IMG/VR virus record: IMGVR_UViG_3300044448_004019
Coordinates: 1 to 42,993 of that record
Source of the DNA: a virus
Lineage: Duplodnaviria; Caudoviricetes
Strand: one strand, 5' to 3'
Length of the DNA stretch: 42,993 nucleotides
Both the position numbers and the translations under genes were made by a program. Shown here one piece after another: positions 1 through 42,993 of this stretch (position 1 is the first letter of the stretch; the number at the start of each line of letters is the position of its first letter). Under the pieces are notes generated by a model. The model was given only the letters and a program-made list of their open reading frames with translations. It did no database searches and had not been told where the DNA came from.

Positions 1-2
1 GA

Positions 3-470
3 ACGCCAGTGTTCTTGCCGAGCGGCACGGTTGTGACGTCTAACGCGGCAAACGGTCTCGCGCAGGACACTCACTACTTTGTGTATCGCGACGAGAACGA
101 CCCGACGAAGGCGCGTTTCAAGGTGTCGACCACGCCAGATGTAGGCGGCGACGACCCGGTCACGGGTAACGTGACGCTCACGCTTGTTCCGCAAATCATC
201 GCGGACTCAGGTGAAATCCCGCTGGCGCGTCTGCGCGAGCAGGCAAACACGTCAGCGCAAGACGGTGGGCGCCCAGCAGATCAGGTGCTGATTAACAGCA
301 ACCCGCTGCCAAGCAGTCTGATGGCTCCGCTCCAACGTTACTTGTTTGCGCGTTACATCCCGTCTGCCGCCTTGCACAGCAGCAACGGGGGCAAGGTAAC
401 CTGCGATGTCGGTATCAGCGTGCCAGACAACCGCGGCGTCTTCTACGCTGTGGGGTCTGAGATCAAGTGA
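3..470 (+). CDS. Bbp16-like capsid cement/decoration protein (5'-truncated by window edge)
   Basis: Frame is open to the window start. The C-terminus 'LQRYLFARY...GGKVTCDVGI' resembles the Bbp16-family C-terminal signature, and the gene lies just upstream of the tail genes. Confidence 0.55.
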   Translation, partial: TPVFLPSGTVVTSNAANGLAQDTHYFVYRDENDPTKARFKVSTTPDVGGDDPVTGNVTLTLVPQIIADSGEIPLARLREQANTSAQDGGRPADQVLINSNPLPSSLMAPLQRYLFARYIPSAALHSSNGGKVTCDVGISVPDNRGVFYAVGSEIK

Positions 471-955
471 TTACTGACGCTACTTACGAGTTCTCAGACA
501 GCCAAACGCTTGCGACGCCAGTCGATCTTGCGAGCGGCACGTTTGGGCATGCCTCGACGAACTACGTCAAGGCTGAGCCATTGAACGACAGCGGCGGGCG
601 AACTCAGTTCGTCCACGTCCAGTTTACTGGCACCTCGGCGCTCGACGCGAACGTCACGGTCGAGCTTCGCGGTTACGACACGGAGCCAAGCTCGAATGCG
701 GCGGCTATGAATACGGACAACTACAAGACAGTTGCGTCGTTCACCGTGCTTGCCGCAGACACCGCTCCGAACAAGGACTTCTACCTGCCCTTGGCTTCGT
801 CGGGCGTCGACACGCTGAGCACGCCTCCGTACAAGTGGTGGCGTGTTGTCTACTTGATCGCTGAAAACGCGGCTGGCGGGGTGAAAGTCTCGACGTCGCT
901 GACGGACGCGATCACGAACGACCCGCGGATCTTCTCCGCGAAGAACAGCACCTGA
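467..955 (+). CDS. Bbp16-like capsid cement/decoration protein
   Basis: N-terminus 'MITDATYEFSDSQTL...ASTNYV' and C-terminal 'YKWWRVVY...GVKVSTSL' fit the Bbp16 family. GTGA overlap with the previous stop codon. Confidence 0.6.
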   Translation: MITDATYEFSDSQTLATPVDLASGTFGHASTNYVKAEPLNDSGGRTQFVHVQFTGTSALDANVTVELRGYDTEPSSNAAAMNTDNYKTVASFTVLAADTAPNKDFYLPLASSGVDTLSTPPYKWWRVVYLIAENAAGGVKVSTSLTDAITNDPRIFSAKNST

Positions 956-1016
956 TTAGTCTCTGCTAATCAGACCGCGGGCTGTCCCAACTTTGGGGCA
1001 GCCCGTCCCAACTTTG
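952..1016 (+). terminator. Two hairpins after the head genes (possible terminator or processing site)
   Basis: CTGATTAG/CTAATCAG (952-973) and GGGCTGTCCCA/TGGGGCAGCCC (979-1004, one U-G pair). The U-tract is weak. Confidence 0.45.
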
Positions 1017-1026
1017 AGCATCAACG

Positions 1027-4000
1027 ATGGCGTCTTCCTCACTTCCTGTTCGTAAAGTGCTCATCACCCTTGGCGAAGGGAACAGCACTGCCGTTGCCGA
1101 CGCAAAGACGTTTGAGGACGCCAACCCTCGGACTTCTCTGCGTAACCCGAAAGCCGAGCCGTTCGCGCGCTACGTCACCGAGTCTTCGGGATCGCGCGAC
1201 GAGATTGATCTAGGGGCGTCGTTTGGTGATGTGCGGTACGCAAATTACCGCGACCAAGGGGCGATGAGCGTCCGCTACCTGACGTTCTACAACCCGGTCT
1301 CAACTCGGTTCGACCCTTCGTTCCCCAAGGTGGGCGCGTCTGGGGCGCTAGCTGACGGGCCGATCCAGTCCGCGACTTTCCCAGGGACGTGCCAAGTCAC
1401 CCGCGTCGACAGCGCAACTCAGTTCGCTACGGATCTGATCTGGGCACACCCGCTAACCGGCCACACTCGCACGGTGACGCGGTTGCGGACTGGCGACGAG
1501 CACCAGCTGACTGAGCCGCTTGACGAGCCAGCGGGCGGCACGGACGCCGCAGGCTTTGTGACCCTGATTTCTACGACGTCGTTTGACCCTCCGTTAGAAG
1601 TCGGGGAGCGGTTTACTTACCCGCTAGTGGGCGACGAAGACTCTGCGGCTGGCGCCTACACGGACGTAGACGCGCCTGCGATGACTGACAAGAACCACGT
1701 CAGGCTTGAGGCGCAGTTTGGCGGCTACTGCGACGCGGGCGGCACGCTGGACCCCGACAACGCTGGGTGGGGGACCGCCTACGGCGCCGCAGGGTCCGAC
1801 GACAAAATCACTACGCGGACAAACGCCGCCACGCTTACGGCGAACTACGTCGAGTTTAACTTCCGCAGGCTCCGCGTTGGCCAGCGAGTCCGGCTCAGCG
1901 GGTTTACCGGAACCGGGGGCGGCGGCAGTGATCTGCACGTAAACCAACCCTCGGCTAGCACAGACGTCGCCTCGACGACCGACTTCTACGTTGTGCGGGT
2001 CACGCAAGGCACTGCGTCTAATAAACCGCGCGCTTACTTGTCGACGACACCAAACGGCGCAGAGGCCACGTTTAGCGACATTGGAAACTCTGGTGTCTGC
2101 CAGCTTCGCTTCATTCCTCGCGCTGCCGAGAACGCAATGGCGGGCCTGCAGATTCGCTGCCTGACTGGGGCAAACGCGGGGCTTACGCGCAGCTTGTCGC
2201 ACGCAATCCCTACGATCCCTTCCGGTACGCACCCGTTTACGACTAGGTTGTGGCGGCTGTTCGTAACGGAAGACTGGACTAACGTGCCGCAGGCTGACGA
2301 CACGTACACCATCCTCCCGCCGCCTGCGGCGGACAACACCGCGGTACCGTTTGACAAGTGGGCGTACTTCTTGCCCGCGTGCCAGTTCTTTGGGCGCGAG
2401 GCCGGGCTGCCTAGCCCGCTCAAAATTACGTGGGACACAACAAACGTCCAGTGGGACTCAGTGTCTCCCAGCCCGGCCATTTCAATCTACGCTGGGTGCC
2501 CGGTCAGGCTTTACGAGATCGCAGGCGTAACTAGCGTAGGCCAAGCGTACATCGACAAGACGTACTACGCAGTCCAAGTCAAAGACAATGGCTCGTTCGG
2601 GCTTTCGGAAACGTACGACGGGGCGCCTGTCAACTTTGGCGGCAGCACAGTTAGCGCGCTTCTAAGCTGGGAAGAAACGTTCACGCGCAAGCACAACCCT
2701 GCGCCTCCTGGGTTCAACTACTCAAACTTGCAGTCTGCGCCCGTAGCGTACCAGCCGTTTAGAGGCGGGTCAGTTCACGCTACGCCGCTCGCGGGTCAGC
2801 CTAAGATTGCTTACCACTGGGGTCTTGCGCAACGCATGGCTGAGCGGTTGGGCGAGCCTCTTTACGTCATCGACCTTTCGCTTTCCGACACGTCGTTGGC
2901 GGAATCAACGGTGCCTACCGCCGCACAAAGCGGAGGCCGCGGGTGGCACGACCCTAGCTCCATGACCCACTGGGCCGCGGGTCCGACCGCGCTCCGAGAC
3001 CGGTGGGTCCGTCACTTAGACGCCGCAGCAATCGCAGCCGCGCGCGAGGGCGTCCAGCTGGAAGTAATCGGAGTCGTGTTTGTGCAGGGCGAGTCTGACG
3101 CGGCTACTCAAGAGCTTGCTGACCGCTACTACGCTAATCTGGTCGGGTTCAAAGAGTTCGTTCGCAAGACTCTTAAAGACCTAGGCTGGTGGTCTAAAGA
3201 AGCCCATGAGTTGCCGTTCCTTCAGCCTGAAGTTTACCCGCGGCTGCAAGCAGGCGCGGCGTTAGCCCCTTTCACTACGGTAAGCGCTGCGATCAAGCGC
3301 GCGGCGGACGAAGACCCGTTCAGCAAGTCGTGGTCAACTAGCAAGTACACGCTCGGCTCAGACGGGAAGCACTACACAGGCGCGGGGATGGACTTGATGG
3401 CGCAAGACGCGTTCACCCGTCTCGACGGGTACGTCAACGCGCTCGACGTCCCGTTGCGCATCTGCAAGCTGGCGCTGTCGCTAGCTGGTGAGAAATCGGC
3501 GATCACCAAGGTGTTCCCGTCGGACGGCAGTGCTGAAGCGGATTTGTGCGCGCAGTTCTACCCAGAAGCGCGAGACCGCATCTTGGAAGCGCACGCGTGG
3601 GACTTCTTGGTCCGTCACGCGTCGCTAACAGAAGCGGCGACAAACGAGCGCACGGACTGGAAGTACGCTTACGATCTGCCACCTAACGCAAGCGGTATTC
3701 TTGGGCTGGGTGAAGACATCACGTCGGCGTTCGACTCGCGCGCAGTAAAGATCAAGTTCTCTGTTGAGCTAGACTCGCAGTCGCAGCGCGTGCTGTACGC
3801 CAACCAACCCACGCCGCTGACGGTTCGCTACAAGGCTAAGACGGTGGACGCGCGCCACTTTAGCGCTACGTGCGTCCAGGCTATCGCCTACTTGCTGGCG
3901 TCGATGATTATGCGAACCGTGATGAAGAGCGAAGAAGGCATCAAAGCGGGCGAAGCGATGGAGCAACGCGCGTTCCAGATGTTTAAGACTGCGGCGTCTA

Positions 4001-4062
4001 ACGATTCCAATCAGACGCGCGACCGTTCGCAGTCTCAAAAGATTGGGTGGCGGCGCTCGTGA
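1027..4062 (+). CDS. Head-tail adaptor (tail tubular protein A-like) fused to an N-terminal SGNH/sialate O-acetylesterase-like region
   Basis: C-terminal ~200 aa 'ICKLALSLAGE...EADLCAQFYPEARDRILEAHAWDF...WKYAYDLP' is the adaptor pattern. SGNH-type blocks 'FVQGESDA' (QGESD at 3085-3099) and 'DGKH' (3361-3372). Lies directly upstream of the nozzle gene. Confidence 0.75.
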   Translation: MASSSLPVRKVLITLGEGNSTAVADAKTFEDANPRTSLRNPKAEPFARYVTESSGSRDEIDLGASFGDVRYANYRDQGAMSVRYLTFYNPVSTRFDPSFPKVGASGALADGPIQSATFPGTCQVTRVDSATQFATDLIWAHPLTGHTRTVTRLRTGDEHQLTEPLDEPAGGTDAAGFVTLISTTSFDPPLEVGERFTYPLVGDEDSAAGAYTDVDAPAMTDKNHVRLEAQFGGYCDAGGTLDPDNAGWGTAYGAAGSDDKITTRTNAATLTANYVEFNFRRLRVGQRVRLSGFTGTGGGGSDLHVNQPSASTDVASTTDFYVVRVTQGTASNKPRAYLSTTPNGAEATFSDIGNSGVCQLRFIPRAAENAMAGLQIRCLTGANAGLTRSLSHAIPTIPSGTHPFTTRLWRLFVTEDWTNVPQADDTYTILPPPAADNTAVPFDKWAYFLPACQFFGREAGLPSPLKITWDTTNVQWDSVSPSPAISIYAGCPVRLYEIAGVTSVGQAYIDKTYYAVQVKDNGSFGLSETYDGAPVNFGGSTVSALLSWEETFTRKHNPAPPGFNYSNLQSAPVAYQPFRGGSVHATPLAGQPKIAYHWGLAQRMAERLGEPLYVIDLSLSDTSLAESTVPTAAQSGGRGWHDPSSMTHWAAGPTALRDRWVRHLDAAAIAAAREGVQLEVIGVVFVQGESDAATQELADRYYANLVGFKEFVRKTLKDLGWWSKEAHELPFLQPEVYPRLQAGAALAPFTTVSAAIKRAADEDPFSKSWSTSKYTLGSDGKHYTGAGMDLMAQDAFTRLDGYVNALDVPLRICKLALSLAGEKSAITKVFPSDGSAEADLCAQFYPEARDRILEAHAWDFLVRHASLTEAATNERTDWKYAYDLPPNASGILGLGEDITSAFDSRAVKIKFSVELDSQSQRVLYANQPTPLTVRYKAKTVDARHFSATCVQAIAYLLASMIMRTVMKSEEGIKAGEAMEQRAFQMFKTAASNDSNQTRDRSQSQKIGWRRS

Positions 4063-7000
4063 AAACGCGCAAGCATCAGTACTCGTTTGCCGCAGGCGAA
4101 GTCAGCCCTGAGTTCTACGGGCGCGGCGACTCTGCGCAGTATCAAACCGGCGTAGCTACTGCCCGTAACTTCGTCATCAAACCTCAAGGATCTGCGCGCA
4201 CGCGGCCAGGGCTTGAGTACGTAGGGACGGCTAAAACGCAGAGCACTGCGTCGCATCTGATTCCGTTCTCGTTCAACCTAAACGAGTCTTACGTCTTGGC
4301 GTTCGGTCATCAGAACGTCCGGTTCTATCGGAACGGCGCTCCTGTTCAGTGGGCCACGCCTGCTAACGTCGGTGACCCAAGCAGCGCAGCGAACGTAAAG
4401 GTGGGGACGGGAGCCGTTGACGGTTCGCTTTGGCAACGCATGGGCGGGTTTATCCTCGACACCCCGGTAAACTTTTCGGAAGGCGATTTGGTTTACCTGT
4501 CGAACGAAGGCAGCGCTAGCGGACTGCCTTCAATTGGGGCTGCCTCAGGCTCTCCTGCAGCGGGCGGACTGTTGACGGTTGACCGGCTGTATCAGGTCTA
4601 CCCAGCAAGCGAAACCGAGATAGTCTTGTACGACATCCTCGCCAACAAATACGTGAGGATCAGCGCGCTGGGGTCCAGCGGTTATCTTCGGATGTGGCGA
4701 GTTCTACCGCGCATCGGCGCGCACCCTACGCACGGGGCTGTCACCCGAAACCACGGGCGAATTGGCTCGGCTGAGCTTTACAGTCCACGAGGAAAGATTG
4801 GCGGCTCCCAGGACAGCGACCAGTTCTTCTTTGGTAACGCAGACGAGGACACTGCTGCTCGCCCCAACTACGTCTTAGGTGAACACGTACGCGTGGCGAC
4901 CGGGTCGTCAGAAGCCATCCCGATCGCGGGCATGGGCGCTTCGGAGAATGACGAGTCTGAAGACTTGTATGTGTACGAGGTTGGCACTGGGTCGTTCGGC
5001 GGCGTCACTCAGTTCTACGCCAAGCTGACTTCGTCAGCGCCAGCAACTTGGGTAGCTAACGGTGGCGCCGTTGATCCGGCAGCCAACAAGAAGACGCTAG
5101 CTAACGCTCAAACAGGCGGCTCAGGCTCAGGTACGATTCGCCGCCGATACGCCGCGGGCACACTGGTCTACAACCCTACAACTTCAGGCACGGGGTCGAC
5201 CTTCTACACGGCCAAAACTACGTTCACGGACGACGGCAATTTCTTTACGGTTGAGTCGTCAAACTGGAGCGCGCTAGCGTTCGACGGGAGTCTTGAGCTT
5301 ACGACTCCCTACGACGGTGCTGACGTTAGCGAGATCGGCTACGACCAGTCGGGCGACATCCTGACGCTGGTTCACCCTAAGTACCCTGAGCAAGAGGTTA
5401 AGAGGTTCGGCAACACGTATTGGACGATCGGTGCCATTACGTTTAGCCCGCCGCTTGCAGCCCCCGCCGCCCCGACGATAGCTCGTACGTTTTCGCAAAC
5501 GTACGCAAACTTTTCGGAGGCGACTACAGGCACGACGACCCCAGGGGGTGGTACTAGCGGGGCATCCAACGAAGTTGGCGGGCAGTACATCGGCATCTTT
5601 AACGATCTTGCCGCGGGCGACATTCTTCAGGTCCGCCTTCGGGGGTCTCAATGCGGAGAGTTCGCCGGGGCGAACAACACCAACAACGACCCTACGTTTT
5701 CAAGACGGCTTGACGTAGATGAGCTTGTCGTGGTGGCGTCGGTCGAAGGCAACGTCGCTCTGACTGGCGGAAGCGCAATTAAGCAGCAGGTAAAGTTTTC
5801 GCTGCGCACCCTAGAATCAGGTAGGCGAATCTACGGGTGCCACAAAGACAACGACCAATACGTGTTGTCGGATCTGATCCGCAACAACAACAAGTACCGA
5901 ATTGGGGCGGTTGACCGCGACGGCGCTGAAACGCTAGGCGCAGAATCAGCGGCGGCAATCAACGCGCTTGACTTCGCAGGCGCGAAGAACACGTTGACTT
6001 GGGCTTCCATCACTGGAGCGGACAAGTACATCGTCTACCGGCAAGAAGGCGGCACCGGGCTTTACGAAAAGATCGGTGAGGTCGTAGCGACCACCGGCAC
6101 GCAGACCTTTATCGACGACGGGCTGCCCGCCGATGGCAGCGTTACTGCGCCGCGCTACGACTCAGACGTCACAAACGCTGAGAACTACTCGCGCGCAACT
6201 GCGCGCTTTGAACAGCGTCGGTTGTTCGCCGGTAGCGACTTGTTCCCGCGCCGCCTGTTCTTGTCTAGGTCAGGTACTGAATCAGACTTTTCGTTCCGCA
6301 TCCCTGTGCTAGACACTGACCGGATCTCGGTCGAAGCGTCGGCACGCGAAGCCCACGTCATTCGCCACCTCGTCCCGCTTGGCGATCTGCTGATGCTGAC
6401 CCAGCTAGGCGAGTGGCGACTGTTCGCTGTGAACAGCGACGCGATCACGCCAAGCACGGTGTCGATCAGACCGCAGAGCTACGTCGGCTCGTCAACTGTC
6501 CGTCCAATCGTGGCCAACAGTTCTGTGCTGTTCTGCGCTGCGCGCGGCGGGCACGTCCGCCAGATGGGTTACGAAGCGGCTCGCAGCGGCTTCACAACCG
6601 GCGACTTGTCTTTGCGCGCGGCGCACCTGTTTGACGACTTGGACATTGTAAGCTCGGCCTACCAGAAGTCTCCGGCGCCGGTCGCGTGGTTTGTGTCGTC
6701 AAACGGCAAGCTGCTCGGTCTTACGTACGTGCCTGAAGAACAGGTTGCTGCGTGGCACCAGCACGACACCGACGGGACGTTTGAGTCGGTGACTTGCGTG
6801 TCGGAGGGGGCGGAAGACCGCGTTTACGTAGCCGTAAAGCGGAAAGTAAACGGGGTCGATGTCCGCCACATCGAGCGGATGTCGACGGTCAGCCCCGACT
6901 CCCCTCTCCCGACGCTGTGCCTTGACGACGCGCTTACGTACGTGGGCGCCGTCTCTTCTCAAGATTTGCGAGTGTCGTCGGGCAACCTTGAGGCGGGCGG

Positions 7001-7682
7001 CACTGTTAACTTGATCCAGCAGAGCAACGGCGGCGCAGATGCTGACGGAACCTATCTCAACAAGTTAACTGCGCAAGACGTAGGCCGTCGCGTCGTCCTT
7101 AGTGGAGGCTACGTCTTAGAGATCACTGCGTTTACCGACATCAACAACATCACTGCCAAGGTGATTACTCCGTTCCCTGCCGACAAGGTGGGAGTGCGGC
7201 TGGCCTACGAAAAGACGGCAACTCGACTGACAGGGCTTTCTCACCTTGAGGGGGAGACGGTGACCATCGTACGCAGGATGGACCAAGCCGAGCTAGGGGT
7301 TACGGAGACCGCAGTCGTGACCAACGGCGAAGTTACGCTTGGCGATCACGCTGTCTTTGTAGACGTAGGGCGCCCGTACACCTGCGACCTAAAGTTGCTG
7401 CCGACGACGCTGCAGATGCCCGCGCTGGGCTACGGCAGAGAGAAGGCTGTTAACCGTGCGTGGGTCCGAGTGTTCGAAGCCGCAGGGCTGTCGGTAGGCC
7501 CGGACGAAAACTCACTAGCCCCCGTCGGTGAGCTTCAAGACCTAACTAAATTGGCGACTCAGCAGACGCGCAACATCGTGCCGTCTGACTGGGACGAAGA
7601 CGCTTCGTTGCTGATTCGGCAGACAAAGCCGTTCCCCGCAACGATCGCCGCAGTAACCATTGAAGTGAGTGTGGCAGAGTAA
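4059..7682 (+). CDS. Tail nozzle / tail tubular protein B-like, enlarged (~1207 aa)
   Basis: 'SFAAGEVSP...ARNFVIKPQG...RPG', 'LIPFSFN', 'QSGDILTLVHP', 'FEQRRLFAG' and 'VAAWHQHDTDG' are typical nozzle motifs. GTG at 4059 overlaps the upstream TGA, so it is preferred over 4047. Confidence 0.85.
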   Translation: MKTRKHQYSFAAGEVSPEFYGRGDSAQYQTGVATARNFVIKPQGSARTRPGLEYVGTAKTQSTASHLIPFSFNLNESYVLAFGHQNVRFYRNGAPVQWATPANVGDPSSAANVKVGTGAVDGSLWQRMGGFILDTPVNFSEGDLVYLSNEGSASGLPSIGAASGSPAAGGLLTVDRLYQVYPASETEIVLYDILANKYVRISALGSSGYLRMWRVLPRIGAHPTHGAVTRNHGRIGSAELYSPRGKIGGSQDSDQFFFGNADEDTAARPNYVLGEHVRVATGSSEAIPIAGMGASENDESEDLYVYEVGTGSFGGVTQFYAKLTSSAPATWVANGGAVDPAANKKTLANAQTGGSGSGTIRRRYAAGTLVYNPTTSGTGSTFYTAKTTFTDDGNFFTVESSNWSALAFDGSLELTTPYDGADVSEIGYDQSGDILTLVHPKYPEQEVKRFGNTYWTIGAITFSPPLAAPAAPTIARTFSQTYANFSEATTGTTTPGGGTSGASNEVGGQYIGIFNDLAAGDILQVRLRGSQCGEFAGANNTNNDPTFSRRLDVDELVVVASVEGNVALTGGSAIKQQVKFSLRTLESGRRIYGCHKDNDQYVLSDLIRNNNKYRIGAVDRDGAETLGAESAAAINALDFAGAKNTLTWASITGADKYIVYRQEGGTGLYEKIGEVVATTGTQTFIDDGLPADGSVTAPRYDSDVTNAENYSRATARFEQRRLFAGSDLFPRRLFLSRSGTESDFSFRIPVLDTDRISVEASAREAHVIRHLVPLGDLLMLTQLGEWRLFAVNSDAITPSTVSIRPQSYVGSSTVRPIVANSSVLFCAARGGHVRQMGYEAARSGFTTGDLSLRAAHLFDDLDIVSSAYQKSPAPVAWFVSSNGKLLGLTYVPEEQVAAWHQHDTDGTFESVTCVSEGAEDRVYVAVKRKVNGVDVRHIERMSTVSPDSPLPTLCLDDALTYVGAVSSQDLRVSSGNLEAGGTVNLIQQSNGGADADGTYLNKLTAQDVGRRVVLSGGYVLEITAFTDINNITAKVITPFPADKVGVRLAYEKTATRLTGLSHLEGETVTIVRRMDQAELGVTETAVVTNGEVTLGDHAVFVDVGRPYTCDLKLLPTTLQMPALGYGREKAVNRAWVRVFEAAGLSVGPDENSLAPVGELQDLTKLATQQTRNIVPSDWDEDASLLIRQTKPFPATIAAVTIEVSVAE

Positions 7683-7684
7683 CT

Positions 7685-8380
7685 ATGGTTTACCAGAACC
7701 CTCAAGGCCCGCCTTCGCTCCGCGGACGATCGTACGCGGACGCTCAAGCCGAGTTTAAGCAGTGGCAAGCTGACAAGACGCGACTGGAGGCTCTGCAGGC
7801 CCAAAACAAGCAAAAGCTAGAGTACGGAAAGGCAGGCTTTGCTCTTGGGATGTCGATGCAGCTTGGCGCTGCGGTCATCGGCTCGATCGCTGCTTACCAC
7901 GGAGTGCAGGCGCAGCAAGCCGACTACCGCACCAAGGCGTTAAACGCGAAGTCAGCGGACGTCATGGCGCAGCTTGGCGCTTCTGAAGCGCGCATCGTCG
8001 CGAGCCAGATTGACCAAGCCGGGGCGCAAGCGCGGCGTCAGCTAGGGCAAGCCGCGGCACAAGAGCAAGCTGCGGGGCGGGTTTCGCAGCGGGCGCGCGG
8101 GCTGACTAACGCCGGGTCGTCTGCTGAAGTGCAAGCGTCGATGCGCTACAAGCAGCAAGCAGAAGAGTTGACCGTTGACACCAACACCATGCGGCAGCGC
8201 CAAAGCGCTGAACGGAAGCGGCTGTCGATGATGAACAAGTCGAGGCAAGCGCGAGTAGACGCCGCAAACTACATGGATATGGCGTCGTCGCTAAGCCCTG
8301 GGCTAGCCGCGGCGACGTCGTTAATGCAGGGTTTAGCCCAAGCGGGCATGAGCGCGGCTGGTTATTACGGGAGTAAATAG
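7685..8380 (+). CDS. Small internal virion (ejection) protein, T7 gp14-like position
   Basis: Ala/Gln/Gly-rich helical protein with hydrophobic segments near both ends, directly after the nozzle gene. Confidence 0.6.
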   Translation: MVYQNPQGPPSLRGRSYADAQAEFKQWQADKTRLEALQAQNKQKLEYGKAGFALGMSMQLGAAVIGSIAAYHGVQAQQADYRTKALNAKSADVMAQLGASEARIVASQIDQAGAQARRQLGQAAAQEQAAGRVSQRARGLTNAGSSAEVQASMRYKQQAEELTVDTNTMRQRQSAERKRLSMMNKSRQARVDAANYMDMASSLSPGLAAATSLMQGLAQAGMSAAGYYGSK

Positions 8381-10515
8381 TGCCGATTAGAGTGCCATCG
8401 GGTCAGCTGCGTCCAGGGTCGATCGACTCTGTGCAGCCTGTTCAAACGCAAAGCCCCGGCCCAGCGCAAGGCTTGCAAGCGCAGCAACTCGGGCAGACCG
8501 CCCGTGTGGTAGGTCAAGTCGGCGCGGCGACGGCTAAACTTGGGACCGCGCTAGTTAAGGACGCCAACGACGCAATGAGCAAGCAGCAAGCGACGCTGCA
8601 CGCGCGCGACCTTGACAGTTTGCTTGGCGAGTACACGCGACTGCAATCGTACGACGCCTACGAAGGCCGCGAACAGTTTGAAAAAGAAGCGGCTAAACTG
8701 CGCGAGAAGTACGCGAAGAGTCTGGCGAACCAAGACCAGATGACAATGTTCGACACGATGGTCGACGCGCAGATGAGCCAAGCGATGGGGCGTGCGCGTC
8801 AACACCACTCCAAGCAGACGCGTCTCTGGAACATCGAGATAACGCAAGTCAACATGAACCGGTTCGCTCAGGAGTACAGCGAAGCGGCAGCAAGCGACGA
8901 CGAAGAGCTTGAGTTCTTCGACATGGGCGAAGGTTCGCAGCAGCCTACTACGGCTAACGTGGGGCGCGAAGACCGCATGGGCGTTGCTCGTGCTGCGATG
9001 GAAACAGAGTTCGGCAAGTTGCAACAACTCGCCGGGCTAGACGCTGCGACGGCCAAAGCGCACAAAGAAACAGCGGTGCAGGACTTGCACAACGCGACGT
9101 TCGGCATGCTGATGGATCAAGACCCGCGCAAAGCCCAGCGCTACCTAGAACAGCACAAAAAAGAGTTTGACCCCGCACGCGCGGCTGCGGCAGGTGAGAA
9201 GCTAAAGCGAGAGTTCTTCAACGCTGAAACGCTAGCTACTGTTCGGGCATTGATGGCGGACGTCGGTGATGACCCGGCGGTCCAGCAAGAAGCGCTGACC
9301 GCGCTGATTAACGACGAAACTGACCCGGACAAAGCAGCGCGCTACGCGCAGTACGGGAACGCTGAGCTTGCACGCTCACAAGAGGCGTACACAAAACAAG
9401 CAAACGAAGTAGTAGCAACGGCAGAGGCGTGGTTTTTTGACCCGGCTAACGCGGGCAAGAACTACGACGAAGCTCCTGTATCTTTGCGCAACAGCGTAGA
9501 ACGGTTTGGCGTTCAAGAGGAGATCCAAGAGATTGTTGGCGAGCGAGCGCGTCGCACAGCGGTTAGCCAATTCGCCGCCGTTTACCAAGACCCACGCCCG
9601 CTAGTGGGAATGCCAGAGCACGAGTTGTTGCGAAGGTACAACCGTTACCTCAGCACGGATGACATGCAGGTGCTGAAGGCTCTTTGGAAAGAGGTAAACG
9701 CTGACCCAAGCCGCGGCCCCGCGCCGAAGTTTGTGACAATCCAAAAAGCTGCCTCTTTGGCTCTGTCGAAGTACGGGTTTACTGAGCAAGCTCTTAAAGA
9801 CGACCCCGCTTTGGTGGCGCGTCGAGACGCGTTTCTTCTCGACATGCAACGGCGCGCAGACCGCGACGAGCTTGATGGAATGGGTCCGTCGCAGCTGCAC
9901 GACTTCATGTCGGACTTGCTGGCGTCGCAGACGACGTTTGAGGACACGTCGTGGTTCGGTGGACTTTTTGGAGCCGAGTACGAAGAAGGCACTCCTTTAG
10001 CTCTGCTAACTGACGAGCAGTTCACGTCCGGCAGCCACAAAATCGCTTTCCTAGACCGCGAAGGCCGCACTCAATACGTGTCAGTTAACGAGATCATGCC
10101 GGGCCGCGACAAGAGCGAACGCGGCGCGTACAACTTGCTGCATACGTACGCGACGCAAACCATCCAAGACACAAACAAAGTCGCCATTGCTCCGCTCTTA
10201 AAGGTTGCCAGAACAAACCTTGCTAAAGCGTACGGCGAGAGTGACAGCGCGGGGGTAGAGGCGGCTACGCTTCAGATAATTGAACTGCAAAGGCAACAAG
10301 AGCGAACAGCTACAATGCAAGACGTCGCCGCTTTGTTCCATCTTTTAGGTCGCACCAATGACCCCAACTTGATCGCCAAACGGTGGAGTCAATACACTAG
10401 CGGGGTGGCGCCAAAAGGGTTTAAGGCCGAGCCGCATCGACCTCTTGGGTCTGATGACGTCGGTTTCATCCTCCGTGAAATCAGTAACGTCCGCATCGGG
10501 GGAGGCGGCGTTTAA
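8380..10515 (+). CDS. Internal virion (ejection) protein, T7 gp15-like position
   Basis: 711 aa, helical, with a Pro/Gln-rich 'MPIRVP' N-terminus. One-base overlaps with both neighbours. Confidence 0.6.
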   Translation: MPIRVPSGQLRPGSIDSVQPVQTQSPGPAQGLQAQQLGQTARVVGQVGAATAKLGTALVKDANDAMSKQQATLHARDLDSLLGEYTRLQSYDAYEGREQFEKEAAKLREKYAKSLANQDQMTMFDTMVDAQMSQAMGRARQHHSKQTRLWNIEITQVNMNRFAQEYSEAAASDDEELEFFDMGEGSQQPTTANVGREDRMGVARAAMETEFGKLQQLAGLDAATAKAHKETAVQDLHNATFGMLMDQDPRKAQRYLEQHKKEFDPARAAAAGEKLKREFFNAETLATVRALMADVGDDPAVQQEALTALINDETDPDKAARYAQYGNAELARSQEAYTKQANEVVATAEAWFFDPANAGKNYDEAPVSLRNSVERFGVQEEIQEIVGERARRTAVSQFAAVYQDPRPLVGMPEHELLRRYNRYLSTDDMQVLKALWKEVNADPSRGPAPKFVTIQKAASLALSKYGFTEQALKDDPALVARRDAFLLDMQRRADRDELDGMGPSQLHDFMSDLLASQTTFEDTSWFGGLFGAEYEEGTPLALLTDEQFTSGSHKIAFLDREGRTQYVSVNEIMPGRDKSERGAYNLLHTYATQTIQDTNKVAIAPLLKVARTNLAKAYGESDSAGVEAATLQIIELQRQQERTATMQDVAALFHLLGRTNDPNLIAKRWSQYTSGVAPKGFKAEPHRPLGSDDVGFILREISNVRIGGGGV

Positions 10516-13500
10516 TGCTTGACTACTCGCAAGATCCGCAAGATCCGCAAGACCCGCAAGGGCCTGTTCAAAGCCCTACCCCAAAACCGCCGCGCGAGTT
10601 CAGTCAAGTCGAGCGGTTGTTTAGCCTGAGTCAAACTCCAGGCTTGCCACAAAACGTGCGTGACGGTCTGCGTTCTCGCGCGAAAGAAAAACAAGGGACG
10701 TTGCTGTCGCTGGCCGTAGCGACGAAGCAAGACCCGCAGCTTGCCGCTGAAACCAAGCAGATGGCCGAGCGGCTTGGCGTTTCAGAACAAGACGTCGCCA
10801 ACAACCCGACGTACGCAAAGGCGCTGCTCCAGGCTGTTGAGATCCAGGCTGCGGAACAGGCGCGGCGCGACCCGGTGCTGACCCGGTACATGCAAGACCC
10901 CGAGCTAGCCAAGATTGCTTGGGACGACTACACGACGCTCAAATCAGGCGGCGTCTGGGTAGGCAACTGGGCGGGCGGTCAGCTTGAAGCAGAGAAGGGG
11001 CGTGTCGGCACGCTGTGGCGCCAGAACCGAGCGACTCCTGCAGACATGGAGTATCTCGCCGAGATTGAGCACCAATTGCTGTACGAGTTGCCTAGCGGCA
11101 ACTCGTGGTACGGCGGACCCGCGCGCTTGCTCGGGCAGATGTCGAGCACGATCCCAAGGGCGTTAAGATACGGCGTTTCGCTTGCCGCTACCGCAGGCAT
11201 TGTGGGGCAGATGGGGCCGCAAGCGGCTTTCCCTGAAGAAGTGGTCACGATGCCCGGCGCGTTCTGGACCGGGTTCTACACCGGGATGACCGAAGGCGCT
11301 TTCAAGATTGAAGGCGGCATTGCGTACGTTGATTACCGCAGAGCAGGCTACGACCACGAAACCGCCCGATGGTCGTCGTTCGTCGTCGGTGCTCTGAACT
11401 CTGCCGCCGAGCTTGTAGCGACTAAGTACTTTACCGTGCCTGCGCTTAAAGGCATCGGCAGCGCTGCTGCCGCTGGCGTGCGCAAGCTGATGCAACGCAA
11501 GATCCGCGAGAACACGGTGGAAGCTGTGACTGCGATGACGGCGGGCAGAGCGCTGCTAAAGTTTGCAGGCGGTGTTGCGGGGGGATCTGCTAGCGAAATC
11601 TCGACGGAAGAGTTCCAAGAGTTGACGCTGATGGTGGGCGAAGAGATTTCGCGCGCGATGTCTGACACGGTCGGGCAGCAGATGAAGACGCGCCGCAAGA
11701 GTTTTCGCGGCGTAGACCGAAGCCCGCTGGGAGTCGGCGAAAAAGGCGACTACGACATTCGCTACTCTGACGACGGAATCACGGTCGGAGCAGACCTGTT
11801 CACCGCTGTCACTGGGATGAAGACCGACCGGCCAATGCGCCTGGGAGTCGACTACGACGAAAACGTCTTTGCCGAGCAGTACGACATTGCGTTGCCGCTT
11901 TCGTCGGCTTTCCAGCGCGGTGAGGTCATGCAGCGTCTTGCAGAGACTGCGATCTACACCATGAAGGGTGTGTGGCTGCTTGCGGGCGTCGGCCCCGGCG
12001 TGCAACTCGCTATCGACTCCCACCGCGTCAAGGGGGCCAAACGTCGCCACGAACTCTTGCTTAAGGGCGACGACGCAGCTGCGCTGTCGAAGCTGGCCGA
12101 GCGAGACCCCAACACGTTTGAGCGCTACTGGGCAGACCAGTTTCAAAACCAAGACGGCGAGGGGCGGTCAGACACTGTTTACGTAAACAAAGAAATCGTG
12201 ACCCGGCTGCTTGAAGGGCTGGGGATGACGAAGGAAGAGCTTGCAGTTTTGCTGCCTGACGTGGCTCGCCAGCTTGACGAGTCCGCAGACGTTGACTCAG
12301 ACATCGCCATTCCGGTATCGGAATGGTTAGGCAAGAAGCTGTTTAACACGCCTCTCGGCCAAGCTATGCAGGACCACCTGCGGCTAGGTGGTAAGGACTC
12401 GCTTAGTTTTGCTGAGTCAGCCGTCTACAACAAGCAGGTTGAAGAGCAGGTAAAAGCTCTTGAAGAGAACCGCTCGAAACTTCGCGCGGCTCGCCAAGAG
12501 CGCCGAGACGCTGAAGCGCAAGCAGGCAAAATTGAAGAGCTTGACGAGCAGATTGCAGCTGTCGAAGAAGACATCGCCAATCTAGGTTTGAACGAGCAAG
12601 ACGCTGAAAAGCTTGCGGAAGCCCACGTCAAACTAGAGGCTTTGCAAGAGCAACGCGCCGAAGTCGAGAAAGTCGCTAGCGAAGCTGAGGTTAAAGACCG
12701 CGCAGCCGAGATGCGCGTCGAGGCGCTCGAAGCTCAAATCCAAACGGCGAAGGCCGAAATCGCAGATGCTCGGCAGGCTGCAGCACAAGCGCGTCAAGAC
12801 GACAACCTTGCAGTAGCCGTGGCGCAAGACGCGCTAGCGGACAGCGCGCAGAAGCGTTTGGACGAAGCGCAAACGGAGCTAGGTAAAGCGCGACGCGAGC
12901 TAGCAGAACGCCAAACTGTAGAAGACGAAGCGCAAGCCGAAGAAGCGGAACAGAAAGCGCCTGACGCGCGACAACTTGCGCAGGAAACAACGCGGATTCG
13001 TCAGCGTCTGCTTCGACAGTTGAGAAGCACCGGGAAGTTTGACAGCAGCCAAGCGCGAATTCAAAGCGGGCTGTTCGCGCACATGTTGGAAGTCATGGCC
13101 GTGCGGCTCGGCATGACGCCAGAAGCGTTTGAAGCCAAGTATGGCCAGTTTAACATCGTTGCAACTGCTGACGGGGCCGCAGCAGTGCCGATGCAGCAGA
13201 CGCAAGCGGCGATCGTTCAAGCGACTGAAGTTGTTCAAGTAGACAACACCAGTGCGTTTAACAACGAGTTCCCCGAGATGCGCGTTGCGCAAATCGACGA
13301 CAACTTTGTGTACTTTGTCGTTCGGACCGAAGACGCGCAAACGCTGCTAAACGATCAGCAACTAGATCTTGACGCCGTGCCGCTAGGTCTAGGGTCCGCC
13401 CGAACTGGCGTTCGGTTCTGGGTAGAGCGCGCCAAAGAGTTGACGGGGACCGACAAGCTTACCGTGGTGCGTGTCCCGCAAGCGCTCGTTAACGCTGAAG

Positions 13501-16500
13501 GGTCTGCTTTGCGCTACGACAAAGCGCAAAGCGATCAAGCGCAGGCCGAGACGTTTAAGCTAGACAGTACGCTTGACCTCGGCGAAACGGCTAGGGAGCA
13601 GTACAACGAGCTAGTTGCGGCCCGCAACGCAGTAGTTCAAGAACTGTCCGAGACCGCGCTGTTGTCGGCGCTCGCCCAAGGCAACAGCGTCCCGGTAGCC
13701 TCGCTCAGCGCTGTGCAAAACGCAGGGCAACTTGGGTCAGGCGGTGCGATCACGCTTGTCGGGACTAAAGATTCGCTTGGGCCGTCCGCCACGTCAGGGG
13801 CGGCTCAAGACGCCGCGGCTTCGCGCGCCGTTTCCATGCAGTCCCAGGTTTCGCCGGAAGGTCAGCAGTTCTTGCAAGACCGCCTAGAAGCCGCGCTTAC
13901 TCGATTTGTAGAAGCGGGCGGCGACGTCAAAACCCTAGGGCCGGAGTTTACGGAGATCATCTACCCGTCGCTGCCCGGCAACACGACAACAAGCCCGCTT
14001 TACGCATTTGTCCAAGCCAACGCCGATAACCATTTCTTGGTTCACGCGTTGCTGTCTACACCGGGTCGTGCGCCAGCAATCGCAATCGCGGACGACGCAA
14101 TGTTCACCCGCGTCACGCGACCGCTTGGCTACGAGTTCTTTGACCAAGAACTCGCGTCGTACCTAGCGACTGAGGGAGCGCGTATTCTGCAGGTGCTGCC
14201 CGCCACCGCGAGACTTGTCGAGGTGTCGGCTGAACTGCGCGAGCAGTTGGGCGCAGCAGCGTTGCGCACCGGGCGGCAGGATTTGGTAGACAGCTTGACT
14301 GCCCCCGACGCAGCCGCCGTCATGCAGGCGGCTACGCTTCGCCAGCTTGTGGCTGCAGCGGAGATGTACAATTCGCTTGCCGTCAACACCCAAACGCTTA
14401 GCCGCGCTAACCGCGAAAAGGTGCTCCTAGACTACATGGGGCGCTACATTTCAAACCAGCTTCAGCTGAACGGGGAGTCAGTCGAAGCGACTCCAGAGAA
14501 CATTCTTGAAGCGGCGGTACGTCTTGACCGCTCAGCTAGCGGCGCAACCGGCCCGTCTGTAATTAACGGGCGGTCCAACACGATCTCGCTAACGGCGGCA
14601 CGAGACCAACTCGGCCCGTCGTTGTACGGCCAGCGGTGGCATTTTGGGGTTCGCGCGAAGTCGTTGGAGTTCCAACGGTTTGAGGTTTGGCGAGAAGCTT
14701 TGACCAACGGCAACCGCCAAGCGTGGGGTGAACCTGCGCTGCGTGCGTTGTTCGCGGTAACGCAGCAGGACAGCCCCACGGTAGAGACCGCGTATCGAGC
14801 GCTAGAGGCGCACGGGTTTACGGACGTTGCACCCGACGTTGTGCAAGAGACCTTGCAGATTGCGGAGCTTGTTCGCGCCAACCCGTTTGACTTCTTTGAA
14901 TCGCAACTAGACCAGAGCGTTGGGATCGACCGGTTCCAAATTGCGATGGTGTCGCCAACTGTTGACCAAGTGACTCGTCGCGCTTTGCGCGACCGCGGGC
15001 TTCGGGTTTTTGTGTACGGAGCGCGCCGCGTTGTCGACACGACTAAAGCTCTAAACACGCTCGACGACGGAAGCGTTTTGCGGCAAGACCAAGACCCGCA
15101 AAGCGACATCGGCCCGCTGTACTCTAGGCTCACCCGCGCGATCCAGACTACTGAGGGGAAGAAAGCCAAGTCAGCCGCGCAGTGGCGACAAGCGGCTAAC
15201 GCTTGGAGGAACAAGGGTGCGGTAGGTGAAACCGAACTTGACTACTCCGGCTTCGAAGAGTTGATGACGATCATGGAGGCGGAAGGCATCAAGGCTACGC
15301 CTGCCGAACTCGCTGAAGCGTTCACCACTCGCAAGGCTGACACGTCAGTTGCGGAAGCCGCCGGTCGCGCGGGCGCAGGCGAAATCCGCTTGCGGGAGCT
15401 TGATCTGCTTCAGTCTCCGATTTTGAAGTACGAAAGCGACGGCTACGCTGCGGTTTCAGTCAGTACGCCTCGGTCGGTGCCGCACCCCGAAACGGGCCGC
15501 TACGAAATCGTTGCCGTGAGTTCGGAGACGGTCGATACCTCCAACATTCACCGAGGGTACAGCGCTTTTAGCGTTACGCCTGACGGGCTGATTACAGCGA
15601 TTGCGCGACTGCAACTGCGGGACCAAAAAGGAGCGTTCCCGGTCAGCGCTGAAGACGTCGCAATTCTCTCCCAGCAGCAAGACATCTTCACCGACCCTCT
15701 GCGTTTGGATCAGTCAGACGCCGTTACCCGTTTCTCGCAGGGAGATCCGGTTGTTGTGTCGGCTGCGCTGTTTGCTGAGCTAGGCCAAGACGTTCAAGGC
15801 GCAGCCTACGTGTTGGTCGACAGGCAGTCGGTGCTAAGCGAAGACAACCTCGCGATGTCCGACCAGCAGATTGCGCAAGAGTTTTTTAATCTGCTGTCGC
15901 AACGAGCGCAGCAAGACGATTTGGAATGGTTCGCGCTTCCGACGTCACTGGACGCATCCCGCATTTCTATCGCTGCCGAAACGTACAAACTGGACTGGAC
16001 TGCCGACGAACGCGCGTACGCGGTTAACCGCGGCGAGACTCTGGAAGAGTCGCCGTTTGAAGGGCAAGTTTTTGCAACTAAGGAGGAAGCAAACTCGGCA
16101 CTTGCTCAGAAATACCCGCCGACGGCTAGCATGTCGGTCGGCGCAAACACCACTGCAGGCCAGCGAGGCTTGACCATCTCAATCGCGGATGGGCAGTGGC
16201 TCATGGTTGAGAACGAGACTGGAGACGAAATCGCGACGTCGGAAGAATACCCTGGCGTTCGGCTAGCAGACCCGACGTGGGCTGCCAACGCTGGGACCGG
16301 GTACGCCGATGAAACCGACGTCATCAGAGACATGGTGGGGGAGGCGATGGTGCCTTGGTTGCGGGCGAACGCGAAGAAGCTGAGCAGTCTCCAGCCGTAC
16401 ACGCAATGGCAGGGTATTACGCTAGCCGCTAAGACTTCAGGGTACGCCAACCCAGAAAACTACCGAGAGTTCGTGTGGGTCTTTGACACCAGGGCCAAGA

Positions 16501-19500
16501 AGGTAGGCAAACCGCCGCGAGGCTCCGGGTCAAACCAATCCTACTACCACTTCCAAGACGCAATCTTTCACGTTCGCGTCTACGACGTCTACGACGCGCA
16601 GGGCCGCAAAATGCTCTGGGTGCAAGAGTTCCAAAGCGACTGGGCGCGTGCAGGCTACGCGCAAGGCTTGTTTAAGTACCCAGAAGCAAAGCGCGGCCCA
16701 GACAGCGCTGTGGTTAAAGAATACAACAAGCTGAAAGATCAGCTGGACGTCGCACAGCGGGAGTATTCGGTATACGAAGACGCAGCGGTTAACCGTCGCA
16801 TTGCCCTTTCCAACAACCTAGGCGACTTCTCGTACAACGAAAATCAGGAGTTTAGTCCGGCTGGAAAGATCTTTTTGAGCAACGGGGAATTAGCCGAGTG
16901 GGGTTTGCGGAGACGCGGCACCTACCCCGATTTTACAGGGGGCGAATATGTCGACGTAGTGGTGAGAGCAGACGAAGCCGCAGACATCCGAGGCCGAGGT
17001 GCAGAAGCTGAACTTACTGTCGGCAGAGTTCGCATGCTCACGCGCAGCCACGTAGACGGAAGCAAGGCGTTCGCTCAAAACGCCACCTTGGAGTTTGAGG
17101 TAGCAGGTTTGCACTACGACTTTGCGAACCGCCCCGATATGGCCAACATCGACGTGGTTAAAACTCGGGACTTCTACACCGATCTTGCCGTTGCGCTGCC
17201 TTTCAAGCTTATGACGCTTCTTAAGGCTGAGCAGGTTGCGTTGACTACGTCACGCGACATCTCAGGGAGTCAAACCGCTGACCTCAACCAAGCGATACGC
17301 GACAACTCCGACTTTGTCGACGTCAGCAGCAGCACTGTCGATAAGATGGAGATCAACCAATCAGACGAACTGAGCGGATACCTTAGCGTAACGCGAGTTG
17401 ACCAGTCGCTTGTTGACTCTCGCAAGACGCTAGCTGAGAAAAAGAAGCCTCTTCTAGCGCTTCAGCAGCGCGTTAAGAAAGCGGAGAAGATTGCGACGGG
17501 CCAAGGCTCGATCAACATTGCCCCGCTGGTGACGTCTCGTAACGCGTGGAACGAGTTTGCCGTCAAGCGAGTTACCGCGTTGGCGGTCAGAGAAAACTAC
17601 GCGGGTGTGGTTTTCATCACGGGCGACGAAGGCCAAGTCGCGTCCTACGGCGTCTTGTCAGGGCAGCGAGCGGCGTACGACACAGACTTGCCTAACGCGG
17701 TTAAGAAATCTGTCCTTAAGAAAGGGAAGGCGAAGCTAGAGAAGATCGCGATCCCGTTCCACCGAGACGTTAAAGCCGCTGACGAACGGTCCGAACAGGG
17801 CATTAAGCCGTCTGCCCGAGAGGTCAAGGCAGAGCGCCAAGCGTTGCGCGACGATGCAAACAAGGCGCAAGGCGTTCTTGAACACTCTATGCGGGAGGCG
17901 TTTAAGTTCACTTTGCTCCATGATTTGGTCGACGCTGAAGCGACCGACTTCTGGTCGACGTCTATGTCGGACGCCCAGTTCCAAGCGCTGAAACCCCTGC
18001 TTAAAGACGAGCTTCTGCCGTATGCAGTCTCTGCAATAAGTTCCGGCTACTCGGTGTTTACGGCAAACGACAACGGCACGGTGACCGTTGAGAACTACCC
18101 GCTTTGGTCTCGACGCCAGAGCAACAAGTTCAACGAAAAGATGGCCAAGCATTTGGGGCACCAGCTTAGGCAAATTTCGCCGGTTGATAAGGTCGGCGGG
18201 GCAGTGCCCCCCTTGGACAAAGACGCGCTTTTGCCGGAGGTCTCTGACGAAAACTTTGTGCAAGGGTGGGACGCCAACTCAAACCCAGTGCAAGAGTTCG
18301 CAGGGTTGCAATGGAAGTACGTTGAACTCACAAACCCGACTTACGGGGACATTCTGTACGTGGTGCGCCACCCCAACCACCCGGCGATTGAGTTCTACAT
18401 AGGCACTAACCGAGCGTATAACCGGTTTAGCATCGCCCCGGTGTACGTTCGCCGCAGAGAAGGCCAAGCGGCTCTTGCTAACGGCGACCTGACCGACGTT
18501 GAACTTGCAGACTGGGCGACGGCCATTAAGCGGATTCGAACGGAGTTCGACATTGGCGTTAAGTTCGTGTCGCGGTTTGCCACCAAGCTAAGCGAGATTG
18601 ATTACGCAGAGCCGTCTGTCATTGAACGTCGGCAAGGTCGCCGTTCAGCGGAAACCTCCGTTCTTGCACAACTCAACAACGCTGAAAGGGTAGACGACTG
18701 GCGAGCCTCGCGAGACACAAAGCGAGTTACCGCGGTACCCCGCAGCGCTCTTGCTAACACTCAAAGAAAGGTCGCCGAAACCCGCTCGGTTGAAGACGTA
18801 GACCGGTACTTAGAGGCGTTTGTTGAAGACCCGGTCGCGCGCGAAAAGATAGCGGAACGAATTGCAGACGATCTTTTAGCTGTTCAAGAAGCGACTGCTA
18901 AAAGTGGATGGAACCCCGGCTTCTACATCAACGACAAGATTCGTCAGATGTTTGGGGGCGAACAGCCCTATCTGCAAGAGGGCGAAGAAGACATGGCTCC
19001 GGCGCGCGGGGCGATCAACTTGCGCACCATGGCGGTGTCGCTTGGCCCAAATGCCAGCGTGTCGACGTTCTTCCACGAGTCGGCGCACTACTTCTTTGAG
19101 CTAATGTTGATGATCGCGCAACGGGGAGACGCGACACAAGACATTCTTGATGACCTCGCCGTGCTAGCCGAGTGGGGTAACTACGCCAGCGTCGACCAGC
19201 TACTGCAGGCGACTCGCGCCGAACGCAAAAAGCTGCACGAGGCGTTTGCGTATTCGTTCGAAAAATACCTCGCAAACGGGAAGGTTGAGTCTGCAGACCG
19301 CTCGCTGCTAGGGCTGTTGCGGTCTGTCCGGCGGTGGATCGTCAACGCTTACCGCGACATGGTTGGCAGCACGGTCAACGCGATCTACCAGCGAGAGTTC
19401 GGCGAAGCGATGCCGGAGCTTAGCGAAGAGGTGCAGGCGGTTATGAGCCGTCTGATTCAGACTCAAGAGATGGTGGAGTACGCCAAAAAGGTGCGCTCTC

Positions 19501-22500
19501 TTTCCGAGCTTCTTGAGCTAATCGGCTCTCAAGAAAACCTAAGCCAGCTGAGCAAAGAAGAGCTTGCTCAAGTTCAACAGCTGCTGCTAAACGCAGACTT
19601 TGAAGCCGAAGAACAGTTAGGCGCGATGATGTTGCGTCAGCTGCGCTACTTGAGCAACTTCCGGTCTAGGTTCCTGCGCGACATTCAGAAGCAGACTCGC
19701 GCGGCGCGTAAGCAGGTAGAGGACGACGAGCGGGAGAGACTGCAAAACCAAGGCATTTACAGGCTCCAAAAGTTCTTAACTACCGGCGAGTTTTTGAACG
19801 CTGACGGCGAAGCCGAGCCTACCGGTCTGCCCTCGAACCGCCTGCTGCGCACTGAGCAAACTGCATCTTTGCCGGACCGGATGCTGTCCAACACCGGGGT
19901 TTCGGCGGACGTTCTGGCTCCGGCTTTTGGGTTCCAGTCCGGTGACGATCTAATTGATTTGCTGGCTAGCAGCCAGACGCTTGACGAAGCAGTAGCCGCG
20001 GCAACTGACCGCCGCATGCTCGACGAGTTCAGCGAGTTGACAGACCCGTCAATCGTTGAAGAACGGTTAATCGAAGCCATGAGTGGGCCAGCGCTGCAAA
20101 AGCTACTGGCTACTCAGCTTCGTGCTTTCGATCAGGGGCTACCCGATTCACGCGTGCTGGTTTCCGCCGCGCGAGTTGTAGCCCGCCGCGCGATTGGCGA
20201 CGTAGACGTGGGCGCGCTTCGCCCAATCGACTACTCGCTAGCTGCAGGCCGCGCTCAGCGGCAGGCCGTGGAAGCTAGACGTAAGGGAGATCTGAGCGAG
20301 TACCGTCTAGCCATGCGCCGCGCGTTGTTCCAAAACGCAATGGCTGAAGAAGCCGCGAGTGTCCGTGACGAGTTGCGCAAGCAGACTAAGCGTTTGCGTG
20401 AACGAGTGCAGCGCACTGACAAGAAGCTAGCGAGCCAAGGTCGTTTGACGCCCATCGTCAAGCTAGCGCGCCAACTGTTAGCCGCCTACGGAGAAGCGAC
20501 ACCACCGCCTGAAGTCGCAGAAGATCCGCGCGCTGACGTGCTCGCGCCGTTGCAAGACCCTGATCTGTTTGCGCCTGAGCTTTACTTCGACCTAAGCACG
20601 CTGCGGAACGACGCGCTTGTCGCCGCCAAGCCGTTGAAGGAGATGAAAGTCGACGAAGCGCTAGACGCTCTCGACACTCTTGACGGGTTGTGGTTCCGCA
20701 GCAAGCGTGAACAAGACATCGTGATGGACGGCAAGCGGGTCGCGGTTGACTCGGTGCTAACCGAGATCGAAAAGACGCTCGAAGCGCACGACCGCGCAAC
20801 CCGAAAAGTCGCTGGGTCTCTGACAAAGTCAGAGAAACGAGGCCGGTGGTTGCGCGCGCAGAAGGCGCAGTTCACACGTATGCGCTACGCGCTAAAGGTG
20901 CTCGACCGCGGCAAGGCTGACGGCATCTTTACAAAGGCGATCTGGAGACGCGGCAAGGACGCCGCCAACCAGATGCGTTTAGACGAAACAAAATACCTGA
21001 AGCAAGTCGCCGAGCTTCTCGATTCGCTGGATCTGCCTGAAGGCACAATCACCGCGCGCGAGCTATCAAACGGTACCGACTTCGTCTTCGGCAACGACGG
21101 CACCAGCGGCAAAGCTCAGCTGCTTATGGGTCTGCTGCACAGCGGCAACGAGTCCAACTTGTTCAAGTTTACCGTCGGCTACAACATCGCCAAGTACAAC
21201 CCGCAGACGGGCAAGGCGGAAGGGGTTGAGCGCTGGCTGGAGTATGTGCAGAGCAAGATCGACGACGGCACCATCACCAAGGCTGACATGGACGCCGTCC
21301 AAAAAATCTGGGACTTGATGGAAGAGATCAAGCCGCTGGCGCAACGCGCCCACTTCAGCTTGTTCGGCTACAAGTTTAAGGAGATCCCGGCGCAACCGTT
21401 GACGTTCTCGTTCCCTGGAGTTGGCGAAGTTGTGTATCGCGGCGGCTACGTCCCCGCGCTGACAGACCCCAACCAAGTAGTCGACGCCCGACTGAACAGC
21501 TTTGACGACTCGCTAGAGTTCCAAAAGGCGATGCCTAATGTGCCGCGCGGGTTCACCCAAAACCGTGCCGCGCTCTACGCCGAGCCGCTAGACTTGGATC
21601 TTCGCCGTCTTGGTGTGCATATCCACTCGGTCTTGCTGTTCAGCCACCTTGCGCCTGCAGTCAAGGACATCCGCCGAGTCGTAGAAAACCCGCGCTTTAA
21701 GAGGGCAATCGACGCGGTAGACCCTGGGTTCCGATCGGAAATCTTGGTCCCGTGGATGGAAGCTTTGGCGTCGCAGCGGACGACCATGTCCGGCAAGGAC
21801 GCATGGGGCTGGCTAAACCGCTACAGGTCTCGGGCCGGTGCTGCCACGATGTTCGCCAACATCAAGAACACCGCGCAGAACTTGACCGGCATCGCGGTTG
21901 CGCTAGCAATCATCCCGCGCAAATACATGTTCCCTGCGCTTGGCGACGTGCTACGTGACCGCGAAGGAGCGATGCAGCGCGTCGCTGACCAGTCGGACTA
22001 CATGCGCGACCGCTTCGAAAGCCAGAACATCTACGAAGTTCGTGACCGGCTGGACGCGCTGCTAACTGAGCGTTCCAAAACAGGCAGCGTTGTTGCGTGG
22101 TTTGAGAAAAACGCGTACTGGATTCAGCGGCTAACGCAGGAACCGATCGACGCCGCGGTCTGGATCGCCGCCTACAACAAAGCTATCGCCGACCAAGGCG
22201 CCGGAGTAGACGGCGAAACCGCGCACCGGGAGGCGGTGTACCGCGCCGACGACGCGGTGCAGCAGACGCAAACGTCGAACAACCCCGAGGACTTGTCGGT
22301 ATCCGAGCGGGGTTCTGCAATGGCTAAGCTGTTCTTGCAGTTCCGAGGTTGGTTCATCAACTACGGCAACTTTATCGCGTCTGAAACTCAGATTCGCAGA
22401 ACCGGCGGTGAAGCGGAAGGCAGCCTTGCCGCGCTCTACATGATCGGCATCTTCGTTCCGCTGGTCGGCGCTGAAGTTATCGACTCGCTAGTCGACGGCG

Positions 22501-22922
22501 ACCCCGTTGACGAAGACGAAGACGGCGCAGTCTGGGACGACTTGTTGAGCCGGACGCTGCGAGCGCACATCTCAGCAATCACGGGCGCTGTGCCGATTTG
22601 GGGTGACGCCGCAGCAGTTGGTTTCGCCTCGCTGTTCGACCGGACCAGCTGGAACGCGCGAATGCCGGAGCCACCGACGCTGTCGGTGTTGCGACGCGGC
22701 CTCGTGTCAATCCGCAGCGGCGACTTCGAAGACGGGCGCAAGTTGCGCTCGGTGCTGTCGATGATCGCAACGATTAGCGGCGTCCCAGTTAACAAGTTGC
22801 TGGGACCGGCGATGTCCGGTTACGAGATGGCGACTGGGCAAGCCGACCTTAACGGTCAGTTCGGCTCCGCCGTTGAGATCCCGCGAGCTTTGTTGACGGG
22901 AAGAACTAACCGCCCGCGTTAG
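10515..22922 (+). CDS. Giant internal virion / DNA-ejection polyvalent protein (4135 aa)
   Basis: Uninterrupted 12.4 kb ORF, third in the ejection triplet. Gly/Ala hydrophobic N-terminal part, coiled coil (~12430-13000), HExxH motif (19074-19088), 'YRGGYVP' and a hydrophobic helical C-terminus. Confidence 0.75.
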   Translation: MLDYSQDPQDPQDPQGPVQSPTPKPPREFSQVERLFSLSQTPGLPQNVRDGLRSRAKEKQGTLLSLAVATKQDPQLAAETKQMAERLGVSEQDVANNPTYAKALLQAVEIQAAEQARRDPVLTRYMQDPELAKIAWDDYTTLKSGGVWVGNWAGGQLEAEKGRVGTLWRQNRATPADMEYLAEIEHQLLYELPSGNSWYGGPARLLGQMSSTIPRALRYGVSLAATAGIVGQMGPQAAFPEEVVTMPGAFWTGFYTGMTEGAFKIEGGIAYVDYRRAGYDHETARWSSFVVGALNSAAELVATKYFTVPALKGIGSAAAAGVRKLMQRKIRENTVEAVTAMTAGRALLKFAGGVAGGSASEISTEEFQELTLMVGEEISRAMSDTVGQQMKTRRKSFRGVDRSPLGVGEKGDYDIRYSDDGITVGADLFTAVTGMKTDRPMRLGVDYDENVFAEQYDIALPLSSAFQRGEVMQRLAETAIYTMKGVWLLAGVGPGVQLAIDSHRVKGAKRRHELLLKGDDAAALSKLAERDPNTFERYWADQFQNQDGEGRSDTVYVNKEIVTRLLEGLGMTKEELAVLLPDVARQLDESADVDSDIAIPVSEWLGKKLFNTPLGQAMQDHLRLGGKDSLSFAESAVYNKQVEEQVKALEENRSKLRAARQERRDAEAQAGKIEELDEQIAAVEEDIANLGLNEQDAEKLAEAHVKLEALQEQRAEVEKVASEAEVKDRAAEMRVEALEAQIQTAKAEIADARQAAAQARQDDNLAVAVAQDALADSAQKRLDEAQTELGKARRELAERQTVEDEAQAEEAEQKAPDARQLAQETTRIRQRLLRQLRSTGKFDSSQARIQSGLFAHMLEVMAVRLGMTPEAFEAKYGQFNIVATADGAAAVPMQQTQAAIVQATEVVQVDNTSAFNNEFPEMRVAQIDDNFVYFVVRTEDAQTLLNDQQLDLDAVPLGLGSARTGVRFWVERAKELTGTDKLTVVRVPQALVNAEGSALRYDKAQSDQAQAETFKLDSTLDLGETAREQYNELVAARNAVVQELSETALLSALAQGNSVPVASLSAVQNAGQLGSGGAITLVGTKDSLGPSATSGAAQDAAASRAVSMQSQVSPEGQQFLQDRLEAALTRFVEAGGDVKTLGPEFTEIIYPSLPGNTTTSPLYAFVQANADNHFLVHALLSTPGRAPAIAIADDAMFTRVTRPLGYEFFDQELASYLATEGARILQVLPATARLVEVSAELREQLGAAALRTGRQDLVDSLTAPDAAAVMQAATLRQLVAAAEMYNSLAVNTQTLSRANREKVLLDYMGRYISNQLQLNGESVEATPENILEAAVRLDRSASGATGPSVINGRSNTISLTAARDQLGPSLYGQRWHFGVRAKSLEFQRFEVWREALTNGNRQAWGEPALRALFAVTQQDSPTVETAYRALEAHGFTDVAPDVVQETLQIAELVRANPFDFFESQLDQSVGIDRFQIAMVSPTVDQVTRRALRDRGLRVFVYGARRVVDTTKALNTLDDGSVLRQDQDPQSDIGPLYSRLTRAIQTTEGKKAKSAAQWRQAANAWRNKGAVGETELDYSGFEELMTIMEAEGIKATPAELAEAFTTRKADTSVAEAAGRAGAGEIRLRELDLLQSPILKYESDGYAAVSVSTPRSVPHPETGRYEIVAVSSETVDTSNIHRGYSAFSVTPDGLITAIARLQLRDQKGAFPVSAEDVAILSQQQDIFTDPLRLDQSDAVTRFSQGDPVVVSAALFAELGQDVQGAAYVLVDRQSVLSEDNLAMSDQQIAQEFFNLLSQRAQQDDLEWFALPTSLDASRISIAAETYKLDWTADERAYAVNRGETLEESPFEGQVFATKEEANSALAQKYPPTASMSVGANTTAGQRGLTISIADGQWLMVENETGDEIATSEEYPGVRLADPTWAANAGTGYADETDVIRDMVGEAMVPWLRANAKKLSSLQPYTQWQGITLAAKTSGYANPENYREFVWVFDTRAKKVGKPPRGSGSNQSYYHFQDAIFHVRVYDVYDAQGRKMLWVQEFQSDWARAGYAQGLFKYPEAKRGPDSAVVKEYNKLKDQLDVAQREYSVYEDAAVNRRIALSNNLGDFSYNENQEFSPAGKIFLSNGELAEWGLRRRGTYPDFTGGEYVDVVVRADEAADIRGRGAEAELTVGRVRMLTRSHVDGSKAFAQNATLEFEVAGLHYDFANRPDMANIDVVKTRDFYTDLAVALPFKLMTLLKAEQVALTTSRDISGSQTADLNQAIRDNSDFVDVSSSTVDKMEINQSDELSGYLSVTRVDQSLVDSRKTLAEKKKPLLALQQRVKKAEKIATGQGSINIAPLVTSRNAWNEFAVKRVTALAVRENYAGVVFITGDEGQVASYGVLSGQRAAYDTDLPNAVKKSVLKKGKAKLEKIAIPFHRDVKAADERSEQGIKPSAREVKAERQALRDDANKAQGVLEHSMREAFKFTLLHDLVDAEATDFWSTSMSDAQFQALKPLLKDELLPYAVSAISSGYSVFTANDNGTVTVENYPLWSRRQSNKFNEKMAKHLGHQLRQISPVDKVGGAVPPLDKDALLPEVSDENFVQGWDANSNPVQEFAGLQWKYVELTNPTYGDILYVVRHPNHPAIEFYIGTNRAYNRFSIAPVYVRRREGQAALANGDLTDVELADWATAIKRIRTEFDIGVKFVSRFATKLSEIDYAEPSVIERRQGRRSAETSVLAQLNNAERVDDWRASRDTKRVTAVPRSALANTQRKVAETRSVEDVDRYLEAFVEDPVAREKIAERIADDLLAVQEATAKSGWNPGFYINDKIRQMFGGEQPYLQEGEEDMAPARGAINLRTMAVSLGPNASVSTFFHESAHYFFELMLMIAQRGDATQDILDDLAVLAEWGNYASVDQLLQATRAERKKLHEAFAYSFEKYLANGKVESADRSLLGLLRSVRRWIVNAYRDMVGSTVNAIYQREFGEAMPELSEEVQAVMSRLIQTQEMVEYAKKVRSLSELLELIGSQENLSQLSKEELAQVQQLLLNADFEAEEQLGAMMLRQLRYLSNFRSRFLRDIQKQTRAARKQVEDDERERLQNQGIYRLQKFLTTGEFLNADGEAEPTGLPSNRLLRTEQTASLPDRMLSNTGVSADVLAPAFGFQSGDDLIDLLASSQTLDEAVAAATDRRMLDEFSELTDPSIVEERLIEAMSGPALQKLLATQLRAFDQGLPDSRVLVSAARVVARRAIGDVDVGALRPIDYSLAAGRAQRQAVEARRKGDLSEYRLAMRRALFQNAMAEEAASVRDELRKQTKRLRERVQRTDKKLASQGRLTPIVKLARQLLAAYGEATPPPEVAEDPRADVLAPLQDPDLFAPELYFDLSTLRNDALVAAKPLKEMKVDEALDALDTLDGLWFRSKREQDIVMDGKRVAVDSVLTEIEKTLEAHDRATRKVAGSLTKSEKRGRWLRAQKAQFTRMRYALKVLDRGKADGIFTKAIWRRGKDAANQMRLDETKYLKQVAELLDSLDLPEGTITARELSNGTDFVFGNDGTSGKAQLLMGLLHSGNESNLFKFTVGYNIAKYNPQTGKAEGVERWLEYVQSKIDDGTITKADMDAVQKIWDLMEEIKPLAQRAHFSLFGYKFKEIPAQPLTFSFPGVGEVVYRGGYVPALTDPNQVVDARLNSFDDSLEFQKAMPNVPRGFTQNRAALYAEPLDLDLRRLGVHIHSVLLFSHLAPAVKDIRRVVENPRFKRAIDAVDPGFRSEILVPWMEALASQRTTMSGKDAWGWLNRYRSRAGAATMFANIKNTAQNLTGIAVALAIIPRKYMFPALGDVLRDREGAMQRVADQSDYMRDRFESQNIYEVRDRLDALLTERSKTGSVVAWFEKNAYWIQRLTQEPIDAAVWIAAYNKAIADQGAGVDGETAHREAVYRADDAVQQTQTSNNPEDLSVSERGSAMAKLFLQFRGWFINYGNFIASETQIRRTGGEAEGSLAALYMIGIFVPLVGAEVIDSLVDGDPVDEDEDGAVWDDLLSRTLRAHISAITGAVPIWGDAAAVGFASLFDRTSWNARMPEPPTLSVLRRGLVSIRSGDFEDGRKLRSVLSMIATISGVPVNKLLGPAMSGYEMATGQADLNGQFGSAVEIPRALLTGRTNRPR

Positions 22923-23035
22923 CGGGCTAGCGCGCAGTAGGCGATTAGCCAGACGGGAAGAGACAAGATCAGCCCGTTCACCAGACCTTTAAAGAAACTG
23001 CGAGCGCGAGGGTCAGGCGGGTACACGTCAGTCAT
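22919..23035 (-). CDS. Small membrane protein (38 aa, MTDVYPPDPRARSFFKGLVNGLILSLPVWLIAYCALAR)
   Basis: Hand-translated. The ATG overlaps the end of the 23028-23321 gene, the ORF fills the gap exactly, and it has one hydrophobic segment. Confidence 0.55.
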   Translation of the reverse strand: MTDVYPPDPRARSFFKGLVNGLILSLPVWLIAYCALAR

Positions 23036-23321
23036 CTAAGAGCTTGCGCCGCTCGCGGTTTTGCGCTCGACGGCGTGACACGCGAATAGCTTCGGCAACA
23101 ACGTCGGCGGGCTGGTCAAGACCCTTAGCCAGCCGGTGAACCGTCCAAGAGCGGACGCGGCTTGGCTCCGTCTTGCCCGCCATAAGCTCAAACAAGTGCG
23201 ACCGATTAACGCAACACGTCGTTGCGATCTCGTCCATAGTGCGATCAGGGTCTTCGTCAAGGCGGTCTTTGCGTTGAGCTTGCTTAACTAGCGCACGCAG
23301 ATCCGGGTTAGCAGATGTCAT
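23028..23321 (-). CDS. XRE/Cro-like helix-turn-helix protein
   Basis: 'TMDEIATTCCVNRSHLFELMAGKTEP...TVHRLAKGLD' fits the HTH-XRE pattern. Confidence 0.7.
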   Translation of the reverse strand: MTSANPDLRALVKQAQRKDRLDEDPDRTMDEIATTCCVNRSHLFELMAGKTEPSRVRSWTVHRLAKGLDQPADVVAEAIRVSRRRAQNRERRKLLDD

Positions 23322-23437
23322 GGGGTTACGATGTAAACAAAGAGGAAATAGAAGAGCCAGAACAGCCCAACCAAGAAACCGCGCACAGTCAGTCTGCCGT
23401 CGCCGTCGGGTGTAGTATGCCTGCGTTGCTTCGCCAT
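23318..23437 (-). CDS. Small membrane protein (39 aa)
   Basis: ATG two bases after the polymerase stop, C-terminal hydrophobic run 'FLVGLFWLFYFLFVYIV', and ATGA overlap with the next gene. Confidence 0.55.
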   Translation of the reverse strand: MAKQRRHTTPDGDGRLTVRGFLVGLFWLFYFLFVYIVTP

Positions 23438-23439
23438 GT

Positions 23440-25470
23440 CTAGCCCTGAAACATCAAACTGCGGTAACCCTCGGCGGTGACCGGGCACCCAAACGCCCAC
23501 TCAGGTAGCTCCGTCATGTGGTAGCAGAACTCATCGACAGTACGCGTATCGCTGTGCGAGATCTCCGCGACTACGCTGTCGTGGACGTGCAGCACGACAG
23601 GGAACCCTTTCGCCTCCAGGTTAACCAAGGCGTGCGCTAGCAGATCACGCGCAACAGCTTGCGTCACGTTCTCGACGAGCTTTCCGCCGTACGTCGTCTC
23701 TTGCACCATGCGGCTTTTGTTGGAGCCGACGGTGTAGAATTGAATCTCAGACACGTCAAGCTCGCGCTCTTCGATCTGACCTTCAGGCGTCACGCAAGGG
23801 ATCATCCGAGTGGCTCGGCGAAGACGCGGGCGCCAATACCTAATCGAGCGGCCCGATGGCAGTCTAATTACTAGGCACCGGCTGTCGGCGGCGACCGCAA
23901 GCTTGCCAACTTCGTACTTCACCCCGCGGTTCTCAATCGCGTTCCGCACCGCGGTCTCTAGCTCAAACCAGAAGTTTACGATGTTGCTGTTAGCGTCGCG
24001 CCAAGCCCGCTGCACGCGGCGAGCTTCTTTCAAGTCCAGCGGCACGCCCCACGACGTCGCGGTGCTGGCGAACTTGATCGGCCCCATGCCGTAGCCCAGC
24101 GCAAGAGTACAGACCTTACCCAGCTGACGGCTGTCGCTGCCGACGTCTTCCGCGGCTTTGACGTAGATGTCTGCGCCCGACCTAAACAGATCAAGCAGCG
24201 CCGCGTCGTCGGCTAGCCATGCCAGCACCCGCGCTTCAATCGCGGCGTAGTCCGCCCCAATCAAGTCTTTGCCTGCGCCTGCGACGATCATCGCCCTTAG
24301 CGACTCCGACATCGCCTCAAGCGGTCGTGTCTCCGTTGCGACCAGTTTGTCCAGCGAACCCTCGCGGATGTAGCCAAGCACTCGGTCGCGGTGCTCCGGG
24401 TCGCGCTTGTCCTTCGGCAAGTTGTGAACTTGAATGCCCGATGACGCCCAACGTCCGGTATGCGCAACGCTGTACCGCAGCGCGCCGCGCAACCTGCCGT
24501 CGCTGCCGATCATGTTCGGCACTCGCTTCAGCTTGGCCAACGACGCGCTCTTGTTGGCTTCGACCCGGTTAGTCAGAACTTCGCGAACCGCGCCTTCGAT
24601 GTCATCTCGCGCCAACATCTCGTTAACCGCGACCTTGTTCAGCGTCTCGACTTCCCGCGTCGCCCCGCCCTCTTTCCGCTCCGTCACCGGGAGTTCGACG
24701 CCCTCTTCTTTCAGCCACGCTTTAAGTGACGGCGTGCTGGTGCTGTTCGCCAACAACGACCCGGTGATCCGAAACACGTCGTTGCCCAGCTGAAGCTTCC
24801 GCCGCTCCGCCATCAAAGCCAAATGCCCGACGAAGTCGGTATCAATGCACACGCCCCGGTGGTTGATCTTTTGGTCAACGTGCCACGCCTCTAGCTCGTG
24901 GTCCGGCATCGAAGGTAGCCGGAACCACACGTTAAGCGTGGCCTCTACGTCAGCCTCGCAGTAGTCCATCAACGCGGTCATCTGGTCGTCGGTCATCGCC
25001 GGGTACAGGTAGCCGTCGGTGTCGGGGTCGGCATTTGCAACCGCGACAGACCGCATCAGAGCGCTGCCTTCCATGTCTTTTTGGGCTGCGCTCTTGTAGA
25101 TCCCGGCTAGCCCTTCCAGCGACAGCGGCAAGTTAGCCAAAGCGGCAGCGGCTTGTGTGTCGCGCCACTGCCTCAGCTTCGGCTTCGGCCACCCAAACTC
25201 AGGTGTCAAGATGTGTTCCCAGATAGCCATCTCAAACGCGGCGTTGTGCGCGAGCAGCACGCCGTCGTTAGTGACCCACTCAACAATGCTCTCGGGCAAG
25301 TCCATGCCCGGCGCCCACGTCCAAATGTGGGGTTCGTCGGTGGCAGAATCCTGCGTCCCGAAGGACACACACCAGACGCGTGTGCTCTCGTGCGCCGCGT
25401 AAGCGTGCGCGCCGTTGCGGATCGACGCAGCTGAGCACGTCTCGATGTCAACGCACAGAATCTTAGACAT
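23440..25470 (-). CDS. polA: Family A DNA polymerase with 3'-5' exonuclease (APSE/SPO2-type)
   Basis: Exo motifs 'DIET', 'AHNAAFE' and 'YCEADV'; 'TGRWAS'; motif A 'DYAAIEARV'; motif B 'RQLGKVCTLALGYG'; motif C 'VHD'. Confidence 0.95.
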   Translation of the reverse strand: MSKILCVDIETCSAASIRNGAHAYAAHESTRVWCVSFGTQDSATDEPHIWTWAPGMDLPESIVEWVTNDGVLLAHNAAFEMAIWEHILTPEFGWPKPKLRQWRDTQAAAALANLPLSLEGLAGIYKSAAQKDMEGSALMRSVAVANADPDTDGYLYPAMTDDQMTALMDYCEADVEATLNVWFRLPSMPDHELEAWHVDQKINHRGVCIDTDFVGHLALMAERRKLQLGNDVFRITGSLLANSTSTPSLKAWLKEEGVELPVTERKEGGATREVETLNKVAVNEMLARDDIEGAVREVLTNRVEANKSASLAKLKRVPNMIGSDGRLRGALRYSVAHTGRWASSGIQVHNLPKDKRDPEHRDRVLGYIREGSLDKLVATETRPLEAMSESLRAMIVAGAGKDLIGADYAAIEARVLAWLADDAALLDLFRSGADIYVKAAEDVGSDSRQLGKVCTLALGYGMGPIKFASTATSWGVPLDLKEARRVQRAWRDANSNIVNFWFELETAVRNAIENRGVKYEVGKLAVAADSRCLVIRLPSGRSIRYWRPRLRRATRMIPCVTPEGQIEERELDVSEIQFYTVGSNKSRMVQETTYGGKLVENVTQAVARDLLAHALVNLEAKGFPVVLHVHDSVVAEISHSDTRTVDEFCYHMTELPEWAFGCPVTAEGYRSLMFQG

Positions 25471-25476
25471 GGCCTA

Positions 25477-25504
25477 ATTAAAAAGTGGGGCCGTCGGACG
25501 TCAA
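25477..25504 (-). promoter_or_regulatory. Putative sigma70-type promoter for a (near-)leaderless polA transcript
   Basis: TTGACG-N16-TTTAAT-N6-ATG, with no clear Shine-Dalgarno. Confidence 0.4.
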
Positions 25505-25603
25505 TCCGAACGCGGCGAGAACCGCGCGGCGGCGCTGGGCATTGTCCGGTCAGTAACTAGCCCAGGGCTTTTCAGCGGGAGGGGGGATACGCCACCCGGC
25601 CCC
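25487..25603 (-). ncRNA. Putative structured RNA A (multi-stem, tRNA-like acceptor/T-arm stack)
   Basis: GGGGCCG/CGGCCCC closing stem; GGTGGCG/CGCCGCC; CTGGGC/GCCCAG; CGCGG/CCGCG; TCGGA/TCCGA. Confidence 0.5.
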
Positions 25604-25610
25604 GAATGCA

Positions 25611-26219
25611 TCAGGCAAACAAGTCGTCGGCGTCGGCAGCGTCATCGCTGTCCAGCGCCTCAAACGCGTCTGCGCTACTGCTAGCGCCTGTGCCGAACGG
25701 CTCGTCGTCGCGGACGAACTGAACGGCCTTCAAGCCGAACGACACGCCCTTGCCACCCGTCGGGTGCTCCCAGGCGTACGCGTTCAGGTGGAACCTGACC
25801 CAAGCGCCCGCGTAAACGCGCGCCTCAGCCTCGCTCACCTTCGCCTCGCGCTCTTCAGCTGACAGACCTAGAAGGTCTCGCACGTCGAGCAACGGCTTCT
25901 TCTGGCGATCAACAACGGCAGGCGCGTGGTTCGCGTTGACGTTGATGAAGTGCCACCCTTCCTCGTAGCCGTCGTAGTCCTTTTCGGCGGCGTCGTGGAT
26001 GGGGTTCTTAGCTGGCGACAGCTTGAACTTGTCTCCGAACTTTTCACGCAAAGCCGCCTTCATGGCAGCTTCGAACGGCTCAAGGCTGACGTCTGGCGGG
26101 ATCATGACCACCGCTTGGTACGTTTCCTTGGTCGCGCCAGGGACTGCGCGCTTCGTGAACAGAGACGGGAAGTGGATACGCACAGGCGGCGTGACCACGT
26201 CAGTTTTGGATAGGGCCAT
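25611..26219 (-). CDS. ssb: Phage single-stranded DNA-binding protein (DUF2815 / gp2.5-like)
   Basis: 'RIHFPSLF', 'VYAGAWVR', 'KGVSFGLKAVQFVRDDEPF' and an acidic tail ending 'DDLFA'. Lies between the nuclease and polymerase genes. Confidence 0.9.
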   Translation of the reverse strand: MALSKTDVVTPPVRIHFPSLFTKRAVPGATKETYQAVVMIPPDVSLEPFEAAMKAALREKFGDKFKLSPAKNPIHDAAEKDYDGYEEGWHFINVNANHAPAVVDRQKKPLLDVRDLLGLSAEEREAKVSEAEARVYAGAWVRFHLNAYAWEHPTGGKGVSFGLKAVQFVRDDEPFGTGASSSADAFEALDSDDAADADDLFA

Positions 26220-26233
26220 CGTTCTACTCCTTA

Positions 26234-27409
26234 TTAGTTACTGGCCTCAGAGAAGACGTCAGCGCCGGGCAAAGCCGGGCGTCGGTCAGAAACCGGCACC
26301 AGCTTTTCGCCAGTAACCGGACGGTTGCACAGCCCGTCAATCACGGGCTTGTGTTTCGTGCCGCCCAGAGCTTTCTGGGCTTGTGCGGGGCTGATCATCG
26401 ACGTGACCGTAGGATCAACACCCGCGTCGCGAAGCGCGTTCTGCGCTTCGACTTCGTCGTTCCAACGACGGTTGCCGATGGTAGCGACCAGTTTGTATCC
26501 GTCAACAACGCGCCCTGCTTTTGCTTCGCTAGCAGCGTGTTGCTCAACTGCGTCGAGCCACTTCCGCACCAGCGGTGCGGCGTCAAGGACTGCCCGCATC
26601 CGCTCAGGGTCAAGCGTTACCGGTGCTGGCGGCTGCGTAGGGGAGTCGAGGTCACCGCTAGGGAAGACCTCTTGAGCGCTTTGCAACGCATGCTCGCGCA
26701 GCGCGGGGCAATGCGGCTTAGCAGGGCAGAAGGTGCAGTGGTCGCCCGGCTGCAGCCGAGCTTGCGGCTCCAGAGCGGCTTTGATCCGCACGGTCAGTTC
26801 TTGCTCAACCCACGCTTCGAACTCGTCCATGCGCATCGTCCACGCTTGGTGACGCCCACGCACACAGCTTTCGTCATCTGAACGCGCGTTGACGCGCGGC
26901 TGCACGATGTGAAACTTAACCCGGTTAAACTTGCGCGAGAACGCAGGCGCATCTTCTGGCGGGTCAGCCAGCAGCGCCGCAGCGTAGACCATCAGCTGAC
27001 GGTTAGCCGTCGCGTCGACCAGCGTGCGCCCAAACTTCAAGTCAAAGACGTGCAGCGTGTCCGCCGTCGCCATCGCGTAGTCGACAGTGCCCCAGCAGTC
27101 GTTGTTGAACTCTACGCGGTGCTCAACTACCGAGTCGTCGGCGAGCATCTCGTGCAAGCGCAAGATGTCCAGGTACGCCTGGAGGTCTTGCGCCATCTCA
27201 AGGTCAACGGTGAACTCACCGTTGGTGTCCCCGACGTAGCTGATCGCGTCCAGCCCGTTGACCAGAGCTTGCTCAGCAATCATGTGCGCGAAAGAACCTT
27301 CGCGCGCAGCTGGGCTAGACTCGTCCGGGCAATCCTTGCTCAGAGCTACTGAGCCGGGACAGACGAACCAGCGGTTAGCGGCGCTTGGCGCCAAAGACGA
27401 ATGGCTCAT
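26234..27409 (-). CDS. DUF2800 Cas4-like PD-(D/E)XK exonuclease
   Basis: 'HSSLAPSAANRWFVCPGS', 'EGSFAH', 'GTVD', 'DLKFG', 'QLMVYA' and 'HCTFCPAKPHC'. Confidence 0.9.
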   Translation of the reverse strand: MSHSSLAPSAANRWFVCPGSVALSKDCPDESSPAAREGSFAHMIAEQALVNGLDAISYVGDTNGEFTVDLEMAQDLQAYLDILRLHEMLADDSVVEHRVEFNNDCWGTVDYAMATADTLHVFDLKFGRTLVDATANRQLMVYAAALLADPPEDAPAFSRKFNRVKFHIVQPRVNARSDDESCVRGRHQAWTMRMDEFEAWVEQELTVRIKAALEPQARLQPGDHCTFCPAKPHCPALREHALQSAQEVFPSGDLDSPTQPPAPVTLDPERMRAVLDAAPLVRKWLDAVEQHAASEAKAGRVVDGYKLVATIGNRRWNDEVEAQNALRDAGVDPTVTSMISPAQAQKALGGTKHKPVIDGLCNRPVTGEKLVPVSDRRPALPGADVFSEASN

Positions 27410-27512
27410 GGCTAACGCTCCTTCTACGTCGGGGAATTAAAGCAGATGCCGGGACGACCAAGATGGCCATCCCGACGGTAATGCCTGCTGTCACCAGCAG
27501 ATCGTAGATCAC
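27375..27512 (-). CDS. Small membrane protein (45 aa, MIYDLLVTAGITVGMAILVVPASALIPRRRRS...)
   Basis: Hand-translated. GTGA overlap with the upstream stop; a hydrophobic segment is followed by RRRR. Confidence 0.45.
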   Translation of the reverse strand: MIYDLLVTAGITVGMAILVVPASALIPRRRRSVSHEPFVFGAKRR

Positions 27513-27919
27513 CCCAGCTGAGCCTGGAGTGAATCGGCGATCGGGTTGACCGCCTCGTCCTTGATCTCAGAGAACTTGGTGACGCCCACTTGCTGGAACA
27601 CCGCGCGGACTGGCTCGTCACCAAGCTGGTCAAGAGCTTGCGCGATCAACTCGCGCAGTTCGTCGCGGGTCATGCGAGGCGTCTGCTTTGCAGCTTCGGC
27701 TGCGACTTCGGCCTTAGCCTCTGGCGTAGCCATTGACTGCTCTGGGTTCTTGCGCGGGCGACCGCGCTTCTTCTTCGGCTTAGCCTCAGCTTCGGCTTCG
27801 GGCTTGGACCGCTTAACGCTCTTCGACTCAACAGTGACGTCGTCGCTGTGCGACTTAAGGAAGTCGGCAAGCGCGGGCAGCACAGCAGAGTCGAGCGAAA
27901 GAGTGATGTTGATGTTCAT
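27509..27919 (-). CDS. Hypothetical protein with AT-hook-like motif (136 aa)
   Basis: SD AGGAG before ATG 27919 and 'KKKRGRPRK'. The helical C-terminus 'VFQQVGVTKFSEIK' is of the type often seen upstream of DUF2800 genes. Confidence 0.7.
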   Translation of the reverse strand: MNINITLSLDSAVLPALADFLKSHSDDVTVESKSVKRSKPEAEAEAKPKKKRGRPRKNPEQSMATPEAKAEVAAEAAKQTPRMTRDELRELIAQALDQLGDEPVRAVFQQVGVTKFSEIKDEAVNPIADSLQAQLG

Positions 27920-27940
27920 GGTTGGTCTCCTGAATAAAGT

Positions 27941-28033
27941 GCGGGCAGGGGCTGCGGCTATCGGGGAAGTAGGGTGCTGGGTCAGCTTGGCTGGATTCCT
28001 GGTCGCCAAGCGGGGCCTGCAGCGCCTGCCCGC
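27941..28033 (-). ncRNA. Putative structured RNA B / 5' leader
   Basis: GCGGGCAGG-C-GCTGC-A-GGC pairs with GCC-GCAGC-C-CCTGCCCGC; inner stem GCTTGGC/GCCAAGC. Confidence 0.45.
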
Positions 28034-28047
28034 TGTGTGCTGAGTTG

Positions 28048-28076
28048 GTTGTAGTTGGCTTGAGTCGGAAACGCAA
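28048..28076 (-). promoter_or_regulatory. Putative sigma70-type promoter
   Basis: TTGCGT-N17-TACAAC, just upstream of structured element B. Confidence 0.4.
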
Positions 28077-28079
28077 GCG

Positions 28080-28370
28080 TCAATTCCGTGACGCTTGCTC
28101 TTTTTCCCACTCTTCACGTTTGACGTGGATAGCTGAAACCAGCCGCTCAGTGAACAGCTTTGCGATCTCCTCTACCGACATCACGTCGTAGTGCTCCAGC
28201 ACTACGGCGATTTCAGCGACTAGGTCAGTCGCTACGACTCCGAGCAGCGACGCTCGGGAGCCAGGGTCGTCAACGGTTGGCTTCATTTTTACCATGAAGT
28301 CTTTGGCGAACTCCTGGGCGAGTTGGTTACCCAGGCCCAGCTGGGCCTGGATATCCTTGTCATCAAGCAT
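28080..28370 (-). CDS. Hypothetical protein (96 aa)
   Basis: ATG 28370 overlaps the end of the upstream gene; helical, protein-like sequence. Confidence 0.65.
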   Translation of the reverse strand: MLDDKDIQAQLGLGNQLAQEFAKDFMVKMKPTVDDPGSRASLLGVVATDLVAEIAVVLEHYDVMSVEEIAKLFTERLVSAIHVKREEWEKEQASRN

Positions 28371-28875
28371 CGCTTTGCGCATCCGCAATGGCTTGCCCGA
28401 CTCGTTCGCGAGCTTCGTCCATCGTGTTGTAGCAAAGGCAACGACGCAGTGACTCGGCCACGTCAGCCATGAGAACAGCGTACTGCTGGTCAACCTCGTG
28501 CAGCTTAGAGTTGGCCGTGATGTCTTCGACGATCAGGTCAACCAGCTTGGTGGGGTCAACCGCAACGGCGGGTGCCTTGTCCTCGCTAGGCGTTTCTGTC
28601 ACCGGTTGATTCATCAGCCGTTCTAGGTTCTGCCGCTCTGCCATGTGTCGCAGCTTGCGCCACATCACGTACGACCAGCCAGCAACGTCAAGCGCTTCTT
28701 CAAGCCGCTCGCGTTCAATAGTTGACGTGGGGAGGTCCGACGAATTGTCGGCGTACTCGTTCTTGCCTGCGTAGAGGCGCTTTCGCAACTCGTGCAGGTA
28801 TTGCTCAATGTCGTGGCACTTCTGCGTCGTCGCGCTGTAGGCGTCGTGCAGGCTATTATCTTGTTGGTCAGTCAT
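28363..28875 (-). CDS. Hypothetical protein, possible MazG-like all-alpha NTP pyrophosphatase N-terminal domain
   Basis: SD GGAG before ATG 28875; pattern 'RLYAGKNEYAD...LEEALDVAGW'. Confidence 0.5.
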   Translation of the reverse strand: MTDQQDNSLHDAYSATTQKCHDIEQYLHELRKRLYAGKNEYADNSSDLPTSTIERERLEEALDVAGWSYVMWRKLRHMAERQNLERLMNQPVTETPSEDKAPAVAVDPTKLVDLIVEDITANSKLHEVDQQYAVLMADVAESLRRCLCYNTMDEARERVGQAIADAQSDA

Positions 28876-28903
28876 GGGAAGTCTCCGTTTGAAGTGAGAG
28901 GAG

Positions 28904-29173
28904 TCAGATGGCCAGCGCGTTAGCGATGGCCTGGGAACGCGTTTTACCCAGACCTTCTGGGTAGAACCACACGCCGCTGGCGTCAACGCCAGTGACAACT
29001 TGAGCGCGCCAGCGAGACGCTGGCGGCACTTTACGGTAGGGGTCGACAAGGTCGTCGTAGTTGATGTGCCAAACGACAACCCACTGGCCGTCCTTGCGGA
29101 TCAACGACCCGCCGGGGCGGGTCTCAACGCCGCTCGCAAGGACTTGCTCTTTCTGCTTATCGGTAAGTCGCAT
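28904..29173 (-). CDS. Hypothetical protein (89 aa)
   Basis: SD GGAGG before ATG 29173 (MRLTDKQKEQ...). Confidence 0.7.
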   Translation of the reverse strand: MRLTDKQKEQVLASGVETRPGGSLIRKDGQWVVVWHINYDDLVDPYRKVPPASRWRAQVVTGVDASGVWFYPEGLGKTRSQAIANALAI

Positions 29174-29211
29174 GGTAGCCTCCGGTGTCAACCTGAAAAG
29201 TAAGAGAGAAA

Positions 29212-29296
29212 GGGTGGCTGCGATGCTCGCTTTAACTAAGTGGGCTTCTACGGAAGCCAGAGCACAACTAAGGCTGCCCTTAGAAAGCAGCCACCC
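29212..29296 (-). ncRNA. Putative structured RNA C
   Basis: 10-bp closing stem GGGTGGCTGC/GCAGCCACCC; inner CTAAGG/CCTTAG, TGCTC/GAGCA and GGCTTC/GAAGCC. Confidence 0.55.
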
Positions 29297-29305
29297 GAAA
29301 GAGAA

Positions 29306-29415
29306 GCACGTCAGCCGCCGACACGAGGTCACGGCGCGATGGAATAACGGAGTCTCACGCGGACGGCCTCAGTTCGGCCACCCGATCGCGCTACCCGTAT
29401 CGACGGCTAACGTGC
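29306..29415 (-). ncRNA. Putative structured RNA D
   Basis: 20-bp closing helix with three U-G wobbles on the minus strand; inner GCGCGAT/ATCGCGC and GGCC/GGCC stems. Starts 7 nt after a -10 box. Confidence 0.6.
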
Positions 29416-29422
29416 AGAGGAC

Positions 29423-29465
29423 AGACTACAGCAGACTTCGACCGACGTCAACAGTCTGCTGTAGT
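29423..29465 (-). promoter_or_regulatory. Sigma70-type promoter embedded in a 13-bp inverted repeat
   Basis: TTGACG-N17-TAGTCT; arms ACTACAGCAGACT (29425-29437) and AGTCTGCTGTAGT (29453-29465); A-tract upstream. Confidence 0.65.
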
Positions 29466-29470
29466 TTTTT

Positions 29471-30085
29471 TTACGCCACGTTCTCCACGGTGATGCGGAT
29501 TTCGCTGTCTCCCCAAGTCCACCGGGCTTTGAGAGTGTCGCGTTCCCATTCGCGGATGATGTGCGGGGTCCAATCCTCGCTGCATTCAGCGGCCATAAAG
29601 CCGTCGACTACACTCATGGCGGTGCCCCACTCGCGGCAGATCTGCATCGTGTGATCTGGAGGGACTAGACCGTCCTCTACCAGATGCACGACGTAGACTT
29701 CGTCGTCTTTTAGCTCACGCTTTGGCATCGATTTCCTCCTGTTCAGCTGGCGCATGTGTACGCCTAGTACCCAACGAGTGATGAAGTTCCAGCGGTGCGT
29801 CGTGTTGGTGTACGCAACCGCTGCTTGCATGATGCTGACCACCAAGGCCAGCGCCACGAACCATGCTTGAGTCAGCCAAGAGCCGCTAGACGCGGCTGCA
29901 GCTAACGCCAAGGTCCACGCAACAACGAACGCGAAGATCGCCCAGATCGCCGTCTTGAAGCCGAGCTTGCGCATCAGCATCTTGCCGAACGGGTTGGTCT
30001 CCGAGTCAGCTGAGCGAACGTGCTGCTGGGTAGACCAGCAGTCTCCGAACTTGGTCAGCACGACCAGGGCTGCAGCAGCCCACAC
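29471..30085 (-). CDS. Membrane protein (DUF5658-like N-terminal part) in frame with a separately initiated 85-aa protein (29471-29728)
   Basis: 'GDCWST...ETNPF' plus transmembrane segments; internal SD AGGAGG before ATG 29728. Confidence 0.55.
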   Translation of the reverse strand: MWAAAALVVLTKFGDCWSTQQHVRSADSETNPFGKMLMRKLGFKTAIWAIFAFVVAWTLALAAAASSGSWLTQAWFVALALVVSIMQAAVAYTNTTHRWNFITRWVLGVHMRQLNRRKSMPKRELKDDEVYVVHLVEDGLVPPDHTMQICREWGTAMSVVDGFMAAECSEDWTPHIIREWERDTLKARWTWGDSEIRITVENVA

Positions 30086-30098
30086 GAAGACGCCCGCT

Positions 30099-30341
30099 TC
30101 AGGCGCCTCCTAATCTGAGCAGGTCAAGCACGCCTTTCTTGGACAGCTTGAACGTGAACTTCTGAACCGTGACGCCAAGGTCGTGGATCTCAGCCATGTC
30201 GCGCGCTTCAGCAAGCGCGCGCTTTTCTGTGCGGCTCCAACTAGTGTCGCCTTCTTCAGTCTGCACGCGGTAGACGAACGTGTCGCGCGCGTGGTCGTCA
30301 GTAGGAACGACGTAGTCGCTCAGTATCGTGATGTCGGTCAT
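30099..30341 (-). CDS. Hypothetical protein (80 aa)
   Basis: SD GGAG before the ATG; sits in the early-gene array. Confidence 0.7.
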   Translation of the reverse strand: MTDITILSDYVVPTDDHARDTFVYRVQTEEGDTSWSRTEKRALAEARDMAEIHDLGVTVQKFTFKLSKKGVLDLLRLGGA

Positions 30342-30364
30342 TGGTCTTCTCCAGGGGTTAAGTT

Positions 30365-30382
30365 GCCGCCCCTAGGGGCGGC
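30365..30382. promoter_or_regulatory. 18-bp perfect palindrome/hairpin between early genes
   Basis: GCCGCCCCTAGGGGCGGC, intergenic. Confidence 0.45.
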
Positions 30383-30390
30383 GTTAGTAA

Positions 30391-30558
30391 TCACAGACTT
30401 TGGGCAACGGCCATCTCCGAGTCACAGCTGCGGCAGCAGTTAATCACCTCGCCGTCAAGAGTCTCGGTTTCAGCCACCCACTTCGTGGGCGACTCGCTGC
30501 GAGCGAACCAGAACCGCTCGTCGCAGATGTCGCATTCAACGTAGAAGTCGTTAGTCAT
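30391..30558 (-). CDS. Small zinc-ribbon protein (55 aa)
   Basis: SD GGAG before ATG 30558; CDIC...CRSC pairs. Confidence 0.7.
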   Translation of the reverse strand: MTNDFYVECDICDERFWFARSESPTKWVAETETLDGEVINCCRSCDSEMAVAQSL

Positions 30559-30586
30559 CGGTCGTCTCCAGGTTGGGCCGCTACCC

Positions 30587-31477
30587 TCAGAGGGCAGCGG
30601 CGGCTTCGGCACGCGCGACGAGGTCGCGCAGGATGCGTCGGTTTTGGTTGGCACCGACGCCGACAAGGTTGGCCTCTTCGCGAGTAGCGTCGCGGCCACG
30701 GTGGTGCGACAACCAGTTGGTCGCCGCTTGGTAAGCACCCCACAAGCTGCCTGGGTCAGCCCCAGCGCCCGTGTGGTAGAGACGCTCGACCTTGTCAGCC
30801 TGATTCTGGCTGCGCGTCGTGCGCTCGTTGTTCTCGTCGCGTGGGAACCACTCGTCGAGGATGGCTTGGAAGCCTCGGTCGTTCAGCTTGGAGTCAGCCA
30901 GACGCTGCAGCATCGGAAGCTGCTTCTCGAAGCTGTCGAACTGCTGACGCAGAGCGATGACGGCTTCTTGGTTGCGCTGCGTGATCGACGGCGTGTGACG
31001 CATGCGCGACACTGCTTGGTTGTCCAAGCGGACCATGCCGTTAGTGCAGATGAGCACTTCGTCGGCACTGCCGATGGTCCGAGCGGCGCTACCGTCGAAC
31101 GAGTCGTAGCTGAAGATGCGCTGGCGAATCACTTCGCCGACCTTGCGCTGCGTCTTGATCTCGGCTTCTTTGCCGGTCTCAGCGATCACAGCGATCTTGG
31201 CGCCGCCCTTCCAGGCGAACGCACGCAGGTTGCGCTCCTTGATGTGGCCGCTCTCCAGCAGGTGCTCGAAGACCTCGACGGTCTCGGACGGCTGGATCAC
31301 AGTCTGCTTGCCGCCGACCATGCCGATGGCTTCACCAGTGTCGGTGCGCCACGCGATGCGACCAAGGTTAGGGTCGACCGTGCGGACGCCGTTAGGGCCG
31401 TTGTCAACGCGGTAGGCGGCAGTGCCGAGTTCGACGTCGTAGCGCAGCTGAGCAAAAGGGTCAGTAGTGTGGGTCAT
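30587..31477 (-). CDS. DUF932-family protein
   Basis: 'WRTDTGEAIGMVG', 'SFDGS', 'ICTNG', 'RHT' and 'GSLWGAYQAATNWLSH'; SD GGAG before ATG 31477. Confidence 0.85.
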   Translation of the reverse strand: MTHTTDPFAQLRYDVELGTAAYRVDNGPNGVRTVDPNLGRIAWRTDTGEAIGMVGGKQTVIQPSETVEVFEHLLESGHIKERNLRAFAWKGGAKIAVIAETGKEAEIKTQRKVGEVIRQRIFSYDSFDGSAARTIGSADEVLICTNGMVRLDNQAVSRMRHTPSITQRNQEAVIALRQQFDSFEKQLPMLQRLADSKLNDRGFQAILDEWFPRDENNERTTRSQNQADKVERLYHTGAGADPGSLWGAYQAATNWLSHHRGRDATREEANLVGVGANQNRRILRDLVARAEAAAAL

Positions 31478-31534
31478 GGGTCTAGTCTCCGGTAAGAGTG
31501 AAAACGGGAGCGGCAACTTGCCGCGACTGAGGAC

Positions 31535-31567
31535 AACATAACCCGACATCGACCGACGTCAACCGAC
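31535..31567 (-). promoter_or_regulatory. Sigma70-type early promoter
   Basis: TTGACG-N16-TATGTT; shares the 15-mer GTTGACGTCGGTCGA and a downstream GTCCTC with the 29.4 kb promoter. Confidence 0.6.
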
Positions 31568-31601
31568 TACTTCATCTTTTTCTGCCTGAAACAAAGTTTT
31601 T

Positions 31602-32909
31602 TCAGCTGAGTAGTTCCGAGATCATCGCGACCTTGCGCTGCAGCACTTCGGTCACGATCTCGTCGATGCTGTGCGCTAGGGCCAGCATCCGCACGCGCAC
31701 CGGCTTGGTCTGGCCGATGCGGTAGATGCGGTCGGCGCACTGCGCGTTGTCACCGGGCGTGTAGCTCGTCTCGACGAACAGCGCTTCGGTCGCGCGGGTC
31801 AGCGTGATGGCGGTGCCCGCCGCCTGGATCTGGCCGATGAAGACGTCAGCTTGCCCAGACTGGAACGCGTCGACAGCGCGTTGCCGATCCGCCGCGGACG
31901 TGCGCCCGTCGACTACCACGGGGCGGTAGGCCGCCAGTCCACCAGCTAGCTGGTCGATGACTTCGGTGTGCTGGGCGAACAGCACGATGCAGTCTTGGTA
32001 GGCTAGCTCGTTGCGCACCATCTCGACTGCAGGTTCGACCTTGGCCAGCCCGCTCAGCCTGCGGAACCGCGACAGGTGCTCGTGATCCCGCAGCGCCTGG
32101 AACGCTTCTTCGGGCGTCTCAGCTGACGTGACGTCGTCGTGTGCGCGAATGCCGTCAGCTGAGACTGCGCGACGTCGCAGCTTGCGCTCTAGCTCATCCA
32201 ACCCCGGCGGCATCTCAGTAGGCTGCACGGTCACGACCTCGACGCGCTTGGGTGGTAGGTCAAGAACGTCAGTCTTCTTGCGCCGCAACATAAAGTTGCT
32301 CATGCGCTCCCGTAGCTCACGCGCGTTTTTGTTGCCTACGATCTTCCAGCCGTCACCGAAGTTGGATGGGCGTAGCTCGCAGTAACGCTCGCGGAACGCG
32401 CGGAAGCGTTCAGGGAAGTCGTCGTGCAGGTGGTGCAGCATCGTCCACAGTTCGCTGGCGTTGTTCGGCATCGGCGTGCCAGTCAGCAACCACGTCCGAT
32501 CTGCAGTTGTAGCTAAGCCGTAGAACTTGCGGGTGCGCGCGGCGGTCGGCGTCTTGAAGCAGTGCGCCTCATCACCAACAAGCAAGTCGGCGCCTGCTAG
32601 ACGCTCGCGCACCGGTTCGCTGCGCAACAGGCTGTGCGGGGCGATTAAGAACGGGCAACGCGGCGTTGTCCGTGCTGCGCGCGTAGAGTCTAGCACTGCG
32701 GCTTCAATGCCCGCCCACTTGCGCAGTTCACGCTGCCAGTTCCAAAGGGCGACGCTAGGCGCAACGATAGAAACCGAGCGTAGACCTAGCTCGCGCGCGG
32801 CGACGGCGACGCTGATGGTCTTGCCTAGACCCATGTCGTCGGCAAGGCATGCCGTCTTTCTTTGCTTTAAGAAGTTGACGGCGGCACGTTGATGCGGGTA
32901 AAGCTGCAC
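31602..32909 (-). CDS. SNF2-family (SF2) helicase
   Basis: 'LYPHQ', 'DDMGLGKT', 'DEAH', 'LTGTP' and 'QCADRIYRIGQ'. The start is probably GTG 32909, preceded by TTGCAA-N16-TAGACT. Confidence 0.92.
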   Translation of the reverse strand: MQLYPHQRAAVNFLKQRKTACLADDMGLGKTISVAVAARELGLRSVSIVAPSVALWNWQRELRKWAGIEAAVLDSTRAARTTPRCPFLIAPHSLLRSEPVRERLAGADLLVGDEAHCFKTPTAARTRKFYGLATTADRTWLLTGTPMPNNASELWTMLHHLHDDFPERFRAFRERYCELRPSNFGDGWKIVGNKNARELRERMSNFMLRRKKTDVLDLPPKRVEVVTVQPTEMPPGLDELERKLRRRAVSADGIRAHDDVTSAETPEEAFQALRDHEHLSRFRRLSGLAKVEPAVEMVRNELAYQDCIVLFAQHTEVIDQLAGGLAAYRPVVVDGRTSAADRQRAVDAFQSGQADVFIGQIQAAGTAITLTRATEALFVETSYTPGDNAQCADRIYRIGQTKPVRVRMLALAHSIDEIVTEVLQRKVAMISELLS

Positions 32910-32981
32910 GATGCGGCAGTCTAGCCGGGCGCAGTCGGTTTGCAACGGCTGGCTTCGGTTATGCACCCCTGACAAAAAGAT

Positions 32982-33014
32982 GGCCCCAGCGGTTCTCTCA
33001 ATTCCGCTGGGGCC
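32982..33014. terminator. 11-bp hairpin in the divergent helicase/primase gap
   Basis: GGCCCCAGCGG/CCGCTGGGGCC, followed by ATCTTTTT on the minus strand. Confidence 0.5.
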
Positions 33015-33043
33015 GACCCCTTGACTCGATCATCGGAGACGAC

Positions 33044-35191
33044 GTGATGACCACAATCAACAGTAGCCCAACACCCGACGATGCACAACACTTTGTGCCT
33101 CTGATCTTGCGCAACAGTGCTCGCTGGTGCCGCTGGAACCTACGCAAGAATCGCCAGGGCAGTTGGACGAAAGTGCCAGACTGCCGCACGCTCGACGAGG
33201 CGTCGCAACGCAAGTTTGAGGAAGTTGCGGGTCCGACGCAGCGCGCACCCGACAAGTTTTCGGGCATTGGTTTCATCACAACCAACGGGGTCAAGACGCC
33301 GCGCGGCTACCTGATCGCGCTCGACTACGACAACTGCCGCGACCCAGAGACCGGGCAACTTAGCCCGTGGGCGCGCGATGCGCTTGCGGCGTTTGGTAAC
33401 TCGTTCACGGAAGCAAGCCCTTCAGGCTTTGGGCTGCGCCAGTGGGTGCTTGTCGACAAGCTGCCTCGCCGCAACATCAGCACGGTGCTGCCCATCGACG
33501 CTGACCCCGTGCCGGGCTGCGCGAAGCGCGTCGAGGTCCAGTTGTTTGGGGTCAACCAAGCAGGCGGGTTTGTCACAGTCACGGGCAAGCACCTTCCCGG
33601 CACGAACAAGGACGTCACGCGCGTCGACTTGGACGATCTGTTTCGGCATTTCGACTGGGTGCCAGACGAGAAAGCGCGACTCGATAGTCTGCCGACTAGC
33701 TCCGAGCCGGTGCCGTTTCGGAACGACATCGACCAGTTTGTAGCTGAGCAGCCGGACGGCAAAGCGCTTCTTGAAGGCCGATGGCAGTACGAGGACTCAC
33801 CCTACGCGTCGGCGAGCGACGCCTTCTGGGCGTTGGAAGTCATGGTGGCTAAGGCGTGCTTGGGGCACGGCGACGTGGCGCTGCAATACTTGCTGAACCA
33901 CACGGCGTGGGGCCGCGGGGACATCGAGAACAGCCTCGACCCTGGGCGCTACGGGCGCGAAGCGTGGGTAACCGCGGACCTGACGCGCGCGTTTGCCTAC
34001 TTGCAGGAGCAAGAAGACCAAGTTGTCGAGGCGTTTGGTGAGTTAGAAGAGCCGGAGCTAGACGCTCAAGTCGAGGCATCTAAAGAGGCTGCGGTAAAGG
34101 TGTCGCCGCTCTACAGCATCGAGCCGGTCCAGCCAGACTGGTCGACCATCCCGCCGCCGCGCGAGTATCTGCTGAACCGACCAGATGGTGTGGGGCTGCT
34201 GCCTCGCAGCAAGGTCGGGCTGTTCTCGGCTGCGGGCGGGACGGGCAAGACCACGGCGCTGATCCAGCTAGCCGTGAGCGTGGCTACCGGGCGCCCTTGG
34301 CTCGGGCACTTCCGCCTGGGCGAGACGTGCGGCAAGCGCGTGCTCTTCCTGATGGGAGAAGAAGACGCTGACGAGGCCGCACGCAAGCTCTATTTCGCCT
34401 GTGATAACATGGGGCTGGACGCCATCGAGATGGAAGCCGTGCGCCAGCGGGTGCTCTGCGTGCCGCTCGCAGGCCACGCGCTGCCGCTGCTAGATTCGGA
34501 GGCGAGCAGCACGGGTCACAGCACGGGGCTAGCTCAGCGTCTGGACGACGGCGAAGACTGGGGGCTGGTGGTGGTTGACCCGATCAGCCGCTTCGCTGGC
34601 GTTAACGTCGAGTCTGACAACATCTTAGCTACGCGCTTCGTGCAGGAGTTGGAGCGGTTTACGCGCGCTCCAGGCAACCCGACCGTGCTGGGCGTGGGCC
34701 ACACAAGCAAGCAAGCCAGGGCGCAAGGCTCAGCTGAGCAGCGAGGCGTGACGGGCTTGATCGACGCAGTGCGGTGGGGTGCTTCTCTACTGACGGTCGA
34801 TGACGGGCGTGTCCGGTTTGAAATGCAGAAAAACAACCTCGCCCCGCCGATGGACGAGCCGGTCATGCTGGTCCGCCAGGAGGGCGGCTACCTGACTGCT
34901 GAAGACGAGGTCCAGCGTCAGCAGCGTGAAGAGGCCGAGCGGGCGGCAGAGCAGGCGGACGACGCTCGCCAAGCGGATCGTCGAGAAGAACGAGTCAGCG
35001 GGCTGGTGGAGAGCGTGGTGACGGCGGTGGCCGACCATCCTGGCAAGACGGCGAACGAACTGGTGTCGCTCGTGGCGGGCAGGCGGTCGGACGTGCTGGA
35101 TGCGGTGCGACGGGCGGCCGCAGCACATCGAATCGTGTCGTCTGCTGACGGTCGCAGGACCATCTACCGGGTGGAGGATCTCCTTGGCTAA
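33044..35191 (+). CDS. Primase-helicase (AEP/prim-pol-like N-terminus, RepA/AAA_25 SF4-like helicase C-terminus)
   Basis: 'GIGF', 'LDYDNC', 'EASPSGFGLR' and 'FVTVTG'; Walker A 'AAGGTGKT', Walker B 'LVVVDP' and 'HTSK'. Confidence 0.88.
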   Translation: MMTTINSSPTPDDAQHFVPLILRNSARWCRWNLRKNRQGSWTKVPDCRTLDEASQRKFEEVAGPTQRAPDKFSGIGFITTNGVKTPRGYLIALDYDNCRDPETGQLSPWARDALAAFGNSFTEASPSGFGLRQWVLVDKLPRRNISTVLPIDADPVPGCAKRVEVQLFGVNQAGGFVTVTGKHLPGTNKDVTRVDLDDLFRHFDWVPDEKARLDSLPTSSEPVPFRNDIDQFVAEQPDGKALLEGRWQYEDSPYASASDAFWALEVMVAKACLGHGDVALQYLLNHTAWGRGDIENSLDPGRYGREAWVTADLTRAFAYLQEQEDQVVEAFGELEEPELDAQVEASKEAAVKVSPLYSIEPVQPDWSTIPPPREYLLNRPDGVGLLPRSKVGLFSAAGGTGKTTALIQLAVSVATGRPWLGHFRLGETCGKRVLFLMGEEDADEAARKLYFACDNMGLDAIEMEAVRQRVLCVPLAGHALPLLDSEASSTGHSTGLAQRLDDGEDWGLVVVDPISRFAGVNVESDNILATRFVQELERFTRAPGNPTVLGVGHTSKQARAQGSAEQRGVTGLIDAVRWGASLLTVDDGRVRFEMQKNNLAPPMDEPVMLVRQEGGYLTAEDEVQRQQREEAERAAEQADDARQADRREERVSGLVESVVTAVADHPGKTANELVSLVAGRRSDVLDAVRRAAAAHRIVSSADGRRTIYRVEDLLG

Positions 35192-35193
35192 GT

Positions 35194-35336
35194 GGTTCCC
35201 AGATTTGAGCGGGAACCTGTTCGGGAACCTCGGGAACCTGTCCCCCGCAACCTTCCCCCGAAGTGGTTCCCGACCACTAGGGGGTGCGGGGGTTTTTTCA
35301 TATATATGGTTAGCAGGTGGGAACCAGTTGGGAACT
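35194..35336. repeat. GGGAACC repeat cluster with AT-rich patch; putative replication origin
   Basis: Seven copies of GGGAAC(C) in both orientations, plus TTTTTTCATATATAT (35293-35307), right after the primase-helicase gene. Confidence 0.6.
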
Positions 35337-35341
35337 GAAGC

Positions 35342-35719
35342 ATGGTAAACGCAATGATTCTTGAGTGGCCGCGCACGGAGTGCTGGCCGAACCGGTCGAA
35401 GGGCAAGCATTGGACGGTGCTGGGCAAGGCTCGCAAGAAGCAGCGCCAGGACGCAGAACTACACGCCCGTTCAATTGGGCTGAAATTACCTGAGGGTCCA
35501 GTGACCGCGGTGCTCAGCGTGCATCCGCCGACGCGTCGCCGTTACGACCTAGACAACTTGCTTGCAGCTATGAAGGCGGCGATCGACGGGCTAGTCGCTG
35601 CCGCTGACCGTGATGACTCGGACATCATTGAAGTCAGGGTCCGAAAGTGTTCTGTCGCCCCGAAGTTCGTGGAAGGCTACGTCGTGGTCAGCTTCGAGCC
35701 GGATGACGGTAGCAACTAA
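35342..35719 (+). CDS. rusA: RusA-like Holliday junction resolvase
   Basis: 'RRRYDLDNLLAAMKAAIDGL...DDSDI'. Confidence 0.85.
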   Translation: MVNAMILEWPRTECWPNRSKGKHWTVLGKARKKQRQDAELHARSIGLKLPEGPVTAVLSVHPPTRRRYDLDNLLAAMKAAIDGLVAAADRDDSDIIEVRVRKCSVAPKFVEGYVVVSFEPDDGSN

Positions 35720-36704
35720 GCGTGGTAAAACTCAGCTGGTGGACATCCTCAAGCTACACCGGTTCGTAAAGCGGCTCATCTTGCGCCAAGACGAACAGCA
35801 GACCGTGCAAGACGCGACTCAAGCTGACGGCTGGGTCACGGCTAGCCGGATCGCTGACGGCGCAGTGACGGCGACCAAGCTGGCCGCGGACGCAGTCGAA
35901 GGCAGCAAGGTGCTGAACAGTGCGATCAACGCCGACAAGTTGGCGACCAGCGCCGTTACTTCAGCCAAGATCGCAGACGACGCTGTCACTACAGCCAAGA
36001 TTAACGCGGGCGCAGTCACAACGACTAAGCTTGGCGCAGATGCTGTCAACGGGACCAAGATTGCTGACGACGCCATCGGCAGCGAGCACATCGCGGACGA
36101 CGCTGTGGTTGCAGCGGCTATCGCCGACGATGCGGTAGGCAGTGCCGCCATCGCGGACGGCGCTGTCGACGCCGCGCGGCTCGCCACCAACGCGGTGACC
36201 ACCGTCAAGATCACGGACGCCAACGTCACGGCAGCCAAGCTAGCCGCGGACGCCAAGGTGAGCACGATGCTGGCCGTGGGCACCTCGACGGCGTCGGTCG
36301 CGAACACCACCATCTACGCATCGTGGGACACCTCGTCATCGGATGCGCTGGCGGACTCAACCAACAACATCGTCGTCAACGACAGCGATGCTACGCAGAT
36401 CGACATCTCTGCGGCGGGGCGCTACCAGATCGATTGCTCGTTCCGTATGAGCGGCAACAACCGCATCGAGGCGTTCTGTCGGACGTGGCTAGACACGGGC
36501 AGCGGGTTTGTGCGCCAGAGCATGCACACGGCTAGCAACTACTCTTCGCGTGACACCGACCAGAACACTGGCGTGGTCACGCTGAGCACCATCCTCAGCC
36601 TGAGCAGCGGCGACAAGCTCAAGTTCCAAGCCGAGGCTGACGCTGACGGCACAGCCAACATGGTTCTCAACGGCACTCTGCTGCGGATTATTCGGCACCC
36701 CTGA
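35703..36704 (+). CDS. Fibre-like structural protein with 14 decapeptide repeats and a C-terminal beta-sandwich (C1q/BclA-like) head
   Basis: Repeats of type VTxxKIADxA at 35835-36254; 'AGRYQIDCSF' and 'LSLSSGDKL'. Start placed at ATG 35703. Confidence 0.65.
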   Translation: MTVATKRGKTQLVDILKLHRFVKRLILRQDEQQTVQDATQADGWVTASRIADGAVTATKLAADAVEGSKVLNSAINADKLATSAVTSAKIADDAVTTAKINAGAVTTTKLGADAVNGTKIADDAIGSEHIADDAVVAAAIADDAVGSAAIADGAVDAARLATNAVTTVKITDANVTAAKLAADAKVSTMLAVGTSTASVANTTIYASWDTSSSDALADSTNNIVVNDSDATQIDISAAGRYQIDCSFRMSGNNRIEAFCRTWLDTGSGFVRQSMHTASNYSSRDTDQNTGVVTLSTILSLSSGDKLKFQAEADADGTANMVLNGTLLRIIRHP

Positions 36705-37183
36705 TGGCGACACCTAAAAAACAGCCCCACGAATTAAAGCGGCGTGGGAGACCAGCTGGCGACGTCACTTACGACCCGTTCGAACACATGGACGCGTTGG
36801 TCGAACATGTGTTGGGTGGCGGACTTATGGTGGATTACTGCCGTCCCGAGGGGCGCCCAAGCAGGGCTACAGTGCAGCGTTGGCGAGACCAGTTCCCCGA
36901 TTTCGCGAGACGTCTCGCGGACGCTAAGGACAAGGGGCTGGACATGATGGCTGAAGAGGTCATCTCAATCGCGGACGGGCGTGACTTCACGCCGATGGCT
37001 GACCCACGGCTCAGGGTGGACGCGCGCATCCGCATGCTAAGTCGGTTCTCGCATCGCTACGCAGAGAAGCGGCAGATCGAACAGACCGGCGACTCGCGGC
37101 TCATCGTGGTGACGGGCGTGCCTGAGCCTGAGCAAGTTGTCACGCAGCAAGTCACCATTCAGAAGAGCGAGTTGCTGGAATGA
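36704..37183 (+). CDS. terS: Terminase small subunit (Sf6-type)
   Basis: 'RGRP', 'PSRATVQRW...PDF' and 'RLRVDARIRMLSR...YAEK'; directly upstream of TerL. Confidence 0.85.
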   Translation: MATPKKQPHELKRRGRPAGDVTYDPFEHMDALVEHVLGGGLMVDYCRPEGRPSRATVQRWRDQFPDFARRLADAKDKGLDMMAEEVISIADGRDFTPMADPRLRVDARIRMLSRFSHRYAEKRQIEQTGDSRLIVVTGVPEPEQVVTQQVTIQKSELLE

Positions 37184-38544
37184 CGATTCAACTCGACTAC
37201 AAGCCGCGCGAGTGGCAGACGTGGTGTCACCGCGCGATGCGTCGTTTTAACGTGTGGGTGCTGCACCGCCGCGCGGGCAAGACTGAGCTAGCGATCATGC
37301 AGTTGATCCACTGCGCCATGCAAAGCAAGCGCGAGCTAGGCGCGTTTGCGTACATCGCGCCGCTGCTCAAGCAGGCGAAGCGCGTGGTGTGGCGCAGGCT
37401 CAAGCACAGGCTGCGCGACATGATCGTGAGTGGCATGGTCGAGGTTAACGAGTCTGAGTTGACCGTCACGTTCACGCACAATCAGGCTGCGATTAGTTTG
37501 TACGGGGCTGACAACCCTGACGCGCTGCGTGGGATCTACCTTGACGGCGTGGTGCTTGACGAGGTGGCGCAGATGGAGCCTGAGTTGTGGGACGAGGTCG
37601 TGCGACCCACGCTGGCTGACCGGCAAGGCTGGGGCATCTTCATCGGCACGGTCAAGTCGATCGACCTGTTCTACGACGTCTACGTGCGCGGCTTGGAGTT
37701 GCAGGACAAAGACCAGCCTGAATGGCGTGTAGCGTCTTGGACGTGCTACCAGACTGAAGCCATCATCGAGTCGGAGATCGAGTCGATGCGCGACGAGATG
37801 AGCGACGCTGCGTTTGAGCGCGAGATGCTCAACAACTGGGACGTGCAGGGCGACGATCAGCTGTTGTCGATCTTGGACGTGCGCGACGCCAGCCAGCGTG
37901 TGTATCGCCCAGGCGAGATTGATCACGCCCCCGTGGTGATCGGCGTCGACCCAGCGCGGTTTGGCAGTGACCGCAGCGTCATTGTGCGTAGGCAAGGGCT
38001 GCAGATGTTTGATCCGATCGTCAAGCGCGGCATGGACAACATGCAGCTAGCGTCGCTCGTGTCGCAGCAGATCGCACAACACGAGCCAGCCGCCGTGTTC
38101 GTGGATGCAGGCGCTGGAGCAGGGGTGATCGACAGGCTGCGGCAGCTGGGTCACACCGTCATCGAGGTGCCGTTCGGGCGCGCGGCAGACGACGACAAGC
38201 TGTTCAACAACCACCGCACCGAGATGTGGTGGCGCATGCGTGACTGGATCATGGCGGGCGGCGCTATCCCAGATGACGAAAAGCTGCGCATGGAGCTAGC
38301 TACGCCAACGTACAGCTACGACAAACGAGAGCGTCGAGTGCTGGAGGGCAAAGACGACATCAAGAAGCGTTTGCCCAAGGCAGGCTCGCCAGACCTAGCC
38401 GATGCGCTGGCTTGCACGTTCAGCGCCGTGGTCGACGGTCCACAAGACATGGTGGAAGACGAGTTGTATCGGACGTACGTGCCTGCCGGGAAAAGGCGTT
38501 ACGTCAGCCACAACCCGTATTCTAGGCTGAGAAATCGCACGTAG
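37180..38544 (+). CDS. terL: Terminase large subunit
   Basis: Walker A 'HRRAGKT', Walker B 'VVLDEVA', 'FIGT', nuclease 'IGVDPARFGSD' and 'SPDLADALA'. Confidence 0.95.
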   Translation: MTIQLDYKPREWQTWCHRAMRRFNVWVLHRRAGKTELAIMQLIHCAMQSKRELGAFAYIAPLLKQAKRVVWRRLKHRLRDMIVSGMVEVNESELTVTFTHNQAAISLYGADNPDALRGIYLDGVVLDEVAQMEPELWDEVVRPTLADRQGWGIFIGTVKSIDLFYDVYVRGLELQDKDQPEWRVASWTCYQTEAIIESEIESMRDEMSDAAFEREMLNNWDVQGDDQLLSILDVRDASQRVYRPGEIDHAPVVIGVDPARFGSDRSVIVRRQGLQMFDPIVKRGMDNMQLASLVSQQIAQHEPAAVFVDAGAGAGVIDRLRQLGHTVIEVPFGRAADDDKLFNNHRTEMWWRMRDWIMAGGAIPDDEKLRMELATPTYSYDKRERRVLEGKDDIKKRLPKAGSPDLADALACTFSAVVDGPQDMVEDELYRTYVPAGKRRYVSHNPYSRLRNRT

Positions 38545-38594
38545 AGGGGCCGGACCCACTTGCGGCCTGGGGTTAGGCACGGCATCTTTCAGCC

Positions 38595-39053
38595 GTGATT
38601 ATCCGCGAGGCTACGTCTGAAGATTGCCAAGCTGTAGCTCGGCTCGGTGCCGAGTTCGTAGGCAAGCTCAAGATGCCGCGGGTAGGCTCTGTCGACGCGA
38701 CTCGACTTGAAGCCACGTTTAACGCTGTGCATTCAAACCCTGACGGCGTAGTGCTCGTCGCAGAAGCTGACGGCGAAGTTGCCGGGTTCTTGCTCGGCAT
38801 GGCGCTGCCTTTGTGGTTTGACTCGCTAGACTGGTCCGCCGCGGAGCTAGCGTGGTGGGTTGACCCAAAGCATCGAGGCGGGTCGACGGCTGCGCGGCTT
38901 GTTCGTGCGTTTGAAGACTGGGCTAAAGACCGAGGCGTCGCGCGCGTTGTTTTATCTGACGTTGAGTTTGCAGACGCCGCCCAGCCCGCGGGTGCGTTGA
39001 TTGAACGTCTCGGCTACACGATGACTGAGCGGGCGTTTGCGAAAGCGATCTAA
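38595..39053 (+). CDS. GNAT-family acetyltransferase
   Basis: 'MIIREAT', 'VLVAEADGEVAGF', 'ELAWWVDPKHRGG' and 'ERLGY'. Confidence 0.85.
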   Translation: MIIREATSEDCQAVARLGAEFVGKLKMPRVGSVDATRLEATFNAVHSNPDGVVLVAEADGEVAGFLLGMALPLWFDSLDWSAAELAWWVDPKHRGGSTAARLVRAFEDWAKDRGVARVVLSDVEFADAAQPAGALIERLGYTMTERAFAKAI

Positions 39054-39055
39054 TT

Positions 39056-39394
39056 ATGGCGGCTCTAAGTACTGTTGCTCTTGTTGTAGGCGCGCTCGGC
39101 GCGGTTGGGGGCGCCATTGGCGCAGACCAATCTGCTCAGGCAGGTAAGCGGGCGCGTAAGCGTGGCGAAGCGCGGGCTAAAGGCGCGGCTCAGGTTGCCG
39201 AAGGGGAGGCGGCGTCTCAAGCGCGTCAGCAGCGCACAGACGCTATTCGGCAGTCGAAGGAAGCGCCTGACGTCAGCGCGCTGATCGCCGAGGCTGAGAA
39301 GCCCGCAGGCGCTGACTCAACATTCAAGACCGGACCCGCAGGACTCGGCGGTCAAGCCGGGCAAATGGGGCGTAACAAACTGCTCGGCCAATGA
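39056..39394 (+). CDS. Small virion-associated protein preceding the portal
   Basis: Hydrophobic Gly/Ala N-terminus and 'STFKTGPAG...KLLGQ' C-terminus, typical of the pre-portal gene of BPP-1-like phages. Confidence 0.6.
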   Translation: MAALSTVALVVGALGAVGGAIGADQSAQAGKRARKRGEARAKGAAQVAEGEAASQARQQRTDAIRQSKEAPDVSALIAEAEKPAGADSTFKTGPAGLGGQAGQMGRNKLLGQ

Positions 39395-41103
39395 CCCAAA
39401 CTCGCTACCGCGACCCACGTCCGCTCGTCTCGCGGATGGCGGACCGCTACAACTCGCTGCGCAACGAATACCATCAAGGGTGGCGCGCACACCACGAGGT
39501 GCTGAGCGAGAACTTCCTGCCGTTTGGTGGCCGGTTCTTCGTTCACGACCGCAACGTGGGCGACCAACGACACGGCTCAATCATCGACAGCACGCCACTC
39601 CAGGCTGTGCGAACGCTTGCTGCCGGGCTGATGTCAGGCGCTACGTCGCCTGCGCGGCCTTGGTTTAGACTGGAAACACGCGACACCGAGCTAAACGATT
39701 CAGCTGTCGTTCGTGGCTGGCTGACTGAGGTCGCGGAGCGGATGCGCGGCTGGATCAACGGGTCCAACCTGTATCACGCGCTGCACAACGCGTACGAAGA
39801 GATGGCGGTCTTTGGCACGGCTGTCCTGATTCTGCTGCCAGACGAAGAGAGTCTGTTCCACGCCTACCCGCTCACCGCGGGCCAGTACTACCTCGCAACC
39901 GACGCCAAAGGGGACGTCAACACTTGCTACCGCGAGTTCGAAATGACGATCGCGCAGTGTGTGCGTGAGTTCGGCTACGAGAACTGCAGCGACGAGGTGC
40001 AGCAGGCGTTTGACCACGAGGACTTCGAAGAGGAAGTCCACATCGTCCACGCCATCGAGCCGAACGACGACCGCTACGTTGAGGGCAGCGCGCTCAAAGA
40101 TCAGCTGAAGTATCGCAGCGTGTACTTCGAATACGCCTACAGTGGCGAACTGCAGCGGCGCAAGACGCCGTTGCGTGACGGCGGCTTTGACGTGTTCCCC
40201 GTGCTTGCGTTCCGCTGGAACGTGAGCGGCGGCGACATCTACGGCAACGGGCCGGGCATGGAGGCGCTGGGTGACGCGATCCAGTTGCAGCACCAACAAG
40301 AGCGCAAGGGTCAGGTGATCGACTACCAGACGCGACCGCCGCTGCAGATCCCGCCTGGGATGAAGCACAGCGAGGTTGACGCCGAGCCGGGCGGTCTGAC
40401 CACGACACCCAACGCAGGCCGTGAAGCTGGCGTGCGTCCGCTGTTTGAAACAGCGCTGGATTTGCGTGGCTTGCTTGAAGACATCAACGACGTGCGGGGG
40501 CGCATTAGGCGCACCATGTTCACCGACTTGTTCATCATGCTGCAGCAGATCGACAAGACGATGACGGCGCGCGAGGTCATGCAGCGCAACGAAGAGAAGC
40601 TGTTGATGCTTGGCCCGATGTTGGAGCGGCTGTTTGACGACGGGCTAAAGCCGCTGATCGACTTGATCTTCTACTACCTCGCCGAAGCGCAACTGCTGCC
40701 CCCGGTGCCGCAAGAACTGCAAGACACGACGCTGGACGTGGAGTTTGTGTCGCCGCTAGCGCAAGCCCAGCGCGGCATCGGCATCAACGCCATTGACCGG
40801 TGGCTGCAAACTGTAGGCGCAGTGGCGGGCATGAAGCCTGAAGTGCTCGACCTTGTAGACGCTGACGCCGTTGGCAAGCAGTACGCCACGATGCTGGGCA
40901 TTGACCCTGATCTGCTTGCAGACGAAGACGACGTTGCCGAGATGCGCGTCGCGCGTGCTCAACAGCAAGCTGCGATGGAGCAAGCTCAGGCGATGCAGCA
41001 AGTCAGCGCGTCTCAGAAAAACATGGCTGAAGCCGCACAAGCTGCGCCGATCGACGCCATTGACCAAGCTACGGGCTACACCAACCCCGGTGCCGTGCAA
41101 TGA
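39391..41103 (+). CDS. Portal (head-to-tail connector) protein
   Basis: 'LAAGLMSGATSPARPWF', 'YGNGPGMEALGD', 'MTAREV...EEKLLMLGPMLERL' and 'EFVSPLAQAQ'. Confidence 0.95.
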   Translation: MTQTRYRDPRPLVSRMADRYNSLRNEYHQGWRAHHEVLSENFLPFGGRFFVHDRNVGDQRHGSIIDSTPLQAVRTLAAGLMSGATSPARPWFRLETRDTELNDSAVVRGWLTEVAERMRGWINGSNLYHALHNAYEEMAVFGTAVLILLPDEESLFHAYPLTAGQYYLATDAKGDVNTCYREFEMTIAQCVREFGYENCSDEVQQAFDHEDFEEEVHIVHAIEPNDDRYVEGSALKDQLKYRSVYFEYAYSGELQRRKTPLRDGGFDVFPVLAFRWNVSGGDIYGNGPGMEALGDAIQLQHQQERKGQVIDYQTRPPLQIPPGMKHSEVDAEPGGLTTTPNAGREAGVRPLFETALDLRGLLEDINDVRGRIRRTMFTDLFIMLQQIDKTMTAREVMQRNEEKLLMLGPMLERLFDDGLKPLIDLIFYYLAEAQLLPPVPQELQDTTLDVEFVSPLAQAQRGIGINAIDRWLQTVGAVAGMKPEVLDLVDADAVGKQYATMLGIDPDLLADEDDVAEMRVARAQQQAAMEQAQAMQQVSASQKNMAEAAQAAPIDAIDQATGYTNPGAVQ

Positions 41104-41336
41104 CCGACGGCAACGGGTGGCCTGAGTACCGCGAGCTTGTAATGCGAGAACTTGAACGTCTGGCGACAGAAATTCGCCAGGAACGCGCCGATTTTAAACG
41201 CGACATGGAACGGCTCTACACGCGGCTGACAGACACCGAGAAGAAGCTCGCAACGCTAGAAGTGCGCTGCGGCATCTGGGGTCTGCTCGGCGGTGTCATT
41301 CCAGTCGCTACTGCACTCTTAGCTAAGCAACTGTGA
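41100..41336 (+). CDS. Small coiled-coil protein with C-terminal TM helix (holin-like candidate)
   Basis: Heptad-rich N-terminus followed by 'GIWGLLGGVIPVATALL'. Confidence 0.55.
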   Translation: MTDGNGWPEYRELVMRELERLATEIRQERADFKRDMERLYTRLTDTEKKLATLEVRCGIWGLLGGVIPVATALLAKQL

Positions 41337-41343
41337 CGTAACC

Positions 41344-41850
41344 ATGTCCAAAAATGACGACCTCGAACCTGACATCTCCAACCCGCAGACGGTCATCGTG
41401 AAGGACACCAAGACGCAACTGAGGTTGGAGCGCGAGCGCACGAAGGAAGCGCAAGCACGCTACCGAGCTATCGTGGCCAAGGAGCGCGCCGAGCGTGAAG
41501 CTGAGCGCGCGCTGCGGCGCGAGGAGATCAACCTGGAGCTAGCCAAGATTCGCCTCAACACCTCAGCCAGTGAGAAGGCGCGGACCAACCTAGCGCTTAC
41601 CACGCCAGCCATCCTCGTGCTGCTCATCGGCGGGTTCATCGCCATGCTAGGGTTTGGCGCGATCCCAGAGGACAGCGTCTCGGTTGCCTCAGCCCTGCTG
41701 ACTCTCCTGGTCACAGGGTTAATGACGAATCTCCGAAGTATTATTTCAGAGGGCAGCCCGACAGAAGAACCGAACGGCAACGGCAACGGGCACGAGCCTA
41801 AGCCGCCTGCTAAGAAACCCGACACCCCCAAACCCAAGGACACCAAGTGA
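41344..41850 (+). CDS. Two-TM membrane protein with charged coiled coil
   Basis: 'AILVLLIGGFIAMLGFG' and 'VASALLTLLVTGLM'; Pro/Lys-rich tail. Confidence 0.7.
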   Translation: MSKNDDLEPDISNPQTVIVKDTKTQLRLERERTKEAQARYRAIVAKERAEREAERALRREEINLELAKIRLNTSASEKARTNLALTTPAILVLLIGGFIAMLGFGAIPEDSVSVASALLTLLVTGLMTNLRSIISEGSPTEEPNGNGNGHEPKPPAKKPDTPKPKDTK

Positions 41851-42077
41851 AGAAGCTCTGCGCTGTAGCGGCCCTCGTGCTGCTCACCGGCTGCGAGGGA
41901 ATCAGCGTCGCTGATGCCTACGTGAAGGCCGACCAACTGACCTACGACGCAATCGCGCCGTCTTACCGCGCCTACGTGGAAGCTGACGAGAAGCTTGACG
42001 CGCCGTCGAAGGCTTCGCGTATGCGTCTCCTCGAAACCTGGAAGCTTCGTATCGAAGCCAACACCAAGAAGAAGTGA
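41847..42077 (+). CDS. Predicted lipoprotein
   Basis: MKK, a hydrophobic core and the lipobox 'LTGC'. Confidence 0.7.
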   Translation: MKKLCAVAALVLLTGCEGISVADAYVKADQLTYDAIAPSYRAYVEADEKLDAPSKASRMRLLETWKLRIEANTKKK

Positions 42078-42358
42078 TGTCTGACCTCACCCCAAACGTG
42101 CAAGAGCTTGCCGAGCAACTCAAAGCCTCTGTGACCGACCCGGCTAAGCAAGAGATGCTGGCCGCGATCGCTAGCGACGCAAGCCGCATCGCGGTGCTCG
42201 CGCTTACCAACCCGCATGCCGCGGAAGAGGAAGTCGCGATCGTCAAGGCCACGATGGCCAACATCGGCCAAGCTGAAGCGGCCAACGCCGTGCAAGCGGT
42301 CACCGACTGGGTCACCGAGACGGTGGGCCGGGTCATGTCTAAGGCGCTCCCTGTCTAG
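42077..42358 (+). CDS. Hypothetical helical protein (~93 aa)
   Basis: TGATG coupling to the lipoprotein gene. Confidence 0.65.
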   Translation: MSDLTPNVQELAEQLKASVTDPAKQEMLAAIASDASRIAVLALTNPHAAEEEVAIVKATMANIGQAEAANAVQAVTDWVTETVGRVMSKALPV

Positions 42359-42366
42359 GAGGAACT

Positions 42367-42495
42367 ATGCCCAAGGTTGGAAAGAAGACGTACTCGTACA
42401 CCCCCGCTGGCAAGAAGGCTGCGAAGAAGGCAGCCAAGAAGACCGGCAAGAAAGTCATGTCCGCCAAGAAGGGCGGCAAGAGAGGAGGCTACTAA
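42367..42495 (+). CDS. Small Lys-rich basic protein (42 aa, MPKVGKKTYSYTPAGKKAAKKAAKK...)
   Basis: Hand-translated; strong SD AGGAGG; TAATG coupling to the next gene. Confidence 0.8.
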   Translation: MPKVGKKTYSYTPAGKKAAKKAAKKTGKKVMSAKKGGKRGGY

Positions 42496-42767
42496 TGACT
42501 TGGCAAAACGTGGTAGTTAACACCGCTGCCGACAAGTCTTTCAATCCGCCGCTGGACGCGATCTACGTCACAACGGCGGGCAACGACGCGGCACTTACGA
42601 TCTACGTCAACGGCGTAGATTCAGGCATCTCAGCAACTGACTTGACCGCTAAGACGCATTTGCAGATCGGTCACATCACCAGGATTGACGGCGACGCCAA
42701 CAACTTGCGATACATCGGCATCCGCCACTTCTCCGACGGTGCCCACGGCGCAATCAGTGACACATAA
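42495..42767 (+). CDS. Small beta-rich protein (90 aa), possibly head spike-base-like
   Basis: SD GAGGAGG and ATG 42495. 'DAIYVTTAGN...ITRI' loosely resembles spike-base proteins. Confidence 0.55.
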   Translation: MTWQNVVVNTAADKSFNPPLDAIYVTTAGNDAALTIYVNGVDSGISATDLTAKTHLQIGHITRIDGDANNLRYIGIRHFSDGAHGAISDT

Positions 42768-42993
42768 GGATCAGCCCGCAACGCACTGCAAGCACGGCCA
42801 CGAGTGGACCGACGACAACACGTACCTGTACCTTGACGGCAAGGGTAAGTCGCGCCGCAAGTGTCGTGCTTGCACGTTGCGGAATCTGGGCAAGCGCAAA
42901 GCCATCGGCAGGCTCCGAAAGACGATGGTCGCGCCTGCGCCGCGCAGCGCGCGTGACGATTCGCTTGAGTGCCTGCGCGTGATCCTCTTCCTT
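42757..42993 (+). CDS. Zn-binding protein (3'-truncated), THCxxGH...RxCRAC motif
   Basis: Hand-translated 'THCKHGHEWTDDNTY...RRKCRAC'; the frame is open to the window end. Confidence 0.6.
   Translation, partial: MTHKDQPATHCKHGHEWTDDNTYLYLDGKGKSRRKCRACTLRNLGKRKAIGRLRKTMVAPAPRSARDDSLECLRVILFL

Follow-up and report, generated by a model that had tools for sequence, protein, structure and literature searches.

What an enzyme-like domain would be doing on the neck ring of a phage is the question that this locus raises. The window (the whole stretch of DNA analysed, 42,993 nucleotides) comes from an uncultured marine phage and is a 43-kb BPP-1-like podovirus record with terminase, portal, nozzle and family A polymerase genes. 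A first-pass annotation had claimed that one of its genes joins an SGNH esterase-like enzyme in frame to a head-tail adaptor, an arrangement that a mis-assembly near position 3440 might have mimicked. The claim stands. The open reading frame at 1027-4062 is uninterrupted over 1011 amino acids (Table 1), and word-indexed searches for the same fusion elsewhere recovered 11 other full-length clusters (P0002-P0012; 42-65% BLAST identity to the window protein, measured for 10 of the clusters). We compared the gene with contigs from four of the 22 listed runs (X13, X7, X14 and X20): those of X13, X7 and X14 cross the junction without an indel, X20 has no contig piece there, and X7 may be the run from which the record itself derives. 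Among 34 strain-variable codons, counted from the 40 differences listed out of 50, 27 changes are synonymous and 7 non-synonymous. No RNA run is among the runs listed as holding the fusion protein. That an assembly or sequencing artefact joined two separate genes is barely conceivable: we found no point in its favour, and mis-assembly is rejected because independent relatives conserve the fusion and contigs of several runs bridge the junction. The fusion is genuine and conserved.

Table 1. Features of the fusion gene and its neighbours in the window.
Feature	Position	Strand	Remarks
Two small upstream genes, Bbp16 slot between capsid and adaptor genes	3..955 (3-470, 467-955)	+	
Complete fusion gene (1011 aa), with the head-tail adaptor behind a split SGNH module	1027..4062	+	open ORF
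N-terminal SGNH piece, residues 8-95: strand 1 and block I	1048..1311	+	
Glu17-Gly18 at the SASA Gln-Ser nucleophile position	1075..1080	+	predicted catalytic loss
Beta-rich inserts inside the SGNH domain, ~460 aa	1312..2691	+	all-beta predicted secondary structure, mixed confidence
Repeat domain copy 1, residues ~270-364	1834..2118	+	hhalign vs copy 2: probability 94%, E 1.3e-7
Repeat domain copy 2, residues ~462-550	2410..2676	+	hhalign vs copy 1
C-terminal SGNH piece, residues 556-804: degenerate block II, QGE 687-689, Asp779/His782, last helix	2692..3438	+	
Podovirus head-tail adaptor domain, residues 808-1011, BPP-1 Bbp14 / Carin-1 connector / T7 gp11 type	3448..4062	+	
Downstream nozzle gene, 1211 aa, usual neighbour of the adaptor	4047..7682	+	PHROG 376 E 1.8e-159; Pfam Phage_nozzle E 1e-4 (below cut-off)

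The adaptor fold claimed for the C-terminus was borne out. The last 204 residues match PHROG 394 (positions 5-180 of 190, E 2.4e-27), BPP-1 Bbp14 (30.6% identity, E 3e-18) and the Carin-1 connector (8CK1, chain 8ck1_E), and they show the helix bundle plus beta-dock fold. In sequence and fold this part resembles Bbp14, the Carin-1 connector, T7 gp11 and KP32 TTPA (5MU4), and its gene, like those of Bbp14-type adaptors, lies just before the nozzle gene; those proteins, however, stand alone at about 200 amino acids. All 58 deposited phage records matched by P0001 are covered over less than 80%, and the 20 listed match the adaptor part only. Adaptors of this kind are described as 12-mers between portal and nozzle, with the beta-dock holding fibres (PMC13730344, in the part available). 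Sugar hydrolysis by TTPA is ascribed to the adaptor fold itself in the available text of PMC5440376, not to a fused enzyme, unlike the arrangement seen here.

The surroundings are those of a neck gene. The fusion lies between the capsid cluster and the nozzle, the capsid side being seen in the loci of relatives: in L002 and L003 the capsid gene is followed by two small genes, the fusion and then the nozzle gene. In Pfam and PHROG searches the two small upstream genes of the window had no family match; their positional counterparts in L007 match Bbp16 (PF21190) and PHROG 427. Gene 3-470 contains an inserted segment resembling the repeat found within the fusion, and the repeat profile matches its L006 counterpart (E 0.0018). 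The nozzle, at 1211 amino acids against the 712-position PHROG 376 profile, must hold large inserts, and the nozzles of L002 and L023 match the fusion-insert repeat profile; several structural proteins of these phages seem studded with this small repeat. The record itself is linear and begins inside the first Bbp16-slot gene; none of the 24 ORFs scanned is a capsid gene. The protein cluster of the fusion is also encoded on a contig of 44,616 bases, and the longest contig of the cluster exceeds the window by about 1.6 kb. Further along, after the tail and ejection-type genes, 10515-22922 encodes a 4135-residue protein (PHROG 9880, unknown function), presumably a giant ejected protein. A repeat-rich 364-residue protein with tail-fibre PHROG matches (35610-36704) is encoded just ahead of the gene for the small terminase, a long way from the tail module, and is the only fibre-like gene noted among the ORFs scanned.

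The N-terminal part has the claimed SGNH fold: residues 648-784 match Pfam SASA (PF03629) above cut-off, and profile and fold searches place the module with SASA/CE6-type domains. The layout needed amending. The SGNH domain does precede the adaptor, but it is not contiguous, being split into two pieces around the beta-rich inserts. A core of these inserts (residues ~118-232 and ~368-450) is family-wide, its two pieces being present in 36 and 38 of 39 members, and insert size ranges from about 90 to 1030 residues. The insert domains had no Pfam match and no usable Atlas match, and their fold searches were dominated by SGNH rows. The model of the window protein has a mean pLDDT of 62.6, with block I residues 18-21 below 50. 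With SASA/CE6 O-acetylesterases (PF03629; 1ZMB, 2APJ, NanS 3PT5) and CE20 (7KMM) the module family shares the SGNH fold, Asp-x-x-His, the block I Gln-Ser and the block III QGE. It differs from SASA/CE6 in being interrupted after block I by 90-1030 residues and fused to a virion neck protein, and the window copy lacks Gln-Ser. In haemagglutinin-esterases, described in the available part of PMC9487903, the SGNH domain is likewise discontinuous and a binding domain is inserted into it. The parallel, a split SGNH domain that displays an inserted beta domain at the virion surface, is architectural only: unlike the fusion, these are membrane proteins of animal viruses with the classical block III Asn.

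Is the window copy an enzyme? All 11 close relatives carry the block I Gln-Ser, whereas the window has Glu-Gly, with identical codons in contigs of X13, X14 and X20 and in loci L001 and L006; block II reads Ser-Asp against Gly-Gly in most relatives. Block III (Q687, G688, E689) and block V (D779, H782) are kept. SASA enzymes use the block I Gln-Ser and block III QGE, and substitution there abolishes activity, according to the portion of PMC9487903 at hand. Because Gln-Ser is replaced by Glu-Gly, we predict that the window copy is a SASA-fold pseudo-enzyme. The esterase activity that had been proposed is thus not upheld for this copy, which has lost the nucleophile Ser, the adjacent Gln and the block II Gly-Gly. 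It is quite improbable that Ser20 or another residue serves as nucleophile instead. A serine does stand two residues past the lost one, and Asp779, His782 and QGE are intact; most relatives, however, have Gly at the Ser20 position, and both the paired loss of Gln17 and Ser18 with the altered block II and the reported effect of block I/III substitutions (PMC9487903, as available) speak against such a replacement.

To place this copy in its family, a module-only profile was run against 1.84 billion 50%-representatives. It matched 2231 at E 0.001; the number falls to 388 at 1e-10 and to 131 at 1e-30. The best 150 of the 2231, with 39 sequences gathered earlier and after removal of three duplicates and two ordinary SASA proteins (P0155, P0157), form a set of 184 that is biased to top matches and includes near-copies. 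The columns of Q687, G688, E689, D779 and H782 are kept in 161, 172, 168, 146 and 168 of the 184, and among the 169 sequences whose block I can be seen a pattern recognised its Ser in 145 and inspection by eye in 9 more, 154 in all; this Ser is absent in 15 of the 184, and another 15 lack the N-terminus. The 14 Ser-less sequences included in a tree of 165 C-terminal halves (FastTree) need seven changes on it, at least six of them forced by well-supported branches, and several Ser-less members are also without the His. Most family members therefore look active by their motifs, and the nucleophile appears to have gone at least six times without loss of the fusion; activity would be repeatedly dispensable.

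The family is not confined to podovirus adaptors. With profiles built from the members themselves, the C-termini of 172 of the 184 fall into five classes: podovirus adaptor (140/184), siphovirus Ad1 (15/184), SU10-adaptor-like (6/184), an unclassified 165-residue domain in the Mu-like adaptor slot (6/184) and gpW-like (5/184). Most of the 12 in no class are, by reading, cut or derailed. In P0143, available as protein only, the SGNH domain is followed by a 183-residue tail that is unclassified and represents a sixth kind. No viral contig supplied a context for P0013, P0019 or P0152. No profile-profile similarity joins the five classes, though their profiles are shallow and a remote common fold is possible.

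Ad1 identity (PHROG 477 / PF20557) holds for L009, L021, L030, L035, P0019, P0050 and P0066 (E 2.9e-42 to 6.3e-30). These fusions sit after capsid genes and before head closure and neck genes, as in L009 (capsid, fusion, neck, tail tube, tape measure) and L021 (capsid, fusion, head closure, neck, tube). The gpW-like members L038, L042, L043, P0046 and P0048 match PHROG 2545/118 (best E 2.4e-7, 3.1e-4, 7.8e-7, 1.2e-4 and 1.2e-6), and their slot is the one between terminase and lambda-type portal genes, L038 and L043 having the order terminase, fusion, lambda portal. In the class of L048, whose fusion follows portal and capsid genes, two of six members (P0145, P0146) match the SU10 adaptor PF24175 over positions 2-185 of 194, under the curated cut-off (E 6.5e-5 and 1.8e-5). 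L032 and L044 have the order Mu portal, capsid, fusion, neck gene. Their tail had no Pfam, PHROG or deposited-phage match and aligned with Mu gp36 alone at shuffle level in hhalign; what favours a gp36-like adaptor is this slot between Mu-like capsid and neck genes, together with a low-confidence model of four helices plus a hairpin. Directly upstream of the fusion both loci carry a conserved 450-residue gene of no known family (L032:6645-8000, L044:6648-8000).

The exchange points fall at a domain border. Over 640 columns, up to the last SGNH helix, the modules of L032 (Mu-like) and L021 (Ad1) share 63% identity although their tails are unrelated, and the match between L042 (gpW) and L022 (Ad1), at 46% identity, ends there too. 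On an SGNH-core tree of 39 sequences the adaptor label needs five changes against a minimum of three, and starred branches force at least two changes for Ad1; the tree is in effect unrooted, so no donor is named. The SGNH His lies a median of 28, 27, 27 and 23 residues before the adaptor start in four classes. The gpW-type fusions (L038:2824-4899, L042:2819-4882, L043:1468-3540) have a longer Ala/Pro/Thr linker, with a median of 40 residues against 23-28 elsewhere, a figure that depends on each profile's start; a smaller ring would need such a length. Taken together, the comparisons indicate that the module behaves as a mobile cassette, which no fewer than three unrelated kinds of connector have acquired.

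Does each ring subunit carry the module? A six-frame scan of the window found no second adaptor-like frame. Of 19 loci tried, the junction could be located in 16 (its motif failed in 3/19), and these share no conserved in-frame start codon there, which disfavours an internal start. Since only one adaptor gene was found and no start is conserved, each subunit would carry the module. The earlier claim of an appendage on every subunit holds as far as the sole adaptor gene goes; the number 12 comes from solved relatives. An adaptor also produced from an internal start or by cleavage, leaving a ring with few or no appendages and the module as a soluble enzyme for release from cell debris or receptor masking, seems improbable to us. 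It would accord with P0075 and P0152 (2/184), whose C-terminal end lies directly behind a complete SGNH domain and which may be stand-alone proteins, and with internal starts known in phage head genes (Mu gene I/Z, from a record note). The linker is nevertheless only a few residues long, and the fusion was remade on several adaptor types, not left as a free gene.

What, then, would the module do? The gene likely builds a 12-subunit neck ring which, if it sits on the portal as solved relatives do, would display the module 12 times, facing outward. Judging by fold and motifs, relatives with Gln-Ser, QGE and Asp-x-x-His would be carbohydrate O-acetylesterases, and by analogy the inserted beta domains likely give specificity. 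SGNH domains on phage tail proteins, such as G7C gp63.1, deacetylate LPS or capsule, and two Klebsiella prophage SGNH proteins are active on p-nitrophenyl acetate (PMC13123978, in the part available). We lean slightly towards a neck crown that binds O-acetylated host surface polysaccharide, deacetylating it in active relatives and binding alone here. Such a crown may act as a multivalent grip on capsule or exopolysaccharide, active forms binding and then releasing by deacetylation and the window phage only binding. Of the built-in receptor-binding apparatus first proposed, the appendage on the ring adaptor remains; an accessory grip is more likely than a primary receptor device, because the module also sits on siphovirus, lambda-like and Mu-like necks, far from the tail tip. 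Several points weigh against a crown. The inserts have no identified fold or family, and sugar binding is ascribed to them by analogy; in long-tailed phages the neck is far from the cell-contact tip; the R4C authors judge an accessory domain at the neck to be there for stability and not for adsorption (PMC10276861, as available); and a structural role would account for the repeated loss of Ser, sometimes with His, no less well than a lectin role would.

The main rival, ahead of separate action of the parts, is a structural collar: the module may brace the neck against the capsid or dock fibres, esterase activity being incidental. The N-terminal Ig-like domain of the R4C adaptor touches the capsid (PMC10276861), and adaptor collars occur in A1002, DEV and GP4 (PMC13730344; both sources in part). 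The fold outlasting at least six nucleophile losses, and a short, near-constant SGNH-to-adaptor link such as rigid packing would give, also suit a collar. We nonetheless consider this unlikely, if worth keeping in view. The Ser persists in most sequences with a visible block I, as do QGE and His in most members, across deep divergence; a specific capsid contact would hardly permit a module on unrelated adaptors and capsids; and so wide a range of insert sizes is typical of exposed, host-facing parts. Returning to the crown, the cassette would be traded among unrelated phages, needing only a 12-fold neck protein as anchor. In its full form, which we put forward tentatively and at a little under an even chance, a portable split-esterase cassette is swapped within one host group among podoviruses, siphoviruses and phages of lambda-like and Mu-like type, in every case onto the 12-fold portal-capping protein, as twelve bind-and-release enzymes that repeatedly decay to a pure lectin, as here.

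Adaptor accessory domains and SGNH tailspikes were known, and sugar hydrolysis by plain TTPA had been reported. In G7C gp63.1 (4QNL), the Pan3 tailspike (9VYH) and Klebsiella prophage receptor-binding proteins the SGNH domain is on separate tail appendages, whereas in the fusion it is covalently part of a predicted neck ring, including the necks of long-tailed phages. The adaptor of roseophage R4C (PMC10276861, in part) and the 741-residue adaptor-fold protein of Vibrio phage VP2 (BFVD Q6RCF4) likewise bear accessory domains, but these are small and Ig-like, with no enzyme fold and no shown movement among adaptor families. The available text of PMC10684548 mentions SGNH fibres and the shuffling of neck passage proteins but no fusion to an adaptor. 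The module had no match in 50,697 deposited phage records, and we found no description of the fusion in the literature searched, supplements and some subscription papers lying outside its scope; BFVD holds two unnamed look-alikes, one of them full length (A0A516LTA4, E 2.5e-55). What is new is an unusual placement rule for known parts, one module on unrelated neck proteins, and specifically the Ad1, SU10-like and Mu-slot forms, the domain-border breakpoint, the repeated nucleophile loss and the predicted dead site of the window copy. The only GTDB match among 46 pattern matches lies on a 9.8-kb contig in a Henriciella MAG, with the same protein on a 45.9-kb contig; we treat the MAG contig as binned phage and do not count it as evidence on the host.

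The usual view makes adaptors small, conserved plumbing and places host-facing enzymes at the tail tip. Adaptor N-termini evidently tolerate 300-1200 extra residues, which is useful for display on phage particles. Natural pairs of active and Ser-less forms (the window protein and P0002, 65% identical) could separate binding from catalysis. The family marks a large group of uncultured aquatic phages with no deposited representative, and its spread over unrelated neck proteins of phages that differ in tail type suggests that selection acts on this very position and that their hosts have a surface polymer in common.

What the first reader, a model, noticed from the sequence alone, without database searches (positions are those of the whole stretch)
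29212..29415. Promoter-driven tandem pair of structured RNAs
Seen: directly after a strong promoter, GCACGTTAGCCGTCGATACG pairs with CGTGTCGGCGGCTGACGTGC over 20 bp. All three non-Watson-Crick positions are U-G wobbles on the minus strand (C-A mismatches on plus), which points to selection at the RNA level. The helix encloses further stems. After a pyrimidine linker (TTCTCTTTC) a second 85-nt multi-branch domain follows, then another pyrimidine tract. I do not recognise either domain as a known family. Inference: early-expressed small RNAs cut from one precursor (the long helix is a candidate RNase III site), possibly decoys or antitoxin mimics against host defence.
Basis: partly seen in the sequence, partly recalled or inferred. 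Interest (0 to 1): 0.8.

Follow-up and report, generated by a model that had tools for sequence, protein, structure and literature searches.

The report
End-clamped leader RNA of marine phage
A gene-free stretch behind a predicted early promoter of an uncultured marine phage holds the longest RNA helix in its genome and a second clamped fold, and likely acts as a nuclease-resistant leader that also sheds stable small RNAs; it matches no catalogued RNA family, but no transcript, no diverged copy and no anti-defence role could be shown.

Summary
On the minus strand, 29415-29306 closes with 22 uninterrupted pairs (four G-U, no mismatch), the longest helix in this 43-kb BPP-1-like podovirus; 0 of 20 shuffled genomes reached 22. 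A 9-nt pyrimidine linker, an 85-nt second domain and a pyrimidine tract follow. The flanking genes are real and the overlapping ORFs are unsupported. The promoter motif occurs twice in the genome, and its predicted +1 is the first base of the helix. Rfam has no match.

Limits: no diverged homologue was found, so there is no covariation. Domain 1's interior folds no better than chance, domain 2's strand is ambiguous, and a centred RNase III cut meets E. coli antideterminants. Nothing supports decoy or antitoxin activity.

Best reading (0.45): an end-clamped leader of the p89-p170-p137 early operon that also yields nested stable RNAs of about 120 and 210 nt, working like the 5'UTR-derived ncRNAs of Pseudomonas phages and mycobacteriophage Pleft. 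Two related phages share a separate uncatalogued clamped motif in the same region, so such RNAs recur in the clade.

The parts
29471..29728 (-). upstream gene p85 (85 aa, unknown function); its stop codon abuts the promoter A-tract
   Evidence: 3 homologous clusters, 58-88% identity, 83-86 aa
29425..29465 (.). 13-bp perfect inverted repeat (arms 29425-29437, 29453-29465) laid over the promoter, followed by T8 on the plus strand; predicted plus-strand terminator and/or operator
   Evidence: plus-strand fold z -5.3
29423..29451 (-). predicted sigma-70-type early promoter P1: -35 TTGACG (29451-29446), 17-nt spacer, -10 TAGTCT (29428-29423), A-tract upstream; predicted +1 at G29415
   Evidence: 18-nt motif occurs twice in the window (29451, 31562), 0 of 100 shuffles give two; shared discriminator and like sites in relatives; activity not tested
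29306..29415 (-). domain 1: 110-nt RNA clamped by a 22-bp helix (29415-29394 with 29327-29306), enclosing a predicted 7-bp stem, a 9-bp hairpin and a 19-nt one-sided bulge
   Evidence: interior alone not significant
29297..29305 (-). 9-nt U-rich linker, predicted single-stranded; candidate 3' end of a ~119-nt RNA
29212..29296 (-). domain 2: 85-nt three-way fold closed by 10 Watson-Crick pairs; an early local 9-pair hairpin (29292-29272) is its alternative fold, 9.6 kcal/mol weaker
   Evidence: strand ambiguous
29195..29211 (-). second pyrimidine tract; candidate 3' end of a ~210-nt RNA and/or translation enhancer of p89
28904..29183 (-). Shine-Dalgarno GGAGG (29183-29179) and gene p89 (ATG 29173, 89 aa, unknown function), first gene of the predicted P1 operon p89-p170-p137
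   Evidence: 3 clusters, all 8 members 88-89 aa and starting at this Met

Best explanation
This is a non-coding, strongly folded stretch that is likely the 5' leader of an early phage operon, predicted to start at the first base of its 22-bp helix and likely to shed stable small RNAs. Inferred steps: host RNA polymerase starts at G29415; the first 22 nt pair with nt 89-110, burying the 5' end against 5'-end-dependent decay; the U-rich tract behind each clamp acts as a partial stop or trimming point, giving nested 5'-coterminal RNAs of about 120 nt (domain 1) and about 210 nt (domains 1+2) beside the read-through mRNA for p89, p170 and p137. The likeliest effect is in cis: a long-lived transcript with a capped dose of three small early proteins. 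Shown: the sequence, the helix and its rarity, the gene-free interval, the repeated promoter motif. Inferred: transcription, start site, 3' ends, stability, function.
For: 22-bp helix longest in the genome, 0 of 20 shuffles; four G-U and no A-C on minus, fold 12 kcal/mol better than on plus. Predicted +1 coincides with helix base 1; four of six other promoter-like sites in this phage and three relatives are also followed within about 10 nt by a hairpin, the two L027 sites are not (sites chosen by eye). Both flanking genes have homologues of matching length. The plus-strand 197-aa ORF has no non-self homologue among 139 candidates and is frameshifted by a 1-nt insertion at 29466 in 3 of 4 laid runs. 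Both clamps are followed directly by U-rich tracts, and neither touches the p89 Shine-Dalgarno. Precedent: 34 of 42 5'UTR terminators in six Pseudomonas phages give a short (<250 nt) 5'-coterminal RNA beside a long one (PMC10914365, section 20 read); L5 Pleft gives four species of 100-500 nt with a common 5' end (PMC5712189, passages).
Against: No diverged homologue, so no covariation: one identical IMG/VR contig for domain 1, no hit in 50,697 phage records, no non-self hit below E 2 for a domain 1 model in 760 kb of held loci. Domain 1 interior not significant. Promoter below the scan threshold; the spacer motif alone is at chance level in L027 (13 of 100 shuffles). Domain 2 folds better on plus and has a UNCG-type loop (motif recalled) there. 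Clamps enclosing 65 nt are not classical terminator hairpins. The only variant inside the element (29239) is synonymous in the 142-aa upstream extension of p89, so it does not exclude that frame. The region is structure-rich overall.
Confidence: 0.45

Rival explanations
1. Only an mRNA leader: an enlarged form of the 5'-terminal hairpin found at other early promoters of this clade, stabilising the p89 operon mRNA, with no discrete small RNA.
For: Four of six other promoter-like sites begin with a small hairpin; pyrimidine-rich stretches precede several minus-strand genes (0.67-0.80 for six of twelve); most intergenic gaps of the early region fold strongly.
Against: A 22-bp clamp around 66 nt plus a second clamped domain is far more than a 5' stabiliser needs; both clamps end in U-rich tracts.
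Confidence: 0.25
2. Trans-acting RNAs: the 22-bp helix would bind a host dsRNA-binding protein such as RNase III without being cut, or the RNAs would titrate a defence protein.
For: Early promoter position; helix length equals the idealised 22-bp RNase III substrate (PMC3867540, passages); a C-G pair at proximal-box position 4 of a centred site is of the kind that allows binding but blocks cleavage (PMC1540722, passages; box spacing partly recalled); Pleft RNAs are toxic to the host.
Against: No repeat structure, no Rfam likeness; the other half-site carries a binding antideterminant; the exposed 19-nt strand has no better target among 28 of the phage's own start regions than shuffles (167 of 500 as good); host unknown; the element is absent from five complete relatives by BLAST.
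Confidence: 0.12
3. T7-style RNase III processing stem: the helix is cut on both strands, releasing the inner module and setting the 5' end of the downstream mRNA.
For: 22 uninterrupted pairs, above the ~11-bp minimum; two off-centre registers (pairs 6-9 and 15-18) have A-U pairs at proximal-box positions 2 and 4.
Against: Pairs 9-12 and 14-15 are all G-C/C-G, antideterminants for a centred cut; neither off-centre register has the preferred distal box; rules come from E. coli and the host is unknown; cutting a stem that begins at +1 removes the protection it offers.
Confidence: 0.1
4. Domain 2 (or both domains) works on the plus strand as part of an antisense RNA that ends at the hairpin plus T8 at 29423-29472, or the repeats act as DNA.
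For: Domain 2 folds at -44.4 on plus vs -41.8 on minus and shows a UNCG-type loop on plus; the 29239 variant turns a plus-strand U-A pair into U-G; the promoter repeat reads as a good plus-strand terminator.
Against: Domain 1 clearly prefers minus as RNA and slightly as DNA (-32.7 vs -29.7); no plus-strand promoter was found upstream; one transition is uninformative.
Confidence: 0.05
5. One of the domains is a self-cleaving ribozyme of a new class that processes the early transcript.
For: Self-cleaving ribozymes are often near phage genes (PMC4604425 and PMC6765202, passages); domain 2's alternative fold could form a loop pseudoknot (by inspection).
Against: No ribozyme family at E up to 10; the third stem that defines pistol is missing; the 29239 variant breaks a pair of that pseudoknot; no conserved core known.
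Confidence: 0.03

Closest known systems
Non-coding RNAs from the Pleft early promoter of Cluster A mycobacteriophages L5, D29, StarStuff (PMC5712189; passages read)
   Same: ORF-free region directly behind an early lytic promoter with operator-like repeats; nested RNAs with a common 5' end are what the anatomy here predicts.
   Different: No sequence match; 240-nt leader against about 500 nt; podovirus of unknown host; abundance, stability and toxicity are shown for Pleft and untested here.
5'UTR-derived ncRNA candidates of virulent Pseudomonas phages, made by premature termination (PMC10914365; section 20 and passages read)
   Same: Short structured RNA sharing its 5' end with a longer mRNA; under 250 nt; intergenic.
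   Different: Those are mapped by transcript data and conserved within their genera; here the ends are predicted and the closing elements are long-range clamps, not simple hairpins.
RNase III processing stems such as T7 R1.1 (PMC3867540, PMC1540722; passages read)
   Same: About two helical turns of dsRNA in an early phage transcript.
   Different: Begins at the predicted +1 instead of lying between genes; G-C-rich centre carries E. coli antideterminants.
acr-aca operon leaders with promoter inverted repeats and 5'UTR RNA motifs bound by HTH proteins (PMC13551039; abstract and outline only)
   Same: Inverted repeat over the promoter, structured 5'UTR, small genes of unknown function downstream, an HTH gene in the genome.
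   Different: The HTH gene lies 5 kb away in another position (23028-23321); the structures do not cover the ribosome binding site; no family match for the downstream genes.

Membership tests
Any Rfam 15 family (riboswitches, ribozymes, SRP, 6S, Y RNA, tmRNA, tRNA) | covariance-model score at gathering threshold | tested here: not met
   0 hits in the window; at E up to 10 five weak hits, none covering a domain, best E 0.12 on the promoter hairpin; ARAGORN 0
Promoter-proximal / 5'UTR-derived phage ncRNA (Pleft-like) | early promoter directly upstream | tested here: inconclusive
   motif repeated twice in the genome, like sites in relatives, but 8 of 12 consensus, not listed; activity untested
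Promoter-proximal / 5'UTR-derived phage ncRNA (Pleft-like) | no conserved reading frame | tested here: met
   p89 homologues start at 29173; plus ORF orphan and frameshifted in a variant
Promoter-proximal / 5'UTR-derived phage ncRNA (Pleft-like) | abundant short transcripts sharing the 5' end | not testable with these tools
   needs RNA from infected cells
Pleft RNA itself (sequence family) | sequence homology | tested here: not met
   no blastn match at E up to 10 in 50,697 phage records
RNase III substrate | helix of at least 11 bp, ideally 22 | tested here: met
   22 uninterrupted pairs
RNase III substrate | no G-C/C-G pair at proximal-box positions 2 and 4, preferred distal box (E. coli rules) | tested here: inconclusive
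   centred cut fails; two off-centre registers pass the proximal box but not the distal box (box spacing partly recalled; host unknown)
Pistol ribozyme | stems P1, P2, P3 with pseudoknot from the P1 loop and a 2-nt junction between P3 and P2 | tested here: not met
   domain 2's alternative fold has no P3 at that place; no Rfam hit
Translational riboswitch / attenuator of p89 | alternative fold that covers the Shine-Dalgarno sequence | tested here: not met
   neither domain pairs with 29183-29179 in the full-leader fold
Transcription attenuator | terminator hairpin with U tract that competes with another fold | tested here: inconclusive
   early hairpin 29292-29272 with a 5-of-8 U tail is displaced by the clamp; no ligand or trigger known
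Clamped motif shared by relatives L004 and L027 (found here) | significant score against its models | tested here: not met
   domains 1 and 2 not hit at E up to 10 by models R1 and R3 or by nhmmer; pairwise test for domain 2 marginal, 28 of 2000 shuffles, uncorrected
acr-aca operon leader | co-encoded Aca regulator and Acr gene in the operon | tested here: inconclusive
   no HTH in the P1 operon; no family match for p89, p170, p137; no dedicated Acr library searched

The most novel reading that the evidence does not exclude
A clade of marine BPP-1-like podoviruses makes several unrelated, end-clamped small RNAs from its early region (domains 1 and 2 and element E3 here, the L004/L027 motif in relatives) that act in trans during takeover, domain 1 as an uncut 22-bp dsRNA decoy for RNase III or an RNA-sensing defence protein.
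Probability: 0.12. Interest if true: 0.8.

Novelty: new member of a known kind. Interest (0 to 1): 0.42.

Why it matters
Abundant RNAs behind phage early promoters are known from a few model phages and almost none has a function. A compact, two-module example with a sharply defined predicted start, in a phage seen in many seawater data sets, is an easy construct for transcription, stability and pull-down tests, and the clamp could serve as an mRNA stabiliser. If the RNAs act in trans they would add to the very short list of phage RNAs that counter host functions. As it stands it is one uncatalogued sequence without covariation or expression data.

Tried and rejected
Homologue searches that gave nothing new: exact 20-mer in IMG/VR, 1 contig, identical; domain 2 clamp pattern, 2 contigs, one identical and one chance match in a GC-rich coding stretch; blastn in phages (none) and plasmids (2 short hits, E 0.2-0.8); p89 and p85 by tblastn in phages (none); p89 alignment in IMG/VR (only the identical contig), so the 78-79% relatives of p89 could not be read as DNA; DUF932 alignment in metagenome contigs (13 loci) and polymerase alignment in viral and genome contigs (36 and 1 loci) brought relatives without the element. 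The whole-record RNA search missed a motif known to be in G001, so its blanks show little.

Expression: no RNA holder listed (20 of 24 rows hold the stretch, none on record as RNA); this is no evidence either way. Four laid DNA runs showed one substitution in 204 nt, too little for covariation; X14 and X16 look like one data set, and depths were under 6. A second laying was not obtained, so further strain variation is unexamined.

Homology of domain 2 to the L004/L027 motif looked good by eye but failed both models and nhmmer; model R3 rests on a poorly aligned middle. A pattern scan for more members of that motif gave 17 hits, 3 of them the known copies and 14 without the closing helix. Antisense targeting of own start regions: chance level. 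Possible pairing of the domain 1 loop with domain 2: only -3.7 kcal/mol. The TTGACA at 29191 has no usable -10. A genome-wide count of clamp-plus-U-tract units was not completed. In the supplements of Fremin et al. (PMC10690425) six 14-nt terms were not found, but 3 of 6 held files and three large files were not searched, so prior listing there is not excluded. Paper searches found no description of this element; they cover open-access text only.

Full report
Setting. The window is a whole 42,993-nt phage record. PHROG matches give a T7-type tail, portal, terminase and a 4,135-aa virion protein on plus, and PolA, ssDNA-binding protein, exonuclease, SNF2 helicase and DUF932 on minus, with a divergent primase. 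The portal is about 50% identical to those of BPP-1 and small Caulobacter podoviruses. Laid runs holding the stretch are labelled marine or seawater. The host is unknown. The finding lies in the minus-strand block of small genes between DUF932 and the exonuclease, which I take to be the early region (inference from gene content).

Observation. The two 20-mers pair as stated, with U-G at pairs 7, 13 and 17; the helix continues to 22 uninterrupted pairs. It is the longest helix of span under 250 nt on either strand, and 0 of 20 block-shuffled genomes reached 22. Domain 1 folds at z -6.4 on minus and 12 kcal/mol worse on plus, and is the most stable of 5,360 windows (grid aligned to it). All of that significance comes from the clamp: the 64-nt interior is at z -0.78. 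Domain 2 is real as a fold (z -4.7 minus, -5.3 plus) but does not tell its strand. Background structure is raised across 26-31 kb, including inside the exonuclease gene.

Non-coding status. p85 upstream and p89 downstream each have three clusters of homologues of matching length; all eight listed p89 members begin at the Met of ATG 29173, behind a GGAGG. The 142-aa extension from GTG 29332 has no Shine-Dalgarno. The plus-strand 197-aa ORF has no non-self homologue and is frameshifted by an insertion at 29466 in runs X14, X16 and X18 but not X19 (X14 and X16 are probably one data set, depths under 6). The single variant inside the element is synonymous in the extension frame, which tells against nothing and for nothing.

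Promoter. An 18-nt motif starting with TTGACG occurs at 29451 and 31562, both intergenic, both on minus with an A-tract upstream; 0 of 100 shuffles give two. The two share the six bases after the -10. With a 17-nt spacer the -10 is TAGTCT and the first purine at the usual distance is G29415, base 1 of the helix. Five like sites picked by eye in relatives L004, L006 and L027 have similar -10 boxes; counting the second window site, four of six are followed within about 10 nt by a hairpin, and the two L027 sites are not. The site scores 8 of 12 and was not listed by the consensus scan, and the spacer motif alone is at chance level in L027. A perfect 13-bp inverted repeat covers the promoter and is followed by T8 on plus; it may be a terminator, an operator, or both.

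Relatives. No diverged copy of either domain was found, so there is no covariation for the finding itself. The syntenic region of two relatives does hold a shared motif: L027 6939-7006 and L004 7678-7747, a 9-10-bp clamp around a small multibranch core followed by a U-rich tract. A model of the L027 copy finds the other as its best non-self hit in 100 kb (E 0.005), pairwise score 0 of 1000 shuffles, with 3 of 20 pairs changed on both sides and none broken, though on two sequences this is not significant (72 of 500). In L027 it lies between orthologues of p137 and p136, the position of a third clamped element in the window, E3 (28033-27941, z -3.2). Domains 1 and 2 and E3 do not score significantly against it (E3 E 4.1). 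Four other relatives (L028, L029, L030, L032) show no such gap by inspection. So clamp-plus-U-tract units recur in part of the clade, but their common descent is not shown.

Mechanism. A helix that pairs the predicted first nucleotide with a segment just before a U-rich tract is the layout of many stable small RNAs (own knowledge). I therefore read the element as a leader that protects the 5' end and, by partial termination or trimming at the two tracts, yields RNAs of about 120 and 210 nt beside the mRNA. Domain 2 first forms a local 9-pair hairpin with a weak U tail and later refolds into the clamp, which offers a third possible stop. Neither domain touches the p89 ribosome site. RNase III cleavage is possible by length but a centred cut meets G-C/C-G antideterminants by E. 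coli rules. No sign of antisense targeting within the phage and no likeness to antitoxin or CRISPR repeats was found.

Comparison and verdict. No Rfam family matches. It works most like the Pleft RNAs of Cluster A mycobacteriophages and the 5'UTR-derived RNAs of Pseudomonas phages, without being homologous to them; the defining feature of that class, an accumulating short transcript, could not be tested. Unread supplements of PMC10690425 may list the motif. Verdict: a real, uncatalogued structured leader, new member of a known kind, interest 0.42; the decoy reading remains open at about 0.12.

Noticed in passing
L027:6939-7006 (+) and L004:7678-7747 (+): Uncatalogued ~70-nt clamped multibranch motif shared by two related phages, with compensatory changes in the closing helix, a shared core and a U-rich tail; no Rfam hit, no further member in IMG/VR by exact pattern. 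In L027 a new promoter-like site follows it, so it may be a 3' element or free RNA.
   Followed up: partly
window 27941-28033 (-): Third clamped element E3 (9-bp closing helix, pyrimidine tail) before gene p136, at the same position as the L027 motif; z -3.2; homology not significant.
   Followed up: partly
window 28073-28098: 10-bp inverted repeat containing a TTGACG on minus and followed by a T run on plus, at the end of p137; same layout as the repeat over promoter P1.
   Followed up: partly
window 31535-31562 (-): Second copy of the promoter motif (P2), driving DUF932 and four small genes; small hairpins sit in the gaps at 30575-30600 and 30367-30384.
   Followed up: partly
window 35190-35300 (+): Intergenic stretch after the primase with several GGGAACC/GGTTCCC repeats folding into two long hairpins and a T run; candidate replication origin or terminator.
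   Followed up: no
window 920-1010 (+): Three consecutive perfect hairpins around the end of the gene at 955, z -5.6.
   Followed up: no
window 27410-27545 (-) and 27113-27360: Strong folds in the gap before the exonuclease and inside its 5' coding part.
   Followed up: no
window 23028-23321 (-): 97-aa weak HTH_3 protein after the polymerase, 49% identical in L027; candidate binder of the promoter repeats.
   Followed up: no
window 10515-22922 (+): 4,135-aa virion protein with no Pfam match and only unknown-function PHROG matches.
   Followed up: no
L032:5440-5910: GC-rich array of short repeats with a GGCTCGG core after the helicase gene.
   Followed up: no
L027:5538-5580: Promoter-like site followed 7 nt after the -10 by an ATG, suggesting a leaderless mRNA.
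   Followed up: no
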